Shown here piece by piece: positions 1 through 63,814 of a stretch of 63,814 nt of DNA. The notes under the pieces are model-generated. The model was not told the DNA's origin and searched no databases. It was given only the letters and a program-made list of their open reading frames with translations. Made by a program: the position numbers and the translations under genes. How positions within the stretch are numbered: position 1 is the first letter of the stretch; every line of letters begins with the position of its first letter. This stretch comes from Muribaculaceae bacterium (GTDB lineage Bacteria > Spirochaetota > Spirochaetia > Sphaerochaetales > Sphaerochaetaceae): contig CAVFNE010000002.1 in assembly GCA_963623755.1 (NCBI GenBank), forward strand, positions 1 through 63,814. Reading direction: 5' to 3'.

Positions 1-231
1 ATGAGTCATGGAACTACATAATCAAACCGTCAAGTTAATTTGTGACAGTTCCTTAGCATCGAGAGAAAGGGAGTTACCGATACAGCGAGAATGTTGCCAT
101 CATGTTTTGATTCTTATGACAGAACACGCTGTTATAGAGCTATGAAAAAATTTAATCATCGATTGTTTGGTGAGTTTAGGTTTATCTATCTTATTGCTTA
201 TGTTAAATTTAGTATATATTAGAGGTGAGCT

Positions 232-724
232 ATGTCCCGTCCGAAAGACCCAGATACTAAATACAGAATGAAGTTGTTTGTTTCAAACAACCGTAGATAT
301 GCAGTCACTGCTAATCCATGCTATAACGCAGAGAGGAAGTGGTGTTCGAATATAACAATATGGGGAAAGCTTACAGAAAACTGGTTTTGAGCCGAATCTG
401 CGCTTCCTGTTGCTTACGGAGGAGGAGAAGAGAAAGTACATCTTTCCCGAAGGCTGGGATATCTCATCAGCATTCCAGAACCTAACTTGTCAGAATGACG
501 GAGAAAGAGAAATCTACAACGGAGATGAGCAGTACAAAGTCCTCGACGACAAAGACGTAAGCTCAGCATATAACAGCGTTACCAGAGCGACAAAAAAAGA
601 TGTCAACTTAAATGTAATAATTTCTTCAAGCCTTTTTAAACGCCTTCATAAAGAGTCGCTCCTTACCGGACGAAGTATGAACGAGATAGTCTCTCAGGCA
701 CTCTTAAAAGAACTTGGGAAATGA
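232..724 (+). pseudogene. Small ribbon-helix-helix (CopG/Arc-like) protein gene, apparently split by a +1 frameshift in a T-run (232..390 plus 356/410..724)
   Basis: An ATG at 232 is preceded by AGAGGTGAG and opens a 52-codon frame ending at TGA 388-390 (..ITIWGKLTENWF*). The next frame is open from 356 and continues ..GFEPNLRFLLLTEEEKRK.. to 724. Removing one T from TTTT at 385-388 joins them. The C-terminus NVIISSSLFKRLHKESLLTGRSMNEIVSQALLKEL looks like an RHH DNA-binding fold. The track ORF 410..724 starts on TTG with no SD. Confidence 0.4.
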
Positions 725-917
725 GACTTTAAATTTCGTTTTATCGTGTTATTCCGATACGCTATATTTATACCGTACTCCACAATTCAAGCTCAGATTA
801 ACTTAAGTTTTATTTAAGTCTTCAGCTCCTTGGAGCAGTGTCCTCTGACTTTTCTTATAAAACATAATTTATGGAAATGACTTACTTAACCTGCTAGAGT
901 ATATTTACGAGGAAAAT

Positions 918-2039
918 ATGAAGCTGAAAACTGTCCTTATAACTATTCTTGTCGCACTTTTACTTACATCCTGTACATCAATCAAGAATGAGATAATCCG
1001 CTCGAAGCTTTCTATGACGAGAGAAGAATTGAAGGAATACAAAAAGACGGCAGACCCTGATGTCACACTCTCTGACGGCTCGGCAATGCTGCTCTTTGCG
1101 CTGAATAAGTATGCAACGGGTAACGGCACATTCGAAGAGTGGCCGAAAAATCCTCCTTTGGAAGATAGAATTGTCTTGAGCATTCCTCTCACTTCATCCA
1201 TGCTGTGGATTTCCTATCCGAAGAACTATAAAGAGGGAGATATTCTCCCTGTAATCTTCTTTACCCACGGCGGTGGATACACTCAATGCGCTTATAGCAC
1301 ATACCAGGATTTATTGGCTATCCTTGCAGATAAAACAAATTCTATTGTCTTTGCGCCGGATTATTCACTTTCCCCCGAGAATAAGTTTCCCGTGGCAGTA
1401 GAGGACGTCTGGGAAGCATATAATTATCTAATTGAGAGAGGAGAAGAATATGGTGCAGATTCTTCAAGAACAGTCCTGCTCGGTGACAGCGCCGGAGGAA
1501 ACTTTGCCTCGGGCCTGGCAATAAGGGCGAAAGAAGAGGGCGTTACCGAGCCCGTCGGTGTTGTCTTGATTTATCCGAACCTATGTGTATATCCAGTGCT
1601 TCTTCCGTCACATCTCCTCTTCGGTGGATTCGATGGTCGTAAGGCCATGATAAGCATAAAGGTCATGGAATATACCTTCTCGAGCTACCTCGAAAAGACA
1701 GAAGACGGCCTTAAGATGTATGCCTCTCCTCTCTTGATGCTTGAAGGCGCAGTCGATACCCTCACGGTTCCGAATCTCTACTCAGAGTGTGCCGTTGAAA
1801 GAGATGAAAGTGGTAAATACCTTCTTCCCGACCATCTTATCATTGTGGCGGAAGCAGACAGCCTGAGGGACGAGGGCGTTATGTACCATGCTCTTTTAAC
1901 AGACCTCGGCTCGAAGAGCACCCTCAGTGTATATAAGGGTGCCGTTCACGGTTTCTTTCAATTCTATGAGCTCTTGAATGATGGTAAAAAAGCAATAAAC
2001 GAAGTAAGTGCATTCATCACTGAGCATACTTCTCTCTAG
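918..2039 (+). CDS. Secreted/lipoprotein alpha/beta hydrolase (hormone-sensitive-lipase-type esterase/lipase)
   Basis: Lipobox-type signal (LLLTSC), HGGGY oxyanion-hole motif, GDSAGGN nucleophile elbow, and a GAGGA SD before the ATG. Confidence 0.85.
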   Translation: MKLKTVLITILVALLLTSCTSIKNEIIRSKLSMTREELKEYKKTADPDVTLSDGSAMLLFALNKYATGNGTFEEWPKNPPLEDRIVLSIPLTSSMLWISYPKNYKEGDILPVIFFTHGGGYTQCAYSTYQDLLAILADKTNSIVFAPDYSLSPENKFPVAVEDVWEAYNYLIERGEEYGADSSRTVLLGDSAGGNFASGLAIRAKEEGVTEPVGVVLIYPNLCVYPVLLPSHLLFGGFDGRKAMISIKVMEYTFSSYLEKTEDGLKMYASPLLMLEGAVDTLTVPNLYSECAVERDESGKYLLPDHLIIVAEADSLRDEGVMYHALLTDLGSKSTLSVYKGAVHGFFQFYELLNDGKKAINEVSAFITEHTSL

Positions 2040-2040
2040 T

Positions 2041-2484
2041 TTATTTACCTTCGAGTGACATCATCTTCTCTATGCGCATTATGTGTCTCTTTTCATTTGA
2101 GAAAGGAGTGTCGAGGAATGCATCCAGCATATCGAGAACAGACTCGGGGTAATCAATGCGTCCTCCGAATGCTATGAAGTTACTGTTATTGTGCTCCCTC
2201 GTTTTTATTGAAGCATATACATTCTCAACAAGGGCACATCTGATTCCTTTCATCTTGTTGGCTGCAAGAGATATACCGATTCCCGTGCCGCATAGGAGAA
2301 TGCCGTAGTCGTAGCCGCCTTTACGGTACTCCATGACAGCTTTTTCGGCCATATCTGGATAGTCGACGCTCTTTTCCTCTGCTGTTCCGAGGTATGTGTA
2401 TTCAATTCCTCTCTTCTCGAGGTGCTCAAGTATTTGTTTTGTTCTTTCCACAGCTCCGTGGTCATTGGCAACAACTACTTTCAT
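2041..2484 (-). CDS. rpiB: Ribose-5-phosphate isomerase B (RpiB/LacAB family)
   Basis: MKVVVANDHGAV.., LLCGTGIGISLAANK and NSNFIAFGGR motifs. An AAAGGAGA SD lies just upstream of the ATG at 2484, so the track start at 2505 is probably too long. Confidence 0.9.
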   Translation of the reverse strand: MKVVVANDHGAVERTKQILEHLEKRGIEYTYLGTAEEKSVDYPDMAEKAVMEYRKGGYDYGILLCGTGIGISLAANKMKGIRCALVENVYASIKTREHNNSNFIAFGGRIDYPESVLDMLDAFLDTPFSNEKRHIMRIEKMMSLEGK

Positions 2485-2485
2485 A

Positions 2486-3010
2486 TTATTCTCCTTTAAT
2501 TTCAATCTGGCAGCTCTTCATTGCGCTGAGTGCTGTTCTGTGGCTTTCGCTGCTCACTCCTTTCGAGAGGGAGGCATCCACAATAATGTGGGCGTCGGGA
2601 AGGAATGCCTTGGCAATCATCGCGTTAGATATCACACAAATATCTGTACAGAGCCCGAGAAGTGTGACTGTGGCGACTTTCTCCATTTTGTCGAGCGCTC
2701 TCAATTCCTCCCCCAGTTCAACAGAACCGAATGTGGGCTTGTTAATTATTTTATAAGCCTTGAGCTCTTTGAGCGCATCCACTATCTCCCAGCCCGGGGT
2801 GTTTTCAACGCAATGAACAACAGGAAGGTTCTTACCTTCCTCTCTCGAGAGGTAATCGCCGTGGTGTGTGTCGCGGGTGAAGATTACCCTGCCGTCGAAG
2901 TTAAGGACAAATTTTTTTATTCCTTCTACAATACCTTCGTTCTCCTTTTTTCCAAGAGAACCCGAAACGAAATCATTCTGCATATCTACAACAACAAGAA
3001 TATTCTGCAT
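2486..3010 (-). CDS. Isochorismatase-family cysteine hydrolase (nicotinamidase/pyrazinamidase-like)
   Basis: N-terminal VVVDMQNDF (catalytic Asp) and LLGLCTDICV (catalytic Cys); size is typical at 174 aa. Confidence 0.8.
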   Translation of the reverse strand: MQNILVVVDMQNDFVSGSLGKKENEGIVEGIKKFVLNFDGRVIFTRDTHHGDYLSREEGKNLPVVHCVENTPGWEIVDALKELKAYKIINKPTFGSVELGEELRALDKMEKVATVTLLGLCTDICVISNAMIAKAFLPDAHIIVDASLSKGVSSESHRTALSAMKSCQIEIKGE

Positions 3011-3078
3011 AACATGAGTATAAACAATTTTGTCTTTTTCAGTATATTGTTTTTAACAATTACGATAGACTTTCCTCC

Positions 3079-4689
3079 ATGAGTGATATTTACATTACCG
3101 GACACCGCAATCCCGACATGGATTCAATCTGTTCAGCCTATGCATATGCAACTTTGAAAAACCGTATCGACAGAGACAACAATTACCACGGTGTAATCTG
3201 CGGCCATATGAGTGAAGGTGTTGAGAAACAGTTCTCGCTGCTTGGAATTGAACCACTACCGTATATGCGTGACGTCAAAACAAAGGTTGGTGATGTAATG
3301 CTGCTCCCGACAGAGAAGGTCGAAGCAGATGAGCCTATATACAATCTTGTTAAGGCATATAACGAAAGCCACCCGTCTGCCTTCCCCGTCTACGACAACG
3401 GCTCATTTATCGGACTTTTGAGTGTTGATGATATAACAAGCTGGTTCTTGAAAGACAATAAAGAAGAGATTCCCCATTATGATTTCCTCTCGTCCAATAT
3501 TGAGACTGTGATAGAGGGAAAGGCTGTAAAAAAACAAAACAATCATTTGAGTGCAACAATACTTGCAGGTGCTGCTGCCTATGATGATTTCTGCCGTCTT
3601 GTTGATGAGAGGAAGGACTCGATTGTCGTTCTGGGCTATAGAAAGAGATGTATCGAGTACGCCATATCTAGAGGAGTCGCTGCAATCATAATAACATCGA
3701 GCTCATCTCTTGATGGCATAGACTTCTCGTCTTATGAAGGTAACGTTTATGTAACCGAGCTTGGGACAGCTGAAGTTGAAAGAAGGCTAAGAATGACGCC
3801 GAGTGTGCGTTCGATTATGGGTAAGCAAGGCAAGAGGCTCAATAGAAACGACTACTTCGATGATGCTCGTGAGGCCCTTGCATCCTCAAATCTCAGAGGC
3901 CTTGCGGTTTTCGATGATGAGGAGTTCTGTGGTTTTGTAACAAGGCGCTGTTTTCTTAAAAAGCCGTCCTACTCCGTTATTCTTGTTGACCACAATGAGG
4001 TGGGGCAGAGCATAAGGGGAATAGAGGAGGCGACAGTTATTGAGATTATCGACCACCACAGACTTGATGCCCTAAAAACCAGCCTTCCCATCTTTATTGA
4101 TGCCGAGCCTCTTGGAAGTACATGCACTATCGTATATGAACAATACCTTAGGTATAACATAGTACCCGATGAGACTACTGCGCGTGTTCTTCTTACCGGT
4201 ATTATGTCAGACACAATGGTTCTCCGAAGCCCGACAACGACAAAGGTCGATAAGTCAGCTGCCGGCGCTCTTGCTGCAATCTGCGGCGAGTATGACATAC
4301 ATTCTTTCGGCACAAAGCTTTTCTCGGTAATAGACCGACTCTCGTCGAGAGACCCAGTCTCTGCAATAGAGGGAGATTTCAAGAGCTACAACGAGAAGGG
4401 AGTTAAATTCGGAATCGGACAGTGTGAGGTGACAACGCTTACCGACATCTCTCAATATTGTGAAAGATATCTTGAGGCTTTGAACAAAATCAAGGAGAGG
4501 CGCTCTCTTGATTGGGCAATGCTGATGATCACCGATGTTCTCAAGGAGGAGAGTGTTCTTCTCACAACAGATAGTAAGTACATAAAGCGCTTTATGTGGC
4601 CTCTTATGTCTTCATTCGTCTACAGCATGCCGGGAATACTAAGCCGAAAGAAACAGCTACTACCTGAAGTCATACACTCGATTGACTGA
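3079..4689 (+). CDS. CBS-domain-containing DHH/DHHA2 family II inorganic pyrophosphatase
   Basis: ITGHRNPDMDSICSAYAY (DHH motif I), DHNE.. and IIDHHR motifs, a central CBS-like region and a DHHA2-like C-terminus. Confidence 0.8.
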   Translation: MSDIYITGHRNPDMDSICSAYAYATLKNRIDRDNNYHGVICGHMSEGVEKQFSLLGIEPLPYMRDVKTKVGDVMLLPTEKVEADEPIYNLVKAYNESHPSAFPVYDNGSFIGLLSVDDITSWFLKDNKEEIPHYDFLSSNIETVIEGKAVKKQNNHLSATILAGAAAYDDFCRLVDERKDSIVVLGYRKRCIEYAISRGVAAIIITSSSSLDGIDFSSYEGNVYVTELGTAEVERRLRMTPSVRSIMGKQGKRLNRNDYFDDAREALASSNLRGLAVFDDEEFCGFVTRRCFLKKPSYSVILVDHNEVGQSIRGIEEATVIEIIDHHRLDALKTSLPIFIDAEPLGSTCTIVYEQYLRYNIVPDETTARVLLTGIMSDTMVLRSPTTTKVDKSAAGALAAICGEYDIHSFGTKLFSVIDRLSSRDPVSAIEGDFKSYNEKGVKFGIGQCEVTTLTDISQYCERYLEALNKIKERRSLDWAMLMITDVLKEESVLLTTDSKYIKRFMWPLMSSFVYSMPGILSRKKQLLPEVIHSID

Positions 4690-4692
4690 TAC

Positions 4693-4775
4693 TTTGCAAA
4701 ATCGGGCAAAAACAGCCTGAAAACATTTGCAAAATCGGGCAAAAACGGCCTGAAAACATTTGCAAAATCGGGCAG
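4693..4775 (+). repeat. 33-bp tandem direct repeat, 2.5 copies (TTTGCAAAATCGGGCAAAAAC[A/G]GCCTGAAAACA)
   Basis: Read directly: units at 4693-4725 and 4726-4758 (1 mismatch) and a partial unit at 4759-4775. The repeat ends about 20 bp upstream of the ATG at 4797. Confidence 0.9.
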
Positions 4776-4796
4776 AATACTATTTAATTACTTAGT

Positions 4797-6197
4797 ATGA
4801 AAGAAGAAAAAACAGATTTTGTTTTAAGACGTAAAATCGAACATGATATAAAAGCTTTTTTTGCCTCGAAAGACGCCAAATGTCTTCTTATAAGCGGAGC
4901 CCGTCAGACAGGTAAGACCTACATAATTGAGAAATTGGGAAGGGAGAATTTCAAGCATTTTGTTAAGGTGGATTTTATTGCATCCTCACGTGCCTGTGAG
5001 ATTTTTGCCTCGGCAAAATCACCAGAGGATATAATACAGAGACTTCCTCTTCTTACAGACCGGAATATAGAGAAAGGAAAGACACTTTTTTTCTTTGATG
5101 AAGTTCAGAAATGTAATGAATGTGTGACGGCAGTAAAATACCTTGTACAGGAGGGGAGCTACAAATATATATTGAGCGGCTCGCTACTCGGTGTCGAGCT
5201 TAACTGTGTTAAATCAATTCCTGTCGGCTATATGAATTCCATTGATATGTTCCCATTAGACTTTGAGGAATTCTGTATTGCAGTTGGAACTCAGGAGAGC
5301 ATTATCTCTTCTTTAAAAGAATCTTTCGATAATGAAAAACCTGTTGATGAGTCAGTTCATAAATTCATGCTCTCTCTTTTCCGCCTATATCTTGTGGTTG
5401 GAGGCATGCCTGGGACCATTGTAAAGTATCTTTCGTCAAATAACCTTCATGATGTTGTTATTGAAGAAGCGAACATTATCAAGCGTTACAAAGAAGATAT
5501 AACAAAATATGAAGTAGAGGATAAAAAGCTGAGAATCACACGGATTTTTGATGCAATCCCAGGAGAGCTTAACAATATAAACAAAAGGTTTGTCCTGAGT
5601 AATCTCGGCAGGAATGAGAAGGCTGATAGATATGAAAATTCCTTTGAATGGTTGAAAAAGGCAGGTGTTGCCATTGCTGTATACAATGCAAAAGAGCCAT
5701 TGCTTCCATTGAAGCTTTCAGAGACATCAACGCTGTTCAAGCTGTTTATGTGTGATGTCGGTCTCCTTGCCAGCATGTATATGGATGATATTCAATTAAG
5801 GGTTCTCAATGGGGAAGAAAATATAAATTTCGGAGCTGTCTACGAAAATTATGTTGCACAGGAGTTGAGAGCTCACGGCTATGAGGATATTTACTATTTC
5901 AACAGCCGTAAACAGGGCGAGGTTGATTTCCTTATCCCTTACCATAATAGAGTTCTTCCCATTGAGGTTAAATCGGGTAGGAGTTATATGACGCATGCCG
6001 CCTTGGATAGGATATTAAATAACCCCAAATATGCACTGGAGGAGGCTTTCGTTCTATCTGAAGCAAATATCGAGAGAAGAGGCAGAATTCTCTACCTTCC
6101 GATTTACATGACCATGTTCATAAAGAAGCCGACCATTGCTGAAGATATGGTCTACAAAATCGATTTCTCCATTCTCGGGGAAAAGGGGTCAACGTGA
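4797..6197 (+). CDS. AAA+ ATPase with C-terminal DUF4143-like domain
   Basis: Walker A GARQTGKT, Walker B LFFFDEVQ, and the overall architecture typical of the ATP-binding protein/DUF4143 family. Confidence 0.85.
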   Translation: MKEEKTDFVLRRKIEHDIKAFFASKDAKCLLISGARQTGKTYIIEKLGRENFKHFVKVDFIASSRACEIFASAKSPEDIIQRLPLLTDRNIEKGKTLFFFDEVQKCNECVTAVKYLVQEGSYKYILSGSLLGVELNCVKSIPVGYMNSIDMFPLDFEEFCIAVGTQESIISSLKESFDNEKPVDESVHKFMLSLFRLYLVVGGMPGTIVKYLSSNNLHDVVIEEANIIKRYKEDITKYEVEDKKLRITRIFDAIPGELNNINKRFVLSNLGRNEKADRYENSFEWLKKAGVAIAVYNAKEPLLPLKLSETSTLFKLFMCDVGLLASMYMDDIQLRVLNGEENINFGAVYENYVAQELRAHGYEDIYYFNSRKQGEVDFLIPYHNRVLPIEVKSGRSYMTHAALDRILNNPKYALEEAFVLSEANIERRGRILYLPIYMTMFIKKPTIAEDMVYKIDFSILGEKGST

Positions 6198-8249
6198 GGC
6201 GCCGGTAAGCTCTATGACTGTCGGGATTGTCCTTATAGCTGAAGTGCATTTTCTGATTGCATCTTCGCTTTCTGCAATAATTGTGAAGTCTCCTGTGAGT
6301 CTGTTGCCGTCGATGCCGAGTTTACCTTTTCTCAGTCTTCCGCCATGTGATTTAACTGCGTTATCTATCTGCCCGAAAATGTCCTGATCGATTTTAGCAG
6401 TAACATGGTAGTGCTTCATAAGTTCGTCTCCCGTCCACTTTACAGATACCGTTCTTTCGTTGACCTCTGCCATATGCTTGAGATTCGAGCAGTCACGGCG
6501 GTGGATTATGTATCCCCTTCCTCTTGTTATATATGCAACAACATCATCTCCCTGCATCGGGTTACAGCACTTTGCAAATGAGTACATTATGTTGCTGTCT
6601 TCTCCGACCATCAGCGTCCCAGTTGTCTCTGTGGAGACATAGCTGAGTGTGCCGTTTATGAGCTTCGATGGATTTGTCGGCCCCTTCTTTTCTACCGCAG
6701 TGGCAGATGTCTGCTTCTCGTTCTGTTTTATCTCGGGAACATTTGCACTTTCATATCTGTTGAGCCATGCCTTGATTTTCTTCTTTGTCGAAGTTGATGC
6801 TGCAGCCTCCAGCCATTGCTGATTCGGGTGTGCAGAAGGTGATGTCATTATTTCGACTATCTGGGTATTGGCGAGAGGCTTATTGAGTGGGATTATCGAG
6901 CCGTCGGCCTTTGCCCCCGAGCAATGGGAGCCGACCTCGGTGTGAATCTTATATGCAAAGTCGAGGGCTGTAGACCCTACCGGAAGTTCAATTACATGGC
7001 CCTGCGGCGTGAATACTACGATGCTGTCCTTCAGGAGTTCGTTCTTGATTTCCTCCATGTAGTCTTCGCTCTGCTCAATCTCCTTCGACCAGGATTTAAT
7101 CTTCTTGACTATCTTCTGATAGTTGATTGAGTCCATGTTCTTCCATGTGCCACTCTCACTTCCGCTTGCCGCCTTATAAGCCCAATGCGCGGCAACACCT
7201 TCCTCTGCAGTTTTATGCATCTCCCAGGTTCTAATCTGTATCTCGAGATGTCTATTCTGCGGACCGAGGACAGTGGTGTGGAGTGACTGGTAGTTGTTGG
7301 CCTTGGGCATTGCGATGTAGTCCTTGAACCTTCCTTCAATCGGGAGCCACATCGAGTGGATAATGCCGAGTATCGTATAGCACTCAACGGTAGTATTACA
7401 TATGACTCTTATTCCGAGGATATCGTAAATCTCGTCGATTTCCTTCTTCCTCTTCTTTATCTTCATATAGATGGAGTATGCGTGTTTGACTCTTCCGGAA
7501 ACTTCAATGTTTTCCAGTCCTTCCTTTTTGCATGCTTCCTCTATCGACCGAGCAACCTGCTTGATGAATGCCGTGTATTCGCTCTTACGCTCGAGTAGGT
7601 ATGTGTTTATGTATTCATAGCTTTCAGGTTTCAATGCCTTGAGTGACAGGTCCTCGAGTTCACTCTTGAGCGTCTGCATACCCAGGCTGTCTGCTATCGG
7701 GGCAAAGATGTCGAGGCAGTCCTTTGCATAGGAAATACGCCTCTCGCTGCTGAGCCCGGAGAGAGTTCGCATGTTGTGGAGTTTATCTGCCAGTTTTATG
7801 AGTATGACCCTCAAATCCTTACTCATTGCAAAGAACATCTTCTTGATTGTCTCTGCTTCCTGGATTGATTTATCCTGGGTTATACGGGTGATTTTTGTAA
7901 CGGCCTGGACCATTGTCCCGACTTCCTTACCGAATAGAGATGCTATCTCCTCCTCCGTTGTCCCTGTGTCCTCGATTGTGTCATGGAGTAAGCCTGCACA
8001 GACAGTGTCGGCATCCATATTGAAGCTCATCAATATCTCGGCAACTGCAATTGGGTGTATAAGATAGGGTTCTCCGCTCTTTCTCCTCTGGTCTCCATGC
8101 TTCTTTGCTGCAAAGACTGCTGCGGCGGAAATCTTTTCCTTATCAAGGTCTGAATAATTAAGAATCCTGCTGACGAATCTATCGACAAGTTCCTTATTCG
8201 GAATCTCTGTAGTCTTATCGTCTTTTACTTCAAGCTCTGTACTGGCCAT
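6189..8249 (-). CDS. rel: Bifunctional (p)ppGpp synthetase/hydrolase (RelA/SpoT homologue)
   Basis: HD hydrolase motifs (HPIAVA.., HDTIEDT), a synthetase core (YSIYMKI.., DILGIRVI, YQSLHT), and TGS and ACT-like C-terminal regions. Confidence 0.95.
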   Translation of the reverse strand: MASTELEVKDDKTTEIPNKELVDRFVSRILNYSDLDKEKISAAAVFAAKKHGDQRRKSGEPYLIHPIAVAEILMSFNMDADTVCAGLLHDTIEDTGTTEEEIASLFGKEVGTMVQAVTKITRITQDKSIQEAETIKKMFFAMSKDLRVILIKLADKLHNMRTLSGLSSERRISYAKDCLDIFAPIADSLGMQTLKSELEDLSLKALKPESYEYINTYLLERKSEYTAFIKQVARSIEEACKKEGLENIEVSGRVKHAYSIYMKIKKRKKEIDEIYDILGIRVICNTTVECYTILGIIHSMWLPIEGRFKDYIAMPKANNYQSLHTTVLGPQNRHLEIQIRTWEMHKTAEEGVAAHWAYKAASGSESGTWKNMDSINYQKIVKKIKSWSKEIEQSEDYMEEIKNELLKDSIVVFTPQGHVIELPVGSTALDFAYKIHTEVGSHCSGAKADGSIIPLNKPLANTQIVEIMTSPSAHPNQQWLEAAASTSTKKKIKAWLNRYESANVPEIKQNEKQTSATAVEKKGPTNPSKLINGTLSYVSTETTGTLMVGEDSNIMYSFAKCCNPMQGDDVVAYITRGRGYIIHRRDCSNLKHMAEVNERTVSVKWTGDELMKHYHVTAKIDQDIFGQIDNAVKSHGGRLRKGKLGIDGNRLTGDFTIIAESEDAIRKCTSAIRTIPTVIELTGASR

Positions 8250-9066
8250 ATACTATTCTTTCCCTGCCCCCGAGGTCTTTACACGCCTTTATATCCTTAA
8301 AGCCGTTTTCTTCTAATAATGCTGAAAGAGACTTTGTCTGTCTATAGTCACATTCGATTAAAAGTGTACCATTTTTCTCCAGATATCTGGGGCTTTGAGT
8401 AACAATTTTTCTTATCAGCTCCATCCCGTCTTTATTGTCGCTGACAAGTGCCATCACCGGCTCTGATTTGACATCCATCTCCGTCTCTTCGTACCAGCTT
8501 TGAGTTAGGTATGGTGGGTTAGCAGTGATAAGTGAAAATTTCTCACCTTTCCACGGCTCGAAAAGGGAGCCGAGTCTTCCCTCTCCTTTTTTTTCTGTAA
8601 TGGAGAGGTAGTTCTTTGCTGCAATTTCAAGTGCGCGGGGAGAAAGGTCACTGAAAAAGACTTCTTTTTTCAGCTCTGCTGCAACAGCTGCTGCGACAGT
8701 GCCGCTACCTGTGCATATATCGAGAATCTTTCCGGTATAGTTATGTCTTCTGTATTCCTCCACGGCCTTCTCGACAAGAATTTCAGTGTCGGGACGGGGA
8801 ATGAGTACGCTGCTGTCAACATAGTAGCTGTGGCCGTAGAACTCCTTTGAGTGTGTGATGTAGGCCATCGGGGTTCCTGAAATACGCTTCTTGAAAAGGG
8901 TAAGTGCTTTTTCTACAAACTCATCGTCAAGAATTTTATTGCGTCCTGTTATCTGCTCGATTTCACCCAGTCCTAAATAGGATAAAAGGACCCTGATTTC
9001 AAGATAGGGGTCCTCTAATTGATTGGGGTAACTTAAGAGTAGTTCCTTCAGTCGAGTAAGCGTCAT
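8230..9066 (-). CDS. prmC: Release-factor glutamine N5-methyltransferase
   Basis: SAM-binding DICTGSG and the catalytic NPPY motif; overlaps the prfA stop by 4 bp. Confidence 0.9.
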
Positions 9067-10136
9067 AGGGCTTTCAGTGCTTCTTCTCCCGCATGAATCT
9101 TCAAAGCCTCGACAAATTCGTCCAAGTCTCCATTTAGAATACCCTCAAGATTATAGGACGTGAGGTTTATACGGTGGTCTGTGCAGCGGTTCTGCGGGAA
9201 GTTATATGTTCTGATTCTTTCACTTCTGTCCCCTGATCCGACCATGCTCTTACGCTCTTGGCTTCTCTCTCTGTTCTTTCTCTCCTCCTCCATCTCGAAG
9301 AGTCTGGATCTGAGGACTCTCATAGCCTTGTTCTTGTTCTTGAGCTGTGATTTCTCGTCCTGCTGGATGACTACAATTCCTGTAGGAAGGTGGGTGATTC
9401 TGACAGCACTGTCTGTTGTGTTGACGCACTGTCCTCCCGGGCCTCCTGCGCGCATGACGTCGATTTTGAGGTCCTTTTCATTGATTACGATATCTGTTTC
9501 CTCGGCTTCGGGGAGTATGGCGACCGTTATTGCAGAGGTATGGATTCTTCCTCCGCTCTCAGTCTCCGGAACACGCTGTACTCTATGAACTCCGCTTTCG
9601 TAGCGCATCGAGCCGTAGACATCTTTTCCGGATATTGAGCATACAATTTCCTTGTATCCGCCACGCTCTGTTTCATTTGCGTTCATTATCTCGAGCTTCC
9701 AGTGCTTTTTCTCTGCGTAGTGTGTATACATACGGAAGATATCTGATGCAAAGAGGGCTGCCTCCTCGCCACCGGTGCCTGCTCTTATCTCCATGATGAT
9801 GTTCTTGCCCTCTAATGGATCGGGCGGGATAAGAAGAACTTTACACTCCCTTTCGTCTCTTTCGAGCTTTTCTTTGAGAGTTTCAAGTTCCTCCTTGACC
9901 ATTTCAGCCATATCGGGATCGTCCTCGCTTTTGAGAAGTTCCTGATTTTCTTCTATCTCTTTTTCCGTCTTTTCAATATCTTCCAGCTTCTCGACTACCG
10001 GTGCTATATGCGAGCGCTGGAGCATCATCTCCTTGTACTTTTTCATATCAGCAAGGGTTTCCGGCTCGCTGAGAGTTTTGTCAACTTCCTCCAATTGACT
10101 TTTAAAGGACGGCAGCAAATCTATGAGTTTGTTCAC
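9063..10136 (-). CDS. prfA: Peptide chain release factor 1
   Basis: GGQ motif ([22 protein letters not shown]) and an RF1-type PxT tripeptide (PET). Confidence 0.97.
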
Positions 10137-11536
10137 TTTTTATCTCCAATAACTATTGTCTTCTTCAAATTCTCTGCATATTCAATGAGGGAAAGCAGGG
10201 TCTTCTTATCTTCCCCATCTGTATTTAAACTATTTAGTAATTCATTACAAGTGTAGAGGTAGTCGTCGACTGACTGTGCTTCCTTGACAGGAGGGGAGAG
10301 AAGGCGCTGTGCACACCAATTCCTCCATTGCACCTTTTCCTTATCGTTGAGAACCTCCGGCCAATTACGTGCAACGTGGCGCCATACAAGCTTATGGTAT
10401 TTAGGATTATCGAAGGGTGTTGTCTTTTCCCCCATAAGTTTTTCCCTGGGAGAAAGAGACTGTATTTTTTCAAGCTTCTTCTTGTCGTCGCGCGAAAGAA
10501 ACGAGCCGTATATTGAGAGATCGGGGTCGATGTCGGGAGAAGGAGAGTCATATTCTTTTGTAAAGTCTTCGGCCTTGAAAAAGTTGCTTTCGATTACTTT
10601 CTTTGCTTTATCCAATACCTCTTTCTTTGTAAAGCCGAGGCGTTTTTCAGCCTCCGCAGTGAGGGTCGAAAGAGGAGAAACAAACGGGCATTTGTTAATG
10701 GAAAGCCTGTAGATTCCGCTTTCAGGATAGTTCTCGAGGTTGACACATGACGGAATGGGGTAGGTAAGGTCAAAGCAATAGACATCGTTCTTATTGGCGT
10801 AGAAGAGCGGCAGGAGAGGACGTGTTGATCCGCTGGGGGACGCAAACTTTCCTGAGGTGTGGAGAAATGGTGTTTTCTTTGTGCTGTCTATGACTTCTCT
10901 TACCTTGTCCTTCCCTCTATGAGAAAGTGCCCACTCGAAGAGTTTGGGTTGTTTTGTTTTAATGAGTCTGGCAAGGTTGATTGTTGCGTATACGTCAACA
11001 AGAGCGTCATGTGCGCCCGTCTGCTCTATGTTGTTCTCTTCTGTGAGATCTGTCAACTTGAAGGAAGTAAAGCCTTCGCTCGTGGTTTTATTGAAGATTA
11101 TACCCTCCGGGCGTAGGTCCTTTGTTGCCCGGACAAGGTTTATGATATCCCAACGGGAACAGGAGTTTATATATTCCCTTTCATAGGGGTCGTAGAGATT
11201 GCGGTAGAGGGCGTTACGCACACACTCATCGTCAAATTGGATTGTGTTGTAACCCAGTGTGATTGTATTGGGTACTATCATCTCATCTCTCAGCCTTTTT
11301 ATGACTTCCGCTTCCGCAAGCCCCTTCTCATTCACTTCATCCGGGGTTATATGGGTCACAAGGCATGATTCGGGAACGGGAAGGTAATCGGGAGAGAGCT
11401 TCGAGTACATTAAAATCGGTGGCGCTATGATATTAAGGGAGCTGTCTGTCCTGACTGCTGCAACCTCGGCTATTCTGTCATAGCGTGTATTAAGTCCGAA
11501 TGTTTCCAAATCATAGAATAGAAAAGTGTGGCTCAT
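10133..11536 (-). CDS. sbcB: Exodeoxyribonuclease I
   Basis: N-terminal DEDDh exonuclease motif [10 protein letters not shown].., a later HDALVD motif, and a size of 467 aa typical of ExoI. Confidence 0.88.
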
Positions 11537-11606
11537 AGGACTATTGTAGCAGACAAAATGGTTCTTTGATATTGCTCAAAGAGCAAAAAAAAGTAGACTT
11601 ATTCCT

Positions 11607-12221
11607 ATGAAGAAATTACTTTGTCTCTTTGTCGGCTTATCAGCTTTGTTTTCCCTTTTTGCTTCTCCCTGCTATGAGGAAGTTGAGACGGCGGCGTTTA
11701 CGGCCATACTCTGTCACACATCAATTCCCTCTCTCCCACTCAACGGCGTCACATTCTACGGAGAAGAGGAGAATATAATTCCGGATAAAATCGTATTCGA
11801 CAACTCAGATATGTCGCTCTATCTTGATGCTCTCAATACAAAGCCGAAGATGAACTTTTTTCAGAGTGCACTCTATTCGATAACCCAGAACGGATCGACA
11901 ATGCAGAAGACGAAGAAGAAGCTCCAGGAGAGAGCATATAAGACGGATGAGGTAATAATAAATGGAGAAGCCGATATAACAAGCAACTCCAGTGTAAACA
12001 AACTCGAGTTCATCACCACGGGGAATTTAAGCAGCATCGACGTTGATGTTTATGCAGATTTGGTTATTACAAAAAATGAGGAAAAGTATATAATAAATGG
12101 AACTTTCAACATCAAAGGAGGAAAGGATAAAATACTGACAGTAACATCCTCCAATGTTACCGTTAACGGTATTCCATACGATGTTGAGGTGAAATATAAA
12201 CTGACAAAGGCGGAAACATGA
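11607..12221 (+). CDS. Hypothetical secreted protein/lipoprotein (distant member of the local lipoprotein family)
   Basis: Signal peptide MKKLLCLFVGLSALFSLFASPC. The C-terminus (..VTVNGIPYDVEVKYKL) resembles those of 18684..19349, 19356..19952 and 56101..56784. Confidence 0.6.
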   Translation: MKKLLCLFVGLSALFSLFASPCYEEVETAAFTAILCHTSIPSLPLNGVTFYGEEENIIPDKIVFDNSDMSLYLDALNTKPKMNFFQSALYSITQNGSTMQKTKKKLQERAYKTDEVIINGEADITSNSSVNKLEFITTGNLSSIDVDVYADLVITKNEEKYIINGTFNIKGGKDKILTVTSSNVTVNGIPYDVEVKYKLTKAET

Positions 12222-13504
12222 CACTGAATGATTTTTTAAAAGAACATAGACTCGGTGAAGAGTATATAAACACAGAAGAGGTAATGCACTTTTTCAAGAG
12301 TGAGATGGAGAAGGGCCTTAACGGTGAGGAGAGCTCACTCAAGATGATACCAACCTACGCTGAGGGGCCGGCAACTCTCAAAAACGGGGGCTCGGTAATC
12401 GTAATGGATGCAGGTGGCACAAATTTCCGCTCATGTCTTGTCACTTTCGATGAAGAGGGAAAAGCTGAGATTTCAGATTTCCGCCGCGTCGGCATGCCGG
12501 GAATCGAGAGGGAAGTGAGCGATGACGAGTTCTATTCGACCTTTGCCGATAACATCGAACGCTTCATGGGGAAAAGCGGGAGAATTGGCTTCTGCTTCTC
12601 CTATGCTGCCTCAATAATGGAGAACCATGACGGGGTACCTCTTCTTTTCAGTAAGGAAGTCAAGGCGCCGGGAGTCATCGGAAAGCCACTGATGGAGAAT
12701 ATCCTTTCTGTTCTCTCCTCACGCGGCTACGATACATCTCAAATTAAATGCAGCGTCGTTAACGACACAGTCGCAACTCTACTTGCAGCTAAGGCTGAGG
12801 GTGGGCTTGAAGCATCAGGCTATGTGGGCTTCATCCTCGGGACGGGCACCAATACAGCATATCTCGAGAAGAACGAGAACATAGGGAAAATCAAGCTCTC
12901 GAACGGGGTGCAGATAATCAACACCGAATCGGGTTCGTTGAATCTATCCCCCAGCGACCTCGATGTGGGCTTCAGAAATACAACCATCAACCCCGACCAC
13001 TATCAGATGGAAAAGATGATTAGCGGGGCATATATCGGGCCATTCAGCCACTATGTCATAGCAGAAGGAGTAAAGGAGAATGTCTTCTCACTCGATTTCA
13101 TCTCTCTTTTCTCCTCCCTCAAAACTCTTTCAACCTCAGATGTAGGGGCATTCTTAGGTGCGCCGTACAACAAGAGTAATGCTTTGGGAGCAATTGTCAC
13201 CAACGATAGAGATGCTGTGGCCTTATATACACTTTTGAAAAAGATTGTTGTCCGCGCGGCCAAGCTTACTGCCCTCAATATGGCGGCTTCTGCGCTCAAG
13301 GGCTGTGGTGAGACAAACTCTCCGCTTTATCCGGTTGTTATCAACGCAGATGGAACAACATTCTATAAGCTGCCGTTCCTCGAAAGATACACACGCACAT
13401 TCCTTGACTCGATTCTCGAAAAGGAGCACGGTGTATTCTACAGGATTGTTGCTATTGACTCGTCTCCGATAATCGGTGCTGCAATATCGGCACTTGCTCT
13501 ATGA
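12218..13504 (+). CDS. Hexokinase-family sugar kinase
   Basis: LKMIPTY.., the VMDAGGTNFRSCLV phosphate-1 motif, GFILGTGTN, and the ASKHA fold pattern. Confidence 0.85.
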   Translation: MTLNDFLKEHRLGEEYINTEEVMHFFKSEMEKGLNGEESSLKMIPTYAEGPATLKNGGSVIVMDAGGTNFRSCLVTFDEEGKAEISDFRRVGMPGIEREVSDDEFYSTFADNIERFMGKSGRIGFCFSYAASIMENHDGVPLLFSKEVKAPGVIGKPLMENILSVLSSRGYDTSQIKCSVVNDTVATLLAAKAEGGLEASGYVGFILGTGTNTAYLEKNENIGKIKLSNGVQIINTESGSLNLSPSDLDVGFRNTTINPDHYQMEKMISGAYIGPFSHYVIAEGVKENVFSLDFISLFSSLKTLSTSDVGAFLGAPYNKSNALGAIVTNDRDAVALYTLLKKIVVRAAKLTALNMAASALKGCGETNSPLYPVVINADGTTFYKLPFLERYTRTFLDSILEKEHGVFYRIVAIDSSPIIGAAISALAL

Positions 13505-14076
13505 GTAGAATTCTTTTAGTAGCATCCGACCCCAATGAGATTAAGGGACTTGACGGCCCCTGGGATAAAGCTGTATGCGGTGTGGGACCTGTAAATGCCG
13601 CGGCATACACTGCAATTAATGCCCTTAAGTACAAAAGCGAAATTGTTGTCTCTGTCGGCTCATGTGGCTCACTCGGCATCATAGGACGGGGGGATGTTGT
13701 CTCATTCTCAACTGTTGTCACTCCTGACCAGGACCTAAGTGCTGTACACCTTTCACTTGGTACTACCATAGGACCGGACAGGGCTACATTCAAAGAGCTC
13801 TACACTCTCGATAAGACAAGCCCGTATATCCTCTATAGCTCCGGGACATTCAGTAGCGCAGTTCTTCCATCCCACACTGCTCTCAAGGCCGACTGTGCAG
13901 ATATGGAGGCATATGGGGTAGCTGTGGCATGCAGAGCCCTTAACATCGGATTTTATGCCGTGAAAATAGTTACAGATATTGTGGGTGAGAAGGTGAAAAT
14001 CGGGGACGTAAATGCTTTTTACAGAGAGGGAAGGGCAAGACTGGGGGAAGTTTTGTCTTCGATGTTTCTTTCCTGA
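13501..14076 (+). CDS. PNP/UDP-1 family nucleosidase (MTA/SAH-nucleosidase-like)
   Basis: GVGPVNAA.., SVGSCGSL and the DMEAYGVA motif. The start overlaps the hexokinase stop (ATGA). Confidence 0.65.
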   Translation: MSRILLVASDPNEIKGLDGPWDKAVCGVGPVNAAAYTAINALKYKSEIVVSVGSCGSLGIIGRGDVVSFSTVVTPDQDLSAVHLSLGTTIGPDRATFKELYTLDKTSPYILYSSGTFSSAVLPSHTALKADCADMEAYGVAVACRALNIGFYAVKIVTDIVGEKVKIGDVNAFYREGRARLGEVLSSMFLS

Positions 14077-15221
14077 TACTCTTTCTCGTTATCGAGTTTA
14101 AGTTTCTCCGGCACTCTGTTTTCATTGATCATATTATCCAGAAAGGAGATGATATTCCCCTTATCTTTCTCCCATATACTCTCTGCAGCCGACATGAGAG
14201 TATCTATTGCCTCCGATGATGTGTCATCAAGCTTGATAGGCTTTGAGATAACATCCTCCCAGACTCTCAATACAGATACCTTTTCTATGTTTTGGACTCC
14301 TTCAAGGCTTATTGCCATATTTGCCGAGCTGTATGCCCTCATCAACGGGCCCATCCAGTCGAATGTGTGAGATATGTCGTCCGATGACATATGAAACGGC
14401 GTTGATGCTGTCGAGAGCGAGAGGATTCTGTATTCGTCAGCATCAGGGTAAAGCTTACGCGCTTCGATGAATGCGGCAAGGATGGGATTATTTGCAATAA
14501 TTCCACCGTCGATGAGCGTGAGCTCCTCTTCAGTTTTTCTATCAATAAACTTTGCAGGCGCGAAGTATGTGGGGGCGGCGGAGGATGCACGTGCTGCTTC
14601 TCTGACGAGAAAACCATGGCTGTCCCAGCTCTTGAATATGAATTTTTCCCCGTTTGTGACATTGTATGAGACAGCCATTGTAGGGACTGCTGCCTCCTCG
14701 AGTGGAACATCGCCGTAGAGGGAGGAGAGAAATTCTTCATAGGGCTCTATTTCATACTTATCGGAGAAAAGCCTGCTGATGGTGTTCATGACTTTCATGA
14801 GGCCCCGGCGTTCCTTGGTGAGAAATATCTTTTTGCCATTATCCTTATAGAGGGAGACGAAGTTCTCCGGAGAGGCGAGGAACGGAATATGTCCCAGCTC
14901 CTCTGTATATTCTTTTTTGAATATGCGCCCTGTTGTGTATTTGTGGTGGACGGTGAATTTCTCCCTTTTCTCACGCTCGAAGGATGTGCCTTCAACAGGC
15001 GCTGTAAGGCCGAGGGAAATTAATGCTCCTGTGCTTGTTCCTGCAATCAAATCGAAGTAGGAATAGAGCGGACGGTCTTTTTTCTTTCTTAACTCTTCGT
15101 TCATTTTCTGGAGAATATAGGCTGGGACAATTCCTCTCATTCCTCCACCATCGATGGTGAGGATATATTTTATGTCCTTTATTTCCTCTTCTTTCTTCTT
15201 CGGCAGAAAATTAAAACGCAT
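14019..15221 (-). CDS. Patatin-like phospholipase
   Basis: DGGGMRG oxyanion motif, GTSTGA nucleophile motif and the DGG catalytic Asp motif. Confidence 0.9.
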   Translation of the reverse strand: MRFNFLPKKKEEEIKDIKYILTIDGGGMRGIVPAYILQKMNEELRKKKDRPLYSYFDLIAGTSTGALISLGLTAPVEGTSFEREKREKFTVHHKYTTGRIFKKEYTEELGHIPFLASPENFVSLYKDNGKKIFLTKERRGLMKVMNTISRLFSDKYEIEPYEEFLSSLYGDVPLEEAAVPTMAVSYNVTNGEKFIFKSWDSHGFLVREAARASSAAPTYFAPAKFIDRKTEEELTLIDGGIIANNPILAAFIEARKLYPDADEYRILSLSTASTPFHMSSDDISHTFDWMGPLMRAYSSANMAISLEGVQNIEKVSVLRVWEDVISKPIKLDDTSSEAIDTLMSAAESIWEKDKGNIISFLDNMINENRVPEKLKLDNEKEYQERNIEDKTSPSLALPSL

Positions 15222-15282
15222 GAGATAAAGATAGTCAAAGAGGGTGGTTTTTTCAAGCTTGATATTCGATTATAATCGCCAT

Positions 15283-16239
15283 ATGAGAGAAAGTGATTAT
15301 TACTCTTCGTGTACCCTCTGCCCCAATCTCTGCCGGGTAGACAGAACACATTCGGGCGAAGGAAGATGCAGGGCGGGAAATAAGGTTAAGATTGCATGGT
15401 CGGGCCTTCACAGGGGAGAAGAGCCGCCGCTTGTGGGAGAGAAAGGCTCGGGAATGGTATTCTTCTCTGGGTGTCCGTTACATTGCGCATATTGCCAGAA
15501 CAGACAGATTTCCGGCTCGGACGGCGAGAATTGGGGAGTAGAGATAACAGACGAAGAGCTTTCCTCTCTATTTCTCGACCTCGAGAGGATGGGAGCGAGA
15601 ACACTCAATCTTGTAACCGGTACTCACTTCATCCCGTCAATCGTCAATGCTCTGGAAAGTGCAAAGGAAAAGGGGTTCTCTCTTCCTGTTGTATGGAACA
15701 GCTCGGGATACGAAAGAGTAGAGGCACTCGAGCTCATAGATAAATACATTGATTTATACCTACTCGACTGCAAGAGTCTTTCGCGTCATGTCTCGTCACG
15801 TTTCTGTGGCCTATCTCGCTACGTCGACGTAATTGTTCCCGTAATGGATTGGATAAAAGAAAAAAAGCCTCATACCGATCTCGATAAGATAAAAGGCACA
15901 ATCTTGAGACACTTAGTCTTTCCCGGGACTGTCAATCACTCGATGAAATTTTTAGAGTTCTTTGCCCGTCGCTATAAGGATAACTTCTATCTCTCACTCA
16001 TGAGTCAATTCGTCCCTCCAAAGGAAGACGAAACAATCACGCCAATCAGCGACGAAGAGTACGCACTTCTTGTGGACAAAGTAGAAGTGGAGGGAATAGA
16101 GGACGGCTTTATACAGGAAAAGAGCGAGGATGACATACTCTGGATTCCGGACTTCACGCTAGATGTACCGTTTCCCCCGTCATTCGCCGACCCCAGTCCT
16201 TATTTTCTTTCTTTAAAGCGGAAAGCACTCAAGGCTTGA
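15283..16239 (+). CDS. Radical SAM protein (PflX/pyruvate formate-lyase-activase-related)
   Basis: CPLHCAYCQN radical-SAM cluster motif. The track start is GTG at 15244; ATG 15283 sits 6 nt after a TATAAT box, so the start is uncertain. Confidence 0.8.
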   Translation: MRESDYYSSCTLCPNLCRVDRTHSGEGRCRAGNKVKIAWSGLHRGEEPPLVGEKGSGMVFFSGCPLHCAYCQNRQISGSDGENWGVEITDEELSSLFLDLERMGARTLNLVTGTHFIPSIVNALESAKEKGFSLPVVWNSSGYERVEALELIDKYIDLYLLDCKSLSRHVSSRFCGLSRYVDVIVPVMDWIKEKKPHTDLDKIKGTILRHLVFPGTVNHSMKFLEFFARRYKDNFYLSLMSQFVPPKEDETITPISDEEYALLVDKVEVEGIEDGFIQEKSEDDILWIPDFTLDVPFPPSFADPSPYFLSLKRKALKA

Positions 16240-16918
16240 TTATAGTTCCTTCGAACTTATCACCTTTCAAAATCGAAATCGTGTTCTCGATATTTCTGCC
16301 GTCTGCACATATAACGGAGAGTTCCGCTTCATCTGCGAGGCGAGATGCAATCGGGTCGAATGGTGCGTTGAGCCCCGGCTTCCACTCATCTCCGACCATC
16401 TGGCGGAAGTGACGCCATGAAATCTGGTCGATAGGCTGGGCGTTTGGATTTTTCCTCGGGTCATCTGTATAGACCTTCTTTATGTTGGATAGGTTGATTA
16501 TCCTCTTCCCTCCGAAACGTTTTGCCAGGTACACAGCATCGGTGTCTGTAGAGAATCCCGGTTTCCAGCCTGAAGCAACAAGAATGCGTGAATTAAATTC
16601 AATTTCACCAGTCGGATTTGTAACAACGGGGGATGAAGTGTAGGACGAAAAGATTGCTCTCACAAGCTCAGCGTTGAGATATGTTGCCTTGATTCCTATC
16701 CAATCCTCTTCGTCTCCACTCGAAGTGCCGTTAACTTCCCTGAATGCCGATTGATATACCCTTGCCGGTGAACCGCCACCGCAGACAAAGATAAGCCTCT
16801 CGTCCTTATTTTCCTCTAAAAAGGAGACAATCGCATCTTTGAACTTCTTTAAAAACAGTGTATCGACTTTGTCAGGCGCAATAATTGATCCGCCGACTGA
16901 AAGAACTGTTAAACTCAT
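16229..16918 (-). CDS. Amino-acid-kinase-fold protein, archaeal-type UMP kinase-like
   Basis: LSVGGSII.. N-terminus and the VCGGGSPAR motif, in 229 aa. Confidence 0.65.
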   Translation of the reverse strand: MSLTVLSVGGSIIAPDKVDTLFLKKFKDAIVSFLEENKDERLIFVCGGGSPARVYQSAFREVNGTSSGDEEDWIGIKATYLNAELVRAIFSSYTSSPVVTNPTGEIEFNSRILVASGWKPGFSTDTDAVYLAKRFGGKRIINLSNIKKVYTDDPRKNPNAQPIDQISWRHFRQMVGDEWKPGLNAPFDPIASRLADEAELSVICADGRNIENTISILKGDKFEGTIIKP

Positions 16919-16967
16919 ATATAACTCCTTGCTTCTAGAATAGCATATCTGCCTCTTGAGTGCACTT

Positions 16968-17312
16968 TTATTCTGCTTCTATTTCCAGAATGTTTATCTC
17001 GTTTCCCGTCTTGAGCTCGGTTTCTCTCGAGCCGCAATAGGGGCACGTAATACCCTGCGGCACCGTGTCGTACTCCCTGTGGCAGTTATTGCATACGGTG
17101 ACGGCATGGATGGGCCTTATTTCGAGAGTGGTATCACCGAAGAGGGGGCGTTTCTTTACCGCCCAGTCAAAACACGGAGTAACGTACTCCGGGATGACGG
17201 TAGAAACTTCCCCGATTTCAAGCGTCACTCTCTTTATGTGGCTCAAACTATTCTCCACGGCCAATTCTTCCAGTTTATCCAATATTGAGAATACTATTCC
17301 TAATTCATGCAT
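16968..17312 (-). CDS. hypA: Hydrogenase/urease nickel-incorporation protein HypA
   Basis: MHELGI N-terminus (Ni site) and two CxxC pairs (CNNC.., CPYCGS); GGAGGCGGGG SD. Confidence 0.9.
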   Translation of the reverse strand: MHELGIVFSILDKLEELAVENSLSHIKRVTLEIGEVSTVIPEYVTPCFDWAVKKRPLFGDTTLEIRPIHAVTVCNNCHREYDTVPQGITCPYCGSRETELKTGNEINILEIEAE

Positions 17313-17586
17313 TTTTTGTTCCCCGCCTCCATCAATACTTCAGCACAGAGGAGATTGAGCAAAGGAAAAATATAATTCTTGTCTTTCTTTGCGCTCTCCC
17401 AATTAGCACATAAGCCATTTTCTATAGAGCCTTCTCCTGGTGATTTTCCCGGCGCCTCTCTTCTTCAGATTAAATCCAGCTTTACCGGCTTTCTGATATC
17501 CTCTTGAGGCTGTATCTGCCATCTCGCTCTCAGAAATCAATACTCAGGGGCCTTTTCATTCTCCTTACTCCGGCCATCTTTCTCCT

Positions 17587-18309
17587 TTACTCAGCCTTCC
17601 ATTTTCCGATCTCTTTTTTCAGCCAGGATATAAGCTCCGGTATGCCGTCTCCTCTCTTTGCGGAGATTGGAAAGACGGGGGGATTTTTCTTGTTTCTTTC
17701 CCTTATATAACCCTTACATCTCTCGATATCGAAATCGAAGAAGGATGCGGCATCTATCTTGTTGATGATTACTGCATCGACCGTGCTGAACATCAAAGGG
17801 TATTTTAATGGCTTATCATCGCCCTCTGGAACCGAAAGGATCATGACATTCTTCACCGCCCCAGTGTCGAATTCTGCCGGGCAGATAAGGTTTCCTACAT
17901 TCTCGAGTGTGACGAAATCGAGGTCATCTATTCCTATTCCTTCAAGGCCTTGCCGTGTCATTGCTGCATCAAGGTGGCACATGCCTCCTGTGTGGAGCTG
18001 GATGGACTTGACTCCCAGTTCTTTTATCCTGACGGCATCAACATCGCTGTCGATATCTGCTTCCATTACCCCGATTCTGTATTCGTCCTTCATTTCTTTG
18101 ATGATACGGGTCAGGGTTGTTGTCTTTCCCGAGCCTGGGGATGACATCAAATTCATGAGAAAGACACCTTTCTCCTTGAGTTCAGAGCGCAGTGTATCTG
18201 CCGCCTTATTGTTGTCTCTAAAGACACTTTCCTTTACCAGGAGTACACGTACTTTATTATCTTTATCCATAATTATTTTATTTTTCCTCTCTTTGTTATT
18301 ATCACCCAA
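17587..18309 (-). CDS. hypB: Nickel-dependent GTPase HypB
   Basis: SSPGSGKTT P-loop, the ENVGNLICP metal/GTPase motif and NKID. The track start is TTG, and an internal ATG (MDKDNK) is possible. Confidence 0.88.
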   Translation of the reverse strand: MGDNNKERKNKIIMDKDNKVRVLLVKESVFRDNNKAADTLRSELKEKGVFLMNLMSSPGSGKTTTLTRIIKEMKDEYRIGVMEADIDSDVDAVRIKELGVKSIQLHTGGMCHLDAAMTRQGLEGIGIDDLDFVTLENVGNLICPAEFDTGAVKNVMILSVPEGDDKPLKYPLMFSTVDAVIINKIDAASFFDFDIERCKGYIRERNKKNPPVFPISAKRGDGIPELISWLKKEIGKWKAE

Positions 18310-18375
18310 AAAGGGAAATTAACAAAAGATAAATTTTATGTGATAAATTATTTTTAACAGAACACGACTGTACAT

Positions 18376-18564
18376 TTATTCCTGAAATGTTATACCTGTG
18401 GAATTAAGGGTAGCAAGAGCGTTGTATGCCTTCTCATAAACTCCTTTTGAGGAACAAACCGCGACGGATTGAGTCATAGACTGCCAGTAGTCTGTTGTTA
18501 TTTCCTTCTCTGCTTTGTCTACGGCAACAATTGAGTCATTCTTCAACTCTCCGTCCTTTTTCAT
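18376..18564 (-). pseudogene. Truncated relic of a third tandem lipoprotein paralogue (N-terminal part only, no signal peptide)
   Basis: ..DKAEKEITTDYWQSMTQ..KGVYEKAYNALATLN aligns by eye with CEKDRSEEVIAAYSDFIT..TRAYNALLEL of 19356..19952. It is only about 60 codons long and has no lipobox. Confidence 0.4.
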
Positions 18565-18683
18565 AAGATAAGTTAACCTGGATTGGATAATAATAAGAGA
18601 TGTGTCGGATTTCAGAGAATATCGAATTGATGAGATCCTGCGCCGGAAACGTAAAAAGGGCCCCGTTTTGCGCCTTTATCTGC

Positions 18684-19349
18684 TCATAGATTCTTCTTGG
18701 GGCCGTTGATAAGACGCAGGTCAACACTCTCTCCTTCGATTCTTACATCGGTGTATTCCCCCATGACTGAATCATACCTGAGGTATAAATCTCTGTATGT
18801 AACACCATTGAGTGTGAGAGAGGAAATGCTGTCTGTTCTTACGCCGTTTGTATATGAGTGTTCAAGTTTCATCGAGGCAGTGAAAACAGTTTCTATAGGC
18901 TCAAAATTAAGTTTGTCTCCATTTTTATCACATATGTTATATGTAAAGTTGACTTTTACATCCGACAATGTATATTCATAAACCTCATCATCGGTAATGG
19001 TTCCGTTAAGAGTTCCGGAGTCTACTGTGGTACTTACAATTTCAACAGATTTCACATCATCAGAGAGCCCGTATTCTCTCCAAAGGTTTCCTCTATTATT
19101 TTTAAAGGCTGTACTGATATGACAGAGCATATCTTTAAAAGTCTCATTACTTATGTCTGCCTCAACTTTCCCCTTGGGAAATTTGGAGGTGTAGGAAGTC
19201 ATTAAATTTGTGTTGATGGTGTACACATTTCTGCTTTCAACATAATCCTCATAGTTCTTTATGATCTCCTCACTTTTGTCTTTCCGGCACGAAACAAATG
19301 AGAAAACAACTAAAACAACCGATAGTATTATTAAAACCTTTTTCATCAT
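18684..19349 (-). CDS. Lipoprotein, paralogous family member
   Basis: Signal plus lipobox (VVFSFVSC); the C-terminus LTLNGVTYRDLYLRYD..VDLRLIN is shared with its neighbour. Confidence 0.7.
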   Translation of the reverse strand: MMKKVLIILSVVLVVFSFVSCRKDKSEEIIKNYEDYVESRNVYTINTNLMTSYTSKFPKGKVEADISNETFKDMLCHISTAFKNNRGNLWREYGLSDDVKSVEIVSTTVDSGTLNGTITDDEVYEYTLSDVKVNFTYNICDKNGDKLNFEPIETVFTASMKLEHSYTNGVRTDSISSLTLNGVTYRDLYLRYDSVMGEYTDVRIEGESVDLRLINGPKKNL

Positions 19350-19355
19350 TTCATC

Positions 19356-19952
19356 CTATTTATCTGCATTGAGAAGTCTCAGCTCCACGCTCATGCCGTC
19401 GACTGAAGCTGACAAAAAAGAGTTGCTGCTTTTGTCTGTTGTGTATGAAACATCTTTAAGCTGTGTTCCCTGTAAAATGAGAGAGCACGAAGTATAGCTT
19501 ATATATTCAGCACTCTCGTGTTTTGTAAGCCTTCCCGACAGCGTGATGGTACCTATCAAGGTGTCGGAGTAGTAGGTATATGAGAATACGATTTTTACAT
19601 TATCTGCTTCGATCTCGATATTCGAGACATTCCGCTTTCCTTTTATTGTCCCCTCTGCAGATATTATGCTGTCTACAGTTATGACATAATCATCGGTTAT
19701 TTCTCGAAATGCACTTTCGACGTTTTTGGTTGACGGCATAATGGAGGAGGAGAATGTCTTATCTACATATCCGATATTGCTCGTTATCTCCGGAGTGAGC
19801 TCCAGAAGCGCGTTATACGCTCTTGTCTGTCCTGCCGAGGATGTAATGAAGTCGCTGTAAGCTGCGATAACCTCCTCACTCCTGTCCTTCTCACATGATG
19901 GGAAGAACACAATCAGGAGGACTGATAAGAGTACAATTAAAGTCTTTCTCAT
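19356..19952 (-). CDS. Lipoprotein, paralogous family member
   Basis: Signal plus lipobox (IVFFPSC); C-terminus LILQGTQLKDVSYTTD..VELRLLN. Confidence 0.7.
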   Translation of the reverse strand: MRKTLIVLLSVLLIVFFPSCEKDRSEEVIAAYSDFITSSAGQTRAYNALLELTPEITSNIGYVDKTFSSSIMPSTKNVESAFREITDDYVITVDSIISAEGTIKGKRNVSNIEIEADNVKIVFSYTYYSDTLIGTITLSGRLTKHESAEYISYTSCSLILQGTQLKDVSYTTDKSSNSFLSASVDGMSVELRLLNADK

Positions 19953-20026
19953 TTATTCCTCTTTTTCTATTCTACATGGCAGAGTTGAATTATTAAACAT
20001 ATTTTTTACATACGCAGTTCAATCTT

Positions 20027-21367
20027 TCAACAAGAAGAATCTGGAAGGGAAAAACGGGTGTATTTCTTCATTTTTACTATCACATATATCATTGTCAGTG
20101 CCTCCGTCAGCGGCATACTCCACCATATGGAGGATGGGGTGAAGACGAGGGGGAGAGCAATAATGAGAGCGCCACTTATGACAAGGCCTCTCATGACAGA
20201 TACTATAAAGGAAGTTTTCGGCTTCATTATGGCCTGAAAGTAGTAGGTCGAATAGATGTTGAACGGCAGGATGAGAAAAGAGAGAGCGTAGGTGCGGATG
20301 ATTGCCGGCGCTATGGCGAGAATCTCGGCTGTCGGGCTCATGAAAATCCTTATAAACATGTTTGGGACGGCCTCAGAGAGGGCAGTCCACAATACACTGA
20401 AAATCATTGCCGTAATGATGCTGTATTTCAGCGTCTCTTTAATCCTATTGCCGTTACCCGCTCCATAGTTTGTCGATATTATAGGCTGGGAAGCCTGACC
20501 GATGCTGTATGCAGAGCATTGCACAAACGTACTTATATTTATGATAGGACCGTAGACTGCAAGCTCTGAGGAGTCGAGGTATTTCATAATCTGTTTGTTG
20601 AAGAGGATTGTGAGTATGCCCATCGCAACGTCGATGAAGAAGGTTGAGAAACCTGTGACTGTAATGCGGCCGATCTGATGGAGGAACCTCCTGGGTTTTC
20701 TTATTCTCAGTGTATTCTCTTTGGAGAAGAAGTGGCTCAGCATTATGAGGAAAGAGAAAACACTCCCCATAGCTGTTGCGAGTCCTGCTCCGAAGAGTCC
20801 CATGGAGCACGGAAAGACAAAGAAATAGTCCCCAGCGATGTTAAATATGCCCCCGGCCATTACAGCTTTTGTAGCCAAAGATGGTGCTTTGTCGTTACGT
20901 AGGTATGCGGCAAGCATCTGGTTGAAGAGAAAGACAGGAAGGACGAATCTGATAGGCCTCATATAGTTTTCGGCAAGAGGAAGTAGTTTTTCGTCGGCGC
21001 CGAAGAATGTGAGAATACTGTCCTCGAAGAGAAAGTAGAGAAGTGTCAAAATAAGAGAAAGGAAGATTGAGCCGATGATGGATGATGTGAAATATTCGTT
21101 CTCGTTTCCTTCTTTTCCATTGTTAGTGCCTCTTTTGAGGGAGAATATGACGCTTCCTCCTATCCCCATCAAGAGGCCCAGCGAATAGATGATGTTCCAT
21201 ACAGGCGCAACGACTGCGAGGGCGGCACTACCGTCCGGGCCCTGGTACTGCCCGACCATCGCCATATCTACAACGCCGTATATTGATGATATAAGAGCAC
21301 TTCCGAATGCTGATGAAAGATACTTCAGATAAAGTCCTTTGATGTCGTCTTTCAAAAGGTTTTCCAT
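20027..21367 (-). CDS. MATE-family efflux transporter
   Basis: 12-TM profile and MATE-like duplicated halves. An AAGGAG SD lies 7 nt before the ATG at 21367, so the track start at 21388 is probably too long. Confidence 0.88.
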   Translation of the reverse strand: MENLLKDDIKGLYLKYLSSAFGSALISSIYGVVDMAMVGQYQGPDGSAALAVVAPVWNIIYSLGLLMGIGGSVIFSLKRGTNNGKEGNENEYFTSSIIGSIFLSLILTLLYFLFEDSILTFFGADEKLLPLAENYMRPIRFVLPVFLFNQMLAAYLRNDKAPSLATKAVMAGGIFNIAGDYFFVFPCSMGLFGAGLATAMGSVFSFLIMLSHFFSKENTLRIRKPRRFLHQIGRITVTGFSTFFIDVAMGILTILFNKQIMKYLDSSELAVYGPIINISTFVQCSAYSIGQASQPIISTNYGAGNGNRIKETLKYSIITAMIFSVLWTALSEAVPNMFIRIFMSPTAEILAIAPAIIRTYALSFLILPFNIYSTYYFQAIMKPKTSFIVSVMRGLVISGALIIALPLVFTPSSIWWSMPLTEALTMIYVIVKMKKYTRFSLPDSSC

Positions 21368-21386
21368 ACTTTTACTCCTTATAAAC

Positions 21387-21433
21387 AAAAAAACCGGATA
21401 AGAAACAGGTATCTCAACCTGCGTCTTATCCGG
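21387..21433 (-). terminator. Intrinsic terminator inside the MATE 5' leader (attenuator)
   Basis: On the minus strand a 10-bp perfect stem (CCGGAUAAGA ... UCUUAUCCGG) is followed directly by U7. It ends about 20 nt before the MATE start codon. Confidence 0.7.
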
Positions 21434-21484
21434 CTCTCGGATCTTTGTCCGACTGCCCTCCGAACGAGCAGGAAAGAGTCTAGT
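21434..21484 (-). promoter_or_regulatory. Structured leader (candidate riboswitch aptamer) upstream of the attenuator
   Basis: The minus strand reads ACUAGACUCUUUCCUGCUCGUUCGGAGGGCAGUCGGACAAAGAUCCGAGAGCCGG. It has nested hairpins (CUGC..GCAG, UCGGA..UCCGA) closed by CUCU..AGAG. The CUAG and UCCGAGAG blocks recall the ykkC family. Confidence 0.4.
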
Positions 21485-21533
21485 CGAAGAAAATTATAAT
21501 GACAAGGGGTAGTTCTATTTTTATAATCGTGTC

Positions 21534-22217
21534 ATGAAACTTCTGATAGTTGAAGATGAAAAGGGCCTGAGTGAGGCCGTAAGCCATGTATTAAGAAGTA
21601 AAGGCTGGCTTGTTAAGGAATGTGCGAATGGAAACGACGGGCTCGAGGAAGCTGAAAGCGGGACATATGACTTGATTATCCTTGACGTTATGCTTCCCGC
21701 CGTCGACGGCTTCACAATACTTAGGACCATCCGTGATAACTCCATTTCAACCCCCGTTTTGATGCTGACAGCCAAGGCAGACCTTTCAAGCAGAGTCAAG
21801 GGCCTCAATTGGGGTGCCGACTATTACCTTCCCAAACCTTTCGAGATGGATGAGCTTATTGCCTGCGTCAATGCACTCTCGAGAAGAAAGGAAACAATTA
21901 TCGACTCTTCCCTCGAGTTCGGCGACATAATGCTCAAAAAGGAGGAGGGCCTTCTTGTCGAGACTAAAACCGGAGAGAGTGTTAAGCTCAGCGCGAGGGA
22001 GATAAGCCTTTTGGAAATGCTCCTTTCGGGAGAGGGTAGAATAATCAATAAGGAGCAGATTTTTGAAAAACTCTGGGGCTACGACTCGAATGCCGATTAC
22101 AACTCGACAGAAGTTTATATCTCATTTTTAAGGAAAAAGCTCAAATACATAGGTTCAAAAACAGAGATTAAGGCACTGCGCGGCCTCGGATATTCATTGG
22201 AGAAAAAGGATGATTAA
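21534..22217 (+). CDS. OmpR-family response regulator
   Basis: Receiver domain (LIVEDE.., DLIILDVMLP, phosphoacceptor Asp) plus a winged-helix C-terminus (..ALRGLGYSL). Confidence 0.93.
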   Translation: MKLLIVEDEKGLSEAVSHVLRSKGWLVKECANGNDGLEEAESGTYDLIILDVMLPAVDGFTILRTIRDNSISTPVLMLTAKADLSSRVKGLNWGADYYLPKPFEMDELIACVNALSRRKETIIDSSLEFGDIMLKKEEGLLVETKTGESVKLSAREISLLEMLLSGEGRIINKEQIFEKLWGYDSNADYNSTEVYISFLRKKLKYIGSKTEIKALRGLGYSLEKKDD

Positions 22218-23526
22218 AAAACTCAGGCGCCGCTTGATGCTTGTCATGCTTCTTTCTTTCACAGCCATCGTAGTAGCTTTAGTTACAGTCATTGTCGTTG
22301 TGCCCGAGTCTGAAAAGAGGCGCGAGATAAGACAGTCTCTCGAGGCTCTTAGTGAGAACTCTTCAATGCAGATAAATGCTATGCGCCAGGGCGAAGTTCC
22401 ACCGTCCATCCCTGCCGACGGGACTACCCCGATCGAAATGTTTGACGGGGAAACAACTCCGTTCGAAATGCCACCCGAGGCTGTGGGAGAGCAGTTCACT
22501 CGGGCAAACCCGGCTTTACGTAACGCCTACAGCGACAGCACCATCACAATCGAGACAGACTCGAGCGGGGCGATTGTTAAGTGGACAAGTGGAAGAAGTG
22601 ACTATACAGATGAGCAAGTTGAGGCAATACTTGCCCTTATCGGGAAAAGTGGTGGTGAGTTTGATTATACAGCAGGCTACTATTACCTCAGACACACAAC
22701 TCCTGACGGCTACTCATATGTAGTTCTTGATGCAGCATCTTCGATAAATGATTTCAGGCGCACATTGATGTGGGGTCTCATCGGAGGCCTTTCCTCCTGG
22801 ATAGTATTCTTCTTCCTTGCTCTCAAGCTCTCCCAGATGATGGTCAAGCCTGTTAATGAGGCATTCGAAAAACAGACACAGTTCATATCTGATGCGAGTC
22901 ACGAGCTCAAGACTCCGATAGCCGTAATCCAGGCCAATGCCGATGTGCTTAAAAACGAATGTGGGGACAACAAGTGGATTGAGTACATAATCACCGAGAC
23001 CCACCGTATGGATAAGCTTGTGAAGGACCTTTTGTTCCTTTCGAGCGTAAATAAAACATCATTTCTTCCGGTAAGACTGAACTTTTCGCACCTGGTCGAG
23101 GGCGCAGTTCTCCCATTCGAGGCACTTGCCTTCGAGAGGGGAAAGAGAGTGGAAACAAAAATAAAGGACGATATATATATCAAAGGAGACGAAGGCGAGA
23201 TGGAGAAGCTCATATCAATACTTCTTTCAAACGCCCTCAAGTACTCCTACGAGAATACCCCTATCACGGTAACTCTCTCAGATAAGTCCCGTACAGCACT
23301 CCTGAGGGTGCGTAACGAAGGAAGCGGAGTGAAGAAAGAGGACGGCGACAAAATATTCGAGCGCTTCTACCGCGTAGATAAAGCCCGCTCGAGAGAGAGT
23401 GGCAGCTACGGTCTGGGACTTGCGATGGCGAGAAATATTGCAATCAATCACAGGGCAAGGCTTACATTCGAGAGCGAGTACGGTAAGTGGATTGAGTTTA
23501 CCTTTGAAATAAAAAAAGAAGATTAA
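22210..23526 (+). CDS. Sensor histidine kinase
   Basis: Two TM segments flank a periplasmic loop. H-box SHELKTPIA, N/G boxes (LSNALKY.., GLGLAMA). Overlaps the RR gene by 8 bp. Confidence 0.9.
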   Translation: MIKKLRRRLMLVMLLSFTAIVVALVTVIVVVPESEKRREIRQSLEALSENSSMQINAMRQGEVPPSIPADGTTPIEMFDGETTPFEMPPEAVGEQFTRANPALRNAYSDSTITIETDSSGAIVKWTSGRSDYTDEQVEAILALIGKSGGEFDYTAGYYYLRHTTPDGYSYVVLDAASSINDFRRTLMWGLIGGLSSWIVFFFLALKLSQMMVKPVNEAFEKQTQFISDASHELKTPIAVIQANADVLKNECGDNKWIEYIITETHRMDKLVKDLLFLSSVNKTSFLPVRLNFSHLVEGAVLPFEALAFERGKRVETKIKDDIYIKGDEGEMEKLISILLSNALKYSYENTPITVTLSDKSRTALLRVRNEGSGVKKEDGDKIFERFYRVDKARSRESGSYGLGLAMARNIAINHRARLTFESEYGKWIEFTFEIKKED

Positions 23527-23590
23527 TTTTCCTTTTCAAGCTTTCTTTAAGTTTCGTCTTCTATTCTCTACTCAATCAAGGAGAAAAAAG

Positions 23591-25582
23591 ATGAAGAATA
23601 GACTCAGAAAAACAATCATTTCAGTGTTAGTCGTATCTATGCTCTTTGTCTCTTGTCAATCGGGGACTGAAAGCACAGCAGAAATGCTGGAGAGCGTGAT
23701 AAAAAACAAAACTCAGAGTTCGGCGGCAAATACCGAAGATGGAATTACAGGCACATATTCCTCTACAATCTCAGGTTGGATTACAGATGAAGAGGCAACA
23801 GCAACTGTAGTGCCGTCGGAAGACCAGGTTCCGTCTACATACAGTGCATCTGACTTTGAGTTGAATGAAGATGAATATACAGATATCGAGATTAATCTTT
23901 CAACTCTTTCTGGTGGAGAGACGCTTGCTGATAAAGTGACGGTTGAATTCACTACAGATGAAGACGACGGAACAACGGTTTTAGGAATAAAAATTAAGAA
24001 CAAATCGGAAAACAAGTACAATTACATCCTCTCGGGAACATCAAGTGCAGGGGTGAAGATTATCAACAGAAACTCAGATTTCTGTGTAACTCTTGACAGC
24101 GTTGAAATAACAAGTGCAACTGATTCCGATGAACAGGCATTAAAAATGGACGCAGATGCAGACGATGACGGTGTTGCACCATATTATACATGCTTTCTTA
24201 TCCTCAAAGGCGAAAGTACTCTCACTGGTTGCTCAGCCACTGATGATACTACAACCAACGCAGTCAAGGCATGCGGCTCACTTGTAATCAGCGGGGATGG
24301 AACACTCAACGTCTATGCAACAAACAATAACGGTATCGTTTCCGATGACGTAGTTGTCGTTAATGGCGGAAGCGTTAACATTAGTCTCGACTCCACATAC
24401 AGTGACGGCACTGGTATAAAGAGCGTCAACGGCTACGTCCAGAACGGCGGATGTGTCAACATCACAGGGCTTAATGAAACTGAAGGTATGGAGAATAAGG
24501 GAATCAAGGTCGAAGGTGATGATAGCGAGACTGAATATGGAAAGGGTAAGGGGTATATCCTCATCAACGGCGGCGAAATCAACATCACAACAACGGGTAA
24601 GGGTATGACAGCTTCCTTCGACCCTGATGAGGACGGAGACACAACAAACAGTGATAACGACCCGTCGGCAGATGTATTCATCAACAACGGCCTTATTACG
24701 ATAACAACTACATCGACTCCTCGTGATGATTCTTCCTCTACTTCGAATGACGGAGTCTCACCTGAAGGAATCGAGGGTAAGAGCAGCGTTACAATCAACG
24801 GAGGTAAGATTGTTCTCAACACAACCGATGACTGTATAAACGCATCAAGTAGCGACTCTTCGATTGTGATAAACGGCGGCCTTATCTACGCTCATTCAAC
24901 ACAAAATGACTCTGTCGATTCTAACGGAACGATTGAGATTAACGGTGGCACGCTGATTGCACTCGGAGCCGGTGTTCCCGAGGGAGGTATAGACTGTGAT
25001 GAGGACTCACGTTTTGTCTATAACGGTGGCACAATAATTGCCATGGGCGGCACGAACAACCTGCCTTCCGGTAGTGGAACAAGCGGTTACTACCTTTCGA
25101 CTTCCGGCGGCGTGAGCATGGGCGGCGGTATGGGACCGGGAAATGGTTCTTCCTCTGAGCCACCAGAGATTCCTAGTAATAACAGAGAAACAACGACATC
25201 TACAGGTGAGACAACAAGCGCAATGACACCTCCCGGTGGTGGAACAACGCCTCCCGGAAAGATGGATGGTAATAATAATACTGCAGGACCGCAGAACGGC
25301 GGCACAACAGGCTCTCTCTCCTCCGGTGATACCTTAACCCTCCTCAAGAGTGACGGCACTGTAATATTCTCGTTCACACTGCCGGATGATGTGGTCTCCA
25401 CAAGCGTTCTTCTTGCCTCTACGAGTCTCAAGAGCGGGGAAAGCTACTCTATCTCCACTTCGTCTACAGTAAAGAGTGCAGAATACACATTCGAGGGGTT
25501 GGCACTTGGAGAGGTTGAAGTGAGTGTTACATCCTCTACAAGTATGACACTCTCAAGTCTCGGAACGACTATAGCATTATAA
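23591..25582 (+). CDS. Beta-helix carbohydrate-binding-type lipoprotein (Cthe_2159/DUF4353-like) with a Gly/Thr/Pro-rich linker
   Basis: Lipobox (LFVSC). Repeated ..INGG.I.I../..DD.INA.. beta-helix rungs (VTINGGKIVLNTTDDCINASS, IEINGGTLIALG). Low-complexity GGGMGPGNGSS..TTPPG region around 25100-25330. Confidence 0.7.
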   Translation: MKNRLRKTIISVLVVSMLFVSCQSGTESTAEMLESVIKNKTQSSAANTEDGITGTYSSTISGWITDEEATATVVPSEDQVPSTYSASDFELNEDEYTDIEINLSTLSGGETLADKVTVEFTTDEDDGTTVLGIKIKNKSENKYNYILSGTSSAGVKIINRNSDFCVTLDSVEITSATDSDEQALKMDADADDDGVAPYYTCFLILKGESTLTGCSATDDTTTNAVKACGSLVISGDGTLNVYATNNNGIVSDDVVVVNGGSVNISLDSTYSDGTGIKSVNGYVQNGGCVNITGLNETEGMENKGIKVEGDDSETEYGKGKGYILINGGEINITTTGKGMTASFDPDEDGDTTNSDNDPSADVFINNGLITITTTSTPRDDSSSTSNDGVSPEGIEGKSSVTINGGKIVLNTTDDCINASSSDSSIVINGGLIYAHSTQNDSVDSNGTIEINGGTLIALGAGVPEGGIDCDEDSRFVYNGGTIIAMGGTNNLPSGSGTSGYYLSTSGGVSMGGGMGPGNGSSSEPPEIPSNNRETTTSTGETTSAMTPPGGGTTPPGKMDGNNNTAGPQNGGTTGSLSSGDTLTLLKSDGTVIFSFTLPDDVVSTSVLLASTSLKSGESYSISTSSTVKSAEYTFEGLALGEVEVSVTSSTSMTLSSLGTTIAL

Positions 25583-25617
25583 TTAGTATGGATGCGGGCT
25601 CTCGAACGGGCCCGTTT

Positions 25618-26556
25618 TCACTCTGGAGAGTAGGGGGTATATGTATGCTCGTAGCCGAACTTCACTCCCGCCGTAGATGTAAACCAATCGTCAGCTGTGT
25701 TTCTGTCGATTCCTCCGGGAAGGCGCATAAGGAGGCGCGAGGCTGTAATCTCCTGGCTCGAGACTGCTTCTCCCTCCCATTCACCTTCTTCTTCGAGTAG
25801 TTCAACGAGAGCTAGGAACGCCTCCTTCTTTGTGGATGCTTCTGTAAAGTTTGAATAAACGATTGCGTCGATTATCGTCCCCCCGACTTCGTCGTAGACG
25901 ACGATTCCTCCAGTTGTGCTTATGAGAGTACTCTCCATCCCGCCGTTGATGTAGTAAGTGTAGAGTTCTTTTTCGTAGTCCCTGAGAAAGTTCTCCTTCC
26001 CGCTTCTGCTGTCCCAATAAATTACTATGAGGTCTCCGCGCTTGACAGTAAGGGATGGAAGTACAACACCGGAAGAAGTAATATCATCAGTTACTGCCAT
26101 GCCTCCGATGTTTCCCGACTTTGTGACAAGAAGTTCGATTCTGTCAGGTTTGGTCTTGTTGCCGTCGACAGATACTTTGTTGAGTAATAGTCCTGCCTTG
26201 TTGGAGTTTCTGCCGTAGAGGGTGAAGAATGCCCGGGTTGTGTTTCCTCCGTTCTTTGTATATGTCAGGGCGAGGGTGAATTTCTCTCCCATATCGAGTG
26301 TGTAGGGAAGGCTAATGGTTATGGAGTCGCCTACAAGAGATTTTTTCTCCACACCTGTGTTGAAGACAACTTCTTTTATTTCAACTCTTTCGGAAAATTT
26401 AATGACGAATGTTTCGTTGTCTTCAAGGCCGTAGTCTACAATAACGGCGCCGCTCTTGTTCTTATCTAAAAGGAGATTTTCAATCACGAGCTCTTTATTC
26501 GAGCAGGAAAACAGGAGAAGTAGAGCAATAAAGAAAATCAGAATTTTATTTTTCAT
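25618..26556 (-). CDS. Lipoprotein with a lamin-tail-domain-like segment
   Basis: MKNKILIFFIALLLLFSC signal/lipobox from the ATG at 26556. AGLLLNKVSVDGNKTKPDRIELLVTKSGNIGGMAV resembles the LTD signature. Confidence 0.55.
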   Translation of the reverse strand: MKNKILIFFIALLLLFSCSNKELVIENLLLDKNKSGAVIVDYGLEDNETFVIKFSERVEIKEVVFNTGVEKKSLVGDSITISLPYTLDMGEKFTLALTYTKNGGNTTRAFFTLYGRNSNKAGLLLNKVSVDGNKTKPDRIELLVTKSGNIGGMAVTDDITSSGVVLPSLTVKRGDLIVIYWDSRSGKENFLRDYEKELYTYYINGGMESTLISTTGGIVVYDEVGGTIIDAIVYSNFTEASTKKEAFLALVELLEEEGEWEGEAVSSQEITASRLLMRLPGGIDRNTADDWFTSTAGVKFGYEHTYTPYSPE

Positions 26557-26576
26557 ACTTATTAAGCGCAATAAGT
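26557..26576. promoter_or_regulatory. 20-bp perfect palindrome abutting the start codon of the LTD lipoprotein gene
   Basis: ACTTATT-AAGCGC-AATAAGT read directly; it lies immediately 5' of the ATG (minus strand) at 26556. Confidence 0.35.
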
Positions 26577-26714
26577 GGCCGAAATTGTCAGCATTTATGA
26601 GAAAAATCTTCATTAAGCGCCCGATTTCTCTTTATTTTTTCTCAATTCGGAGGGAAAGACAAACACAATATTTGTTTTCTATCTCCTTTTTGGAGCTTGA
26701 AAGCGGATAAGTGA

Positions 26715-28010
26715 ATGAAGTATCTTTTAGCTATGAGTATCTTAAAACCACATAAGTTAGGGGTTATTGCCGGCCCTGGCTCAGAATATTTCACCGGCAA
26801 GGTCGTGAAGCATCTCAGACGCCTTTATATCGACAGATATGAGAAACTCTCAGAGGCATTGACAAAACGCCACGGCATATCGGCTGACGAGTTACTTAAA
26901 GATGTAACTTTTCTTGATGACATCGACAGCAAGAAGATTCCGACAGGAAAACTCCCGACTTCATTCCACTGTCCCGACTTCACAGTCAATGTAAAGTACA
27001 CAAGGTTTTCAAACGGGGAAGAGAAAGCGGAGATAATCGACCCGGTAAGAGGATTGAGCGTCTATCTCATTCATGACGTGTCGAACTTCTCTCCGATAAA
27101 GGTTCTGGGAGCAGAGGAGCCTGTCCAGCTTTCGATCAACGACCACCTCATGTTCCTCTTTACGACTGTCAACGCCCTTCATAATGCAGGGGCTGAGTCG
27201 ATAACACTTGTCCTTCCGTCCTATCCATATGCTCGTCAGCATAAAAAGGCGTCACGTGAGCCTTTGACGGCAGCAATGTTTGCGCGCTTCTGTGAAGAAC
27301 TTGGAGTCAACAGAATAATCACACTCGATATACACTCGCGTGAAATCGAAAACGCATTCAGCACATGTGCTCTCGAGAATGTCCACGGCTCGTATCAGAC
27401 ACTCATTGCGCTGCGTAAGCTCATCGACTTCTCCGACCCCGATATCGTAGTCGTCTCTCCGGACACCGGAGCTGTAAGCAGAAACAAGTTCTATGCACAG
27501 GCACTCCATAGGCCCCTTGCCATATTATATAAGGAAAGGGATTACTCGATGGTTTCAACCTCTGCAAAGAATACAAACATAAAATCCATCAACCTTCTGG
27601 GCGACGTAAAAGGTAAGACTGTCCTTATGGCTGACGATATGATAGCAACAGGCGGCACGATGATTATCGCCATGAAGGAACTGATGAACAGGGGCGCTAA
27701 GAAAATCATCGTCATGGTCTCCCTCCCGTTCTTCAACGGTAATGCCATCGAAAACTTCGACCAGGCTTATAAGGAAGGTATCTTCTACAGGATAATTGGA
27801 ACAAACGGTGTTTACCAGGGGAAGGAACTGTTGGAGAAGGAATGGTTCATACAGGCAGATGTTACAGAGCTTTTCGCCCGCGTTATTTCACGCCTCCATC
27901 ACGGCAGAGCTATATCGCCGCTTCTTGACAACAGAAAGTTCATCCAGAAACTTGTAGATATGACGCAGGCCGGAACTATCGGCACTGATGATACATCCAT
28001 TCCAGAGTAA
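26715..28010 (+). CDS. prs: Ribose-phosphate pyrophosphokinase (long form)
   Basis: PYARQ.. motif, PRPP-binding loop LMADDMIATGGT, and VVSPDTGA. Confidence 0.88.
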   Translation: MKYLLAMSILKPHKLGVIAGPGSEYFTGKVVKHLRRLYIDRYEKLSEALTKRHGISADELLKDVTFLDDIDSKKIPTGKLPTSFHCPDFTVNVKYTRFSNGEEKAEIIDPVRGLSVYLIHDVSNFSPIKVLGAEEPVQLSINDHLMFLFTTVNALHNAGAESITLVLPSYPYARQHKKASREPLTAAMFARFCEELGVNRIITLDIHSREIENAFSTCALENVHGSYQTLIALRKLIDFSDPDIVVVSPDTGAVSRNKFYAQALHRPLAILYKERDYSMVSTSAKNTNIKSINLLGDVKGKTVLMADDMIATGGTMIIAMKELMNRGAKKIIVMVSLPFFNGNAIENFDQAYKEGIFYRIIGTNGVYQGKELLEKEWFIQADVTELFARVISRLHHGRAISPLLDNRKFIQKLVDMTQAGTIGTDDTSIPE

Positions 28011-28027
28011 ACGAGGAGTCAGGCCTT

Positions 28028-29236
28028 ATGCAGATGTCGAACCGTATTTCAGGCTTTCAATGTTCTCCCATTAGGAGACTTGTTCCACTAAGCAGAAGGG
28101 CTGAGGAGAATGGCCTTCATGTCATTCACCTCAACATAGGGCAGCCGGATATAAAAACCCCGAAAGAGGCCCTTGATGCAATTCACTCATACAGCGCCGA
28201 AACTATAGCCTACGGCCTCAGCGAAGGGGAGATGAAGCTGCGCTCGTCCCTTCTCGGCTACTATAAGAAGATGGGCATCGATGACCTCACCACAGACGAC
28301 ATTATGATAACAACCGGAGGCTCGGAAGCTCTCCAGTTTACATTCATCACGCTCTGCGACCCGTATGACGAGGTGATTATCCCGGAGCCTTACTACACAA
28401 ACGTTGCCACCTTTGCAAAGGTTGCAATGGTAGAACTCCGACCCGTGACATCATCCTCCTCCAACGGATTCATCCTCCCTTCAATTGATGCCTTCGAGGA
28501 TAAGATCAACAAGAAGACAACAGCAATACTTCTCTGTTCTCCCAATAACCCGACGGGACATATATATACAAAAGATGAATTGACGGCCCTCCTTGAACTG
28601 TGCCGTAAGCACGATATCTTTCTTGTTGTCGATGAGGTATACAGGGAATTCTGTTATGACGGAAAGAAGTTTACTTCAGTCCTCTCATTTCCTGAATATG
28701 CCGACAGGATAATATGTATAGACAGCTTCTCGAAGAGATTCTCAATGTGCGGTTCACGTATCGGGGCAATAGTAACGAAAAATCAGGAATTCATTGCAAA
28801 CTGTCTCAAGATGGCTCAAGCGAGGCTCTGTCCTCCGGCTGTAGAGGAGGAGGCTGCCGCTGCTGCGTTGACTGCTCCCGAGGAGTATATCACAATGACG
28901 GTGGCTGAGTATGAGAGAAGACGCAATACACTTGTCAAGGCAATGCAGCGCATTGAGGGCGTGAGGGTCACAATGCCCAAGGGGGCATTCTATTTCATAG
29001 CAGACCTTCCCGTAGATGACGCGGAAAAGTTTGCATCCTACATGCTCAGCGAGTTCTCGTATAAGGGAAATACCGTCATGTTTGCACCTGCCGAGGGTTT
29101 TTACTGGACACCGGGATACGGCAGATGTCAGGCGAGGTTCGCATATGTACTTAATGAGGAGGAATTGAAGATGGCAGCTGAGTGCCTCCGCCTCGGTCTT
29201 AAGGCATATAGAAAGAACGTCATGCATATCCAGTAA
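28028..29236 (+). CDS. Class I/II PLP-dependent aminotransferase (aspartate aminotransferase-like)
   Basis: SPNNPTG and the SFSKRFSMCGSRIG PLP-lysine motif; GAGGAG SD. Confidence 0.88.
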   Translation: MQMSNRISGFQCSPIRRLVPLSRRAEENGLHVIHLNIGQPDIKTPKEALDAIHSYSAETIAYGLSEGEMKLRSSLLGYYKKMGIDDLTTDDIMITTGGSEALQFTFITLCDPYDEVIIPEPYYTNVATFAKVAMVELRPVTSSSSNGFILPSIDAFEDKINKKTTAILLCSPNNPTGHIYTKDELTALLELCRKHDIFLVVDEVYREFCYDGKKFTSVLSFPEYADRIICIDSFSKRFSMCGSRIGAIVTKNQEFIANCLKMAQARLCPPAVEEEAAAAALTAPEEYITMTVAEYERRRNTLVKAMQRIEGVRVTMPKGAFYFIADLPVDDAEKFASYMLSEFSYKGNTVMFAPAEGFYWTPGYGRCQARFAYVLNEEELKMAAECLRLGLKAYRKNVMHIQ

Positions 29237-29247
29237 GGAAGAAAATA

Positions 29248-32200
29248 GTGTACGATTTCTTTTCTCCACTTGATGAAATAAAAAAGATTCCTTCTCAGAA
29301 GGCCGAGAAAAATATTCTTGAGAGCTATGATTATCTCTCGAATGATTTCTCTTCGATAGAGAAAGTGATGAGACAGTACAACCCTCTTGAGCTTATAAAG
29401 CTTTCGCTCTGGGATGAGAGGAAAGTCCTCAGGGAGAAAAAGAAAGACCAGAGGAAGAATGCATCTACAGTTCTTATGCCTGTTGTCCTCCAATCGGTGC
29501 TTCTCTCTTCCTATTTCACAGGATATGGAAGTAAAAGAAGTATAAGCGAAAAGGACTGGGCCAGACTTAAGGCCATAATCGATGATGTTCTGAGAAGAGT
29601 TATCAGGATAATCGAAAATAAGAGTGCATTGTTTATGGCTGACGGGGAGAAAACGAGAAGGGAAGGAGAGACTTACAGAAGGGTAATATCCTCCTATCTT
29701 TTACCTCCCGTCGTCACAACAGAGAGCCTGAGAAAAGATATGACGATGCTCTCCTCTCTTTTTGAAGAGAAGTGGCCGTCACTTGCAATTAATGACACAG
29801 ATGTATCTACTTATGTTATTAATATCGACAACATTGCCTCAAAGAGTCTGAAGGGAATAGACGATTTATGCCTGCGTGTTCAGAGCTACAGCGATGAATT
29901 TAATCTCGCTCGTGCCCAGAAGAAAGATGAGCTATCAGGAAAGAGCGAAGACGAAATCTACCGTATAATCACAAAGGAAAACCGGTGGGAGGGAAGAGCT
30001 GAAAAGCTCATAGGAGAGCGTGACGGCTTCGACTACTACACTCTTGATAAGCTTACCTCTCTCAGTGCGGATGATTTCAAACCCTTCACTGCTGGGGCTG
30101 GGTCACTCGATATAATATCACTATTGAAGCTTGGTTATTGGCCTGCAATGCGTTTCCCGTTTTTCGCCCTCGACGGAAAACTCTATACATTTATCGGAAA
30201 GCATATCCCTCGTTTTATTGCGCTTTCCTCGTCCTTTTCGAGGCGTGAGGCATCTCTTAAAGATGTTTCGGCTATATTCTTCCGCACGGGAATCGACACA
30301 TACACATACGACGGCAATGCAATTGATATATCTGTACTCCCGTCATACTACGACACGAATATCTTTCTCTCCCCATCCTCTCTGACAGAGATTGAGACGG
30401 AGAGATGTGAAGAGCTCTCTCTTAAGGCATGTTATGGCCACAAAAGGCTTATTGTAGACCCTGACGGGGAAGAAGACATGAAAAACGAAGGAGACTCCGT
30501 CCTGATGATTTCGTCTGTTTTCATGGCTGATGCTGCAAGAAACAGAAATTGTAAACACGAGCTTATTAAATCTTTACTGGGAGATTTGGAACTCCCCGAA
30601 AAGACAAGTGAATACAATGTAATAGACGAAGATGAGATTGTAAATGATAATCCCTCTCCCGTAGATGACGATGATGATATGATAAGCGACGAGTATGAGT
30701 ATGACTCGTCTGACGGAGACAGCGATGTGCTCTTTGACAATGAAGTGGATGAACTTCCCCCCGAATATGAGAAAAAGGTTGTCGATATAAAGAAGGAAGA
30801 GGAGAAGTATGCCCTTACCGATGAGATAATCGCTAAAGAAGAGAAGAAGAGTGAAGAAGAGGAAAAGTACACTCTCGATTTTGATGACGATATATTCGAT
30901 GACAGCGAAGAAGAGGAAAAACTTGACGATATAGGGGAGAAGGAAGACGACGAATACTATATCGAAGAGGAGAACGAGGAGCAGAGGGAAGAAGAGAAAG
31001 TCTTTGATGACGAAGACTCAAAAGAGGACGATAATGGCGGGCAGCTGGACTTCTTCGACCTTCTGGATGAAGATGAGGTTGACGATAAGCCTTCCACTGA
31101 GGAAAGTGTGAAAGAAGACGACGGGGAGAACGATTATGATGCGGAGGAAACAGAAGAACTCGTACCTCAATCTCCCCTGATGCCTCTCTTTGATGACGAC
31201 AAAGCGGACGAAGAAGAGCAAGAGGAAAGGCCTCTCGACGAAGAAATAGAGAAAGAGGACGAAGAGGAATTTGTTCAAGAAGAAGAGAAAGCTGAAGAAC
31301 TCGATAATGAAGACCTGGATAATCTTCCTCAAATAGATGAAGAAAAAACAGAAGAGCCCGCTGATGTAGAGCAGAGTAATCTTTCTCCACTGGACGAAAA
31401 TCTTTTGAATGAAGAAGAAACAGTATCTGATGACGACAACTTGGACAGTGATGACTCTTTCACACTTCCCTCTCTTGAAGATAACGAGGAAGAATATGTT
31501 TCATCTACTCCTCAGAAAGAGTCAAAGAATACAACAGCAGATTGGCTCAGTGCATTTATGGGCCTCGATGATGATGTGGCTGAGGAAGATTATTCTTCTC
31601 AGGAGGAATCTCCTTTTATTGAGGAGCACTCTCTTGATATAACCAATAGCGAAAACGATGAGGAAACAGAAAAAGAAGCTTCTCCAGACTCTATAGAGGA
31701 CAAAGAAGATGCTTCTTTGGAAAATGCTGAAGTCCCCATAGAAGAGGATATTCCTCAAAACGCTGTAGAGAATTCAGGGGAAGAAGACAGAGTGGAGCCT
31801 GATGGGGATACCCCACTTGAAGAAGAGCATCAGATTCTCACTATGGAAGAGCTTGAGGGGGAGGATGAAGTACTTCCTCTTGTCTCGGATGATAAGGACG
31901 AATATATTCCATACAATGGAATTGTCAGGGAGATTTATCAGACTCTGACATCATCTTCCGTCTTTGCTGGATTTTTAGATGATTCGGGAGTACAGACTGC
32001 AGAGGAATTGGAGGAAGTTATCCACAACAGCTGGGAGAAGTCGAAAAACGAAGGAAAGGATAAACTTTTCAATATAGCTCAATACTCGATTTCCGTCATA
32101 ATTTCACATAACCTCGTGAAGGATGAATTGAGAAAATCGGAGCTCTACAATAATGCCGGCGGTATCATGTACTCCTACGACCGCGATAAGTGGACGGCAA

Positions 32201-32343
32201 TCCTACTCTTCATTGATGACTCCTTCTCCCTCTCGGATGCCTATGAAAAGACTCTGACAAAGGAGAGCTTCTCTCCCTCCGACTGGAAGCGGGTTACATA
32301 CATCGGCGAGCAGATTAAGAATAAGGCTTCGAAAAATGGATAA
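29248..32343 (+). CDS. Large hypothetical protein with a roughly 400-aa poly-acidic (D/E-rich) central region
   Basis: A 1031-codon ORF with a GTG start 11 nt after the aminotransferase stop, overlapping the next gene by 8 bp. The region around 30620-31900 is dominated by GAA/GAG/GAT codons. The N- and C-terminal regions have normal composition. Confidence 0.7.
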   Translation: MYDFFSPLDEIKKIPSQKAEKNILESYDYLSNDFSSIEKVMRQYNPLELIKLSLWDERKVLREKKKDQRKNASTVLMPVVLQSVLLSSYFTGYGSKRSISEKDWARLKAIIDDVLRRVIRIIENKSALFMADGEKTRREGETYRRVISSYLLPPVVTTESLRKDMTMLSSLFEEKWPSLAINDTDVSTYVINIDNIASKSLKGIDDLCLRVQSYSDEFNLARAQKKDELSGKSEDEIYRIITKENRWEGRAEKLIGERDGFDYYTLDKLTSLSADDFKPFTAGAGSLDIISLLKLGYWPAMRFPFFALDGKLYTFIGKHIPRFIALSSSFSRREASLKDVSAIFFRTGIDTYTYDGNAIDISVLPSYYDTNIFLSPSSLTEIETERCEELSLKACYGHKRLIVDPDGEEDMKNEGDSVLMISSVFMADAARNRNCKHELIKSLLGDLELPEKTSEYNVIDEDEIVNDNPSPVDDDDDMISDEYEYDSSDGDSDVLFDNEVDELPPEYEKKVVDIKKEEEKYALTDEIIAKEEKKSEEEEKYTLDFDDDIFDDSEEEEKLDDIGEKEDDEYYIEEENEEQREEEKVFDDEDSKEDDNGGQLDFFDLLDEDEVDDKPSTEESVKEDDGENDYDAEETEELVPQSPLMPLFDDDKADEEEQEERPLDEEIEKEDEEEFVQEEEKAEELDNEDLDNLPQIDEEKTEEPADVEQSNLSPLDENLLNEEETVSDDDNLDSDDSFTLPSLEDNEEEYVSSTPQKESKNTTADWLSAFMGLDDDVAEEDYSSQEESPFIEEHSLDITNSENDEETEKEASPDSIEDKEDASLENAEVPIEEDIPQNAVENSGEEDRVEPDGDTPLEEEHQILTMEELEGEDEVLPLVSDDKDEYIPYNGIVREIYQTLTSSSVFAGFLDDSGVQTAEELEEVIHNSWEKSKNEGKDKLFNIAQYSISVIISHNLVKDELRKSELYNNAGGIMYSYDRDKWTAILLFIDDSFSLSDAYEKTLTKESFSPSDWKRVTYIGEQIKNKASKNG

Positions 32344-33121
32344 GAGTGAACTTAAAAAACGCCTAGGTGTGGCGCTGGAGATTGCCAAAGAAGCATCCGG
32401 TTTCCTTCTTGAACACGAGAAGCTCAGATTCTCTGTCGAGGACAAGGCTGAAAATGACTACGTAACGAAGGCCGATAAACTCACAGAAGAGTATATTCAT
32501 GGTCGAATCAGGAAAGAGTTTCCTCTTGATGGATGGCTGGGAGAAGAGAGTGGATCTTGCGGGGACAGAAGGCGACGCTGGATAGTCGATCCGATAGATG
32601 GAACTGTTGATTTCATGTGGTCTTTTCCCCTCTACACTATATCTATTGCATTCGAGGACGAGGAAGGACTGGCGCTTGGTGTTGTTGCCGTTCCGAGGCA
32701 GAATGAGATTTTCTATGCCATCCGAGGAGAGGGAGCTTTCCTTAACGGCAGAAGAATAGAGATAAGCGGAGAAATAGAGAGTGGAAAGTCTCTTGCTCTT
32801 CTTGTTCCTCCTCACAGAAAACATGATAGCCTGGATGAGTATATTGTCAAAATGCGTCGTTTCTACGACCACTTCAGTGATATGAGGAGTATAGGCAGCG
32901 CGGCTTGTTCCCTCTGTTATGTGGCATCTGGACGATCTGCAATATACTACGAAGAGTTTCTTTATAGATATGATATTGCCGCAGGGGTATTGATTGTTAG
33001 AGAAGCTGGTGGTAGAGTCAGCCTCAAATGGAATGGAGAGGGTGTCTCCATCCTTGCTTCTGCGTCTTCGGTACATGATTTAGGATTGGAGCTTATAGAT
33101 GGTAAAGGCAGTTATATTTGA
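32336..33121 (+). CDS. suhB: Inositol monophosphatase family protein
   Basis: WLGEES.. and the WIVDPIDGT metal-binding motif; ..YDIAAG. Confidence 0.87.
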   Translation: MDKSELKKRLGVALEIAKEASGFLLEHEKLRFSVEDKAENDYVTKADKLTEEYIHGRIRKEFPLDGWLGEESGSCGDRRRRWIVDPIDGTVDFMWSFPLYTISIAFEDEEGLALGVVAVPRQNEIFYAIRGEGAFLNGRRIEISGEIESGKSLALLVPPHRKHDSLDEYIVKMRRFYDHFSDMRSIGSAACSLCYVASGRSAIYYEEFLYRYDIAAGVLIVREAGGRVSLKWNGEGVSILASASSVHDLGLELIDGKGSYI

Positions 33122-34145
33122 TTTTGACGGGACAATCTGCGACAGCTCTGAAGGAATTATGGAGAGCGCGCTAAAAACTGTGGAAGGCCTCGGCTACGAT
33201 TCTTCTCTCTACAGCCGTGACTACCTCAAAAGATTCATCGGACCTCCCCTCAGAGACTGCTTCCGCATAACTTTCTCCGTCCCTGAAGATAAAATCGAGC
33301 ATTGTGTTGCTGTCTACCGCAGGTACTACAACGAAAAGGGAATGTTCCAGATGAAACCGTACCCAGGTATAAGGGAACTTTTGTATGCCCTCCGCTCTCA
33401 GGGCATAAAGACGGCAATTGCGACAAACAAGATGGAAGAACTTGCTCTGCGCTGCATCCACTCTCAGAATATGGACGATTGCTTCGATGTCATAAAAGGC
33501 CCCCTTGTCGACGGTGGAATTACAAAGGCCGAGGTTATATTGAATGCAATTGAGGCTCTCGGTGTTGATAAATCTCAGGTTATAATGGTCGGCGACACAT
33601 CCAATGATCTCAACGGTGCGCGGAAGATAGGGGTGGACTTTCTCGGTGTAAGCTGGGGATTCGGTTTTTCGGTTTCGAATGAAGAAAACCTTCCACTCAT
33701 CAATGAACCCTATGAAATACTTCAAAAAGTAATGGAAATAAACAGAGAGGAGAAAAAAGAGATGATTGAAAAAGTTGACACACCACTGGGCCCGAAGGCA
33801 GTCGGACCGTACAGCCAGGCAGTTAAGGCGAACGGCTTTTTGTTTGTCTCGGGCGTATTAGCTCTTAGCCCAGTAAGCGGAGAGCTTATCGGCGGGACAG
33901 CAGAGGAACAGGCAGAACAGATTTTCAGGAATGCTGAAGCTATCATCTCGGCGGGAGGCGGAAGGATTGAGAACACAGTCAAGTGTGTTGTGTACCTCAC
34001 ATCCATCAAAGACTTTGCGTCTGTCAACCAGGTATACGCTGAGGCTTTCAAAGATGCCCCTGTCCTTCCTGCGCGCTGTGCTTTTGAAGTATCAGAGCTA
34101 CCGAAGGGCGGTAAAGTCGAGATTGAATTTACAGTTGCATTATGA
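33099..34145 (+). CDS. Fusion protein: HAD phosphatase (phosphoglycolate-phosphatase-like) plus RidA/YjgF reactive-intermediate deaminase
   Basis: N-terminal half has VIFDFDGTICDS, ATNK and GDTSNDL HAD motifs. C-terminal half has GPYSQAVKANGFLFVSG.. and the ..ARCAFEVSELPKGGKVEIE RidA signature. Confidence 0.85.
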   Translation: MVKAVIFDFDGTICDSSEGIMESALKTVEGLGYDSSLYSRDYLKRFIGPPLRDCFRITFSVPEDKIEHCVAVYRRYYNEKGMFQMKPYPGIRELLYALRSQGIKTAIATNKMEELALRCIHSQNMDDCFDVIKGPLVDGGITKAEVILNAIEALGVDKSQVIMVGDTSNDLNGARKIGVDFLGVSWGFGFSVSNEENLPLINEPYEILQKVMEINREEKKEMIEKVDTPLGPKAVGPYSQAVKANGFLFVSGVLALSPVSGELIGGTAEEQAEQIFRNAEAIISAGGGRIENTVKCVVYLTSIKDFASVNQVYAEAFKDAPVLPARCAFEVSELPKGGKVEIEFTVAL

Positions 34146-34150
34146 GTAAA

Positions 34151-34175
34151 AGCAGACTGAATGTCTGCTTTTTAT
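34151..34175 (+). terminator. Rho-independent terminator of the prs..HAD-RidA operon
   Basis: AGCAGAC-TGAAT-GTCTGCT stem-loop followed by TTTTT. Confidence 0.75.
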
Positions 34176-34292
34176 ATTAGGCTCATCTATTTTTAAATTT
34201 GTTGTTTTTTGTTGCAGATTTAAAAAAACGAGTGATAGAATTAATTTTAAAGACCAGTACGAACTGGGAATCCAGTTTTATCAGGAGACACA

Positions 34293-35822
34293 ATGCTTAA
34301 TAACAGTGCTATAGAACTAAAGGGTATTACGAAGCGGTTCGGCAGTGTTGTCGCCAATGACTCAATCGACCTGGAGATCAAGAGGGGTGAAATTTTGTCC
34401 CTTCTGGGGGAGAATGGAAGTGGTAAGACAACCTTGATGAACATGCTCAGCGGTATTTATCAGCCTGATGAGGGTAAGATTTATGCCGACGGCAGGGAAG
34501 TCACAATCCGTTCACCTAAGGATGCTTTCGATTTGGGAATCGGAATGATTCACCAGCATTACCACCTTGTTGACGTATTCACAGCTGCGCAGAACATCAT
34601 TCTCGGCCTTGATGAGGAGATGGATTTGAAGTCCACGAACCAGAAGGTCAAGGAAATCTGTTCCCGTTATGGTTTCGATATCGACCCTGCGATGAAGGTC
34701 TATGATATGTCGGTTTCCCAGAAGCAGACAGTCGAGATTGTAAAGGTCCTCTACAGGGGAGCCGAGATTCTCATCCTCGATGAACCTACCGCCGTACTCA
34801 CGCCTCAGGAGACAGATAAGCTTTTTGATGTTTTGAGAAACATGAAGAAGGATGGTAAGGCTATTGTCATCATTACCCATAAGCTAGCCGAGGTCATGGC
34901 TATCTCCGATAAGGTCGCAGTCCTCAGAAAGGGTAAGTATATAGGCACAGTTAAGACAAGTGAGTCCAGCCCACAGAGCTTGACGGATATGATGGTCGGC
35001 CATGCCGTTGTTCTTAATATTGACAGGCCTGAGTATCCCAATCCACAGCCCAGACTTGTTGTGAGCTCTATTTCCTGTAAGGATAACGAGGGCGTTGAGA
35101 AACTCAAGAAAGTCTCGTTCGAAGCTATGGGAGGAGAAATTCTCGGGGTTGCAGGTGTTGCAGGTTCGGGCCAGAAGGAGCTGTTGGAGTGTCTGACAGG
35201 TCTCTATCCTATGACGGAAGGCTCAATCAAGTATATCGAGCAGGAAGACGGTACACAGAAGGAACTGGTGGGACTAGCGCCGAAGAAAATCAGGGAAATC
35301 GGGGTCGGTATGGCATTTGTTCCTGAAGACCGACTTGGTATGGGGCTTGTCGGGTCGATGGGAATGACGAGTAACATGATGCTCCGTACATGGCGAAGTG
35401 GTAAGTCGATATTCTTCAACAAGAAGGTCCCGCAGGCTACTGCAGATAGGATTTGGAAGGATTTGGAGGTTGTAACACCGTCAACTGAATTCCCCGTAAG
35501 GCGCATGAGCGGCGGTAACATCCAGAAGGTACTTGTCGGAAGAGAAATTGCATCCGAGCCTAACGTGCTTTTAACAGCCTATGCTGTCCGCGGTCTCGAC
35601 ATCAACACATCATACACAATATATAACCTTCTCACCGAACAGAAGATGAAGGGGGTGGCTGTTGTCTATGTCGGCGAGGAACTGGATGTTCTACTTGAAC
35701 TGTGTGACAGGATTCTTGTTCTATGCGACGGTCAGGTGAGCGGGATAGTCGATGCACGTACCACAACTAAAGAAGAAATCGGCTTCATGATGACTACCGT
35801 CGGCGGAAAGGAGAGAGCATAA
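34293..35822 (+). CDS. ABC transporter ATP-binding protein (duplicated cassette, sugar/nucleoside type)
   Basis: Walker A GENGSGKTT, signature-like LSVSQKQ, Walker B ILILDEPT, and a degenerate second cassette (MSGGNIQK); AGGAGA SD. Confidence 0.93.
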   Translation: MLNNSAIELKGITKRFGSVVANDSIDLEIKRGEILSLLGENGSGKTTLMNMLSGIYQPDEGKIYADGREVTIRSPKDAFDLGIGMIHQHYHLVDVFTAAQNIILGLDEEMDLKSTNQKVKEICSRYGFDIDPAMKVYDMSVSQKQTVEIVKVLYRGAEILILDEPTAVLTPQETDKLFDVLRNMKKDGKAIVIITHKLAEVMAISDKVAVLRKGKYIGTVKTSESSPQSLTDMMVGHAVVLNIDRPEYPNPQPRLVVSSISCKDNEGVEKLKKVSFEAMGGEILGVAGVAGSGQKELLECLTGLYPMTEGSIKYIEQEDGTQKELVGLAPKKIREIGVGMAFVPEDRLGMGLVGSMGMTSNMMLRTWRSGKSIFFNKKVPQATADRIWKDLEVVTPSTEFPVRRMSGGNIQKVLVGREIASEPNVLLTAYAVRGLDINTSYTIYNLLTEQKMKGVAVVYVGEELDVLLELCDRILVLCDGQVSGIVDARTTTKEEIGFMMTTVGGKERA

Positions 35823-36916
35823 TGGAAGCGAAGAAAGCACCTTTAATCCGTCTCGCCAAGAGAGACGGAATGGAACCAAAGAAAGCCTGGGCCATCAGAG
35901 TGGGATCAATTGTAGTAGCACTGCTTCTTGGTATGATTCCTATACTTCTAGCCGGAAAGAACCCCTTTGAGTCATATGGCGTTATGATATCCGGCGCGCT
36001 CTCGAAGCCGGGCTATATACGTCAGACAGTAAAGAAGGCAATTCCTCTTCTCGGTTGTGCTCTTGCCATTGCACCATGTTTCAAGATGAAGTTCTGGAAC
36101 ATCGGAGCAGAAGGCCAGATTACAATGGGCGCTATATGGGCAACCTACTTTGCAATCCACTTTCAGAATGTAATTCCGTCAAGATTTTTAATGCTTATGA
36201 TTATGATGGTTGCAGGAGCAATCGGTGGGGCGGTCTGGGCATTCATCCCCGGATTCTTCAAGGCTAAGTACAACACCAATGAAACGCTTTTCACCCTCAT
36301 GATGAACTACATAGCAATTGGTATTGTCCGCTGGCTTCAGGGTGGCCCGTGGGAAGGACGGCAGGGAACACAGATTATCCCTATGTTCAGTGACACAGCA
36401 CGCTTGCCGAACGTACTGGGGATTTACTGCGGCTGGATTATCGTATTGGTTCTTGTTGTCGTTGTACATATCTACATGAACTATACAAAACACGGCTATG
36501 AAGTGGCTGTAATCGGTGACTCCCTCAACACTGCACGCTATGCCGGAATGGATGTCGGTTGGGTTATGATGAGAACAATGCTTTTCAGCGGGGCTATTTC
36601 AGGTCTTGTCGGCTGGATGCTCGTCAGCGGTGCCAACGGTACACTCAACAGCGATGTAGCAGGTGGTGTCGGCTTTACATCCATCACAGTTGCATGGCTC
36701 AGCCAGCTTAATTCTTTTGCAATGATTGTCATTGCTTCTATCCTTGCTATCATCGAGAAAGGATCTGCTACGCTGCAGACAAAGCTCAGCGTTCCTGCAT
36801 CGGTAGCACAGATTGTCTCAGGTATACTCCTCTTCTGTATGCTAGGCTGTGAGTTCTTCATCAACTACAAGCTGATTTTCAGAAGAAGCGGAAAAAGCGG
36901 GGGGGATAACAAATGA
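35822..36916 (+). CDS. ABC transporter permease (BMP/nucleoside system)
   Basis: Multi-TM protein. The start overlaps the ATPase stop (TAATG) and the end overlaps the next permease. Confidence 0.87.
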   Translation: MEAKKAPLIRLAKRDGMEPKKAWAIRVGSIVVALLLGMIPILLAGKNPFESYGVMISGALSKPGYIRQTVKKAIPLLGCALAIAPCFKMKFWNIGAEGQITMGAIWATYFAIHFQNVIPSRFLMLMIMMVAGAIGGAVWAFIPGFFKAKYNTNETLFTLMMNYIAIGIVRWLQGGPWEGRQGTQIIPMFSDTARLPNVLGIYCGWIIVLVLVVVVHIYMNYTKHGYEVAVIGDSLNTARYAGMDVGWVMMRTMLFSGAISGLVGWMLVSGANGTLNSDVAGGVGFTSITVAWLSQLNSFAMIVIASILAIIEKGSATLQTKLSVPASVAQIVSGILLFCMLGCEFFINYKLIFRRSGKSGGDNK

Positions 36917-37899
36917 ATGCATTAGTACTTTTGTTTGCTGCAGCCGGTGCTTACGGCACAGCCTTGATGTTCGGAACATTGGGAGAAATCCTGACTGAGA
37001 AATCCGGTAACCTGAACCTCGGTGTTGAAGGTATCATGTACATGGGAGGTATCTTCGGCCTCATCGCTCCAAACCTCTACGAAAGTGCAGTAGGAGAGGG
37101 CAATGCAAATGCGTTTGTTGCAATTCTATTGGCAATTGTTGCTGCTTTCGCTGTTGGCGCTCTTGCAGGTGGACTCTTCTCGTTCATCACAGTTACCCTC
37201 CGTGCCAACCAGAATGTTACAGGGCTTGCAATGGCAACATTTGGAACTGGAGTTGCTAAGTTTGCAGGTGAACTCAGAAGACTCGAGGTCGGAGGTTATG
37301 TAACACTTTCCAACGATCTTAAGTTTGCATTCGACAATAAGTTCATGCCGGATTTCCTGAAGAATATCCCAGTAATCGGAAAAATACTCTTCAATCAATC
37401 GGAGTTCTTCTATATTGCCATCATTCTGGCTATTGCTATGCACTTCTTCCTCTCGAGGACCAAGACTGGAATGTATCTCAGGGCCGTAGGAGAGTCTCCG
37501 GTCACAGCAGATGCTGCAGGTATCAACATTACAAAGTACAAGTACCTTGCAACTATGATAGGTGGTGGAATATCTGCTATCGGGGGCATGGTCTATACAA
37601 TGACAACAGCCGGATGTGTATGGATTGAAGCTTCTCTTTCCGGAACCGGATGGCTTGCAGTTGCACTTGTAATCTTCTGCACATGGAGACCTCTCAATGC
37701 AACCTGGAGCTCGGTACTCTTCGGTGCACTTATGATTATGTACCTCAGAATAATCGTACCTTTCTTTCCGACAGAGCTTTACAAGATACTCCCGTATGTG
37801 GTAACAGTAATTGTACTTGTCATCACAAGTATGAAAAATGTCCGCGATAAGCAGCCACCGCAGATGTTGGGTGTCAATTATTTCAGAGAAGAAAGATAA
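36913..37899 (+). CDS. ABC transporter permease (BMP/nucleoside system)
   Basis: Multi-TM paralogue of the preceding permease, with an ATGA overlap. Confidence 0.87.
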   Translation: MNALVLLFAAAGAYGTALMFGTLGEILTEKSGNLNLGVEGIMYMGGIFGLIAPNLYESAVGEGNANAFVAILLAIVAAFAVGALAGGLFSFITVTLRANQNVTGLAMATFGTGVAKFAGELRRLEVGGYVTLSNDLKFAFDNKFMPDFLKNIPVIGKILFNQSEFFYIAIILAIAMHFFLSRTKTGMYLRAVGESPVTADAAGINITKYKYLATMIGGGISAIGGMVYTMTTAGCVWIEASLSGTGWLAVALVIFCTWRPLNATWSSVLFGALMIMYLRIIVPFFPTELYKILPYVVTVIVLVITSMKNVRDKQPPQMLGVNYFREER

Positions 37900-38088
37900 T
37901 AGGTATTTACATAAAACGTAATTTAGGGTATTCTAATTTTAGGATATCCTAATTTTTATACTTTTTATTTGGTGCTATGTAAGGGATTATCTATATTAAA
38001 AAAATAATTCTTTACAGCTGAAAAAGCTCATAATAACATAGGAAGTATGAGGTACTTCTTCCAGGATGCCTCAGAGGAGAATTAATTT

Positions 38089-39315
38089 ATGAAAAAAACA
38101 TTAGCATTAGCTCTTGCTCTTTTGATGACTCTTGCTCTTTTTGCTAACGGAAGCGCAGAGAAGGCTTCTTCAACAGCTAAAGAAGCAACAAAAGTCGGTT
38201 TTGTTGTAATCAACGACGAGTCTGACCAGGGTTACACATGGAACTTCATGAACGGTATGAACAACGCTCTCGAGCAGCTTGCAGCTGAAGGATATAACGT
38301 TGAACTCATCGTCAAGAGAAATACAACTGAGTCTTCCATTGCCAGAGACAACAACGAAGAACTCGCAGCAGAAGGCTGTGAAATCATCTTCAACAACAGC
38401 TATGGATTTGAACCGTATATGCTCGAAGCATCAAAGGAATATCCTGATACAATTTTCGTAGGTCTCACAAACTGTGGTTCACAGATTGATGACAACCCGA
38501 ACACACACAATGCTTTCGCAGCTATCTACGAGGGTAGATATCTTGCTGGTATTGCAGCAGGTATGAAGCTCCAGCAGCTCATCGACGAAGGAACAATCAA
38601 GGCAGAAGAAGCAGTTATCGGTTATGTTGGTGCATTCTCATTTGCTGAAGTTATCTCCGGTATGTCAGGTTACTTCCTCGGCGTTAGAAGCGTATGTCCA
38701 AGCGCTACAATGAAGGTTTACTTCGTAGGTACATGGGGTGATGCTACTCTTGAAGAAGCAGCAGCTAATGCTCTCGTCGATGCAGGCGCAGTCATGATTA
38801 GCCAGCACTCAGATACAACTTCTCCAGCACTCGCAGCTCAGAAGGCAGGTGTCTACCACACAGGTTACAACACAGACATGACACATGTTGCTCCTGAGGC
38901 TTCTCTCCTTTCCTGCAGAATCGACTGGACAAGATATTTCTACACATTCATCAAGAATTACATTGACGGCGTAGAGAACCCGTCTGACTGGACAGGTACA
39001 GTTGCTGAAGGCGATGTTGTTATTACTGAACTCAACACAGCTATTGCAGCACCCGGCACACAGGAAGCACTCGATGAGGCAATCGCAGCATTCAAGGCTG
39101 GAACACTCAACGTATTCGATACATCCAAGTTCACAGTTAACGGTGGCGAGGTTCTTACTCACGCATTTGCTCTCGACACAAACGGTGACTTCACAGCAGA
39201 TACAGGCGAGGCAGTTTGGGATGGCGTATTCCACGAATCATATCCTGAATTCCAGTCTGCTCCATATCTGACAGCAGTTATCGACGGAATCGAGTGGCTG
39301 AACGTAGCTTACTGA
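38089..39315 (+). CDS. BMP-family (PnrA/TmpC-like) ABC substrate-binding protein
   Basis: Signal peptide. The GFVVINDESDQGYTWN.., ..GYVGAFSFAEVI.. and FVGTWGD patterns are typical of the basic membrane protein family. No lipobox Cys is present. Confidence 0.88.
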   Translation: MKKTLALALALLMTLALFANGSAEKASSTAKEATKVGFVVINDESDQGYTWNFMNGMNNALEQLAAEGYNVELIVKRNTTESSIARDNNEELAAEGCEIIFNNSYGFEPYMLEASKEYPDTIFVGLTNCGSQIDDNPNTHNAFAAIYEGRYLAGIAAGMKLQQLIDEGTIKAEEAVIGYVGAFSFAEVISGMSGYFLGVRSVCPSATMKVYFVGTWGDATLEEAAANALVDAGAVMISQHSDTTSPALAAQKAGVYHTGYNTDMTHVAPEASLLSCRIDWTRYFYTFIKNYIDGVENPSDWTGTVAEGDVVITELNTAIAAPGTQEALDEAIAAFKAGTLNVFDTSKFTVNGGEVLTHAFALDTNGDFTADTGEAVWDGVFHESYPEFQSAPYLTAVIDGIEWLNVAY

Positions 39316-39337
39316 TATTCCATCACAGAGGGTTTAC

Positions 39338-39361
39338 ATGGCGACGGTTTTCCGTCGCCAT
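39338..39361 (+). terminator. Stem-loop after the SBP gene (weak T-tract)
   Basis: ATGGCGACGG-TTTT-CCGTCGCCAT is a perfect 10-bp stem, but no clear U-run follows. Confidence 0.45.
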
Positions 39362-39649
39362 AATTCGTTGTAGTTCTTTATCAACAGTTATCCTGTTTAA
39401 TGTCAGAAACAGGAAAAATATGACAATAACATTTTCGAATGGAAATGGCGACTATGTTATTGTTTATTCCATACCGTCGTCAGAGGGGTGAGACAAAACG
39501 CTCTGTACTTATGCCACCTCATCCTGGGGTGGCTTAATCTTCACAATGTGTCAAATCTGTGAAGGAAAATGAGAGAGTCTTTGTTGATTCATTTTTCCTG
39601 TTGCCTTGTTTTCAAAAGCGCCTTAAATTACTTCCAGCGAGGCAAAATA

Positions 39650-40009
39650 ATGAAAAAGTCAGTTTTGAAAGTTTGTTCAATTGTTTTCGGAGCACTTTGT
39701 TTATGTGCCCTTATCGTTTTATTGTGTTTATCAATTTCTCTTCCTCACACTGAAACATACCGTGTATGGGGAACTGTCTATACTCAGAGCTATTCAGGTT
39801 ATTTCGATACAACACATCTGGAGAGCATGATTCTACTCGCATTCGGCTCCTTCTGGGGATTTGTACTATTCTTTGCATTCGGTTGTGATAAGTGCAGGAA
39901 AGTCGACCACAAAGAGGAGGAGGTGAAGAGCGTGGATGTTTCTGAGTCCGTTTCATCATGTTGCTGCTGCTCTCAGACTGCGGAAGAGACGGAAGATAAA
40001 GAAGACTGA
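39650..40009 (+). CDS. Small membrane protein with a Cys-rich acidic tail
   Basis: ATG at 39650 with a GAGG SD 7 nt upstream. Two predicted TM helices. C-terminus ..SSCCCCSQTAEETEDKED. Confidence 0.5.
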   Translation: MKKSVLKVCSIVFGALCLCALIVLLCLSISLPHTETYRVWGTVYTQSYSGYFDTTHLESMILLAFGSFWGFVLFFAFGCDKCRKVDHKEEEVKSVDVSESVSSCCCCSQTAEETEDKED

Positions 40010-40060
40010 CAGCTGGGTTTATTTCTGAGTTTATAGAGTGAGACCTTCCTCTGGGGAGGC

Positions 40061-41290
40061 TCATTTCTTTATGACGCGTAGCACAAAACCCTTGAGATAT
40101 TGGCTCTCGGGGAATGAGAGCCTCACGGGGTGGTCTGAACCAGCGCTTAGAGTTTCAAGTACCTGTATTTCACACCCGGCATCCGTTGCTGCCCAGCTCA
40201 GGAGAAGAAGAAAGTTTTCTCTTGTGAGAGCACCCGAACAGGAGAAGGTAATGAGTATGCCTTCATCCTTAATCTTTGTCATAGCAACTCTGTTGAGGTC
40301 TTTGTAGGCTTTTGTGGCATTCTCGAGCTTACTCTTCGTCTGGGCAAGTTTCGGAGGGTCGAGAATTATTGTGTCGTAGTAATCTTCCTCTACTGTCCTT
40401 AGGTGATTGAAGCAGTCTGCGGTAATTGTATTCACTCTGTCTCTGCTTCCTGGGGGAAGAACACCTTTGTTTTCATTGAGGTGGATCTGGTACAAGAGAT
40501 GCCTTAATGCACTTTCCGAGCTGTCTACGGCATCAACCGATACTGCACCGGAACGGAGGGCATGGAGGGTGAATGCACCCGTGTATGGGCATACATCGAG
40601 GACTTTTCTACCCTTGGTGTATTTCTCTGATATATTTCTGTTCTCTCTCTGGTCGCAGTAGAAGCCTGACTTCTGGCCCTTCCCGGGGGTTATCTCATAC
40701 CATATACCGCTTTCCATGAAGAGTGTGTTATCTTTCGGCGCTTCACTGTCCTTGAGTTCCACACCGTTCTTGAAGTACCTTACCTTTTCGCTTATGCCTT
40801 CGCTCGAGGCATAGAAAGCATCTGCAGATACCTGAATAAGGGATGGGTGTAGTGCTTTCTCGAGTGTTTTTATGATGACGGGAAGAAAGTGAAGTGCAAA
40901 GCGGGAGGAGAGTATGATGTGCACTTCTCTTGCATAGCAGTCTGCAGCAAGCCCCGGAATGAAGTCCGCTTCTCCATGTATGAGACGGAAGCAATTTGTG
41001 TTCTCAATCTTAAAGAAGTCCTTTCGTCTCATTACGGCATTTAGAACCAGGCTCTCGACAAACTCTTCGTCTGTGATTTCGCTTTTATCCCATGTAAGTA
41101 GATGGAGAACGATGTGGGATTTCTCATCGTACCAGCCTTTTGCAATGAATGTGCCGCTTTCTGTGTAGACTTCAGCCCAGTCGGGTCGTGTGAAGATGGG
41201 GCTTATTGACTCGATTGCGCCGGTAAAGACCCATGGATGGTGTTTTTCAAGCTGCTTGGATTTGTTCTCTTTGATTACTACCCTGTACAT
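40061..41290 (-). CDS. rlmI: PUA-domain SAM-dependent 23S rRNA m5C methyltransferase (RlmI-like)
   Basis: N-terminal PUA-like region (..HPWVF..), SAM motif VLDVCPYTGAF, DPPK.., and a FSCSG C-terminal motif. Confidence 0.82.
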   Translation of the reverse strand: MYRVVIKENKSKQLEKHHPWVFTGAIESISPIFTRPDWAEVYTESGTFIAKGWYDEKSHIVLHLLTWDKSEITDEEFVESLVLNAVMRRKDFFKIENTNCFRLIHGEADFIPGLAADCYAREVHIILSSRFALHFLPVIIKTLEKALHPSLIQVSADAFYASSEGISEKVRYFKNGVELKDSEAPKDNTLFMESGIWYEITPGKGQKSGFYCDQRENRNISEKYTKGRKVLDVCPYTGAFTLHALRSGAVSVDAVDSSESALRHLLYQIHLNENKGVLPPGSRDRVNTITADCFNHLRTVEEDYYDTIILDPPKLAQTKSKLENATKAYKDLNRVAMTKIKDEGILITFSCSGALTRENFLLLLSWAATDAGCEIQVLETLSAGSDHPVRLSFPESQYLKGFVLRVIKK

Positions 41291-41328
41291 TCTTTTCTCT
41301 CCGCTTTTATAAGCATATACTTTTTGTC

Positions 41329-42003
41329 ATGAAAAAGAAACTTGTTGTCTTTGACCTAGACGGTACTCTTCTCAATACTCTCTCTGATATAAGACGGGCG
41401 ATAAACTATGTCCTCTCATCCTACGATATTCCCCCGATAAGTGAGGAGGAGACAAGAGAGTATGTCGGGCACGGCCTCAGGAGTGCACTTGTAAAGGCTG
41501 TAAATAAGAGCGGAGCCATTCTGGAGGATAATGATTTTTCGCTTATGAATGAACTTCTTGTCTCATCATATATGAAACACCCCTGTGTTTATACAAAGCC
41601 CTATCCCGAGATTGGTGCTCTTCTCGGGTGGCTTGAACAAAACAGCCTGGGTGTGGCGATAGCGTCTAATAAGAAGGAAAGTATTGTCAAAGAGATAGTT
41701 TTAGCTATGTTTCCTTCAGTCAAATTCGCTTTTGTGCTTGGAGAGAACGGAGAGTATCCCCTGAAGCCGGATCCTGAGGGAATATTGAGTGAAATAGAAA
41801 AACTTGGCCTTACGAGGGACGATATAATCTACATCGGGGACAGTGAAGTTGATGCAGAGACTGCAGAGAATCTTAAGTGTGATTCGATTATCGTCAACTA
41901 CGGCTTCAGAACTCCCGAAGAACTTGAAAAAAGCGGGATAAAGGAAAGTGTGGGGTCGCCCGAAGAGGTGATGAGGATAATAGATGAAAGATATCTCTCT
42001 TAG
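41329..42003 (+). CDS. HAD-superfamily phosphatase (phosphoglycolate-phosphatase-like)
   Basis: VVFDLDGTLLNT, ASNK and the GDSEVD motifs. Confidence 0.85.
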   Translation: MKKKLVVFDLDGTLLNTLSDIRRAINYVLSSYDIPPISEEETREYVGHGLRSALVKAVNKSGAILEDNDFSLMNELLVSSYMKHPCVYTKPYPEIGALLGWLEQNSLGVAIASNKKESIVKEIVLAMFPSVKFAFVLGENGEYPLKPDPEGILSEIEKLGLTRDDIIYIGDSEVDAETAENLKCDSIIVNYGFRTPEELEKSGIKESVGSPEEVMRIIDERYLS

Positions 42004-42331
42004 GGTAAATCAGTCGACGCTCTTGATGGCTTTGTCCTCTCGGATGACAAGGCTATCCAACGCTCAATCAAAGAAGTGGAATAAGGCTGTTTTTATCACC
42101 ATCAGGCGAAATATTCATGGATGCAGACTGGATTGTCAGAGCGAAATAGATGGAGGCAATATAATCTTTTTTCTGCTTTTCAAATTCCACGCACTTGGAT
42201 ATCAAGCTGATTTTATCAGATAGATTGTAAATCTCCCCCTTGCCCTCGGTTTCTCTTTCTAAAAGGCTTATAAGCTCAGGTATTGTCTCTGTAATATGGG
42301 TTTGCGAAATCCCTGTTCACGAGGTATCTTT

Positions 42332-42838
42332 TTATTTTCTTCCTATCTTTGTAAAGCCTACAAGAGAATAGAATTCATCGAAGTGGGTGACTATCCCCTT
42401 CATAATAAGGCCGTTGAGGGCGTAGTTGAAATCCTCTATTTTGTATTCTCCATCTTTTGTTCCTTCCTTTATTTTGCTCAACTGCTCGGTGTAAGACGGC
42501 AGCTTTGAACTTAGGTAAAGGATAAGTGTAATCTCTCCCTCTCCCAGATTCTCTGTTGTTTCATTGAAAAGTGGAAGAAGGAGTGCTCTCAATATGATGG
42601 TTTTGTCAACCTTTCCACTCTCGGAGTATGCGGCTGCGGTTTTCTTCATCTCGGCGTAGTTGAAAATCTCATAAATCTTATATTGCATCTGTTTGAAGGA
42701 TAAACACTTCTTGATGTCCTTAATAAAACTTTCATCTTTAAGGTCCAAATCTGCTCCGCTTTCTTTAAGAAGCTTTATAACAAGCTTTGAGTACTTTTCT
42801 CTTTCTTTCTCGTATCTTTTTGCATTTGGGCCCGGCAT
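42332..42838 (-). CDS. Hypothetical protein downstream of the SNF2 helicase
   Basis: 168-codon ORF 60 bp after the helicase stop. I recognise no motif. The same frame reopens after two stops (see findings). Confidence 0.45.
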   Translation of the reverse strand: MPGPNAKRYEKEREKYSKLVIKLLKESGADLDLKDESFIKDIKKCLSFKQMQYKIYEIFNYAEMKKTAAAYSESGKVDKTIILRALLLPLFNETTENLGEGEITLILYLSSKLPSYTEQLSKIKEGTKDGEYKIEDFNYALNGLIMKGIVTHFDEFYSLVGFTKIGRK

Positions 42839-42898
42839 ATTTATCTCCTCGAATAATTATAGTGTCATGCGGTAATTAATGCGTCAATTGTTTTCTCT

Positions 42899-45800
42899 TT
42901 ATTCAATATTTGAAATCGATAACAGCTCCATAAGATCCTCTTTCGATAGTGATGAGAGTGAAGTGTTTTCTGTTGTGACAATCTCATCGGCCAGATTCTT
43001 CTTTGCCTCCTGAAGCTTTACGATATTCTCCTCTATCGTATTCTGGGCAATCATCTTGTAGACGGTTACCTGTCTCTTCTGTCCTATTCTGTGAGCTCTG
43101 TCCGTCGCCTGATTCTCCACTGCTGTGTTCCACCACGGGTCGTAGTGTATGACGATATCTGCTCCGGTGAGATTAAGTCCCGTTCCTCCCGCCTTGAGCG
43201 AGATAAGAAAGAGCGGGGTGTCACCGTTATTGAATGCATCAACCATCTCCAGTCTCTTTGCTGAGGGTGTATCACCTGTTATTTTATAGTACTTGATGTT
43301 GTTCTCGTTCAAGTCGCTTTCAAGAAGTTCAAGCATTGATGTGAACTGTGAAAAAAGAAGTATCCGGTGGCCTCCGTCGATGGCTGCGTTGATGAGGTCC
43401 ATCACTGCTTCTCTCTTTGCTGAGCCTCCCTTATAGTCCTTGTAGAGAAGAGCCGGATCACAGCAGATTTGTCTGATTTTCGTAAGCTCGGCAAGAATTT
43501 CGATTTTCTTTTCGTTATAGTTGCCGTATTTCTTGAGCATACCTTTGGTCTTTGCCACCTCGGCTGTATAGAGCTTGAGCTGTTCGCCTTCAAGAGGTGT
43601 CACTCTCACTTCTTCGGTTTTTTCCGGAAGTTCTTTCAATACATCTGTTTTGAGCCGTCTTAGAATGAATGGGCCGGTAAGCTTTTTGAGCTTGAGGGCT
43701 GCTTCCTTATCTGCGTTCTTTTCAATTGGAGATGATATCTCCCTCTTGAATACCTCCTGTGAGAATAAGAACCCGGGCATGAGGTACTCGAAGATTGACC
43801 AGAGCTCGGAGAGTCTGTTCTCTATCGGGGTCCCCGTGAGCGCAATACGGCTCGATGCCCTTACAGCCCTGACTGATTTTGCTGCTGCAGTGGTATGATT
43901 CTTGATGAATTGAGCCTCATCTATTATCTCTATATCGAAAGAAATACCTTCGTAGTGGGCTATATCACGTTTTAAGAGATCATATGATGTGACAAGTATA
44001 TCCCACGCATTGTTGTTTTTGATTATTTCGGCTCTTTCCTTTGCCGTCCCTGTGACTGTTACGGCATTGAGTGTGGGTGTGAATTTTTTCACCTCCGCTT
44101 TCCAGTTGTAGACAAGAGATGCAGGTGTAACTATCAGAGTGTGCATCGGCTTTCCTTCTTCCTTCAGTGCTAGAAGTAGAGAGAGTGCCTGTATTGTTTT
44201 TCCCAACCCCATGTCATCTGCCAATATCCCGCCGAATCCATGCTCGATGAGCACTCTTAGCCATCTGTATCCGTCCTTTTGATAGCTACGCATTGTTTCT
44301 TCCATTGAGGAAGGAACAACATAGTCGGATTCGTTTATCCTTTCAAATTCGTCGATGAGTTTTTTTAATCTCTCTCCACCTTCATAGTTTATTCCGTTCT
44401 GCCCCTTCAATATCTGGTCAAGGTACAGAGCCCGGTAAAGTGGGAGGTTCATCTTCCCTGAAGCAAATTCCTTTATGGAGAGTCCGGAGTCAAGAAAGAG
44501 GGATGTCAGGGAGTCAAGGTTGACGTTCGATAGTGATATAAAGTCCCCGCTTTTGAGACGGTGGTATTTCTTCTGGTTCTTGTAGGATTGGAGAATCTCA
44601 ACCAGTTCTTCGATTGAGAAACCCTTGAGATCAAGTTTCAAATCGAGAATGCCGGCGTTATCCTCATCGATATCAAAAAAGCCGGTAATCTCGGGCATCT
44701 TTCTAACGTTCATGTTCTTCACGCTGTCGGAAATATTAACTTCTCCCAGCTCGGCAAGGGCCTCAAGACCATTTGTCAGAAATGAATAGATTCCACCTAT
44801 ATTGTTGTTCCTGATGCCCCATAATCCACCTTCGAAGTAGTCACGGGGGAAAATCTCCAGAAGGTCTCTGTCAATATCGTCACCGTAGCTTTTCAGCTCT
44901 GGGGTTTCCTTTGCGACAAATGTTCCGAAATAGCCGTTTCTTGGATATACTTGGTATTCCTTACCTTTATATGAAAGAACGGTCTTACATGTGATTGCCC
45001 ATTTACCGCTGTCGATGTAGAAAATCGTTTTCGGGGCCTCAGTCAATATGCCGCCGAGAGCGTTCTCTGCTCTGTCGTCAATTCTGCCGTAACGCCTTAA
45101 ATCTGGAAGCAGACGCTGATAGAAGTTATCTATATATGAGAGTCCGATGGTGAATGAGAAATTGCCACTCTCGTCTGCTGTGGATGCAAGCGCAAATGCA
45201 CTCCCGAGTTTTTTTCTTTCTGTTCTGTTGAAACAGCCGTCTTCAACCCAATAGATGTAGTCCGGACTCTTCCATCGTCCGGAAATCTTTCCCGAGACTG
45301 TTATTCCAACAAGCTTTTCCCTCAGCTTTTTCTCTTCGATTTTCATGTCGAATGAGGGCTCGCTGTCTTTTAAGACGAGGTTGACACCGTTATAGATAAC
45401 TCCTGTATCTTTCATCACAGAGTAGAAGTCGTCGATGAAAAGTGTAAAGGGCAGATTGTCCCTGAGCTCGATTTTTTTGTAATAGTCGTCGATATTGTTT
45501 GCATAACAGTAGCTTCCCGCGGCTTTTATGAGCTTTATGATAGTCTTTGCCCTTTCTGTCAGATTCTGTTTTGCGAAATTAACGCCGTACTCCCCGCTTA
45601 CGTAGGTAAATTTCGAGTCTAAATAGTCGGAGTAGAACTTTTCTATGTTACGTATCTTATAGTACCTTCCGTTTGTGGTTTTCGCCCTCAGGATGATGGT
45701 GTTATTTTCCAGAATAGGCTCTATGTCGATATCCTCAAGCGGCTCGTCGATGCTCTCTTTTATGAGATTCTTTCTGTCCTTACGGAAATTGGAGAGAAGA

Positions 45801-46588
45801 AGGGAGGCCTTTTCATCAGTAAAATCTGTTATGTCCCTGTTTTTCTTAAGGTATGATATAAGTGAGAGCAGGGTTGCAGTTTTGTGGACGCAGAGTTCGA
45901 TATATCCTTTATCTGTGACTGTGTCGTAAGCGCATACAGGCTTGATGGGGTTTGTGCGGTAGTACCAGGAGTATCTGGCGTCAGTGCATGTAATCTTTTT
46001 TATGCCGCTGTTCGAGAGTTCGACATCGACGTTGGCGCGTTCATTGCCTGATGTGACTGAAGTGCTGTAAACTAGGACCTTTTCTCCATCCTTTGTCTCA
46101 ATCTTGGCCGATTTCATATATACGCAACCATTATCAAATATATTTTTTGCTTTTCTGTATGTTTCGACTGTAGGTTTGTAGATGTCGAGCGAATTACCGA
46201 ATGAAATGTAGTGCGGCTCTCCATCGTCATCTATGTGCAGCTTCATCATGCTTTTTGCTACCAAAGTTGACTTCTTTTTATTTTTTTTCTGTTCTACAGG
46301 CTTTTTGTTTTCTTCTTCTGTAAGCACTTCGCCTCTTTCCTTTTCTATTTTGTAAAGAAGCGCTGCTGTATGTTTACAGTATTTCTTCGGACAGGGACAG
46401 GTAGAGGATAACTGGACCAGAGTATTACTGTTCATTTTTGCCTTGACAGTGTAGATTTTGGACGCGTCGTCGACATGAACGCTGATGATGGAGCCGTTAT
46501 CTGTATAGTCAGTTACCAATCCTGCTTTAAATAGTTGTTTTCCACGGTTCAAGAGAGTGGAGGTAAATAGTTCTTCCCAATTTGACAT
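42899..46588 (-). CDS. SWIM-zinc-finger SNF2-family helicase (YwqA/RapA-like)
   Basis: N-terminal SWIM CxCx..CxH (CPCPKKYCKHTAAL), SNF2 motifs ILADDMGLGKT, DEAQFIKN, LTGTPIEN, and helicase-C QATDRAHRIGQ. The likely start is MSNWEELF at 46588. Confidence 0.92.
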   Translation of the reverse strand: MSNWEELFTSTLLNRGKQLFKAGLVTDYTDNGSIISVHVDDASKIYTVKAKMNSNTLVQLSSTCPCPKKYCKHTAALLYKIEKERGEVLTEEENKKPVEQKKNKKKSTLVAKSMMKLHIDDDGEPHYISFGNSLDIYKPTVETYRKAKNIFDNGCVYMKSAKIETKDGEKVLVYSTSVTSGNERANVDVELSNSGIKKITCTDARYSWYYRTNPIKPVCAYDTVTDKGYIELCVHKTATLLSLISYLKKNRDITDFTDEKASLLLSNFRKDRKNLIKESIDEPLEDIDIEPILENNTIILRAKTTNGRYYKIRNIEKFYSDYLDSKFTYVSGEYGVNFAKQNLTERAKTIIKLIKAAGSYCYANNIDDYYKKIELRDNLPFTLFIDDFYSVMKDTGVIYNGVNLVLKDSEPSFDMKIEEKKLREKLVGITVSGKISGRWKSPDYIYWVEDGCFNRTERKKLGSAFALASTADESGNFSFTIGLSYIDNFYQRLLPDLRRYGRIDDRAENALGGILTEAPKTIFYIDSGKWAITCKTVLSYKGKEYQVYPRNGYFGTFVAKETPELKSYGDDIDRDLLEIFPRDYFEGGLWGIRNNNIGGIYSFLTNGLEALAELGEVNISDSVKNMNVRKMPEITGFFDIDEDNAGILDLKLDLKGFSIEELVEILQSYKNQKKYHRLKSGDFISLSNVNLDSLTSLFLDSGLSIKEFASGKMNLPLYRALYLDQILKGQNGINYEGGERLKKLIDEFERINESDYVVPSSMEETMRSYQKDGYRWLRVLIEHGFGGILADDMGLGKTIQALSLLLALKEEGKPMHTLIVTPASLVYNWKAEVKKFTPTLNAVTVTGTAKERAEIIKNNNAWDILVTSYDLLKRDIAHYEGISFDIEIIDEAQFIKNHTTAAAKSVRAVRASSRIALTGTPIENRLSELWSIFEYLMPGFLFSQEVFKREISSPIEKNADKEAALKLKKLTGPFILRRLKTDVLKELPEKTEEVRVTPLEGEQLKLYTAEVAKTKGMLKKYGNYNEKKIEILAELTKIRQICCDPALLYKDYKGGSAKREAVMDLINAAIDGGHRILLFSQFTSMLELLESDLNENNIKYYKITGDTPSAKRLEMVDAFNNGDTPLFLISLKAGGTGLNLTGADIVIHYDPWWNTAVENQATDRAHRIGQKRQVTVYKMIAQNTIEENIVKLQEAKKNLADEIVTTENTSLSSLSKEDLMELLSISNIE

Positions 46589-47106
46589 GACTATATAGTA
46601 TAGAAGAATACAGATGTAGACCATACATTATGGCGATATTTCATCCTCCAGCCCCAGGAAATTGGTAGTTTCACTCTTCTGCCCTGTTTGTATTGAAAAG
46701 AAGACAGGATTCTTTCTCCTCTGCATTTTTCTGCCCCCGATTTTTAATGAAAACGGCTCCCTTTTTTGACAAAATCTCGGATTATTGCGCTTTATTAATA
46801 TGTTTCTGTATTTCGACCTGTATTTTTTCTTCTTTTACTTTCCCTCTTTAAATGATAGGGAAGATGACTTTCTGCTCTTTACCTGTAAGTCCTTTCTGCT
46901 GGGAAATGTAATTATTGTCAGAGAGCATTTATCCGTCACGGGTGATGAGTCTCTCTATGGAGAGCATACCGTAGAAGCGGGGCTTTCTTTACTCTTCATC
47001 AGCAATCACGTTGAAAGCGGTGAATATGTCAAAGAGCTGAGCAAAGCAAAGCAGAAAGGGGACAGAATCCCACTCAGAAGGGGACGATAAGAAGAGTGGG
47101 GAAAGA

Positions 47107-48453
47107 ATGATGATATCAAAGAAAGTAAATAACAGAGAGACTTATCAGAAAGTAAGACAGGATATTCTTGAGCCTTACTCTAACCCTGACCTTTATACGA
47201 AGGTAGATGCGCCTGGAGGAAATGTGTATGTATTCAAATCATATTACGAAGACTATATCCAAGACAGGCTGAATAGTGATTTAAAAAACAAAATCGAGAA
47301 AAATATAAGAGGCGCAGAATCGCTTGCCCGAAAAGGCCATATTGTTTACATCCTTCCTGAGAAGATAGTAATTATGGGAGAGATATATAACGGGGAAATA
47401 TCTGACTCAATAGTTAATGGCTACTTGACAGAGTTTAAGGAGCTAACCTCTTTCACATATTCACAATTTAAAAAACAGCTAAAGAATGGGCTTAGAAAAG
47501 CAGATGTCGTGTATATGCGATTGAGCAGAAATGAAATTATCGAGAAAGGAAAAACAAGAAGTATATTTGATCTAATAAATGGCCAAACCTCAGGTCGCAA
47601 CAAATATGAGGGTAAGATGGTTATTGTCTCATCGGATGGGGAAGAGTTTGTTTCTTATGTAATAAAAAATGGAACTCCTAATGAAGTTCCCTTTTCCAGG
47701 CTGGGCGACCTGCCCCAACCTGAGTGTAGTGTCGTCGAGAGAAATGAATCTGTCAAGAGCTTTAAAAAAGAAGCACAAAGAAAAGCTGAGGCTGTTCTTT
47801 TTAAGAACAAAATTGAGGAAGGCTTCAATAAACAGATTGATAGTATCTTAGAGGGAGATATCGGAATTAAGGATAAGACAATTGTTTTTTCTGATTCTAC
47901 ACCAAATGTTTTTATATCGTTGGGGCTTGATGATTTGACAGTCGAAATGTATATAGACAAGTTAGCAAGGGGATTGCTTCTAGATGAGTCTGTCTCTCAT
48001 GGACATTCAAGTGGGTTGTCCAAGAATATAGTCAAAGCTATCTGCAACGAATTAGGTAATCCGCTTGCAGTATTTGATTCCGCTTCTGTGAAAGGCCGAC
48101 TTGTTGCCCTTTATGATATATCTGACATGAATGGGGATAGTGTTATTGTTATTGTTTCGCCTAAGGCCAGAAAGAGCAATGCTGTTGAGATAAACCTTAT
48201 CTCGTCTATTTACGGAAAGGGAAACGGGTTAGGATTTAAGGCCTGGATTAACAAACGTCTTTTAAGATATGTTGATAATACAAGAGAAAAGAGCCTTGCG
48301 CTTAGGCTCCAATTGCCATCAACCAAGACTCTTTACGTAGATAATGTACTCACAAAATCTCAACTTGTCAACAAAAATACGGACTTATATTTCTATGACT
48401 TTAAGACCAAAACCGGAAATAAGTCATCAAAACTGGAGGGGGAGAGTGTTTAA
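47107..48453 (+). CDS. Hypothetical two-module protein: N-terminal PD-(D/E)xK (CdiA-CT tRNase-like) motif plus a C-terminal module resembling nuclease-like domains of phage/ICE polyvalent proteins
   Basis: GGGGA SD. AESLARKGHIVYILPE..ISDSIVNGYLTEFKELTS gives D100..E109-x-K111, followed by ..LRKADVVYMRL. The second module is SHGHSSGLSKNIVKAICNELGNPLAVFDS..RLVALYDISDMNGDSVIVIVSPK..EINLISSIYGKG. Confidence 0.55.
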   Translation: MMISKKVNNRETYQKVRQDILEPYSNPDLYTKVDAPGGNVYVFKSYYEDYIQDRLNSDLKNKIEKNIRGAESLARKGHIVYILPEKIVIMGEIYNGEISDSIVNGYLTEFKELTSFTYSQFKKQLKNGLRKADVVYMRLSRNEIIEKGKTRSIFDLINGQTSGRNKYEGKMVIVSSDGEEFVSYVIKNGTPNEVPFSRLGDLPQPECSVVERNESVKSFKKEAQRKAEAVLFKNKIEEGFNKQIDSILEGDIGIKDKTIVFSDSTPNVFISLGLDDLTVEMYIDKLARGLLLDESVSHGHSSGLSKNIVKAICNELGNPLAVFDSASVKGRLVALYDISDMNGDSVIVIVSPKARKSNAVEINLISSIYGKGNGLGFKAWINKRLLRYVDNTREKSLALRLQLPSTKTLYVDNVLTKSQLVNKNTDLYFYDFKTKTGNKSSKLEGESV

Positions 48454-49657
48454 AAAGTTGTTTTTAGAGATTAAGGTTGTTCTAGAGAATAAAGATGCAC
48501 TTATTGCCCTCTGTGGTTATGAATGCGTTGAGGAAATCTTTGATTTAAACGGTGTTTTCTTTTTTTGCTTGAAAGGCGCATCCTTTCTCGTCAAATATAC
48601 GGTGGGGGAGACTGATGCAGAAAAAAAAGAGAAAGCAGAGCAATTCCACATTCGGGAGATTATTTCAATAAAAATAAGCATCCTCCCTATTAGTTCCGCC
48701 TTATTTTTGTGTGGAACGACTGAAGATGCTTTCCTCCCTAAGCTGTTATCAAGCGCATTTTCTGTCAATGAATTAAAGATAGAGGAGGCAGATGAAATCA
48801 GAGGCTGGGATAAAGAAAAAGAGATAAAAGAAAGATCTGTGCTCTGCTTCAATGAAAAAGAGCTTCAGGGCTGTTCTTTGTCTTCCCATAATCTGAATAG
48901 GTTTTCCTCTTTCTTCAACAGCATCCCCGTTGATATAGCTGAAGATTCAAGAGCTAATGAGAATGCAGAAGAGATATATAGAGATATAGATAAGATTACG
49001 AATGTAGAAACAGGAGACGATGTTCAATTAGTGAACGCTGCTTTCGACAGGATTGTAAGGCATAGGGATTATGATCCCAGGCTTGTTGGAGGCCTCAAAG
49101 AACTCTATAAGAGAGCAATATTCCTCTTTGACGAAAAGCCTGATTATGATACGTCTAGAGCTGTCGGAACGCTTCTCAAAAAGAAGAGCAATGTCGGTTT
49201 TTTCAGTAACTATGGTATAAAGATAAGACTAGACGGCTTAGACTATTTTGTTCGTTATACCACACAGAATATTAAAAACAGAAATGACAGAATTACTGGA
49301 AGACAATTTCATTCAGAGCAGTTAAGCTCAACAAAAATAAGCAACCTCCTAATTTCATCCTCTTCAATTTTGAGGGCAGGAAGGAGTGTTGCCTCTGACT
49401 ATAAACAAGCATCACTTTTTAAGATTGTGAACAAATATATAAGTTTCCGCAATCAATGCTTTGGACGAGAGAGCGGGAGAGATATTGATAATGAAGATGA
49501 TTCCCAGATGAGAGAAAAAAAAGATGTCGAAACTTCTCTAAATAAAAAAATAAATCAGCCTTCCCTAGAGTATACCTGGGTGGCGTTTGGTTTATATCAA
49601 ACAGCTGAGTCTAACGAAAAAAATGTGAGAATTTCAGTGACGCAGATAAAGCATTAA
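48446..49657 (+). CDS. Hypothetical protein, translationally coupled partner of 47107..48453
   Basis: GTG at 48446 is preceded by GGAGGGGGAG and overlaps the upstream stop by 8 bp (GTGTTTAA). I see no recognisable catalytic motif. The track ORF starts further upstream at 48344, inside the previous gene. Confidence 0.5.
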   Translation: MFKKLFLEIKVVLENKDALIALCGYECVEEIFDLNGVFFFCLKGASFLVKYTVGETDAEKKEKAEQFHIREIISIKISILPISSALFLCGTTEDAFLPKLLSSAFSVNELKIEEADEIRGWDKEKEIKERSVLCFNEKELQGCSLSSHNLNRFSSFFNSIPVDIAEDSRANENAEEIYRDIDKITNVETGDDVQLVNAAFDRIVRHRDYDPRLVGGLKELYKRAIFLFDEKPDYDTSRAVGTLLKKKSNVGFFSNYGIKIRLDGLDYFVRYTTQNIKNRNDRITGRQFHSEQLSSTKISNLLISSSSILRAGRSVASDYKQASLFKIVNKYISFRNQCFGRESGRDIDNEDDSQMREKKDVETSLNKKINQPSLEYTWVAFGLYQTAESNEKNVRISVTQIKH

Positions 49658-49709
49658 GTGTAGATTCTGACAAAAATGAAGGTGTAGAGTGACAAATAAG
49701 GAGGAGTGT

Positions 49710-51014
49710 ATGCTGTATGTAGTTGTATTGTTATTCTTTTATTTACTTATATTTATACAGGATGTGTTTTTGTCCTCCGTCGTAATTCCGGCTCTTCTTA
49801 TTTTCCTTTTGTACCTCGTGCGGCACAAAACAAAACTGAGCCTTGCTCTTTTATTCATGATTCTGCTCTTCTCTATATTTTCTTCCTCCCTTGAGAAAAC
49901 CCGTCTTGATATACCAATCTCTATTGACGAAGTAACAGCTCTTTATGGAGAAGTGGTGACAGAACCCAACAGGAAGAAGAATAGATACTCAGGCTACAAT
50001 ATAATGCTTGAGAGTGTGGTGAATAAGAGGGGGGATTTTTTCTCATCTTTGGGGAAGGTATATATCATCGCACCAGATTTGGGAGTAACCCTGGGTGATA
50101 AGATCTATGTCAAAGGTGTGATGAACGATGAGTATTTCCTCTCGTCTGAGGGCTCTGTTATAAAGAGAAATAACCTCTCCCGGGTCAGGCGTAAGATAAA
50201 CTCTTTCTTTTTGAAATCTCTTCCTCCGGGTGATGAGGGGAATATGGTGTCGTTGCTTTTGACGGGCACCACGCTCGACGGCGGGAGTACGCTTCAAGAT
50301 AACGTACGCTCTCTAGGCTTGAGTCATCTTTTATCTCTCTCGGGAATGCACCTGGGCTTCATCAGTGCAATTGTTTTTCCATTATTGAGGCTTTTTCTTT
50401 CCAGAAAGAAAGCTGTAGGCGCTAAGAACATAATACTCTTTACTTTTGTGTACACTGCAGGATTTAGACCGAGTCTTATGCGTTCTATGATTTTTGTCAT
50501 TCTTATTCCTCTCTTCGGCCTTGAGTGCAGTTTTATTCTCTCCCTTGTCGCGCTTATCAAAATATTTCCTTTCTATCTCGATGAAGTTGCAACTATTTTG
50601 AGCTTCACATCCCTTGCAGGAATCCTCCTCTTCTCATTTCAGCAGGAGAGCATAAAAAAAAGTAATATTCCTCTTGTCTCTTCCATTGGTTCCTCCGTTA
50701 TTACAAGTGTTGCAGCAACCCTTTCCAGTGCTCCTGTGGTGTTTAATATATTCGGTTCATGGCAGCCTTATTCATTTTTGTTTTCGATAGTCGGTATGCC
50801 ACTCATTACGGTGCTTTTTGTTATGGTTATAGTAAGATTCATTATTCCTAAATCGGATTTAATAATCGGTGTAATAATAGAAATAATAAAGCAAAGCGGA
50901 TATATAGGGGAATATATTCCACTCACTGAGAGTTTTTCCCTCTACTATCCCATGCTGGGTGTGTTTCTTTTCTCTGTTGGGATTATATCGACAATTGGAA
51001 GAAGAAGGAGATAG
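49710..51014 (+). CDS. comEC: ComEC/Rec2-family membrane channel protein (short form, no metallo-beta-lactamase domain)
   Basis: AAGGAGG SD before the ATG at 49710, an N-terminal OB-like DUF4131 region, the LSLSGMHLGF competence motif, and many TM helices. Confidence 0.8.
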   Translation: MLYVVVLLFFYLLIFIQDVFLSSVVIPALLIFLLYLVRHKTKLSLALLFMILLFSIFSSSLEKTRLDIPISIDEVTALYGEVVTEPNRKKNRYSGYNIMLESVVNKRGDFFSSLGKVYIIAPDLGVTLGDKIYVKGVMNDEYFLSSEGSVIKRNNLSRVRRKINSFFLKSLPPGDEGNMVSLLLTGTTLDGGSTLQDNVRSLGLSHLLSLSGMHLGFISAIVFPLLRLFLSRKKAVGAKNIILFTFVYTAGFRPSLMRSMIFVILIPLFGLECSFILSLVALIKIFPFYLDEVATILSFTSLAGILLFSFQQESIKKSNIPLVSSIGSSVITSVAATLSSAPVVFNIFGSWQPYSFLFSIVGMPLITVLFVMVIVRFIIPKSDLIIGVIIEIIKQSGYIGEYIPLTESFSLYYPMLGVFLFSVGIISTIGRRRR

Positions 51015-51053
51015 CTTCTTTTTCTCTTTTTTCTTTTCGGTTATTCTCTTGGT

Positions 51054-51914
51054 ATGTGGAATCTGAATTATGACAGCCCCTTTGAGATAGATAGGGTGTT
51101 GAAAGAAAACGGCCTTTCGATGTCGAAGAAGTTCGGACAGAACTTTCTCATTAATGCTGAGATGCGGAGAAGAATAGTTGACAGCATAAATGTTGAGGAG
51201 AAAATGAGAGTCTGGGAAGTGGGGCCGGGACTGGGGGCGATTACCCATCATTTACTAGAGAAGGGAGTTGATTTGACTGCATTTGAAATCGACCACGGTT
51301 TTGTACGCGTCCTAAATGAAATTGCCTTCCCCGACGAGAAGAATTTCACACTTATCGAGGGGGATGCACTTAAGACTCTATTTAAGAAGAAGCTTCTGCC
51401 GCTTCCGGATAGAATTATCGGAAACCTGCCGTATAATGTCGGCTCTGTCATTATTGCTTCCCTTATAGAGAAAGGGTATTTACCAGATAGAATGGTCTTT
51501 ACACTCCAGAAGGAAGTTGTCGAGAGGATGACGGGGACTATAGAGAGCGGGAGTTACTCTTCGTTTTCAGTCCTTACCCAGATAGACTACGAGAACAAAA
51601 ATGTTCTTAAGCTCTCCCGCGCATGTTTCTGGCCGAGCCCGAATGTAGAGAGCGCAGTAGTAGTAATGAATAAAAGGCGTGAGAGTCTTGTACCGTCAGA
51701 ATACAGAGAAACATTCCTTACTCTCTTAAGAGTACTGTTCTCTCAGAGGCGTAAGACAATAAGGAATAACCTTTCTTCCTCCATTTACGGGAACAAAGGA
51801 AAAGAATACATCGAGGAGATTTTGTTTCAAGCAAAGCTTACAGGAAATGAGAGGGCTGAGAAACTGGAGACGGAGAGAATTGTCACTCTGGCGCGTGTAA
51901 TTCAGAGCACATAA
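51054..51914 (+). CDS. rsmA: 16S rRNA (adenine1518/1519-N6) dimethyltransferase
   Basis: KKFGQNFL motif, VWEVGPGLGAIT SAM site and the NLPYNV motif. Confidence 0.93.
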   Translation: MWNLNYDSPFEIDRVLKENGLSMSKKFGQNFLINAEMRRRIVDSINVEEKMRVWEVGPGLGAITHHLLEKGVDLTAFEIDHGFVRVLNEIAFPDEKNFTLIEGDALKTLFKKKLLPLPDRIIGNLPYNVGSVIIASLIEKGYLPDRMVFTLQKEVVERMTGTIESGSYSSFSVLTQIDYENKNVLKLSRACFWPSPNVESAVVVMNKRRESLVPSEYRETFLTLLRVLFSQRRKTIRNNLSSSIYGNKGKEYIEEILFQAKLTGNERAEKLETERIVTLARVIQST

Positions 51915-51942
51915 TGCGTCTTCCTCTTTGTGGAAAATAAAA

Positions 51943-51968
51943 AACACCAATGATTGCTCACTGGTGTT
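51943..51968 (-). terminator. Terminator shared by convergent pduL and rsmA (best on the minus strand)
   Basis: AACACCA..(12-nt loop)..TGGTGTT stem. On the minus strand it is followed by UUUUUUAUUUU. Confidence 0.6.
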
Positions 51969-51986
51969 TCTCTTCAAATGTAGATT

Positions 51987-52565
51987 TTATTTTACAATTG
52001 TACCCATCTGAGCGCGTGCACATGCTGCTGCATTTGACTCATCTGTGTCGATGTGCATTGCAAGACGGAAGGAAGGAGATACACGGATAACTGTATCGCC
52101 GAAAATTGTCTTTCTGCCGTTTTCGTTCTCAATCAAAACAGATACGATATCGCCATTCTTGACGCCGTACTCAGCTGCATCCTCCTCTGTCATGTGGATG
52201 TGTCTCTTGGCAACAATGACCCCTTCCTCAAGCTCAACAGAACCGCATGGCCCCACGAGTGTGCACTTTCCCGAGCCCTTTATGTCGCCTGATTCCCTGA
52301 TAGGTGCGTCGATTCCGATTGAACGGGCATCTGTTGCACTCAGTTCAACCTGATTGAACTTTCTGCACGGCCCGAGAATAGAAACGTTGGCAAGTTCCTT
52401 CTTGGGGCCGACAACTGTTACTCTTTCGTTGGATGCATACTGTCCCGGCTGTGAGAGTTCTTTCTTGACTGTAAGCTTGTATCCCTCTCCAAAGAGAGTG
52501 GCCAGTGTCTCTTCTGTTACGTGTACGTGACGTGCACTGGTCTCAACCATGAATTCTTTACTCAT
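51987..52565 (-). CDS. pduL: PduL-type phosphate acyl(propanoyl/acetyl)transferase
   Basis: Duplicated ..SARHVHV../..AKRHIHM.. motifs characteristic of PduL; GGAGGA SD. Confidence 0.9.
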   Translation of the reverse strand: MSKEFMVETSARHVHVTEETLATLFGEGYKLTVKKELSQPGQYASNERVTVVGPKKELANVSILGPCRKFNQVELSATDARSIGIDAPIRESGDIKGSGKCTLVGPCGSVELEEGVIVAKRHIHMTEEDAAEYGVKNGDIVSVLIENENGRKTIFGDTVIRVSPSFRLAMHIDTDESNAAACARAQMGTIVK

Positions 52566-52669
52566 TTATAAAATCCTCCAGTGAGTTTTCCTCTTCCTGA
52601 TTATCATACAATTTTGAGAGATAAACAACACATGTTGAAGACAATCGGCTAAAAGGCTAATCTTTAATT

Positions 52670-53404
52670 ATGACGATAGGTGTTTACGGACTTGGACGCT
52701 TCGGCTCATTCTGGGCTGAAACTCTGAGTAGAACAGATAATGAAATTATAGCTTATTCCCGCTCTTCCCATATTATGCCCGATGGCGTTAATGCGGGTAG
52801 TGAAGACGATGTTCTGTCTTCTGATCTTCTTTTCTTCTGTGTTGCAATCTCCTCCTTTGAGGAGGTTCTCGAAAGGGTGGGTAACCGCATAGGGAAGAAT
52901 ACGATTGTCGCCGATACATGTTCTGTTAAGACCTATCCGGCATCTTGGATGGAAAAACATCTGGAGAGTGAAATCTACAAGATAGCAACCCACCCGATGT
53001 TCGGCCCGGACTCGGCAAAGTACGGCCTAGAGGGACTTCCGATTGTCATGTCAGAGCTTTCGAAGAAGGACGAGCGCTATGATATAGTGAAAAATCTCTT
53101 CCTCTCCATGGGCCTTAAGGTAATTGAGATGAGTGCTGACGAGCACGACAGAGAAGCGGCATTCTCACAGGGCGTCACGCACTTTGTCGGGCGTGTTTTG
53201 AGCGACATGAAACTCCAGAGCTCGGAGATAGCAACCAAGGGTTATAAGGCCCTCTTGGAGATAGTCGAGCAGACATGCAATGACCCTTTGTCACTGTTTT
53301 GCGACCTCCAGCGCTATAACCCGTATACTCAGGATATGAGGCATGCGCTACGCCGCTCCATCGAGGATGTCGGGTATATGCTCGAGAAGGGGGAGGAAAG
53401 GTGA
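52670..53404 (+). CDS. tyrA: Prephenate dehydrogenase
   Basis: N-terminal Rossmann IGVYGLGRFG and the HPMFGP motif. Confidence 0.78.
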   Translation: MTIGVYGLGRFGSFWAETLSRTDNEIIAYSRSSHIMPDGVNAGSEDDVLSSDLLFFCVAISSFEEVLERVGNRIGKNTIVADTCSVKTYPASWMEKHLESEIYKIATHPMFGPDSAKYGLEGLPIVMSELSKKDERYDIVKNLFLSMGLKVIEMSADEHDREAAFSQGVTHFVGRVLSDMKLQSSEIATKGYKALLEIVEQTCNDPLSLFCDLQRYNPYTQDMRHALRRSIEDVGYMLEKGEER

Positions 53405-54675
53405 GAGTTTATATCTACACCCTCGGCTGCCGCCTTAATCAATGTGAGAGTGAGGCTCTATCAGAGAGTTTTTTTGAAGCCGGCTGGTGTGTTGAAAAAG
53501 AAAGTAAGGACGCCGAACTAATAATAGTAAATACATGTGCAGTAACAAGTAAGGCTGAACAAAAGGCACGTAGAATGATTCGCCTCTTTTCTCAGAGTGC
53601 CCAGTGCGTTATCGTATCCGGGTGCTACGCAGAGAGCGGGAGGAAGGTTCTGGAGGCCATCGGGAGAAATATATGTGTCTTCACTCTTGATGATAAGCCC
53701 TCCTTACTAAGGCTTCCCGAATACCTTGAGGGGAACACATCTCTTCCTTTACTTGATAGAGTAAGGTCCTTCACTAGAGGAAGTAACAATCCCTTTGAAT
53801 ATAATCCTCAGTCGTTTTCATACCATTCCCGCGCTTATGTTAAAGTTCAGGATGGGTGTGATAATTCATGTGGATACTGCAAGACAACAATAGTCCGCGG
53901 ACCATCAAGATTTCTGGATAAAGATGAGGTTGTGAGGCGTGTTCTCCAGCTTGAAAAGGACGGCTTTAAAGAAGTGATGCTTACGGGAGTCAACCTTACT
54001 AACTATGACCATGACGGGGAAGGACTGGGGGGACTTATGAAAGCACTCCTTACTGCCTGTGGCAGTGATATAAGATTCCGCCTTTCCTCGATGGAACCGG
54101 ACAACGTTGATGACCTGCTTCTCGAGCAGATTGCAGATAAGCGTGTTTTCCCCTACTTTCATATACCGATTCAGACAGCATCGGAGAGAGTGCTTGATAT
54201 AATCGGACGTGACTATTCAATAAGCCACGTCGAGTACATAATCAAAACATTGCGCTCGATTAAGGATGACCCGTATATAGGATGCGATGTAATAGCAGGT
54301 CTTCCGGGAGAGAGTGATGAGGATGCTGAGATAACATACCGCTTCTTAAAGGATAATGACTTTTCAAAGCTGCACGTATTCCCGTATTCCCCGAGGGAGG
54401 GAACTGCGCTCTATACATCAAAACTTTTTGTCGAGGAGAGAATAAGAGATGAAAGAGCAGAGAAGTTGAGACTTTTATCCCTTCGTCAGGAGAGGCAGTA
54501 TATAGCCCGGCAGGAAGGAAAGAAATGCGAAATCATCGCCGAGAAAAACGGTGAGGGAACAACGGGCAATTATATCAAGGCCGGAATAGAGAGAAGAAGA
54601 GGAGATATAAAAGAAGGTGAACTCTACTCTGGAGTATTTACTTCTGTTTTTCCCCCTCTTGTTTCCTGCTCCTGA
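53401..54675 (+). CDS. mtaB: MiaB-like radical-SAM tRNA methylthiotransferase (MtaB-type)
   Basis: N-terminal UPF0004 Cys triad (LGCRLNQ.., NTCAVT, SGC) and the radical-SAM CDNSCGYC motif. GTG start overlaps the tyrA stop. Confidence 0.83.
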   Translation: MRVYIYTLGCRLNQCESEALSESFFEAGWCVEKESKDAELIIVNTCAVTSKAEQKARRMIRLFSQSAQCVIVSGCYAESGRKVLEAIGRNICVFTLDDKPSLLRLPEYLEGNTSLPLLDRVRSFTRGSNNPFEYNPQSFSYHSRAYVKVQDGCDNSCGYCKTTIVRGPSRFLDKDEVVRRVLQLEKDGFKEVMLTGVNLTNYDHDGEGLGGLMKALLTACGSDIRFRLSSMEPDNVDDLLLEQIADKRVFPYFHIPIQTASERVLDIIGRDYSISHVEYIIKTLRSIKDDPYIGCDVIAGLPGESDEDAEITYRFLKDNDFSKLHVFPYSPREGTALYTSKLFVEERIRDERAEKLRLLSLRQERQYIARQEGKKCEIIAEKNGEGTTGNYIKAGIERRRGDIKEGELYSGVFTSVFPPLVSCS

Positions 54676-55540
54676 CAGTATTCTTCGTGTCCTGTGCCGT
54701 AACAAGCGAATAGGGCGGAATGTTTTCCTTAATCCATGTGTTCGAGCCTATGGTTGAGTCATGACCTATTGTTATGTCTCCCAAGAGTGTGGCATTGGCA
54801 TAGATTGTTACGTTGTCCTCAATTGTCGGATGGCGTTTGCTGCCCCTGAGAAGCATTCCACAGCCGTCCTTCGGGAATGACAGGGCTCCGAGTGTGACGC
54901 CCTGATAGATTTTGACGTTGTTTCCTATAACTGAAGTCTCTCCTATGACGACACCGGTACCGTGGTCGATGAAGAAATTTTCCCCCACTGTTGCTCCCGG
55001 GTGTATGTCGATACCGGTATCTGAATGGATGAGCTCGTTAATCATCCTCGGAATGAGAGGTAAGCCCTGAGTAAAGAGAAAGTGTGCGATACGATGGGCA
55101 AGGATAGCTTTGAAGCCTGGGTAGGTGAGGATTATCTCCCTCACTGATTTTGCCGCCGGGTCGCCTTCATATCCGGCCCTTCCGTCTTTTTTCAACATTT
55201 CTCTTATATGTGGTAGTTCCTCCAGAAGGGATGATGTTATTCTCTCTGATTTCTCTTGTGCTTCTTTTAGATCTATCAGGGTTGTCCTGTATGCAAGTAA
55301 AGCCTGGAAGAAGAGGATATTTGATGCCTTGTCCATATGACGTGATACGACAGCCGTCAGCATCCCCCTGCTGTTTATCTCCTCATAGTCGGGAAAGAGA
55401 AGGATGGTAAACTCCTCCATCATCTCTTTTACATCTTCTCTGGAAGGAAGCTGCAGGTTATGTATTTCATCGCTTTCTGCATTAAGACGGGAAAAGGTAG
55501 ATAGATAGTTTTCAATAAAAGGAGAAGAATCGAATTTCAT
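54638..55540 (-). CDS. cysE: Serine O-acetyltransferase
   Basis: SAT N-terminal helical domain with the GDPAA motif, and C-terminal hexapeptide repeats (IGETSVIGNNVKIYQGVTLG..). Confidence 0.87.
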   Translation of the reverse strand: MKFDSSPFIENYLSTFSRLNAESDEIHNLQLPSREDVKEMMEEFTILLFPDYEEINSRGMLTAVVSRHMDKASNILFFQALLAYRTTLIDLKEAQEKSERITSSLLEELPHIREMLKKDGRAGYEGDPAAKSVREIILTYPGFKAILAHRIAHFLFTQGLPLIPRMINELIHSDTGIDIHPGATVGENFFIDHGTGVVIGETSVIGNNVKIYQGVTLGALSFPKDGCGMLLRGSKRHPTIEDNVTIYANATLLGDITIGHDSTIGSNTWIKENIPPYSLVTAQDTKNTVRSRKQEGEKQK

Positions 55541-56100
55541 GGCCCTATTATAATCAAAACACCGCTCTTGATGCCAGCATTGGGAAAAATGTTTTTAAAC
55601 ATGATAATTCCAAACTCTGTATTAAAATAATCCTCCGATAGTCTGAAATGATATAAAATGCAGTGCCTTTTGATGCTTTCGCTTTGCTGTCAAATAAATT
55701 GTGAGCATCAAATAACAGGCTTGAGGCATTTCTAGAGTATTATGAGAAAATCGAGAGCGGGCAGTTTTCCGGCCTTAAAGCATAGATACATGCCCGAGTT
55801 TGGTCTTTTGTGGACAGAGAACTCTCGTTTGAGTATTCCCCTTAATCTTCACTCTCAGAGTCGGAGTATTGAGCGAAGGGGGAAAACGGGGTATTGAATG
55901 TTGAATAATGATTATCGCGCAGAATTAACACTGGGAAAAGGCGGTATGTGTCTATGTTTGCTTAGTTTTGATTAATAGTAACATCTTAAATGTAACTTGT
56001 TATTGTATAATAAATTAGTTGATACAAAAGTGCCATTGACAACCTTTCGGGGGGCTATAATACCAAAAATTATGAAGGAAATACTCAATAGGAGATAATT

Positions 56101-56784
56101 ATGAAGAAATTTTTAATTGCATTATTCGCGGTATTTCTTCTTGTGTCTTTCACAAGCTGTGATACACAGAAGAAAATCGATGAGGCTGTCGAAGAGGCTG
56201 TCGATAAGGCTTTAGCAGAACAAATGGAAACCATGCTTTCCATAAAGGATTCCTGGGCTGTATCATATCGATACGATGATCACACTGCTAACGTGGATGA
56301 AGGTAAATATGATTTATCTCTTTACAGCTCTGATGCTACAATCAAAGATTGTATAATTCGAATTCTGGCAGATAGTACCAACACCCTCTATAACAGTAAT
56401 TATTGGACTATAAAATCAGCATCGGGAACTGTCTCGATTGTAGAGTCTGAAGAAGAAAGCGGTGACAATGAAAGAACCTTGACACTGACAGGCGTCAGTA
56501 TCGAAGCAACATATGAGGGTAAAGACGTTTCATTGACGCTCGATGGTGAAATCTACCGTAAATTAATCGTGGTAGATGAGGATAAGCGTATATTTGATGT
56601 GGAAAGAAAAATGACAGGTTTTAAGGAGAATGGTACTCAATATAAGGATATCGAACTATCGTACAGGTCATCAGGCGACCACGATTTGGGGACAGATTAT
56701 TCATTACTTACATTTAAAAAGGCAGTATGTGATGGCAAGGATATCGATGTTGACTTTATGAATACATATTTTGGACGTCAATGA
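56101..56784 (+). CDS. Lipoprotein, paralogous family member
   Basis: Lipobox (LLVSFTSC) and AGGAG SD. C-terminus ..GTQYKDIELSYRS..DIDVDFMNTYF is related to 18684..19952. Confidence 0.7.
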   Translation: MKKFLIALFAVFLLVSFTSCDTQKKIDEAVEEAVDKALAEQMETMLSIKDSWAVSYRYDDHTANVDEGKYDLSLYSSDATIKDCIIRILADSTNTLYNSNYWTIKSASGTVSIVESEEESGDNERTLTLTGVSIEATYEGKDVSLTLDGEIYRKLIVVDEDKRIFDVERKMTGFKENGTQYKDIELSYRSSGDHDLGTDYSLLTFKKAVCDGKDIDVDFMNTYFGRQ

Positions 56785-57332
56785 GGATATTAATGTTCTT
56801 CCATGCCATTCATTGATATGAACTTGTCTTTATGAATGCATATTTTGGAGGCAGTGTGGCTAAATAATGCTGGCACTGCGCTTTTATTAAATGGAGACTG
56901 AATAACAATTTGCCGTAGTGGTCTCCGGAAAAATAGATGGGGCTCGGAGTGAGCCCCGTTTCAATCGTCGTTTCCCTGGTCGTAGGAATCGTGGTGATTG
57001 CACTTTGTCGACTAAATCTATGGGTCTCTTTTGATAAAGAGAGAGAAGGTCGAACTTATGTGTATAACAGAGTATAACTGGTAGTGGCCGTGTTAAGGCC
57101 ACAATCTGAGGATGTGTTGGTTTTGTGTTAGAGTTCTTGTCTTCAATAGACCTTATGAAGAGAGGTTTTATCAGAGAGGGGAAGACACTGAAGAGTGGAA
57201 AATCACTGTTGATGAGCCAAAAAAATTGGAGAAGCTTTAAAGCTGAGAGACAGTACTGTCTGTTATTCAATTTTTGTCAATTGAACAGAAAACGGGCCTA
57301 GTTTTTGATGAAAGGAGCTATTTGTTGGCCCT

Positions 57333-57872
57333 TTACTCCTCTTTTTCTCTATCTTTGAGTTTTGTAGATACCTTAAGAAACTCAGGGTAGAGAGGTTTTG
57401 CAGATATCGAGGCGACGGCAATCTTTACGGCGTCTCCGAAGATGAATGGTACCAAGCCTACAGTAAAAGCTCTCTGCCATGTTGTCATAAGCTTAACCTT
57501 CAGCCATGGCAGACCGAGTGCATATATGATTACCTCCATGACAATGACAACAAAAAAGTTATATAGAATTGAATCGTGTTTCTTTCTTGAAAGAAGAGCA
57601 CCGACAAAGGCTGCAATCAAAAAACCGAAGATAAAGCCGCCTGTTGGAGAAAAAAGCGCTGCTGGGCCGCCACCGGATGTGAAAATCGGAAGCCCGATGA
57701 GCCCCAGGATAATGTAGAGCAGAACCGAAAGTGCTGCATTGAGAGGAGGAAGTAAAAGACCTGTCAGAAAGACAAAGAGGGTTTGAAGGGTCATTGCGAC
57801 GGGAATGAATGGAATCTTTATAAAGGCTCCTGCTGCAAGGAGTGCTGTAAAAAGGGAAGTTAAAAGAGTCAT
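57333..57872 (-). CDS. bioY: Biotin transporter S-component BioY
   Basis: Six-TM profile and a BioY-like ..PITLQTLFV.. equivalent (PVAMTLQTLFVFLTG). The likely start is MTLLTS at 57872. Confidence 0.87.
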   Translation of the reverse strand: MTLLTSLFTALLAAGAFIKIPFIPVAMTLQTLFVFLTGLLLPPLNAALSVLLYIILGLIGLPIFTSGGGPAALFSPTGGFIFGFLIAAFVGALLSRKKHDSILYNFFVVIVMEVIIYALGLPWLKVKLMTTWQRAFTVGLVPFIFGDAVKIAVASISAKPLYPEFLKVSTKLKDREKEE

Positions 57873-57901
57873 AGGGCGAGAATAAAGTGAGGCAGAAAGA
57901 A

Positions 57902-57931
57902 TGTCAACCACTTTACTAACTTTGGTTTACT
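57902..57931. promoter_or_regulatory. Putative BirA operator (bioO) overlapping the bioY -35 box
   Basis: TGTCAACC-N14-GGTTTACT is an imperfect inverted repeat between divergent bioY and birA. On the minus strand the left half contains TTGACA, which sits 17 nt from TATTCT. Confidence 0.55.
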
Positions 57932-57946
57932 AACTATTCTTCTCTT

Positions 57947-58960
57947 ATGACAACAAAATCATCAATACTAAACATGCTTGAGAATAACAGGGGTGAGTAT
58001 CTCAGCGGTGAAAAGATAAGCGGGGAGCTCAAGATAAGCCGTATGGCGGTATCTAAAGCAATACAGAGCCTGAGGGAGAACGGCTACGAGATAGAGAGCC
58101 GGAAACACTACGGCTATGCCCTCAAGGGAGGAAAAGAAGACATCCTCAATAAGGAGACGTTAGATATTGCCTTCCAGAACAGCGGTATCACAGTTTACTT
58201 TCTCGACACAACTGCATCAACAAACAAGGACGCTAAGCTCCTTTTGTCCAACGGGGGTAAAACGCCCTACCTTATGACGTGCTCGAAGCAGACAGGTGGC
58301 AGGGGAAGACTTGGGCGCACTTTTTCATCTCCATCCGGCGGCGTCTACTTTTCGCTTGTTCTTGACGGGAAGGATATAGCGTCCCCAGACCTAGTTACGG
58401 TATCTGCGGCGGTTGCAATAGCAGAGACTATGGAGAATCTTACCGGAATCGAGACATCAATAAAGTGGGTTAATGACATATACATAAGAGGAAAGAAAGT
58501 ATCAGGTATTCTTACAGAGGGTGTAATCAACATGGAGGAGGGACGACTGGATAAGGTTGTAATCGGATGTGGCATCAATCTCAAGACTCCGATATCGGAA
58601 TTCCCTGAAGAAGTAAGAGAAATTGCAACCTCTTTCTACCCTGACGGAAAGAGTGAAGTTACAAGAGCTGAAGTAATAGCAGAGACAGCAAAGAGGATTG
58701 TCTCTATACAGAAGGAGGACTTTCTTCCCATCTACAGGAAAAAGTGTTTTGTAATCGGACGCGATGTATATGTAGTGAAACAAGACGAGCGCATAGCGGC
58801 CTATGCATACGGTATAGATGATTATGGTCACCTTCTTGTGCGCTATAGAGACGGGAGAGAGGATGCTCTTTCGAGCGGGGAAATAAGTATAAGGCTTAAA
58901 GAGGGTACTTCACTACAGAGAGAGGAAAGAAGTATTATTAAAGCGAGGTCAAAATGTTAG
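57947..58960 (+). CDS. birA: Bifunctional biotin--[acetyl-CoA-carboxylase] ligase/repressor BirA
   Basis: N-terminal wHTH (..GEKISGELKISRMAVSKAIQSLRENGYEI), the GRGRLGR biotin-binding loop and KWVNDI. Confidence 0.9.
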   Translation: MTTKSSILNMLENNRGEYLSGEKISGELKISRMAVSKAIQSLRENGYEIESRKHYGYALKGGKEDILNKETLDIAFQNSGITVYFLDTTASTNKDAKLLLSNGGKTPYLMTCSKQTGGRGRLGRTFSSPSGGVYFSLVLDGKDIASPDLVTVSAAVAIAETMENLTGIETSIKWVNDIYIRGKKVSGILTEGVINMEEGRLDKVVIGCGINLKTPISEFPEEVREIATSFYPDGKSEVTRAEVIAETAKRIVSIQKEDFLPIYRKKCFVIGRDVYVVKQDERIAAYAYGIDDYGHLLVRYRDGREDALSSGEISIRLKEGTSLQREERSIIKARSKC

Positions 58961-60735
58961 CTGAACTTAAAGAAGAATGGAAAAAAAGAATTGAAGACGA
59001 ATTAAAGAGTTATCTTGAGAACGATAATATTCCACCACTTTCTATGGGCATTCCTCCCAAGAAGGAGATGGGAGACATCGCTTTCCCTTTGTTTGCCTAC
59101 TCAAAGGCGGCAGGAAAAGCTCCGGCTTTGATTGCAAAAGACATAGAAGAACGCATGGGCGATAATCATCCCGAGGGGAAGATAATCCTTTCCGGCCCAT
59201 ATCTGAATGTGCTCCTGGACCTTTCAAGTCTCTCTTCCTCTATTTTCAATACAGTCACAACTCTGGGTGAAAAATACGGCATGGGTGACTCTCTCAAGGG
59301 AAAGAAGATGATGGTTGAGTTTTCGTGCCCCAACACAAATAAGCCTTTACACCTGGGCCATATGCGTAATGACTCTCTTGGGGAGAGTGTCTCCGAACTT
59401 TTGAAGAGTCAGGGAGCTGACGTAAAGAAGGTAAACCTCATAAATAACCGTGGCGTTCATATCTGTAAGAGTATGCTTGCTTACCTTGTATTCGGTAATG
59501 GAGAAACTCCGGAGAGTACAGGCGAAAAGGGTGACCATTTTGTCGGGCGCTACTATGTCAGATTTGCTCAATGGGAGAAAGAAGTAGAAGAAAAGAAGGC
59601 ACAGAATCCCGATGCAGTAAATGAAAAAGGCTTTATCGACCCAGACACGGAAGCACAGAAGATGCTCAAAAAATGGGAGGACGGTGACGAAGAAGTAAGA
59701 AAGCTCTGGAAGACGATGAATGACTGGACGCTTGAGGGGCTTGAGGAAAGCTACCGCAATATGGGAATAAGCTTCGATAAGTACTACTACGAGTCCGAGA
59801 CATATAAGTATGGTAAGGATGAAGTCCTGAAGGGCGTCGAGAAGGGAGTATTCTGCTTTGAGGACGATGGCAGCGTTCAGGTAGACCTTGCTCCGATTGG
59901 ACTGGATAAGAAAGTGCTGTTACGTCGTGACGGCACAACGCTCTATATGACACAGGATATTGGAACGGCAATAAAGCGTCATGAGGACTGGCCGTTCGAC
60001 TCTCTGACATATGTTGTTGCATCGGAGCAGCAATATCACTTCAAAGTACTTTTCTACTGTCTATCCCTTCTCGGTTATGACTGGGCAAAGGAGCTCCATC
60101 ACCTTTCATATGGTATGGTTAACCTTCCGGATGGCAAGATGAAGAGCAGGGAGGGAACAGTCGTCGATGCCGATGATTTACTTGAAGAGCTGGCTGAACT
60201 GGCAAAAGAAGAAATTATAGCCAAAGAGCGTGAAGACAAGGTTGATGATGTAGCTGAGACAAGCCGTAAGATTGCCTTAGGCGCGCTCAACTACTACCTG
60301 TTGCAGGTTACCCCTACAAAGGATATGGTCTTTAACCCCAAGGAGTCGATATCTTTCAACGGCAATACAGGACCTTATCTGCAGTACACCGGAGCACGTA
60401 TATCATCAATACTCAGAAAGTACAATGAAAAGAAGAGTAATGTTAAATTCGACGGCTCGCTCTTAACAACCGAGGACGAGAAAACGCTCATTACTCTCAT
60501 TGCTTCTTTTCCATCAACTCTAAAGCGTGCTTCTGAGAACTATGACCCCTCGCTTGTTGCCGCATTCTTATATGAAGTGGCGAAGACTTTCAGCCACTAC
60601 TATCATGATAACCGTATTCTTAATGCAGAGACCCCAGCTCTCATATGTGCCCGTGTAACACTATGTGAAAATCTTCTTACTGTCATGAAAAACGGTTTTA
60701 AGGTGATAGGAGTGCCGTTTCTTGAGTCAATGTAA
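58954..60735 (+). CDS. argS: Arginine--tRNA ligase
   Basis: Class I HIGH-type motif (PNTNKPLHLGHMRN), a KMSK-like GKMKSREG, and a DALR anticodon-binding C-terminus. Confidence 0.95.
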   Translation: MLAELKEEWKKRIEDELKSYLENDNIPPLSMGIPPKKEMGDIAFPLFAYSKAAGKAPALIAKDIEERMGDNHPEGKIILSGPYLNVLLDLSSLSSSIFNTVTTLGEKYGMGDSLKGKKMMVEFSCPNTNKPLHLGHMRNDSLGESVSELLKSQGADVKKVNLINNRGVHICKSMLAYLVFGNGETPESTGEKGDHFVGRYYVRFAQWEKEVEEKKAQNPDAVNEKGFIDPDTEAQKMLKKWEDGDEEVRKLWKTMNDWTLEGLEESYRNMGISFDKYYYESETYKYGKDEVLKGVEKGVFCFEDDGSVQVDLAPIGLDKKVLLRRDGTTLYMTQDIGTAIKRHEDWPFDSLTYVVASEQQYHFKVLFYCLSLLGYDWAKELHHLSYGMVNLPDGKMKSREGTVVDADDLLEELAELAKEEIIAKEREDKVDDVAETSRKIALGALNYYLLQVTPTKDMVFNPKESISFNGNTGPYLQYTGARISSILRKYNEKKSNVKFDGSLLTTEDEKTLITLIASFPSTLKRASENYDPSLVAAFLYEVAKTFSHYYHDNRILNAETPALICARVTLCENLLTVMKNGFKVIGVPFLESM

Positions 60736-60746
60736 AGAGGACTCAG

Positions 60747-61923
60747 ATGACAGAGCAAAAAGCGGGAGGAAATGACTCGATAGGTGTTTTTACTGCCGTC
60801 GTCGTTCTTGCTGCATTCAGCATGAGGGCCCCGATGGGATGTGTCGGACCGTTGATGTCAGTGCTGTGGAGTGAACTTGCTCTGAGCGCAGCTATGGGAG
60901 GAATGCTTACAACACTCCTTCTTCTCCTCTTTGCTTTTGGTGCAGCTCTCTCCGAGGGTTATCGAGAAAGTTCGGCTTGGAGAGAATGATAGCCGTTTCC
61001 TTCTCTCTTGTTCTAATCGGCACGGTAATAAGGGCATTAGGGACTATCTTGACGCTTTTTCGGGAACAATTATCCTGGGCCTCGGTACCGGAATTTTAAA
61101 TGTACTTATACCATCGTCGATTAATGAATACTACCCATATAAGCGTGGCTTGGTGATGGGAGTATACTCAGCATCCCTGACAGTCGCAAGCGCATTAACT
61201 GCGGCTTTCATAGTGCCTTTCTTGTCATCTCTCGGGGGGTGGAAGAATGCTTTTCTGTTTCCCACAATCTTTCCACTATCGAGTGATTATCTGGCTTCTA
61301 TCTTTTAACGGGAAAGAGAAAGAACGGCAGGAGAAAGAAGAAAAAGAAACAGGCCAAAGAGTCTTTACGGTTAGAAATCTTCTCATCGCCCTCTACTGTG
61401 GCTTTCAGTCTCTTCTCTTCTTTGTAATACTCACATGGTTTCCGACTATAGTAATTTCAAAAGGACTTTTTATAGAGAATGCCGGTCTCCTTATAACAGT
61501 TATGCCTTCTCTTCTTTCCTGCCGTCTCTTTTTATTCCGGTTGTCACTACAGAGGACAACATAACAAAGCTTAGTTTTGTTATCCCTCTTGTGTTTATTC
61601 CTGGGATTCTACTTTCTTATTATGCATCAGGAAGTGTTGCTCTTGTGTTAGGAACCATAGTCTTCGGATTATCCTCCGGTGCAACTTTCAGCATGGCTCT
61701 GATGCTTGCCTCTGTCTATGGAAAGAGCGGAGAGGGATCGGCCTACATAATGGCATTCGGACAGTCTGTCGCTTATGTTCTTGCTTCTTTCGGTCCGATA
61801 GTCTTCGGCCGTCTTTACGATGTAAGTCAGTCGTGGAGGGGGGCGATAATATCTTTGGCAGTTATATCTCTATTTATGGCCGTTATCACACTTTTCATTT
61901 ATAGGAATGAGAGAGAGGTATAG
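60747..61923 (+). pseudogene. MFS transporter (CynX/NimT-like) pseudogene with multiple frameshifts
   Basis: Four overlapping ORF fragments lie in three frames. MFS-like sequence can be followed only by switching frame near 60948, 60968, 61065, 61268 and 61500. Confidence 0.8.
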
Positions 61924-61971
61924 TCTTTCCTTCTCCCTATTTTTCCCCTACCATATTTATGGAGTTTGTTT

Positions 61972-63126
61972 ATGAAGATTTTGATAACATCCGATTGGGA
62001 TGTTAATGCGATAAACGGTGTTGTTACATCGATTCTTAACCTCAAAGAAGAGCTTGAGAAAAAAGGTCATGATGTGAGGTTCCTCACACTTTCCCAGTCC
62101 GTCAAAAACAAAGAGGAGGGAGATACCTATAAGCTCGGCTCGATAAGTGCTTCCTGGATTTACAAAAATGCGCGTATCCGCATAAGGAGTGGAAGAAAAA
62201 TCCTAAGTGATATATACGCCTGGAAACCCGATATTGTCCACTCGCAATGTGAGTTCTCGTCCTTCTCTATCGCCCATATTGTCGCTGAGCACCTTAATAT
62301 TCCACTTGTACACACCTGTCACACAGTCTATGAGGACTATGTGGGTTATGTCCTGCCGTTTTTCAAGAGTTTAGGAATAGGTACGGTGAGGGAAATCTTT
62401 CGTTTTTGCTCGCGCCGCAGCTCTCTCTTCATCGCCCCCACAAAGAAGGTGGAGACAATACTTCTCTCCTATCCTGTACTCTGCCCGGTCTCGGTAATAC
62501 CTACAGGAATAAAGCTCAATTCTTACGATAAAAGAGTGACGGAGGATGAAAAGAATGCGCTGAGAGAGTCCCTCGGAGTGGGTGAGAAAAAGATTCTTTT
62601 GTATCTTGGTCGGCTTGCAAAGGAAAAGAACATATCTGAGCTTTTGGAATATGTCTCACGCCTTAAGAGGAACGATGTTGTTTTTGTCATTGTAGGTGAC
62701 GGGCCGTATAGAAAGGAGCTTGAGAGAGAAGCTGAGGAGAAGGGACTCTTAGAAAAAGATGTTGTCTTTCCTGGTATGGTGGACCCAGGGGAAGTTTATA
62801 AGTATTATCAGACGGCGGACCTATTTATAAATGCTTCTCAAAGCGAGACGCAGGGCCTCACTTATATCGAGGCACTATCGGCATCATTACCTCTACTTGT
62901 CAGGTATGATAAGTGCCTTGATGGCGTTGTAGATAACGGCTATAACGGCTGGACATATAATAGCGAAGAGGAGTTTGACTCTGCTCTTGCTGAGTACTTC
63001 TCCTCAGACTCATCATTCATGCGCCACAATGCACATGAGAGGGCTATGGAATTCTCGGCAAAGATTTTTGCTTCTAGAATAGAAACGCTTTATTTAAACG
63101 AAATCGAGAAGAAGAAAAATGAATAG
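61972..63126 (+). CDS. GT4-family (GT-B fold) glycosyltransferase
   Basis: MKILITSDW.. N-terminus, and the E..G......EA motif region (SQSETQGLTYIEALSASLPLL). A GGAG SD lies 7 nt before the ATG at 61972. Confidence 0.85.
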   Translation: MKILITSDWDVNAINGVVTSILNLKEELEKKGHDVRFLTLSQSVKNKEEGDTYKLGSISASWIYKNARIRIRSGRKILSDIYAWKPDIVHSQCEFSSFSIAHIVAEHLNIPLVHTCHTVYEDYVGYVLPFFKSLGIGTVREIFRFCSRRSSLFIAPTKKVETILLSYPVLCPVSVIPTGIKLNSYDKRVTEDEKNALRESLGVGEKKILLYLGRLAKEKNISELLEYVSRLKRNDVVFVIVGDGPYRKELEREAEEKGLLEKDVVFPGMVDPGEVYKYYQTADLFINASQSETQGLTYIEALSASLPLLVRYDKCLDGVVDNGYNGWTYNSEEEFDSALAEYFSSDSSFMRHNAHERAMEFSAKIFASRIETLYLNEIEKKKNE

Positions 63127-63814
63127 AAAAAAGAAGGTAATTGTACTTGCAACCGGTGGAACGATAGCGGGTAGAGGGAAAAAAGGGATGGCTACAGGCT
63201 ATGTTCCGGGAGAAATCACAATCGAAAGTATTGCTTCTCAGATAGATGGTCTTGAGGAACTGGCCGATCTTGAGGCAGTTCAGGTAACGAACGTCAACTC
63301 TGATGATATCACCTACACTGACTGGCTTGAGCTAGCGCGTAAGATAAATAATCTCAGCCAGAGGCCTGATGTCGACGGCTTTGTAATTACACACGGGACA
63401 GACACAATGGAGGAGACAGCATATTTTATGCATCTTGTATGCCATACAGATAAGCCCATTATTGTAACCGGCGCGATGAGACCGAGCACGGCAACAAGTG
63501 CAGACGGGCCGATGAATTTATATCAGGCGGTTTCTGTTGCGTCATCCGATAAGGCAAAAGGAAAAGGGGTTATGTGTGTCTTCTCCGACAGCATATACGG
63601 CGCGAGGGACTTTCAGAAATTGAGTACAACTAGTGTTACTGCATTCGGTGGCAGAGATTTCGGTATGATGGGATATATAATCGACGGTGAGATTCTATTC
63701 TACAACGAGTCCACGCGTCCCCATACGCTCTCGTCTCCATTCTTTGTCGACCATCTCAAAGTACTTCCCAAAGTCGAGATTGTCTTCTTCTATGTCGATG
63801 CCGACCCGGTAATC
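63119..63814 (+). CDS. L-asparaginase (partial, runs off the window end)
   Basis: Not in the ORF track because it has no stop in the window. MNRKKKVIVLATGGTIAG.. and the HGTDTMEETAYF motifs were read from the sequence. It overlaps the GT gene stop by 8 bp. Confidence 0.88.
   Translation, partial: MNRKKKVIVLATGGTIAGRGKKGMATGYVPGEITIESIASQIDGLEELADLEAVQVTNVNSDDITYTDWLELARKINNLSQRPDVDGFVITHGTDTMEETAYFMHLVCHTDKPIIVTGAMRPSTATSADGPMNLYQAVSVASSDKAKGKGVMCVFSDSIYGARDFQKLSTTSVTAFGGRDFGMMGYIIDGEILFYNESTRPHTLSSPFFVDHLKVLPKVEIVFFYVDADPVI

Follow-up and report, generated by a model that had tools for sequence, protein, structure and literature searches.

The closest described relatives of the locus analyzed here are the polyvalent proteins of phages and conjugative elements, which carry two or more effector modules in one polypeptide, in shuffled order (Iyer et al., 2017; PMC5512222). 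Typical of these proteins is MuF_C, a phage BECR (barnase/EndoU/ColE5-D/RelE) domain, or PBECR, that is predicted to be an RNase, and an active-type PBECR is recognized by a His in or beside the N-terminal helix together with a Ser/Thr in strand 4. In the literature searched, no experimental nuclease activity was found for MuF_C or any other PBECR, and the RNase role is a predicted one. Small cassettes or neighboring ORFs with single polyvalent modules have been described as well (PMC5512222). A second point of comparison is CdiA-CT(II) of Burkholderia pseudomallei 1026b (PDB 4G6V; Pfam CdiA_C, PF18451; CDD cd13442), a Mg-dependent PD-(D/E)xK tRNase with the catalytic residues E187, D214, D223, and K242 (PMC9086364). 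Phage MuF toxins likewise use this tRNase domain as a toxin domain (Jamet et al., 2017; PMC5576092). Finally, orphan toxin/immunity cassettes are, as far as PMC5512222 reports on them, small, fragmentary and strain-variable single-module ORFs with deep allelic divergence and truncated copies (Zhang et al., 2012, cited in PMC5512222).

The cassette described here lies in a window, i.e., the whole stretch of DNA analyzed, of 63,814 nt on contig CAVFNE010000002.1 of the Muribaculaceae bacterium assembly GCA_963623755.1 (Sphaerochaetaceae). Gene 1 (47107..48453, plus strand) encodes a protein of 448 aa with an N-module, a linker, a MuF_C module and a disordered tail, and gene 2 (48446..49657, plus strand) encodes 403 aa from a GTG start with a truncated LPD3 unit, a full LPD3 unit and a unique tail. 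Both ORFs are uninterrupted by internal stops. An earlier note on this DNA had placed two overlapping ORFs between a divergent SWIM/SNF2 helicase gene and comEC, which coordinates and Pfam matches bear out. The gene of the SWIM + SNF2_assoc + SNF2 helicase (Pfam; 1241 aa; 42899..46624, minus strand) is divergently transcribed and has downstream of it an ORF for a 168-aa protein (42332..42838, minus strand) with zero family matches in Pfam, PADLOC, NCBIfam, and PHROG searches. On the other side comEC (49689..51014, plus strand), which according to Pfam encodes DUF4131 and Competence without a metallo-beta-lactamase domain, begins 31 nt past gene 2 on the same strand, and no plus-strand terminator-like site was found between the two. 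The start of gene 2 (GTG, 48446-48448) and the stop of gene 1 (TAA, 48451-48453) fall within the overlap of both genes (GTGTTTAA), and a GGAGG at 48435-48439, 6 nt upstream of the GTG, provides a strong Shine-Dalgarno sequence at ideal spacing. The gene 2 ORF opens at 48344 (ATG, 437 aa) or at 48446 (GTG, 403 aa). The NCBI gene call P0011 (403 aa) equals gene 2 exactly and begins at GTG 48446, whereas in the near-identical assembly L007 the call for gene 2 starts at ATG 48395 and has 420 aa.

The A/T richness reported earlier for the two genes is real: both have a GC content of 37.4% and a GC3 of 0.36, compared to a window mean of 44.2% (sd 2.8%, 1.3-kb windows), and thus fall within the lowest 1% of 1.3-kb windows. 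Neighboring genes have a GC3 of 0.43-0.51, and the helicase, which is part of the same insert as the cassette, has an ordinary composition (GC 0.437). The composition of the cassette is atypical for the host, and it matches that of the lower-GC lineages bearing the closest module relatives. As already noticed before, no integrase or other hallmark of a mobile element is nearby; within ~15-20 kb on either side only housekeeping genes and no integrase, phage, conjugation or tRNA genes were found. Since repeats flanking the cassette were not found either, the route of transfer is unseen.

The N-module of gene 1 (aa 1-197; 47107..47697, plus strand) consists of a small N-terminal subdomain and a PD-(D/E)xK-type core (aa 57-139; 47275..47523, plus strand) containing N66, E85, D100, E109, and K111. 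The motifs quoted for gene 1 in the earlier note, which had proposed a PD-(D/E)xK module resembling CdiA-CT tRNase toxins, are found at their positions (E64-K-N66, LPE 83-85, D100, E109-F-K111). The relationship itself stands at the level of the family, but not for the protein taken alone. The N-module profile (alignment A1) retrieves CdiA_C-positive proteins with E-values of 1e-6 to 1e-4 among 1.84e9 sequences, and in hhalign it aligns with 4G6V over 94 columns (probability 88%, E=3e-6), with E187, D214, and D223 of 4G6V in register with Glu66, D100, and E109 of the family. Moreover, the distant family members P0043, P0044, P0045, P0047, and P0053 pass Pfam CdiA_C, and for one distant member the best PDB match is 4g6v_A. 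The gene 1 protein itself, in contrast, has no Pfam CdiA_C match even at E<=1 and no direct match to PD-(D/E)xK proteins in Pfam, among PDB sequences or in Foldseek against the PDB; the N-module profile HMM likewise finds no match among PDB sequences. Furthermore, the CdiA_C/cd13442 catalytic set is incomplete in gene 1, as D100, E109, and K111 are present and Asn66 takes the place of the helix Glu. Within the family K111 does not vary, and D100, P84, and position 66 hardly do; position 66 is Glu in at least 90% of the members, whereas the window protein and P0002 have Asn. The family is rare, with only 40 representative clusters retrieved by a profile search of 1.84e9 proteins.

The AF2 model of gene 1 has a mean pLDDT of 71 and two confident domains. 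In the N-module core (pLDDT 80-93) the predicted order of elements is H57-74, b80-82, b101-103, b106-113, H118-131, b134-139, which together with the placement of the motifs fits the PD-(D/E)xK fold, although Foldseek against the PDB gives no structure of this fold; against BFVD it gives one match named "CDI toxin-like protein" (E=4.9e-4). The N-module is thus predicted to be a divergent PD-(D/E)xK nuclease module of the CdiA-CT(Bp1026b)/cd13442 superfamily, an assignment made solely at the profile level, as is the likeness to CdiA-CT(II). Compared to 4G6V, gene 1 has Asn in place of the helix Glu and retains K111 as the canonical lysine of ExK, where 4G6V relies on K242 at a more downstream position; gene 1 additionally has a conserved N-terminal subdomain (aa 10-55), a C-terminal beta-hairpin and the linker motif. 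Unlike CdiA-CT, the module does not form the C-terminal end of a CdiA filament, and CdiB and a CdiI-like immunity gene are absent. A contact-dependent inhibition system (CdiBAI) was therefore rejected, since the module is N-terminal in a protein of 448 aa and no such genes are nearby.

The N-module is joined to the second module of gene 1 by a conserved linker with the motif RLGDLPQP-x2-(N/S)(I/V)-x3-5-ESVK (aa 198-217; 47698..47757, plus strand), which is followed by disorder up to ~aa 235, with an AF2 pLDDT of <50 for aa 203-235. The motif forms tandem repeats in solo N-module proteins and is present twice, without an N-module, in the 2044-aa protein P0052. The second module (aa ~240-422; 47824..48372, plus strand) belongs, in agreement with what had been suspected from the sequence, to a family of predicted BECR-type domains associated with polyvalent proteins. 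It matches Pfam MuF_C (PF18819; aa 298-393, nt 47998-48285) with E=9.9e-20 and 71 bits versus a cut-off of 27.6, a family that belongs to the PBECR class (PMC5512222), and it also matches PHROG 616. In Foldseek, 14 BFVD matches at E<=1e-3 are phage polyvalent, MuF_C or CDI-toxin-like proteins, with E-values down to 7e-9 for MuF_C-containing phage polyvalent proteins, and in tblastn the MuF_C half aligns with a giant virion protein of a Stx phage (29% identity, E ~1e-6). The AF2 model has a helix followed by four strands, for which Foldseek against the PDB gives a weak local match to the RelE-type RNase BrnT (probability 0.75, E=0.21). In this model, HGH (298-300) would stand just before helix 306-315, and SSIYG (366-370; SSIYGK at 366-371) would end strand 359-367. 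Both motifs are conserved in homologs, so that at the level of sequence and model the active-type arrangement of His plus Ser/Thr appears to be present. The module is accordingly assigned to MuF_C, a PBECR, and hence to the predicted BECR-fold RNases. It is followed by a disordered, hypervariable C-terminal tail (48373..48450, plus strand; pLDDT ~30), which includes the ribosome-binding site of gene 2.

Gene 2 had been described as free of any recognizable motif, which does not hold. Pfam detects LPD3 (PF18798) at aa 170-276 (nt 48953-49273) with 29.2 bits versus a cut-off of 27, a marginal score, and all five homologs P0012-P0016, which are 47-58% identical to gene 2, have a precomputed PF18798 annotation. 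Alignment A7 is a further basis for delimiting a complete LPD3 unit at aa ~130-335 (48833..49450, plus strand). Upstream of it, aa ~1-115 (48446..48790, plus strand) are a truncated and divergent first copy of the unit, in which FLVKYT...QFHIRE...SIKIS is kept. An internal BLASTP of gene 2 aligns the two parts at an offset of 221 aa (E=0.026), and a 45-nt direct repeat (48665-48709 and 49328-49372, 76% identical) has a spacing of 663 nt, i.e., the same 221 aa. Moreover, aa 42-108 match the solo LPD3 gene of L003 in tblastn (E=3e-8). The AF2 model of gene 2 is unusable (pLDDT 38.6). As judged from these alignments, gene 2 is composed of one truncated and one complete LPD3 unit.

Giant proteins with lengths of 0.7-3.5 thousand aa (P0019, P0017, P0034, P0022, P0037, P0052) combine N-module, MuF_C and LPD3 in varying order and bear ART-PolyVal and PBECR5 in addition. 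The cassette has a vocabulary in common with the polyvalent proteins (MuF_C/PBECR and LPD3, with ART-PolyVal and PBECR5 in its relatives), and gene 1 likewise has two effector modules in one polypeptide. However, the cassette has only 2 and 1.5 modules distributed over two ORFs, neither a metallopeptidase, ArdC-N, MuF or portal nor any other context of packaging or transfer is present, and it is located in housekeeping chromosomal surroundings of a gut spirochete instead of a phage or conjugative element. It also adds a PD-(D/E)xK module, which was not found in the main text of PMC5512222. BLAST-level relatives of the N-module and LPD3 were found neither in cultured phage or plasmid records nor in IMG/VR pattern scans. 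With the MuF polymorphic toxins (Jamet et al., 2017; PMC5576092) the cassette has a pool of toxin domains in common, and the distant N-module relative P0053 is a Phage_Mu_F + CdiA_C fusion as in these toxins; gene 1, however, has no N-terminal MuF (PF04233), no prophage or remnant is present and there is no small downstream immunity candidate. The likeness to the orphan toxin/immunity cassettes, again as they are described in PMC5512222, is in the small, fragmentary and strain-variable ORFs and in their divergent and truncated copies, whereas the present genes are scattered at unrelated housekeeping loci and not arrayed behind a main toxin gene, immunity genes are absent, and no main locus is seen in the window.

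The cassette is part of an insert of 7.7 kb (42004..49688) between the end of a HAD hydrolase gene (42003) and the start of comEC (49689). In four related species (L013, L015, L016, L017) HAD directly abuts comEC, in L001, L010, and L008 an N-module gene alone is located between HAD and comEC, and L012 has a different insert of 3.6 kb at the same junction. The HAD-comEC junction is thus a variable site among related Sphaerochaetaceae, which settles the question of variable presence that the earlier note had raised. Each of the three modules is found solo elsewhere, and N-modules also occur at unrelated loci. The solo N-module genes at the HAD-comEC site hold the full E/D/E/K set and have an omega of 0.21 (dN/dS between orthologs 0.16-0.21) with a dS equal to that of comEC; the solo LPD3 gene has an omega of 0.28 and a dS four times that of its flanks. 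These related solo genes are under purifying selection, which argues against the cassette being plain junk. Deep allelic divergence of relatives is found inside near-identical flanks, and some relatives are disrupted (L006 is frameshifted, L002 is truncated, and fragments of 78 aa exist). Together with the truncated copy in gene 2 this makes partial decay plausible.

We consider it about equally likely to be right or wrong that the cassette is a small, split and chromosomally lodged "mini-polyvalent" effector of the phage or conjugative-element type that was horizontally acquired. An unlikely alternative is a non-functional relic, in which the ORFs would be decaying pieces of one larger polyvalent gene and the overlap and ribosome-binding site would be incidental. 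The start of gene 2 with an N-terminally truncated, divergent LPD3 copy is in line with such decay, as are Asn66 at a catalytic position, the frameshifted or truncated relatives at other loci and the absence of delivery or partner genes nearby. The comparison with L007, which has a 99% identical copy of gene 1, can be read in both directions: of the 26 SNPs, 5 are in the C-terminal tail of gene 1 and 11 in the truncated LPD3 copy, i.e., they mass at the junction of both genes and are mostly non-synonymous, but hardly any SNP falls into the N-module, the MuF_C core or the complete LPD3 unit. Moreover, both ORFs are long and intact in two assemblies, the Shine-Dalgarno sequence of gene 2 is strong and ideally spaced, and selection on the solo relatives is purifying, all of which speaks against a relic.

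The remaining alternatives assign a partner to gene 1. A toxin/immunity pair, with a toxic double nuclease (gene 1) that would be neutralized through binding by gene 2, had been suggested before and would agree with the tight stop/start overlap, the strong ribosome-binding site, the accessory and variable nature of the locus and the classic use of CdiA-CT-type and BECR domains in toxins; downstream of ~89% of the MuF toxin genes there is a candidate immunity ORF (PMC5576092). However, LPD3 is fused with the same nuclease modules in the giant proteins and gene 2 is no small dedicated immunity protein, nor does it match any Pfam immunity family. Where N-module-only genes with the complete catalytic set occupy the HAD-comEC interval, an immunity ORF would not fit in, as in L001, in which the gene adjoins comEC; solo LPD3 and solo MuF_C genes exist without the supposed partner. 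As the modules occur solo, no small immunity ORF is present and a secretion or trafficking domain is missing, this reading is unsupported, and we regard it as quite unlikely. A little less probable still is an undescribed anti-phage or anti-plasmid island in which the nuclease/LPD3 pair cooperates with the SNF2 helicase and the 168-aa protein, the roles of sensor, motor and effector being shared among them. All four genes are indeed in the one 7.7-kb insert absent from related species, nuclease effectors are frequent in defense systems, and Zorya, DISARM, and Dpd, whose models the helicase matches generically, contain SNF2 helicases. These PADLOC/NCBIfam matches are to generic SNF2 and far below the family cut-offs, though, the SWIM + SNF2_assoc architecture is common in bacteria, and PADLOC-DB v2 gives zero defense families for gene 1 and zero for gene 2. 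The helicase is missing from all related loci, and N-module genes occupy the site in other species without it; its normal composition versus the atypical one of the cassette suggests separate histories. Very improbable is finally a competence-linked nuclease, i.e., an N-module that is co-transcribed with comEC, processes incoming DNA and complements a ComEC without metallo-beta-lactamase domain. In at least four species an N-module gene is directly upstream of comEC on the same strand with tight spacing, the dS of both genes agrees, and ComEC has only DUF4131 and Competence here. The same short ComEC, however, has nothing upstream in four related species, and N-modules are also found at unrelated loci and in giant polyvalent proteins. 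The missing nuclease domain of ComEC probably acts outside the cytoplasm, and the sequence shows neither a signal peptide nor a membrane segment; a cytoplasmic protein would therefore not replace that domain.

Following the reading as a mini-polyvalent effector, the cassette would have been acquired or rebuilt through horizontal transfer and recombination at the level of modules. It would be expressed, probably co-transcribed with comEC, and gene 2 would be translationally coupled to gene 1. Gene 1 may then act as an intracellular effector that cleaves nucleic acids, with RNA as the likeliest substrate. The N-module would use Mg-dependent PD-(D/E)xK chemistry via D100, E109, and K111, possibly weakened by Asn66, and MuF_C a metal-independent BECR chemistry via His298/His300 and Ser366/367. 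Gene 2 can be assumed to belong to the same effector set as an accessory module and not to be a dedicated antitoxin, and the role of the cassette would be in conflicts with invading elements or competitors. If this is true, polyvalent effector modules also exist outside phages and conjugative elements and can persist as small free-standing chromosomal genes under purifying selection in gut spirochetes, and the polyvalent vocabulary gains a PD-(D/E)xK module that is missed by current Pfam models. The pair of 448 and 403 aa would also be a compact system for the biochemistry of the predicted MuF_C/PBECR activities and the role of LPD3, far more tractable than virion proteins of 3,000 aa. The cassette is nevertheless a variant of the known polyvalent system and not a new one, and alone it opens no long-standing question.

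A bolder and clearly speculative proposal, to which we attach little probability, is that gut Sphaerochaetaceae domesticated phage-injected modules (PD-(D/E)xK nuclease, BECR RNase, LPD3) as selection-maintained, strain-variable chromosomal genes. These would constitute a new immunity-free form of intracellular defense or exclusion, in which latent RNases are triggered or retargeted upon invasion and the recurrent RLGDLPQP...ESVK linker is a processing or docking site.

ORF calling places the two genes of the cassette where the earlier note had put them, gene 1 on the forward strand at 47107-48453 (448 aa) and gene 2 on the same strand ending at 49657, and Pfam matches confirm their position between a 1241-aa helicase gene on the opposite strand (SWIM, SNF2_assoc and SNF2 domains) and comEC (49689-51014), which encodes a 441-aa ComEC. 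The reading frame of gene 2 is open from ATG 48344, and its candidate start GTG 48446, with GGAGG 6 nt before it, overlaps the TAA of gene 1 (GTGTTTAA) as had been claimed. P0011, the NCBI product of gene 2 on this contig, begins at the same GTG, and an exact look-up of the gene 2 product returned no record. The A/T-richness noticed earlier holds as well: both genes have 37.4% GC and a GC3 of 0.36, compared with a window mean of 44.2% and a GC3 of 0.43-0.51 in neighbouring genes, and their GC lies within the lowest 1% of the window's 1.3-kb windows. A scan for promoters and terminators gave signals at chance level only, and an Rfam search gave no match. Downstream of the helicase gene (42899-46624, minus strand) lies a gene for a 168-aa protein (42332-42838, minus strand); neither was present at any of the related loci examined, and both have a normal composition, in contrast to the adjoining cassette.

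The C-terminal half of gene 1 had been likened to BECR-type modules of polyvalent proteins, the giant multi-effector proteins of phages and conjugative elements, and this likeness was borne out. Residues 298-393 match Pfam MuF_C with E=1e-19, the same residues match a large PHROG family, and a model search of BFVD returned phage MuF_C-containing polyvalent proteins with E-values down to 7e-9. MuF-C is a member of the phage BECR (PBECR) clade as defined by Iyer et al. (2017; PMC5512222). The motif HGH (298-300) immediately precedes helix 306-315, and SSIYG is located where strand 359-367 ends; homologues conserve both motifs, and the AF2 model has a pLDDT of about 76-86 in this region. By tblastn, this half matches, with ~29% identity, a giant protein labelled “LPD5 domain-containing” in 186 Stx-type phage records, and a structure search of the PDB gave nothing but a weak local match, to the RelE-type RNase BrnT.

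For the N-terminal half of gene 1, a CdiA-CT-like PD-(D/E)xK nuclease had been proposed. Residues 1-215 have no direct match in Pfam, NCBIfam, PADLOC or the PDB sequences, and NCBIfam and PADLOC searches with both genes gave nothing useful. The profile HMM of this N-module (A4) returned from the PDB sequences only an artefact, the summed weak repeats of a designed WD40 protein, the profile of whole gene 1 (A6) had no match in the PDB, and a Foldseek search of the PDB with the gene 1 model gave nothing significant, its ribokinase and eIF1A matches being noise. An exhaustive profile search of 1.84 billion proteins yielded only 40 representative clusters of the N-module family, among them giant proteins of 703-3534 aa with an embedded N-module; the nearest relatives are proteins of 278-371 aa consisting of the N-module alone. 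More distant small matches pass or almost pass Pfam CdiA_C (PF18451), for which the sequence of gene 1 itself stays below threshold; the related proteins P0043, P0044, P0045, P0047 and P0053 exceed its gathering score, and the best PDB match of P0047 is 4g6v_A, the CdiA-CT of B. pseudomallei 1026b. The N-module profile aligns with the 4G6V segment over 94 columns (88% probability, E=3e-6), and in this alignment the family residues Glu66, Asp100 and Glu109 fall on E187, D214 and D223, which together with K242 are the catalytic residues of a Mg-dependent PD-(D/E)xK tRNase (PMC9086364). The AF2 model is confident over the N-module (pLDDT 80-93), and its predicted order of elements, helix 57-74, strands 80-82, 101-103 and 106-113, helix 118-131 and strand 134-139, fits the canonical PD-(D/E)xK core; strand 101-103 starts at D100, and E109-x-K111 sits on strand 106-113. 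Due to the CdiA_C-positive relatives, the 4G6V alignment and the AF2 topology, the assignment as a PD-(D/E)xK-type module is therefore well supported, with the cautions that the Foldseek search of the PDB turned up no PD-(D/E)xK structure and that the protein of the window carries Asn66 at a position occupied by Glu in at least 90% of the family. Thus, the proposal stands by way of the family profile, 4G6V and AF2, but not by any direct Pfam, PDB-sequence or Foldseek-PDB match, and “tRNase” may be applied to the N-module by analogy only.

Gene 2, in which the earlier note could name no motif, does contain one: residues 170-276 pass Pfam LPD3, marginally, and five homologues with 47-58% identity, all with LPD3, cover residues of about 130-335. 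LPD3 is a domain without known function (PMC5512222). The N-terminal about 115 residues of gene 2 are a truncated, divergent second LPD3 copy, because a weak internal BLASTP self-match has an offset of 221 aa, residues 42-108 match a solo LPD3 gene (tblastn, E=3e-8), and gene 2 carries a 45-nt direct repeat with a spacing of 663 nt, i.e., 221 aa, the size of a stand-alone LPD3 protein. The LPD3 profile (A7) found no solved relative in the PDB, and AF2 gave no usable model of gene 2 (pLDDT 38.6).

The modules of the cassette belong together, though not as toxin and antidote. The 3534-aa protein P0019 has the order N-module, LPD3, ART-PolyVal, MuF_C, whereas P0017 has LPD3, MuF_C, N-module; P0034 joins CdiA_C-like, ART, PBECR5 and MuF_C modules, and P0022, P0037 and P0052 contain other combinations. 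In the related locus L006, an N-module ORF and an ART-PolyVal/LPD3 ORF are one gene broken by a frameshift. A linker motif, RLGDLPQP-x2-(N/S)(I/V)-x3-5-(E/D)SV(K/N), found at residues 198-217 of gene 1 (nt 47698-47757), recurs at module borders; it is also present in P0003, P0005-7 and P0023. Solo N-module proteins have the motif in tandem, and the 2044-aa polyvalent protein P0052, which lacks an N-module, has it twice; it might serve for processing or docking. The L006 gene (8791-10954, one metagenome) lies behind an ABC transporter and has its frameshift at EWLKAP/NGKNTK; a gene with N-module, ART-PolyVal and LPD3 in another metagenome (L002, 10001-11116) is truncated after AVYHT.

That gene 1 is a toxin and gene 2 its antidote, as suggested earlier, is distinctly unlikely and was not confirmed, as each module is also found alone in housekeeping surroundings (the N-module between HAD and comEC, LPD3 between infA and glyA, MuF_C adjoining uvrD), an immunity ORF has no space beside a solo N-module gene that carries the full E/D/E/K set, and gene 1 has no trafficking domain in Pfam. 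It is also unlikely that the cassette is a relic: fragmentary and frameshifted relatives do exist, and solo relatives are under selection. In a comparison of L001 with L010, dN/dS is 0.21 (core 0.16) and dS 0.87 for the N-module gene, and dS is 0.78 and omega 0.11 for the adjacent comEC; with its low dN/dS and a dS like that of comEC, the N-module gene has therefore been maintained and has diverged in step with its flank. The solo LPD3 genes of L003 (10001-10666) and L004 (962-1630) are 70% identical, with an omega of 0.28 and a dS of 0.76, four times that of flanking glyA, whereas glyA and infA are 98.6-100% identical (dS 0.19 and 0.05). Such deep divergence of alleles between almost identical flanks resembles the situation at conflict loci and suggests that an allele was replaced or that the polymorphism is ancient. 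The window differs by 26 SNPs from L007, an assembly of the same species; 19 are in the cassette, 16 of them within 48375-48641 (267 nt), which comprises the gene 1 tail and the truncated LPD3 copy and has about 6% local divergence, mostly non-synonymous. A second cluster of seven SNPs lies in comEC (50050-50352), and the N-module has none. Both clusters look like recombination patches, and in our reading the core of the cassette is functional and its junction is recombining or decaying.

Related loci were found via comEC with an alignment query of genome contigs, a single-protein comEC query having given no hit; they belong to gut Sphaerochaetaceae/Spirochaetaceae MAGs, and the junction contents were read by mapping the window proteins onto them. 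The cassette is variably present at these syntenic loci: HAD abuts comEC in L013, L015, L016 and L017, an N-module-only gene lies between them in L001, L010 and L008, a different insert of Lnt and a 510-aa protein in L012, and in the window a 7.7-kb insert with the 168-aa gene, helicase, gene 1 and gene 2. L007 has an identical arrangement of gene 1, gene 2 and comEC. A defence island formed with the helicase, the companion of the cassette in this insert, is highly unlikely, and the helicase is ordinary at 43.7% GC; a competence nuclease beside comEC is extremely improbable. In agreement with the reported lack of mobile-element hallmarks, no tRNA gene, integrase or phage gene was found around the cassette, and searches for island-flanking repeats or att-like sites gave low-complexity chance matches only. 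Pattern scans of viral and metagenome contig collections found neither the close N-module clade nor the LPD3 unit, and tblastn searches of phage records with the N-module and with the LPD3 unit gave no match. The GC content of the cassette resembles that of the genomes in which the nearest relatives of its modules are found, namely L002 and L006 (about 35% GC, N-module 56% identical) and L025 (about 37% GC, MuF_C 52% identical).

Beyond the module identities, their co-occurrence in giant proteins, the variable site, the atypical composition and the selection on solo relatives, which are established, horizontal acquisition or module recombination would have brought the cassette, and we regard this identity and origin as very probable. 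The cassette would furthermore be expressed together with comEC and act as a nuclease or RNase in a conflict of some kind, with gene 2 as an accessory and not an antitoxin; for the full statement, from identity through function, the chances are about even. The closest known systems are polyvalent proteins (Iyer et al., 2017), from which the cassette differs in having no mobile-element context, MuF polymorphic toxins (Jamet et al., 2017; PMC5576092), which already employ the Bp1026b tRNase domain and from which it differs in having no MuF domain, and CdiA-CT PD-(D/E)xK toxins, from which it differs by the absence of CdiA/CdiI and its sub-threshold CdiA_C score. It is predicted to work like these effectors, but is not a strict-sense member of any. 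What is new is the free-standing and split form of the cassette on a chromosome, and its PD-(D/E)xK subfamily, which is missed by current models and was not found in the main text of the survey of Iyer et al. (2017). The cassette is no new class of system; it hints at domestication and gives convenient access to unstudied domains.

An intergenic 101-aa ORF (46785-47090) was rejected as a decayed older N-module, as its weak collinear BLASTP matches had no hhalign support and forward frames scored at or below chance in an HMM shuffle test. The 510-aa protein of L012 (8141-9673, same position upstream of comEC) has a KHGHG helix motif followed by an EFK...KADV segment and may, by these motifs, hold both module types in reverse order; it was not accepted as such, PBECR1 (E=0.067) and hhalign (E=0.07) being only suggestive. 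The MAG record titles of L012, L013 and L014 (Faecalibacterium, Clostridium or Comamonas) are evidently wrong, since the loci are syntenic with the spirochaete window. At a nitroreductase locus (L028, L029, L030) and the uvrD locus (L025-L027), both in housekeeping surroundings, related genomes have strain-variable small MuF_C and LPD3 ORFs and fragments of 78, 163, 202 and 285 aa. ComEC is short in the window and all relatives (about 430-441 aa), with DUF4131 and Competence as its only domains and thus without a metallo-beta-lactamase domain. Elsewhere in the window, Pfam gave no match at E<=1e-5 for a 1031-aa ORF (29248-32343, plus strand) that lies amid housekeeping genes, and three further patches have a GC content below 0.39 (~4400-6100, ~18100-20100 and ~55200-57300), the last of which holds a lipoprotein-like 227-aa ORF (56101-56784).
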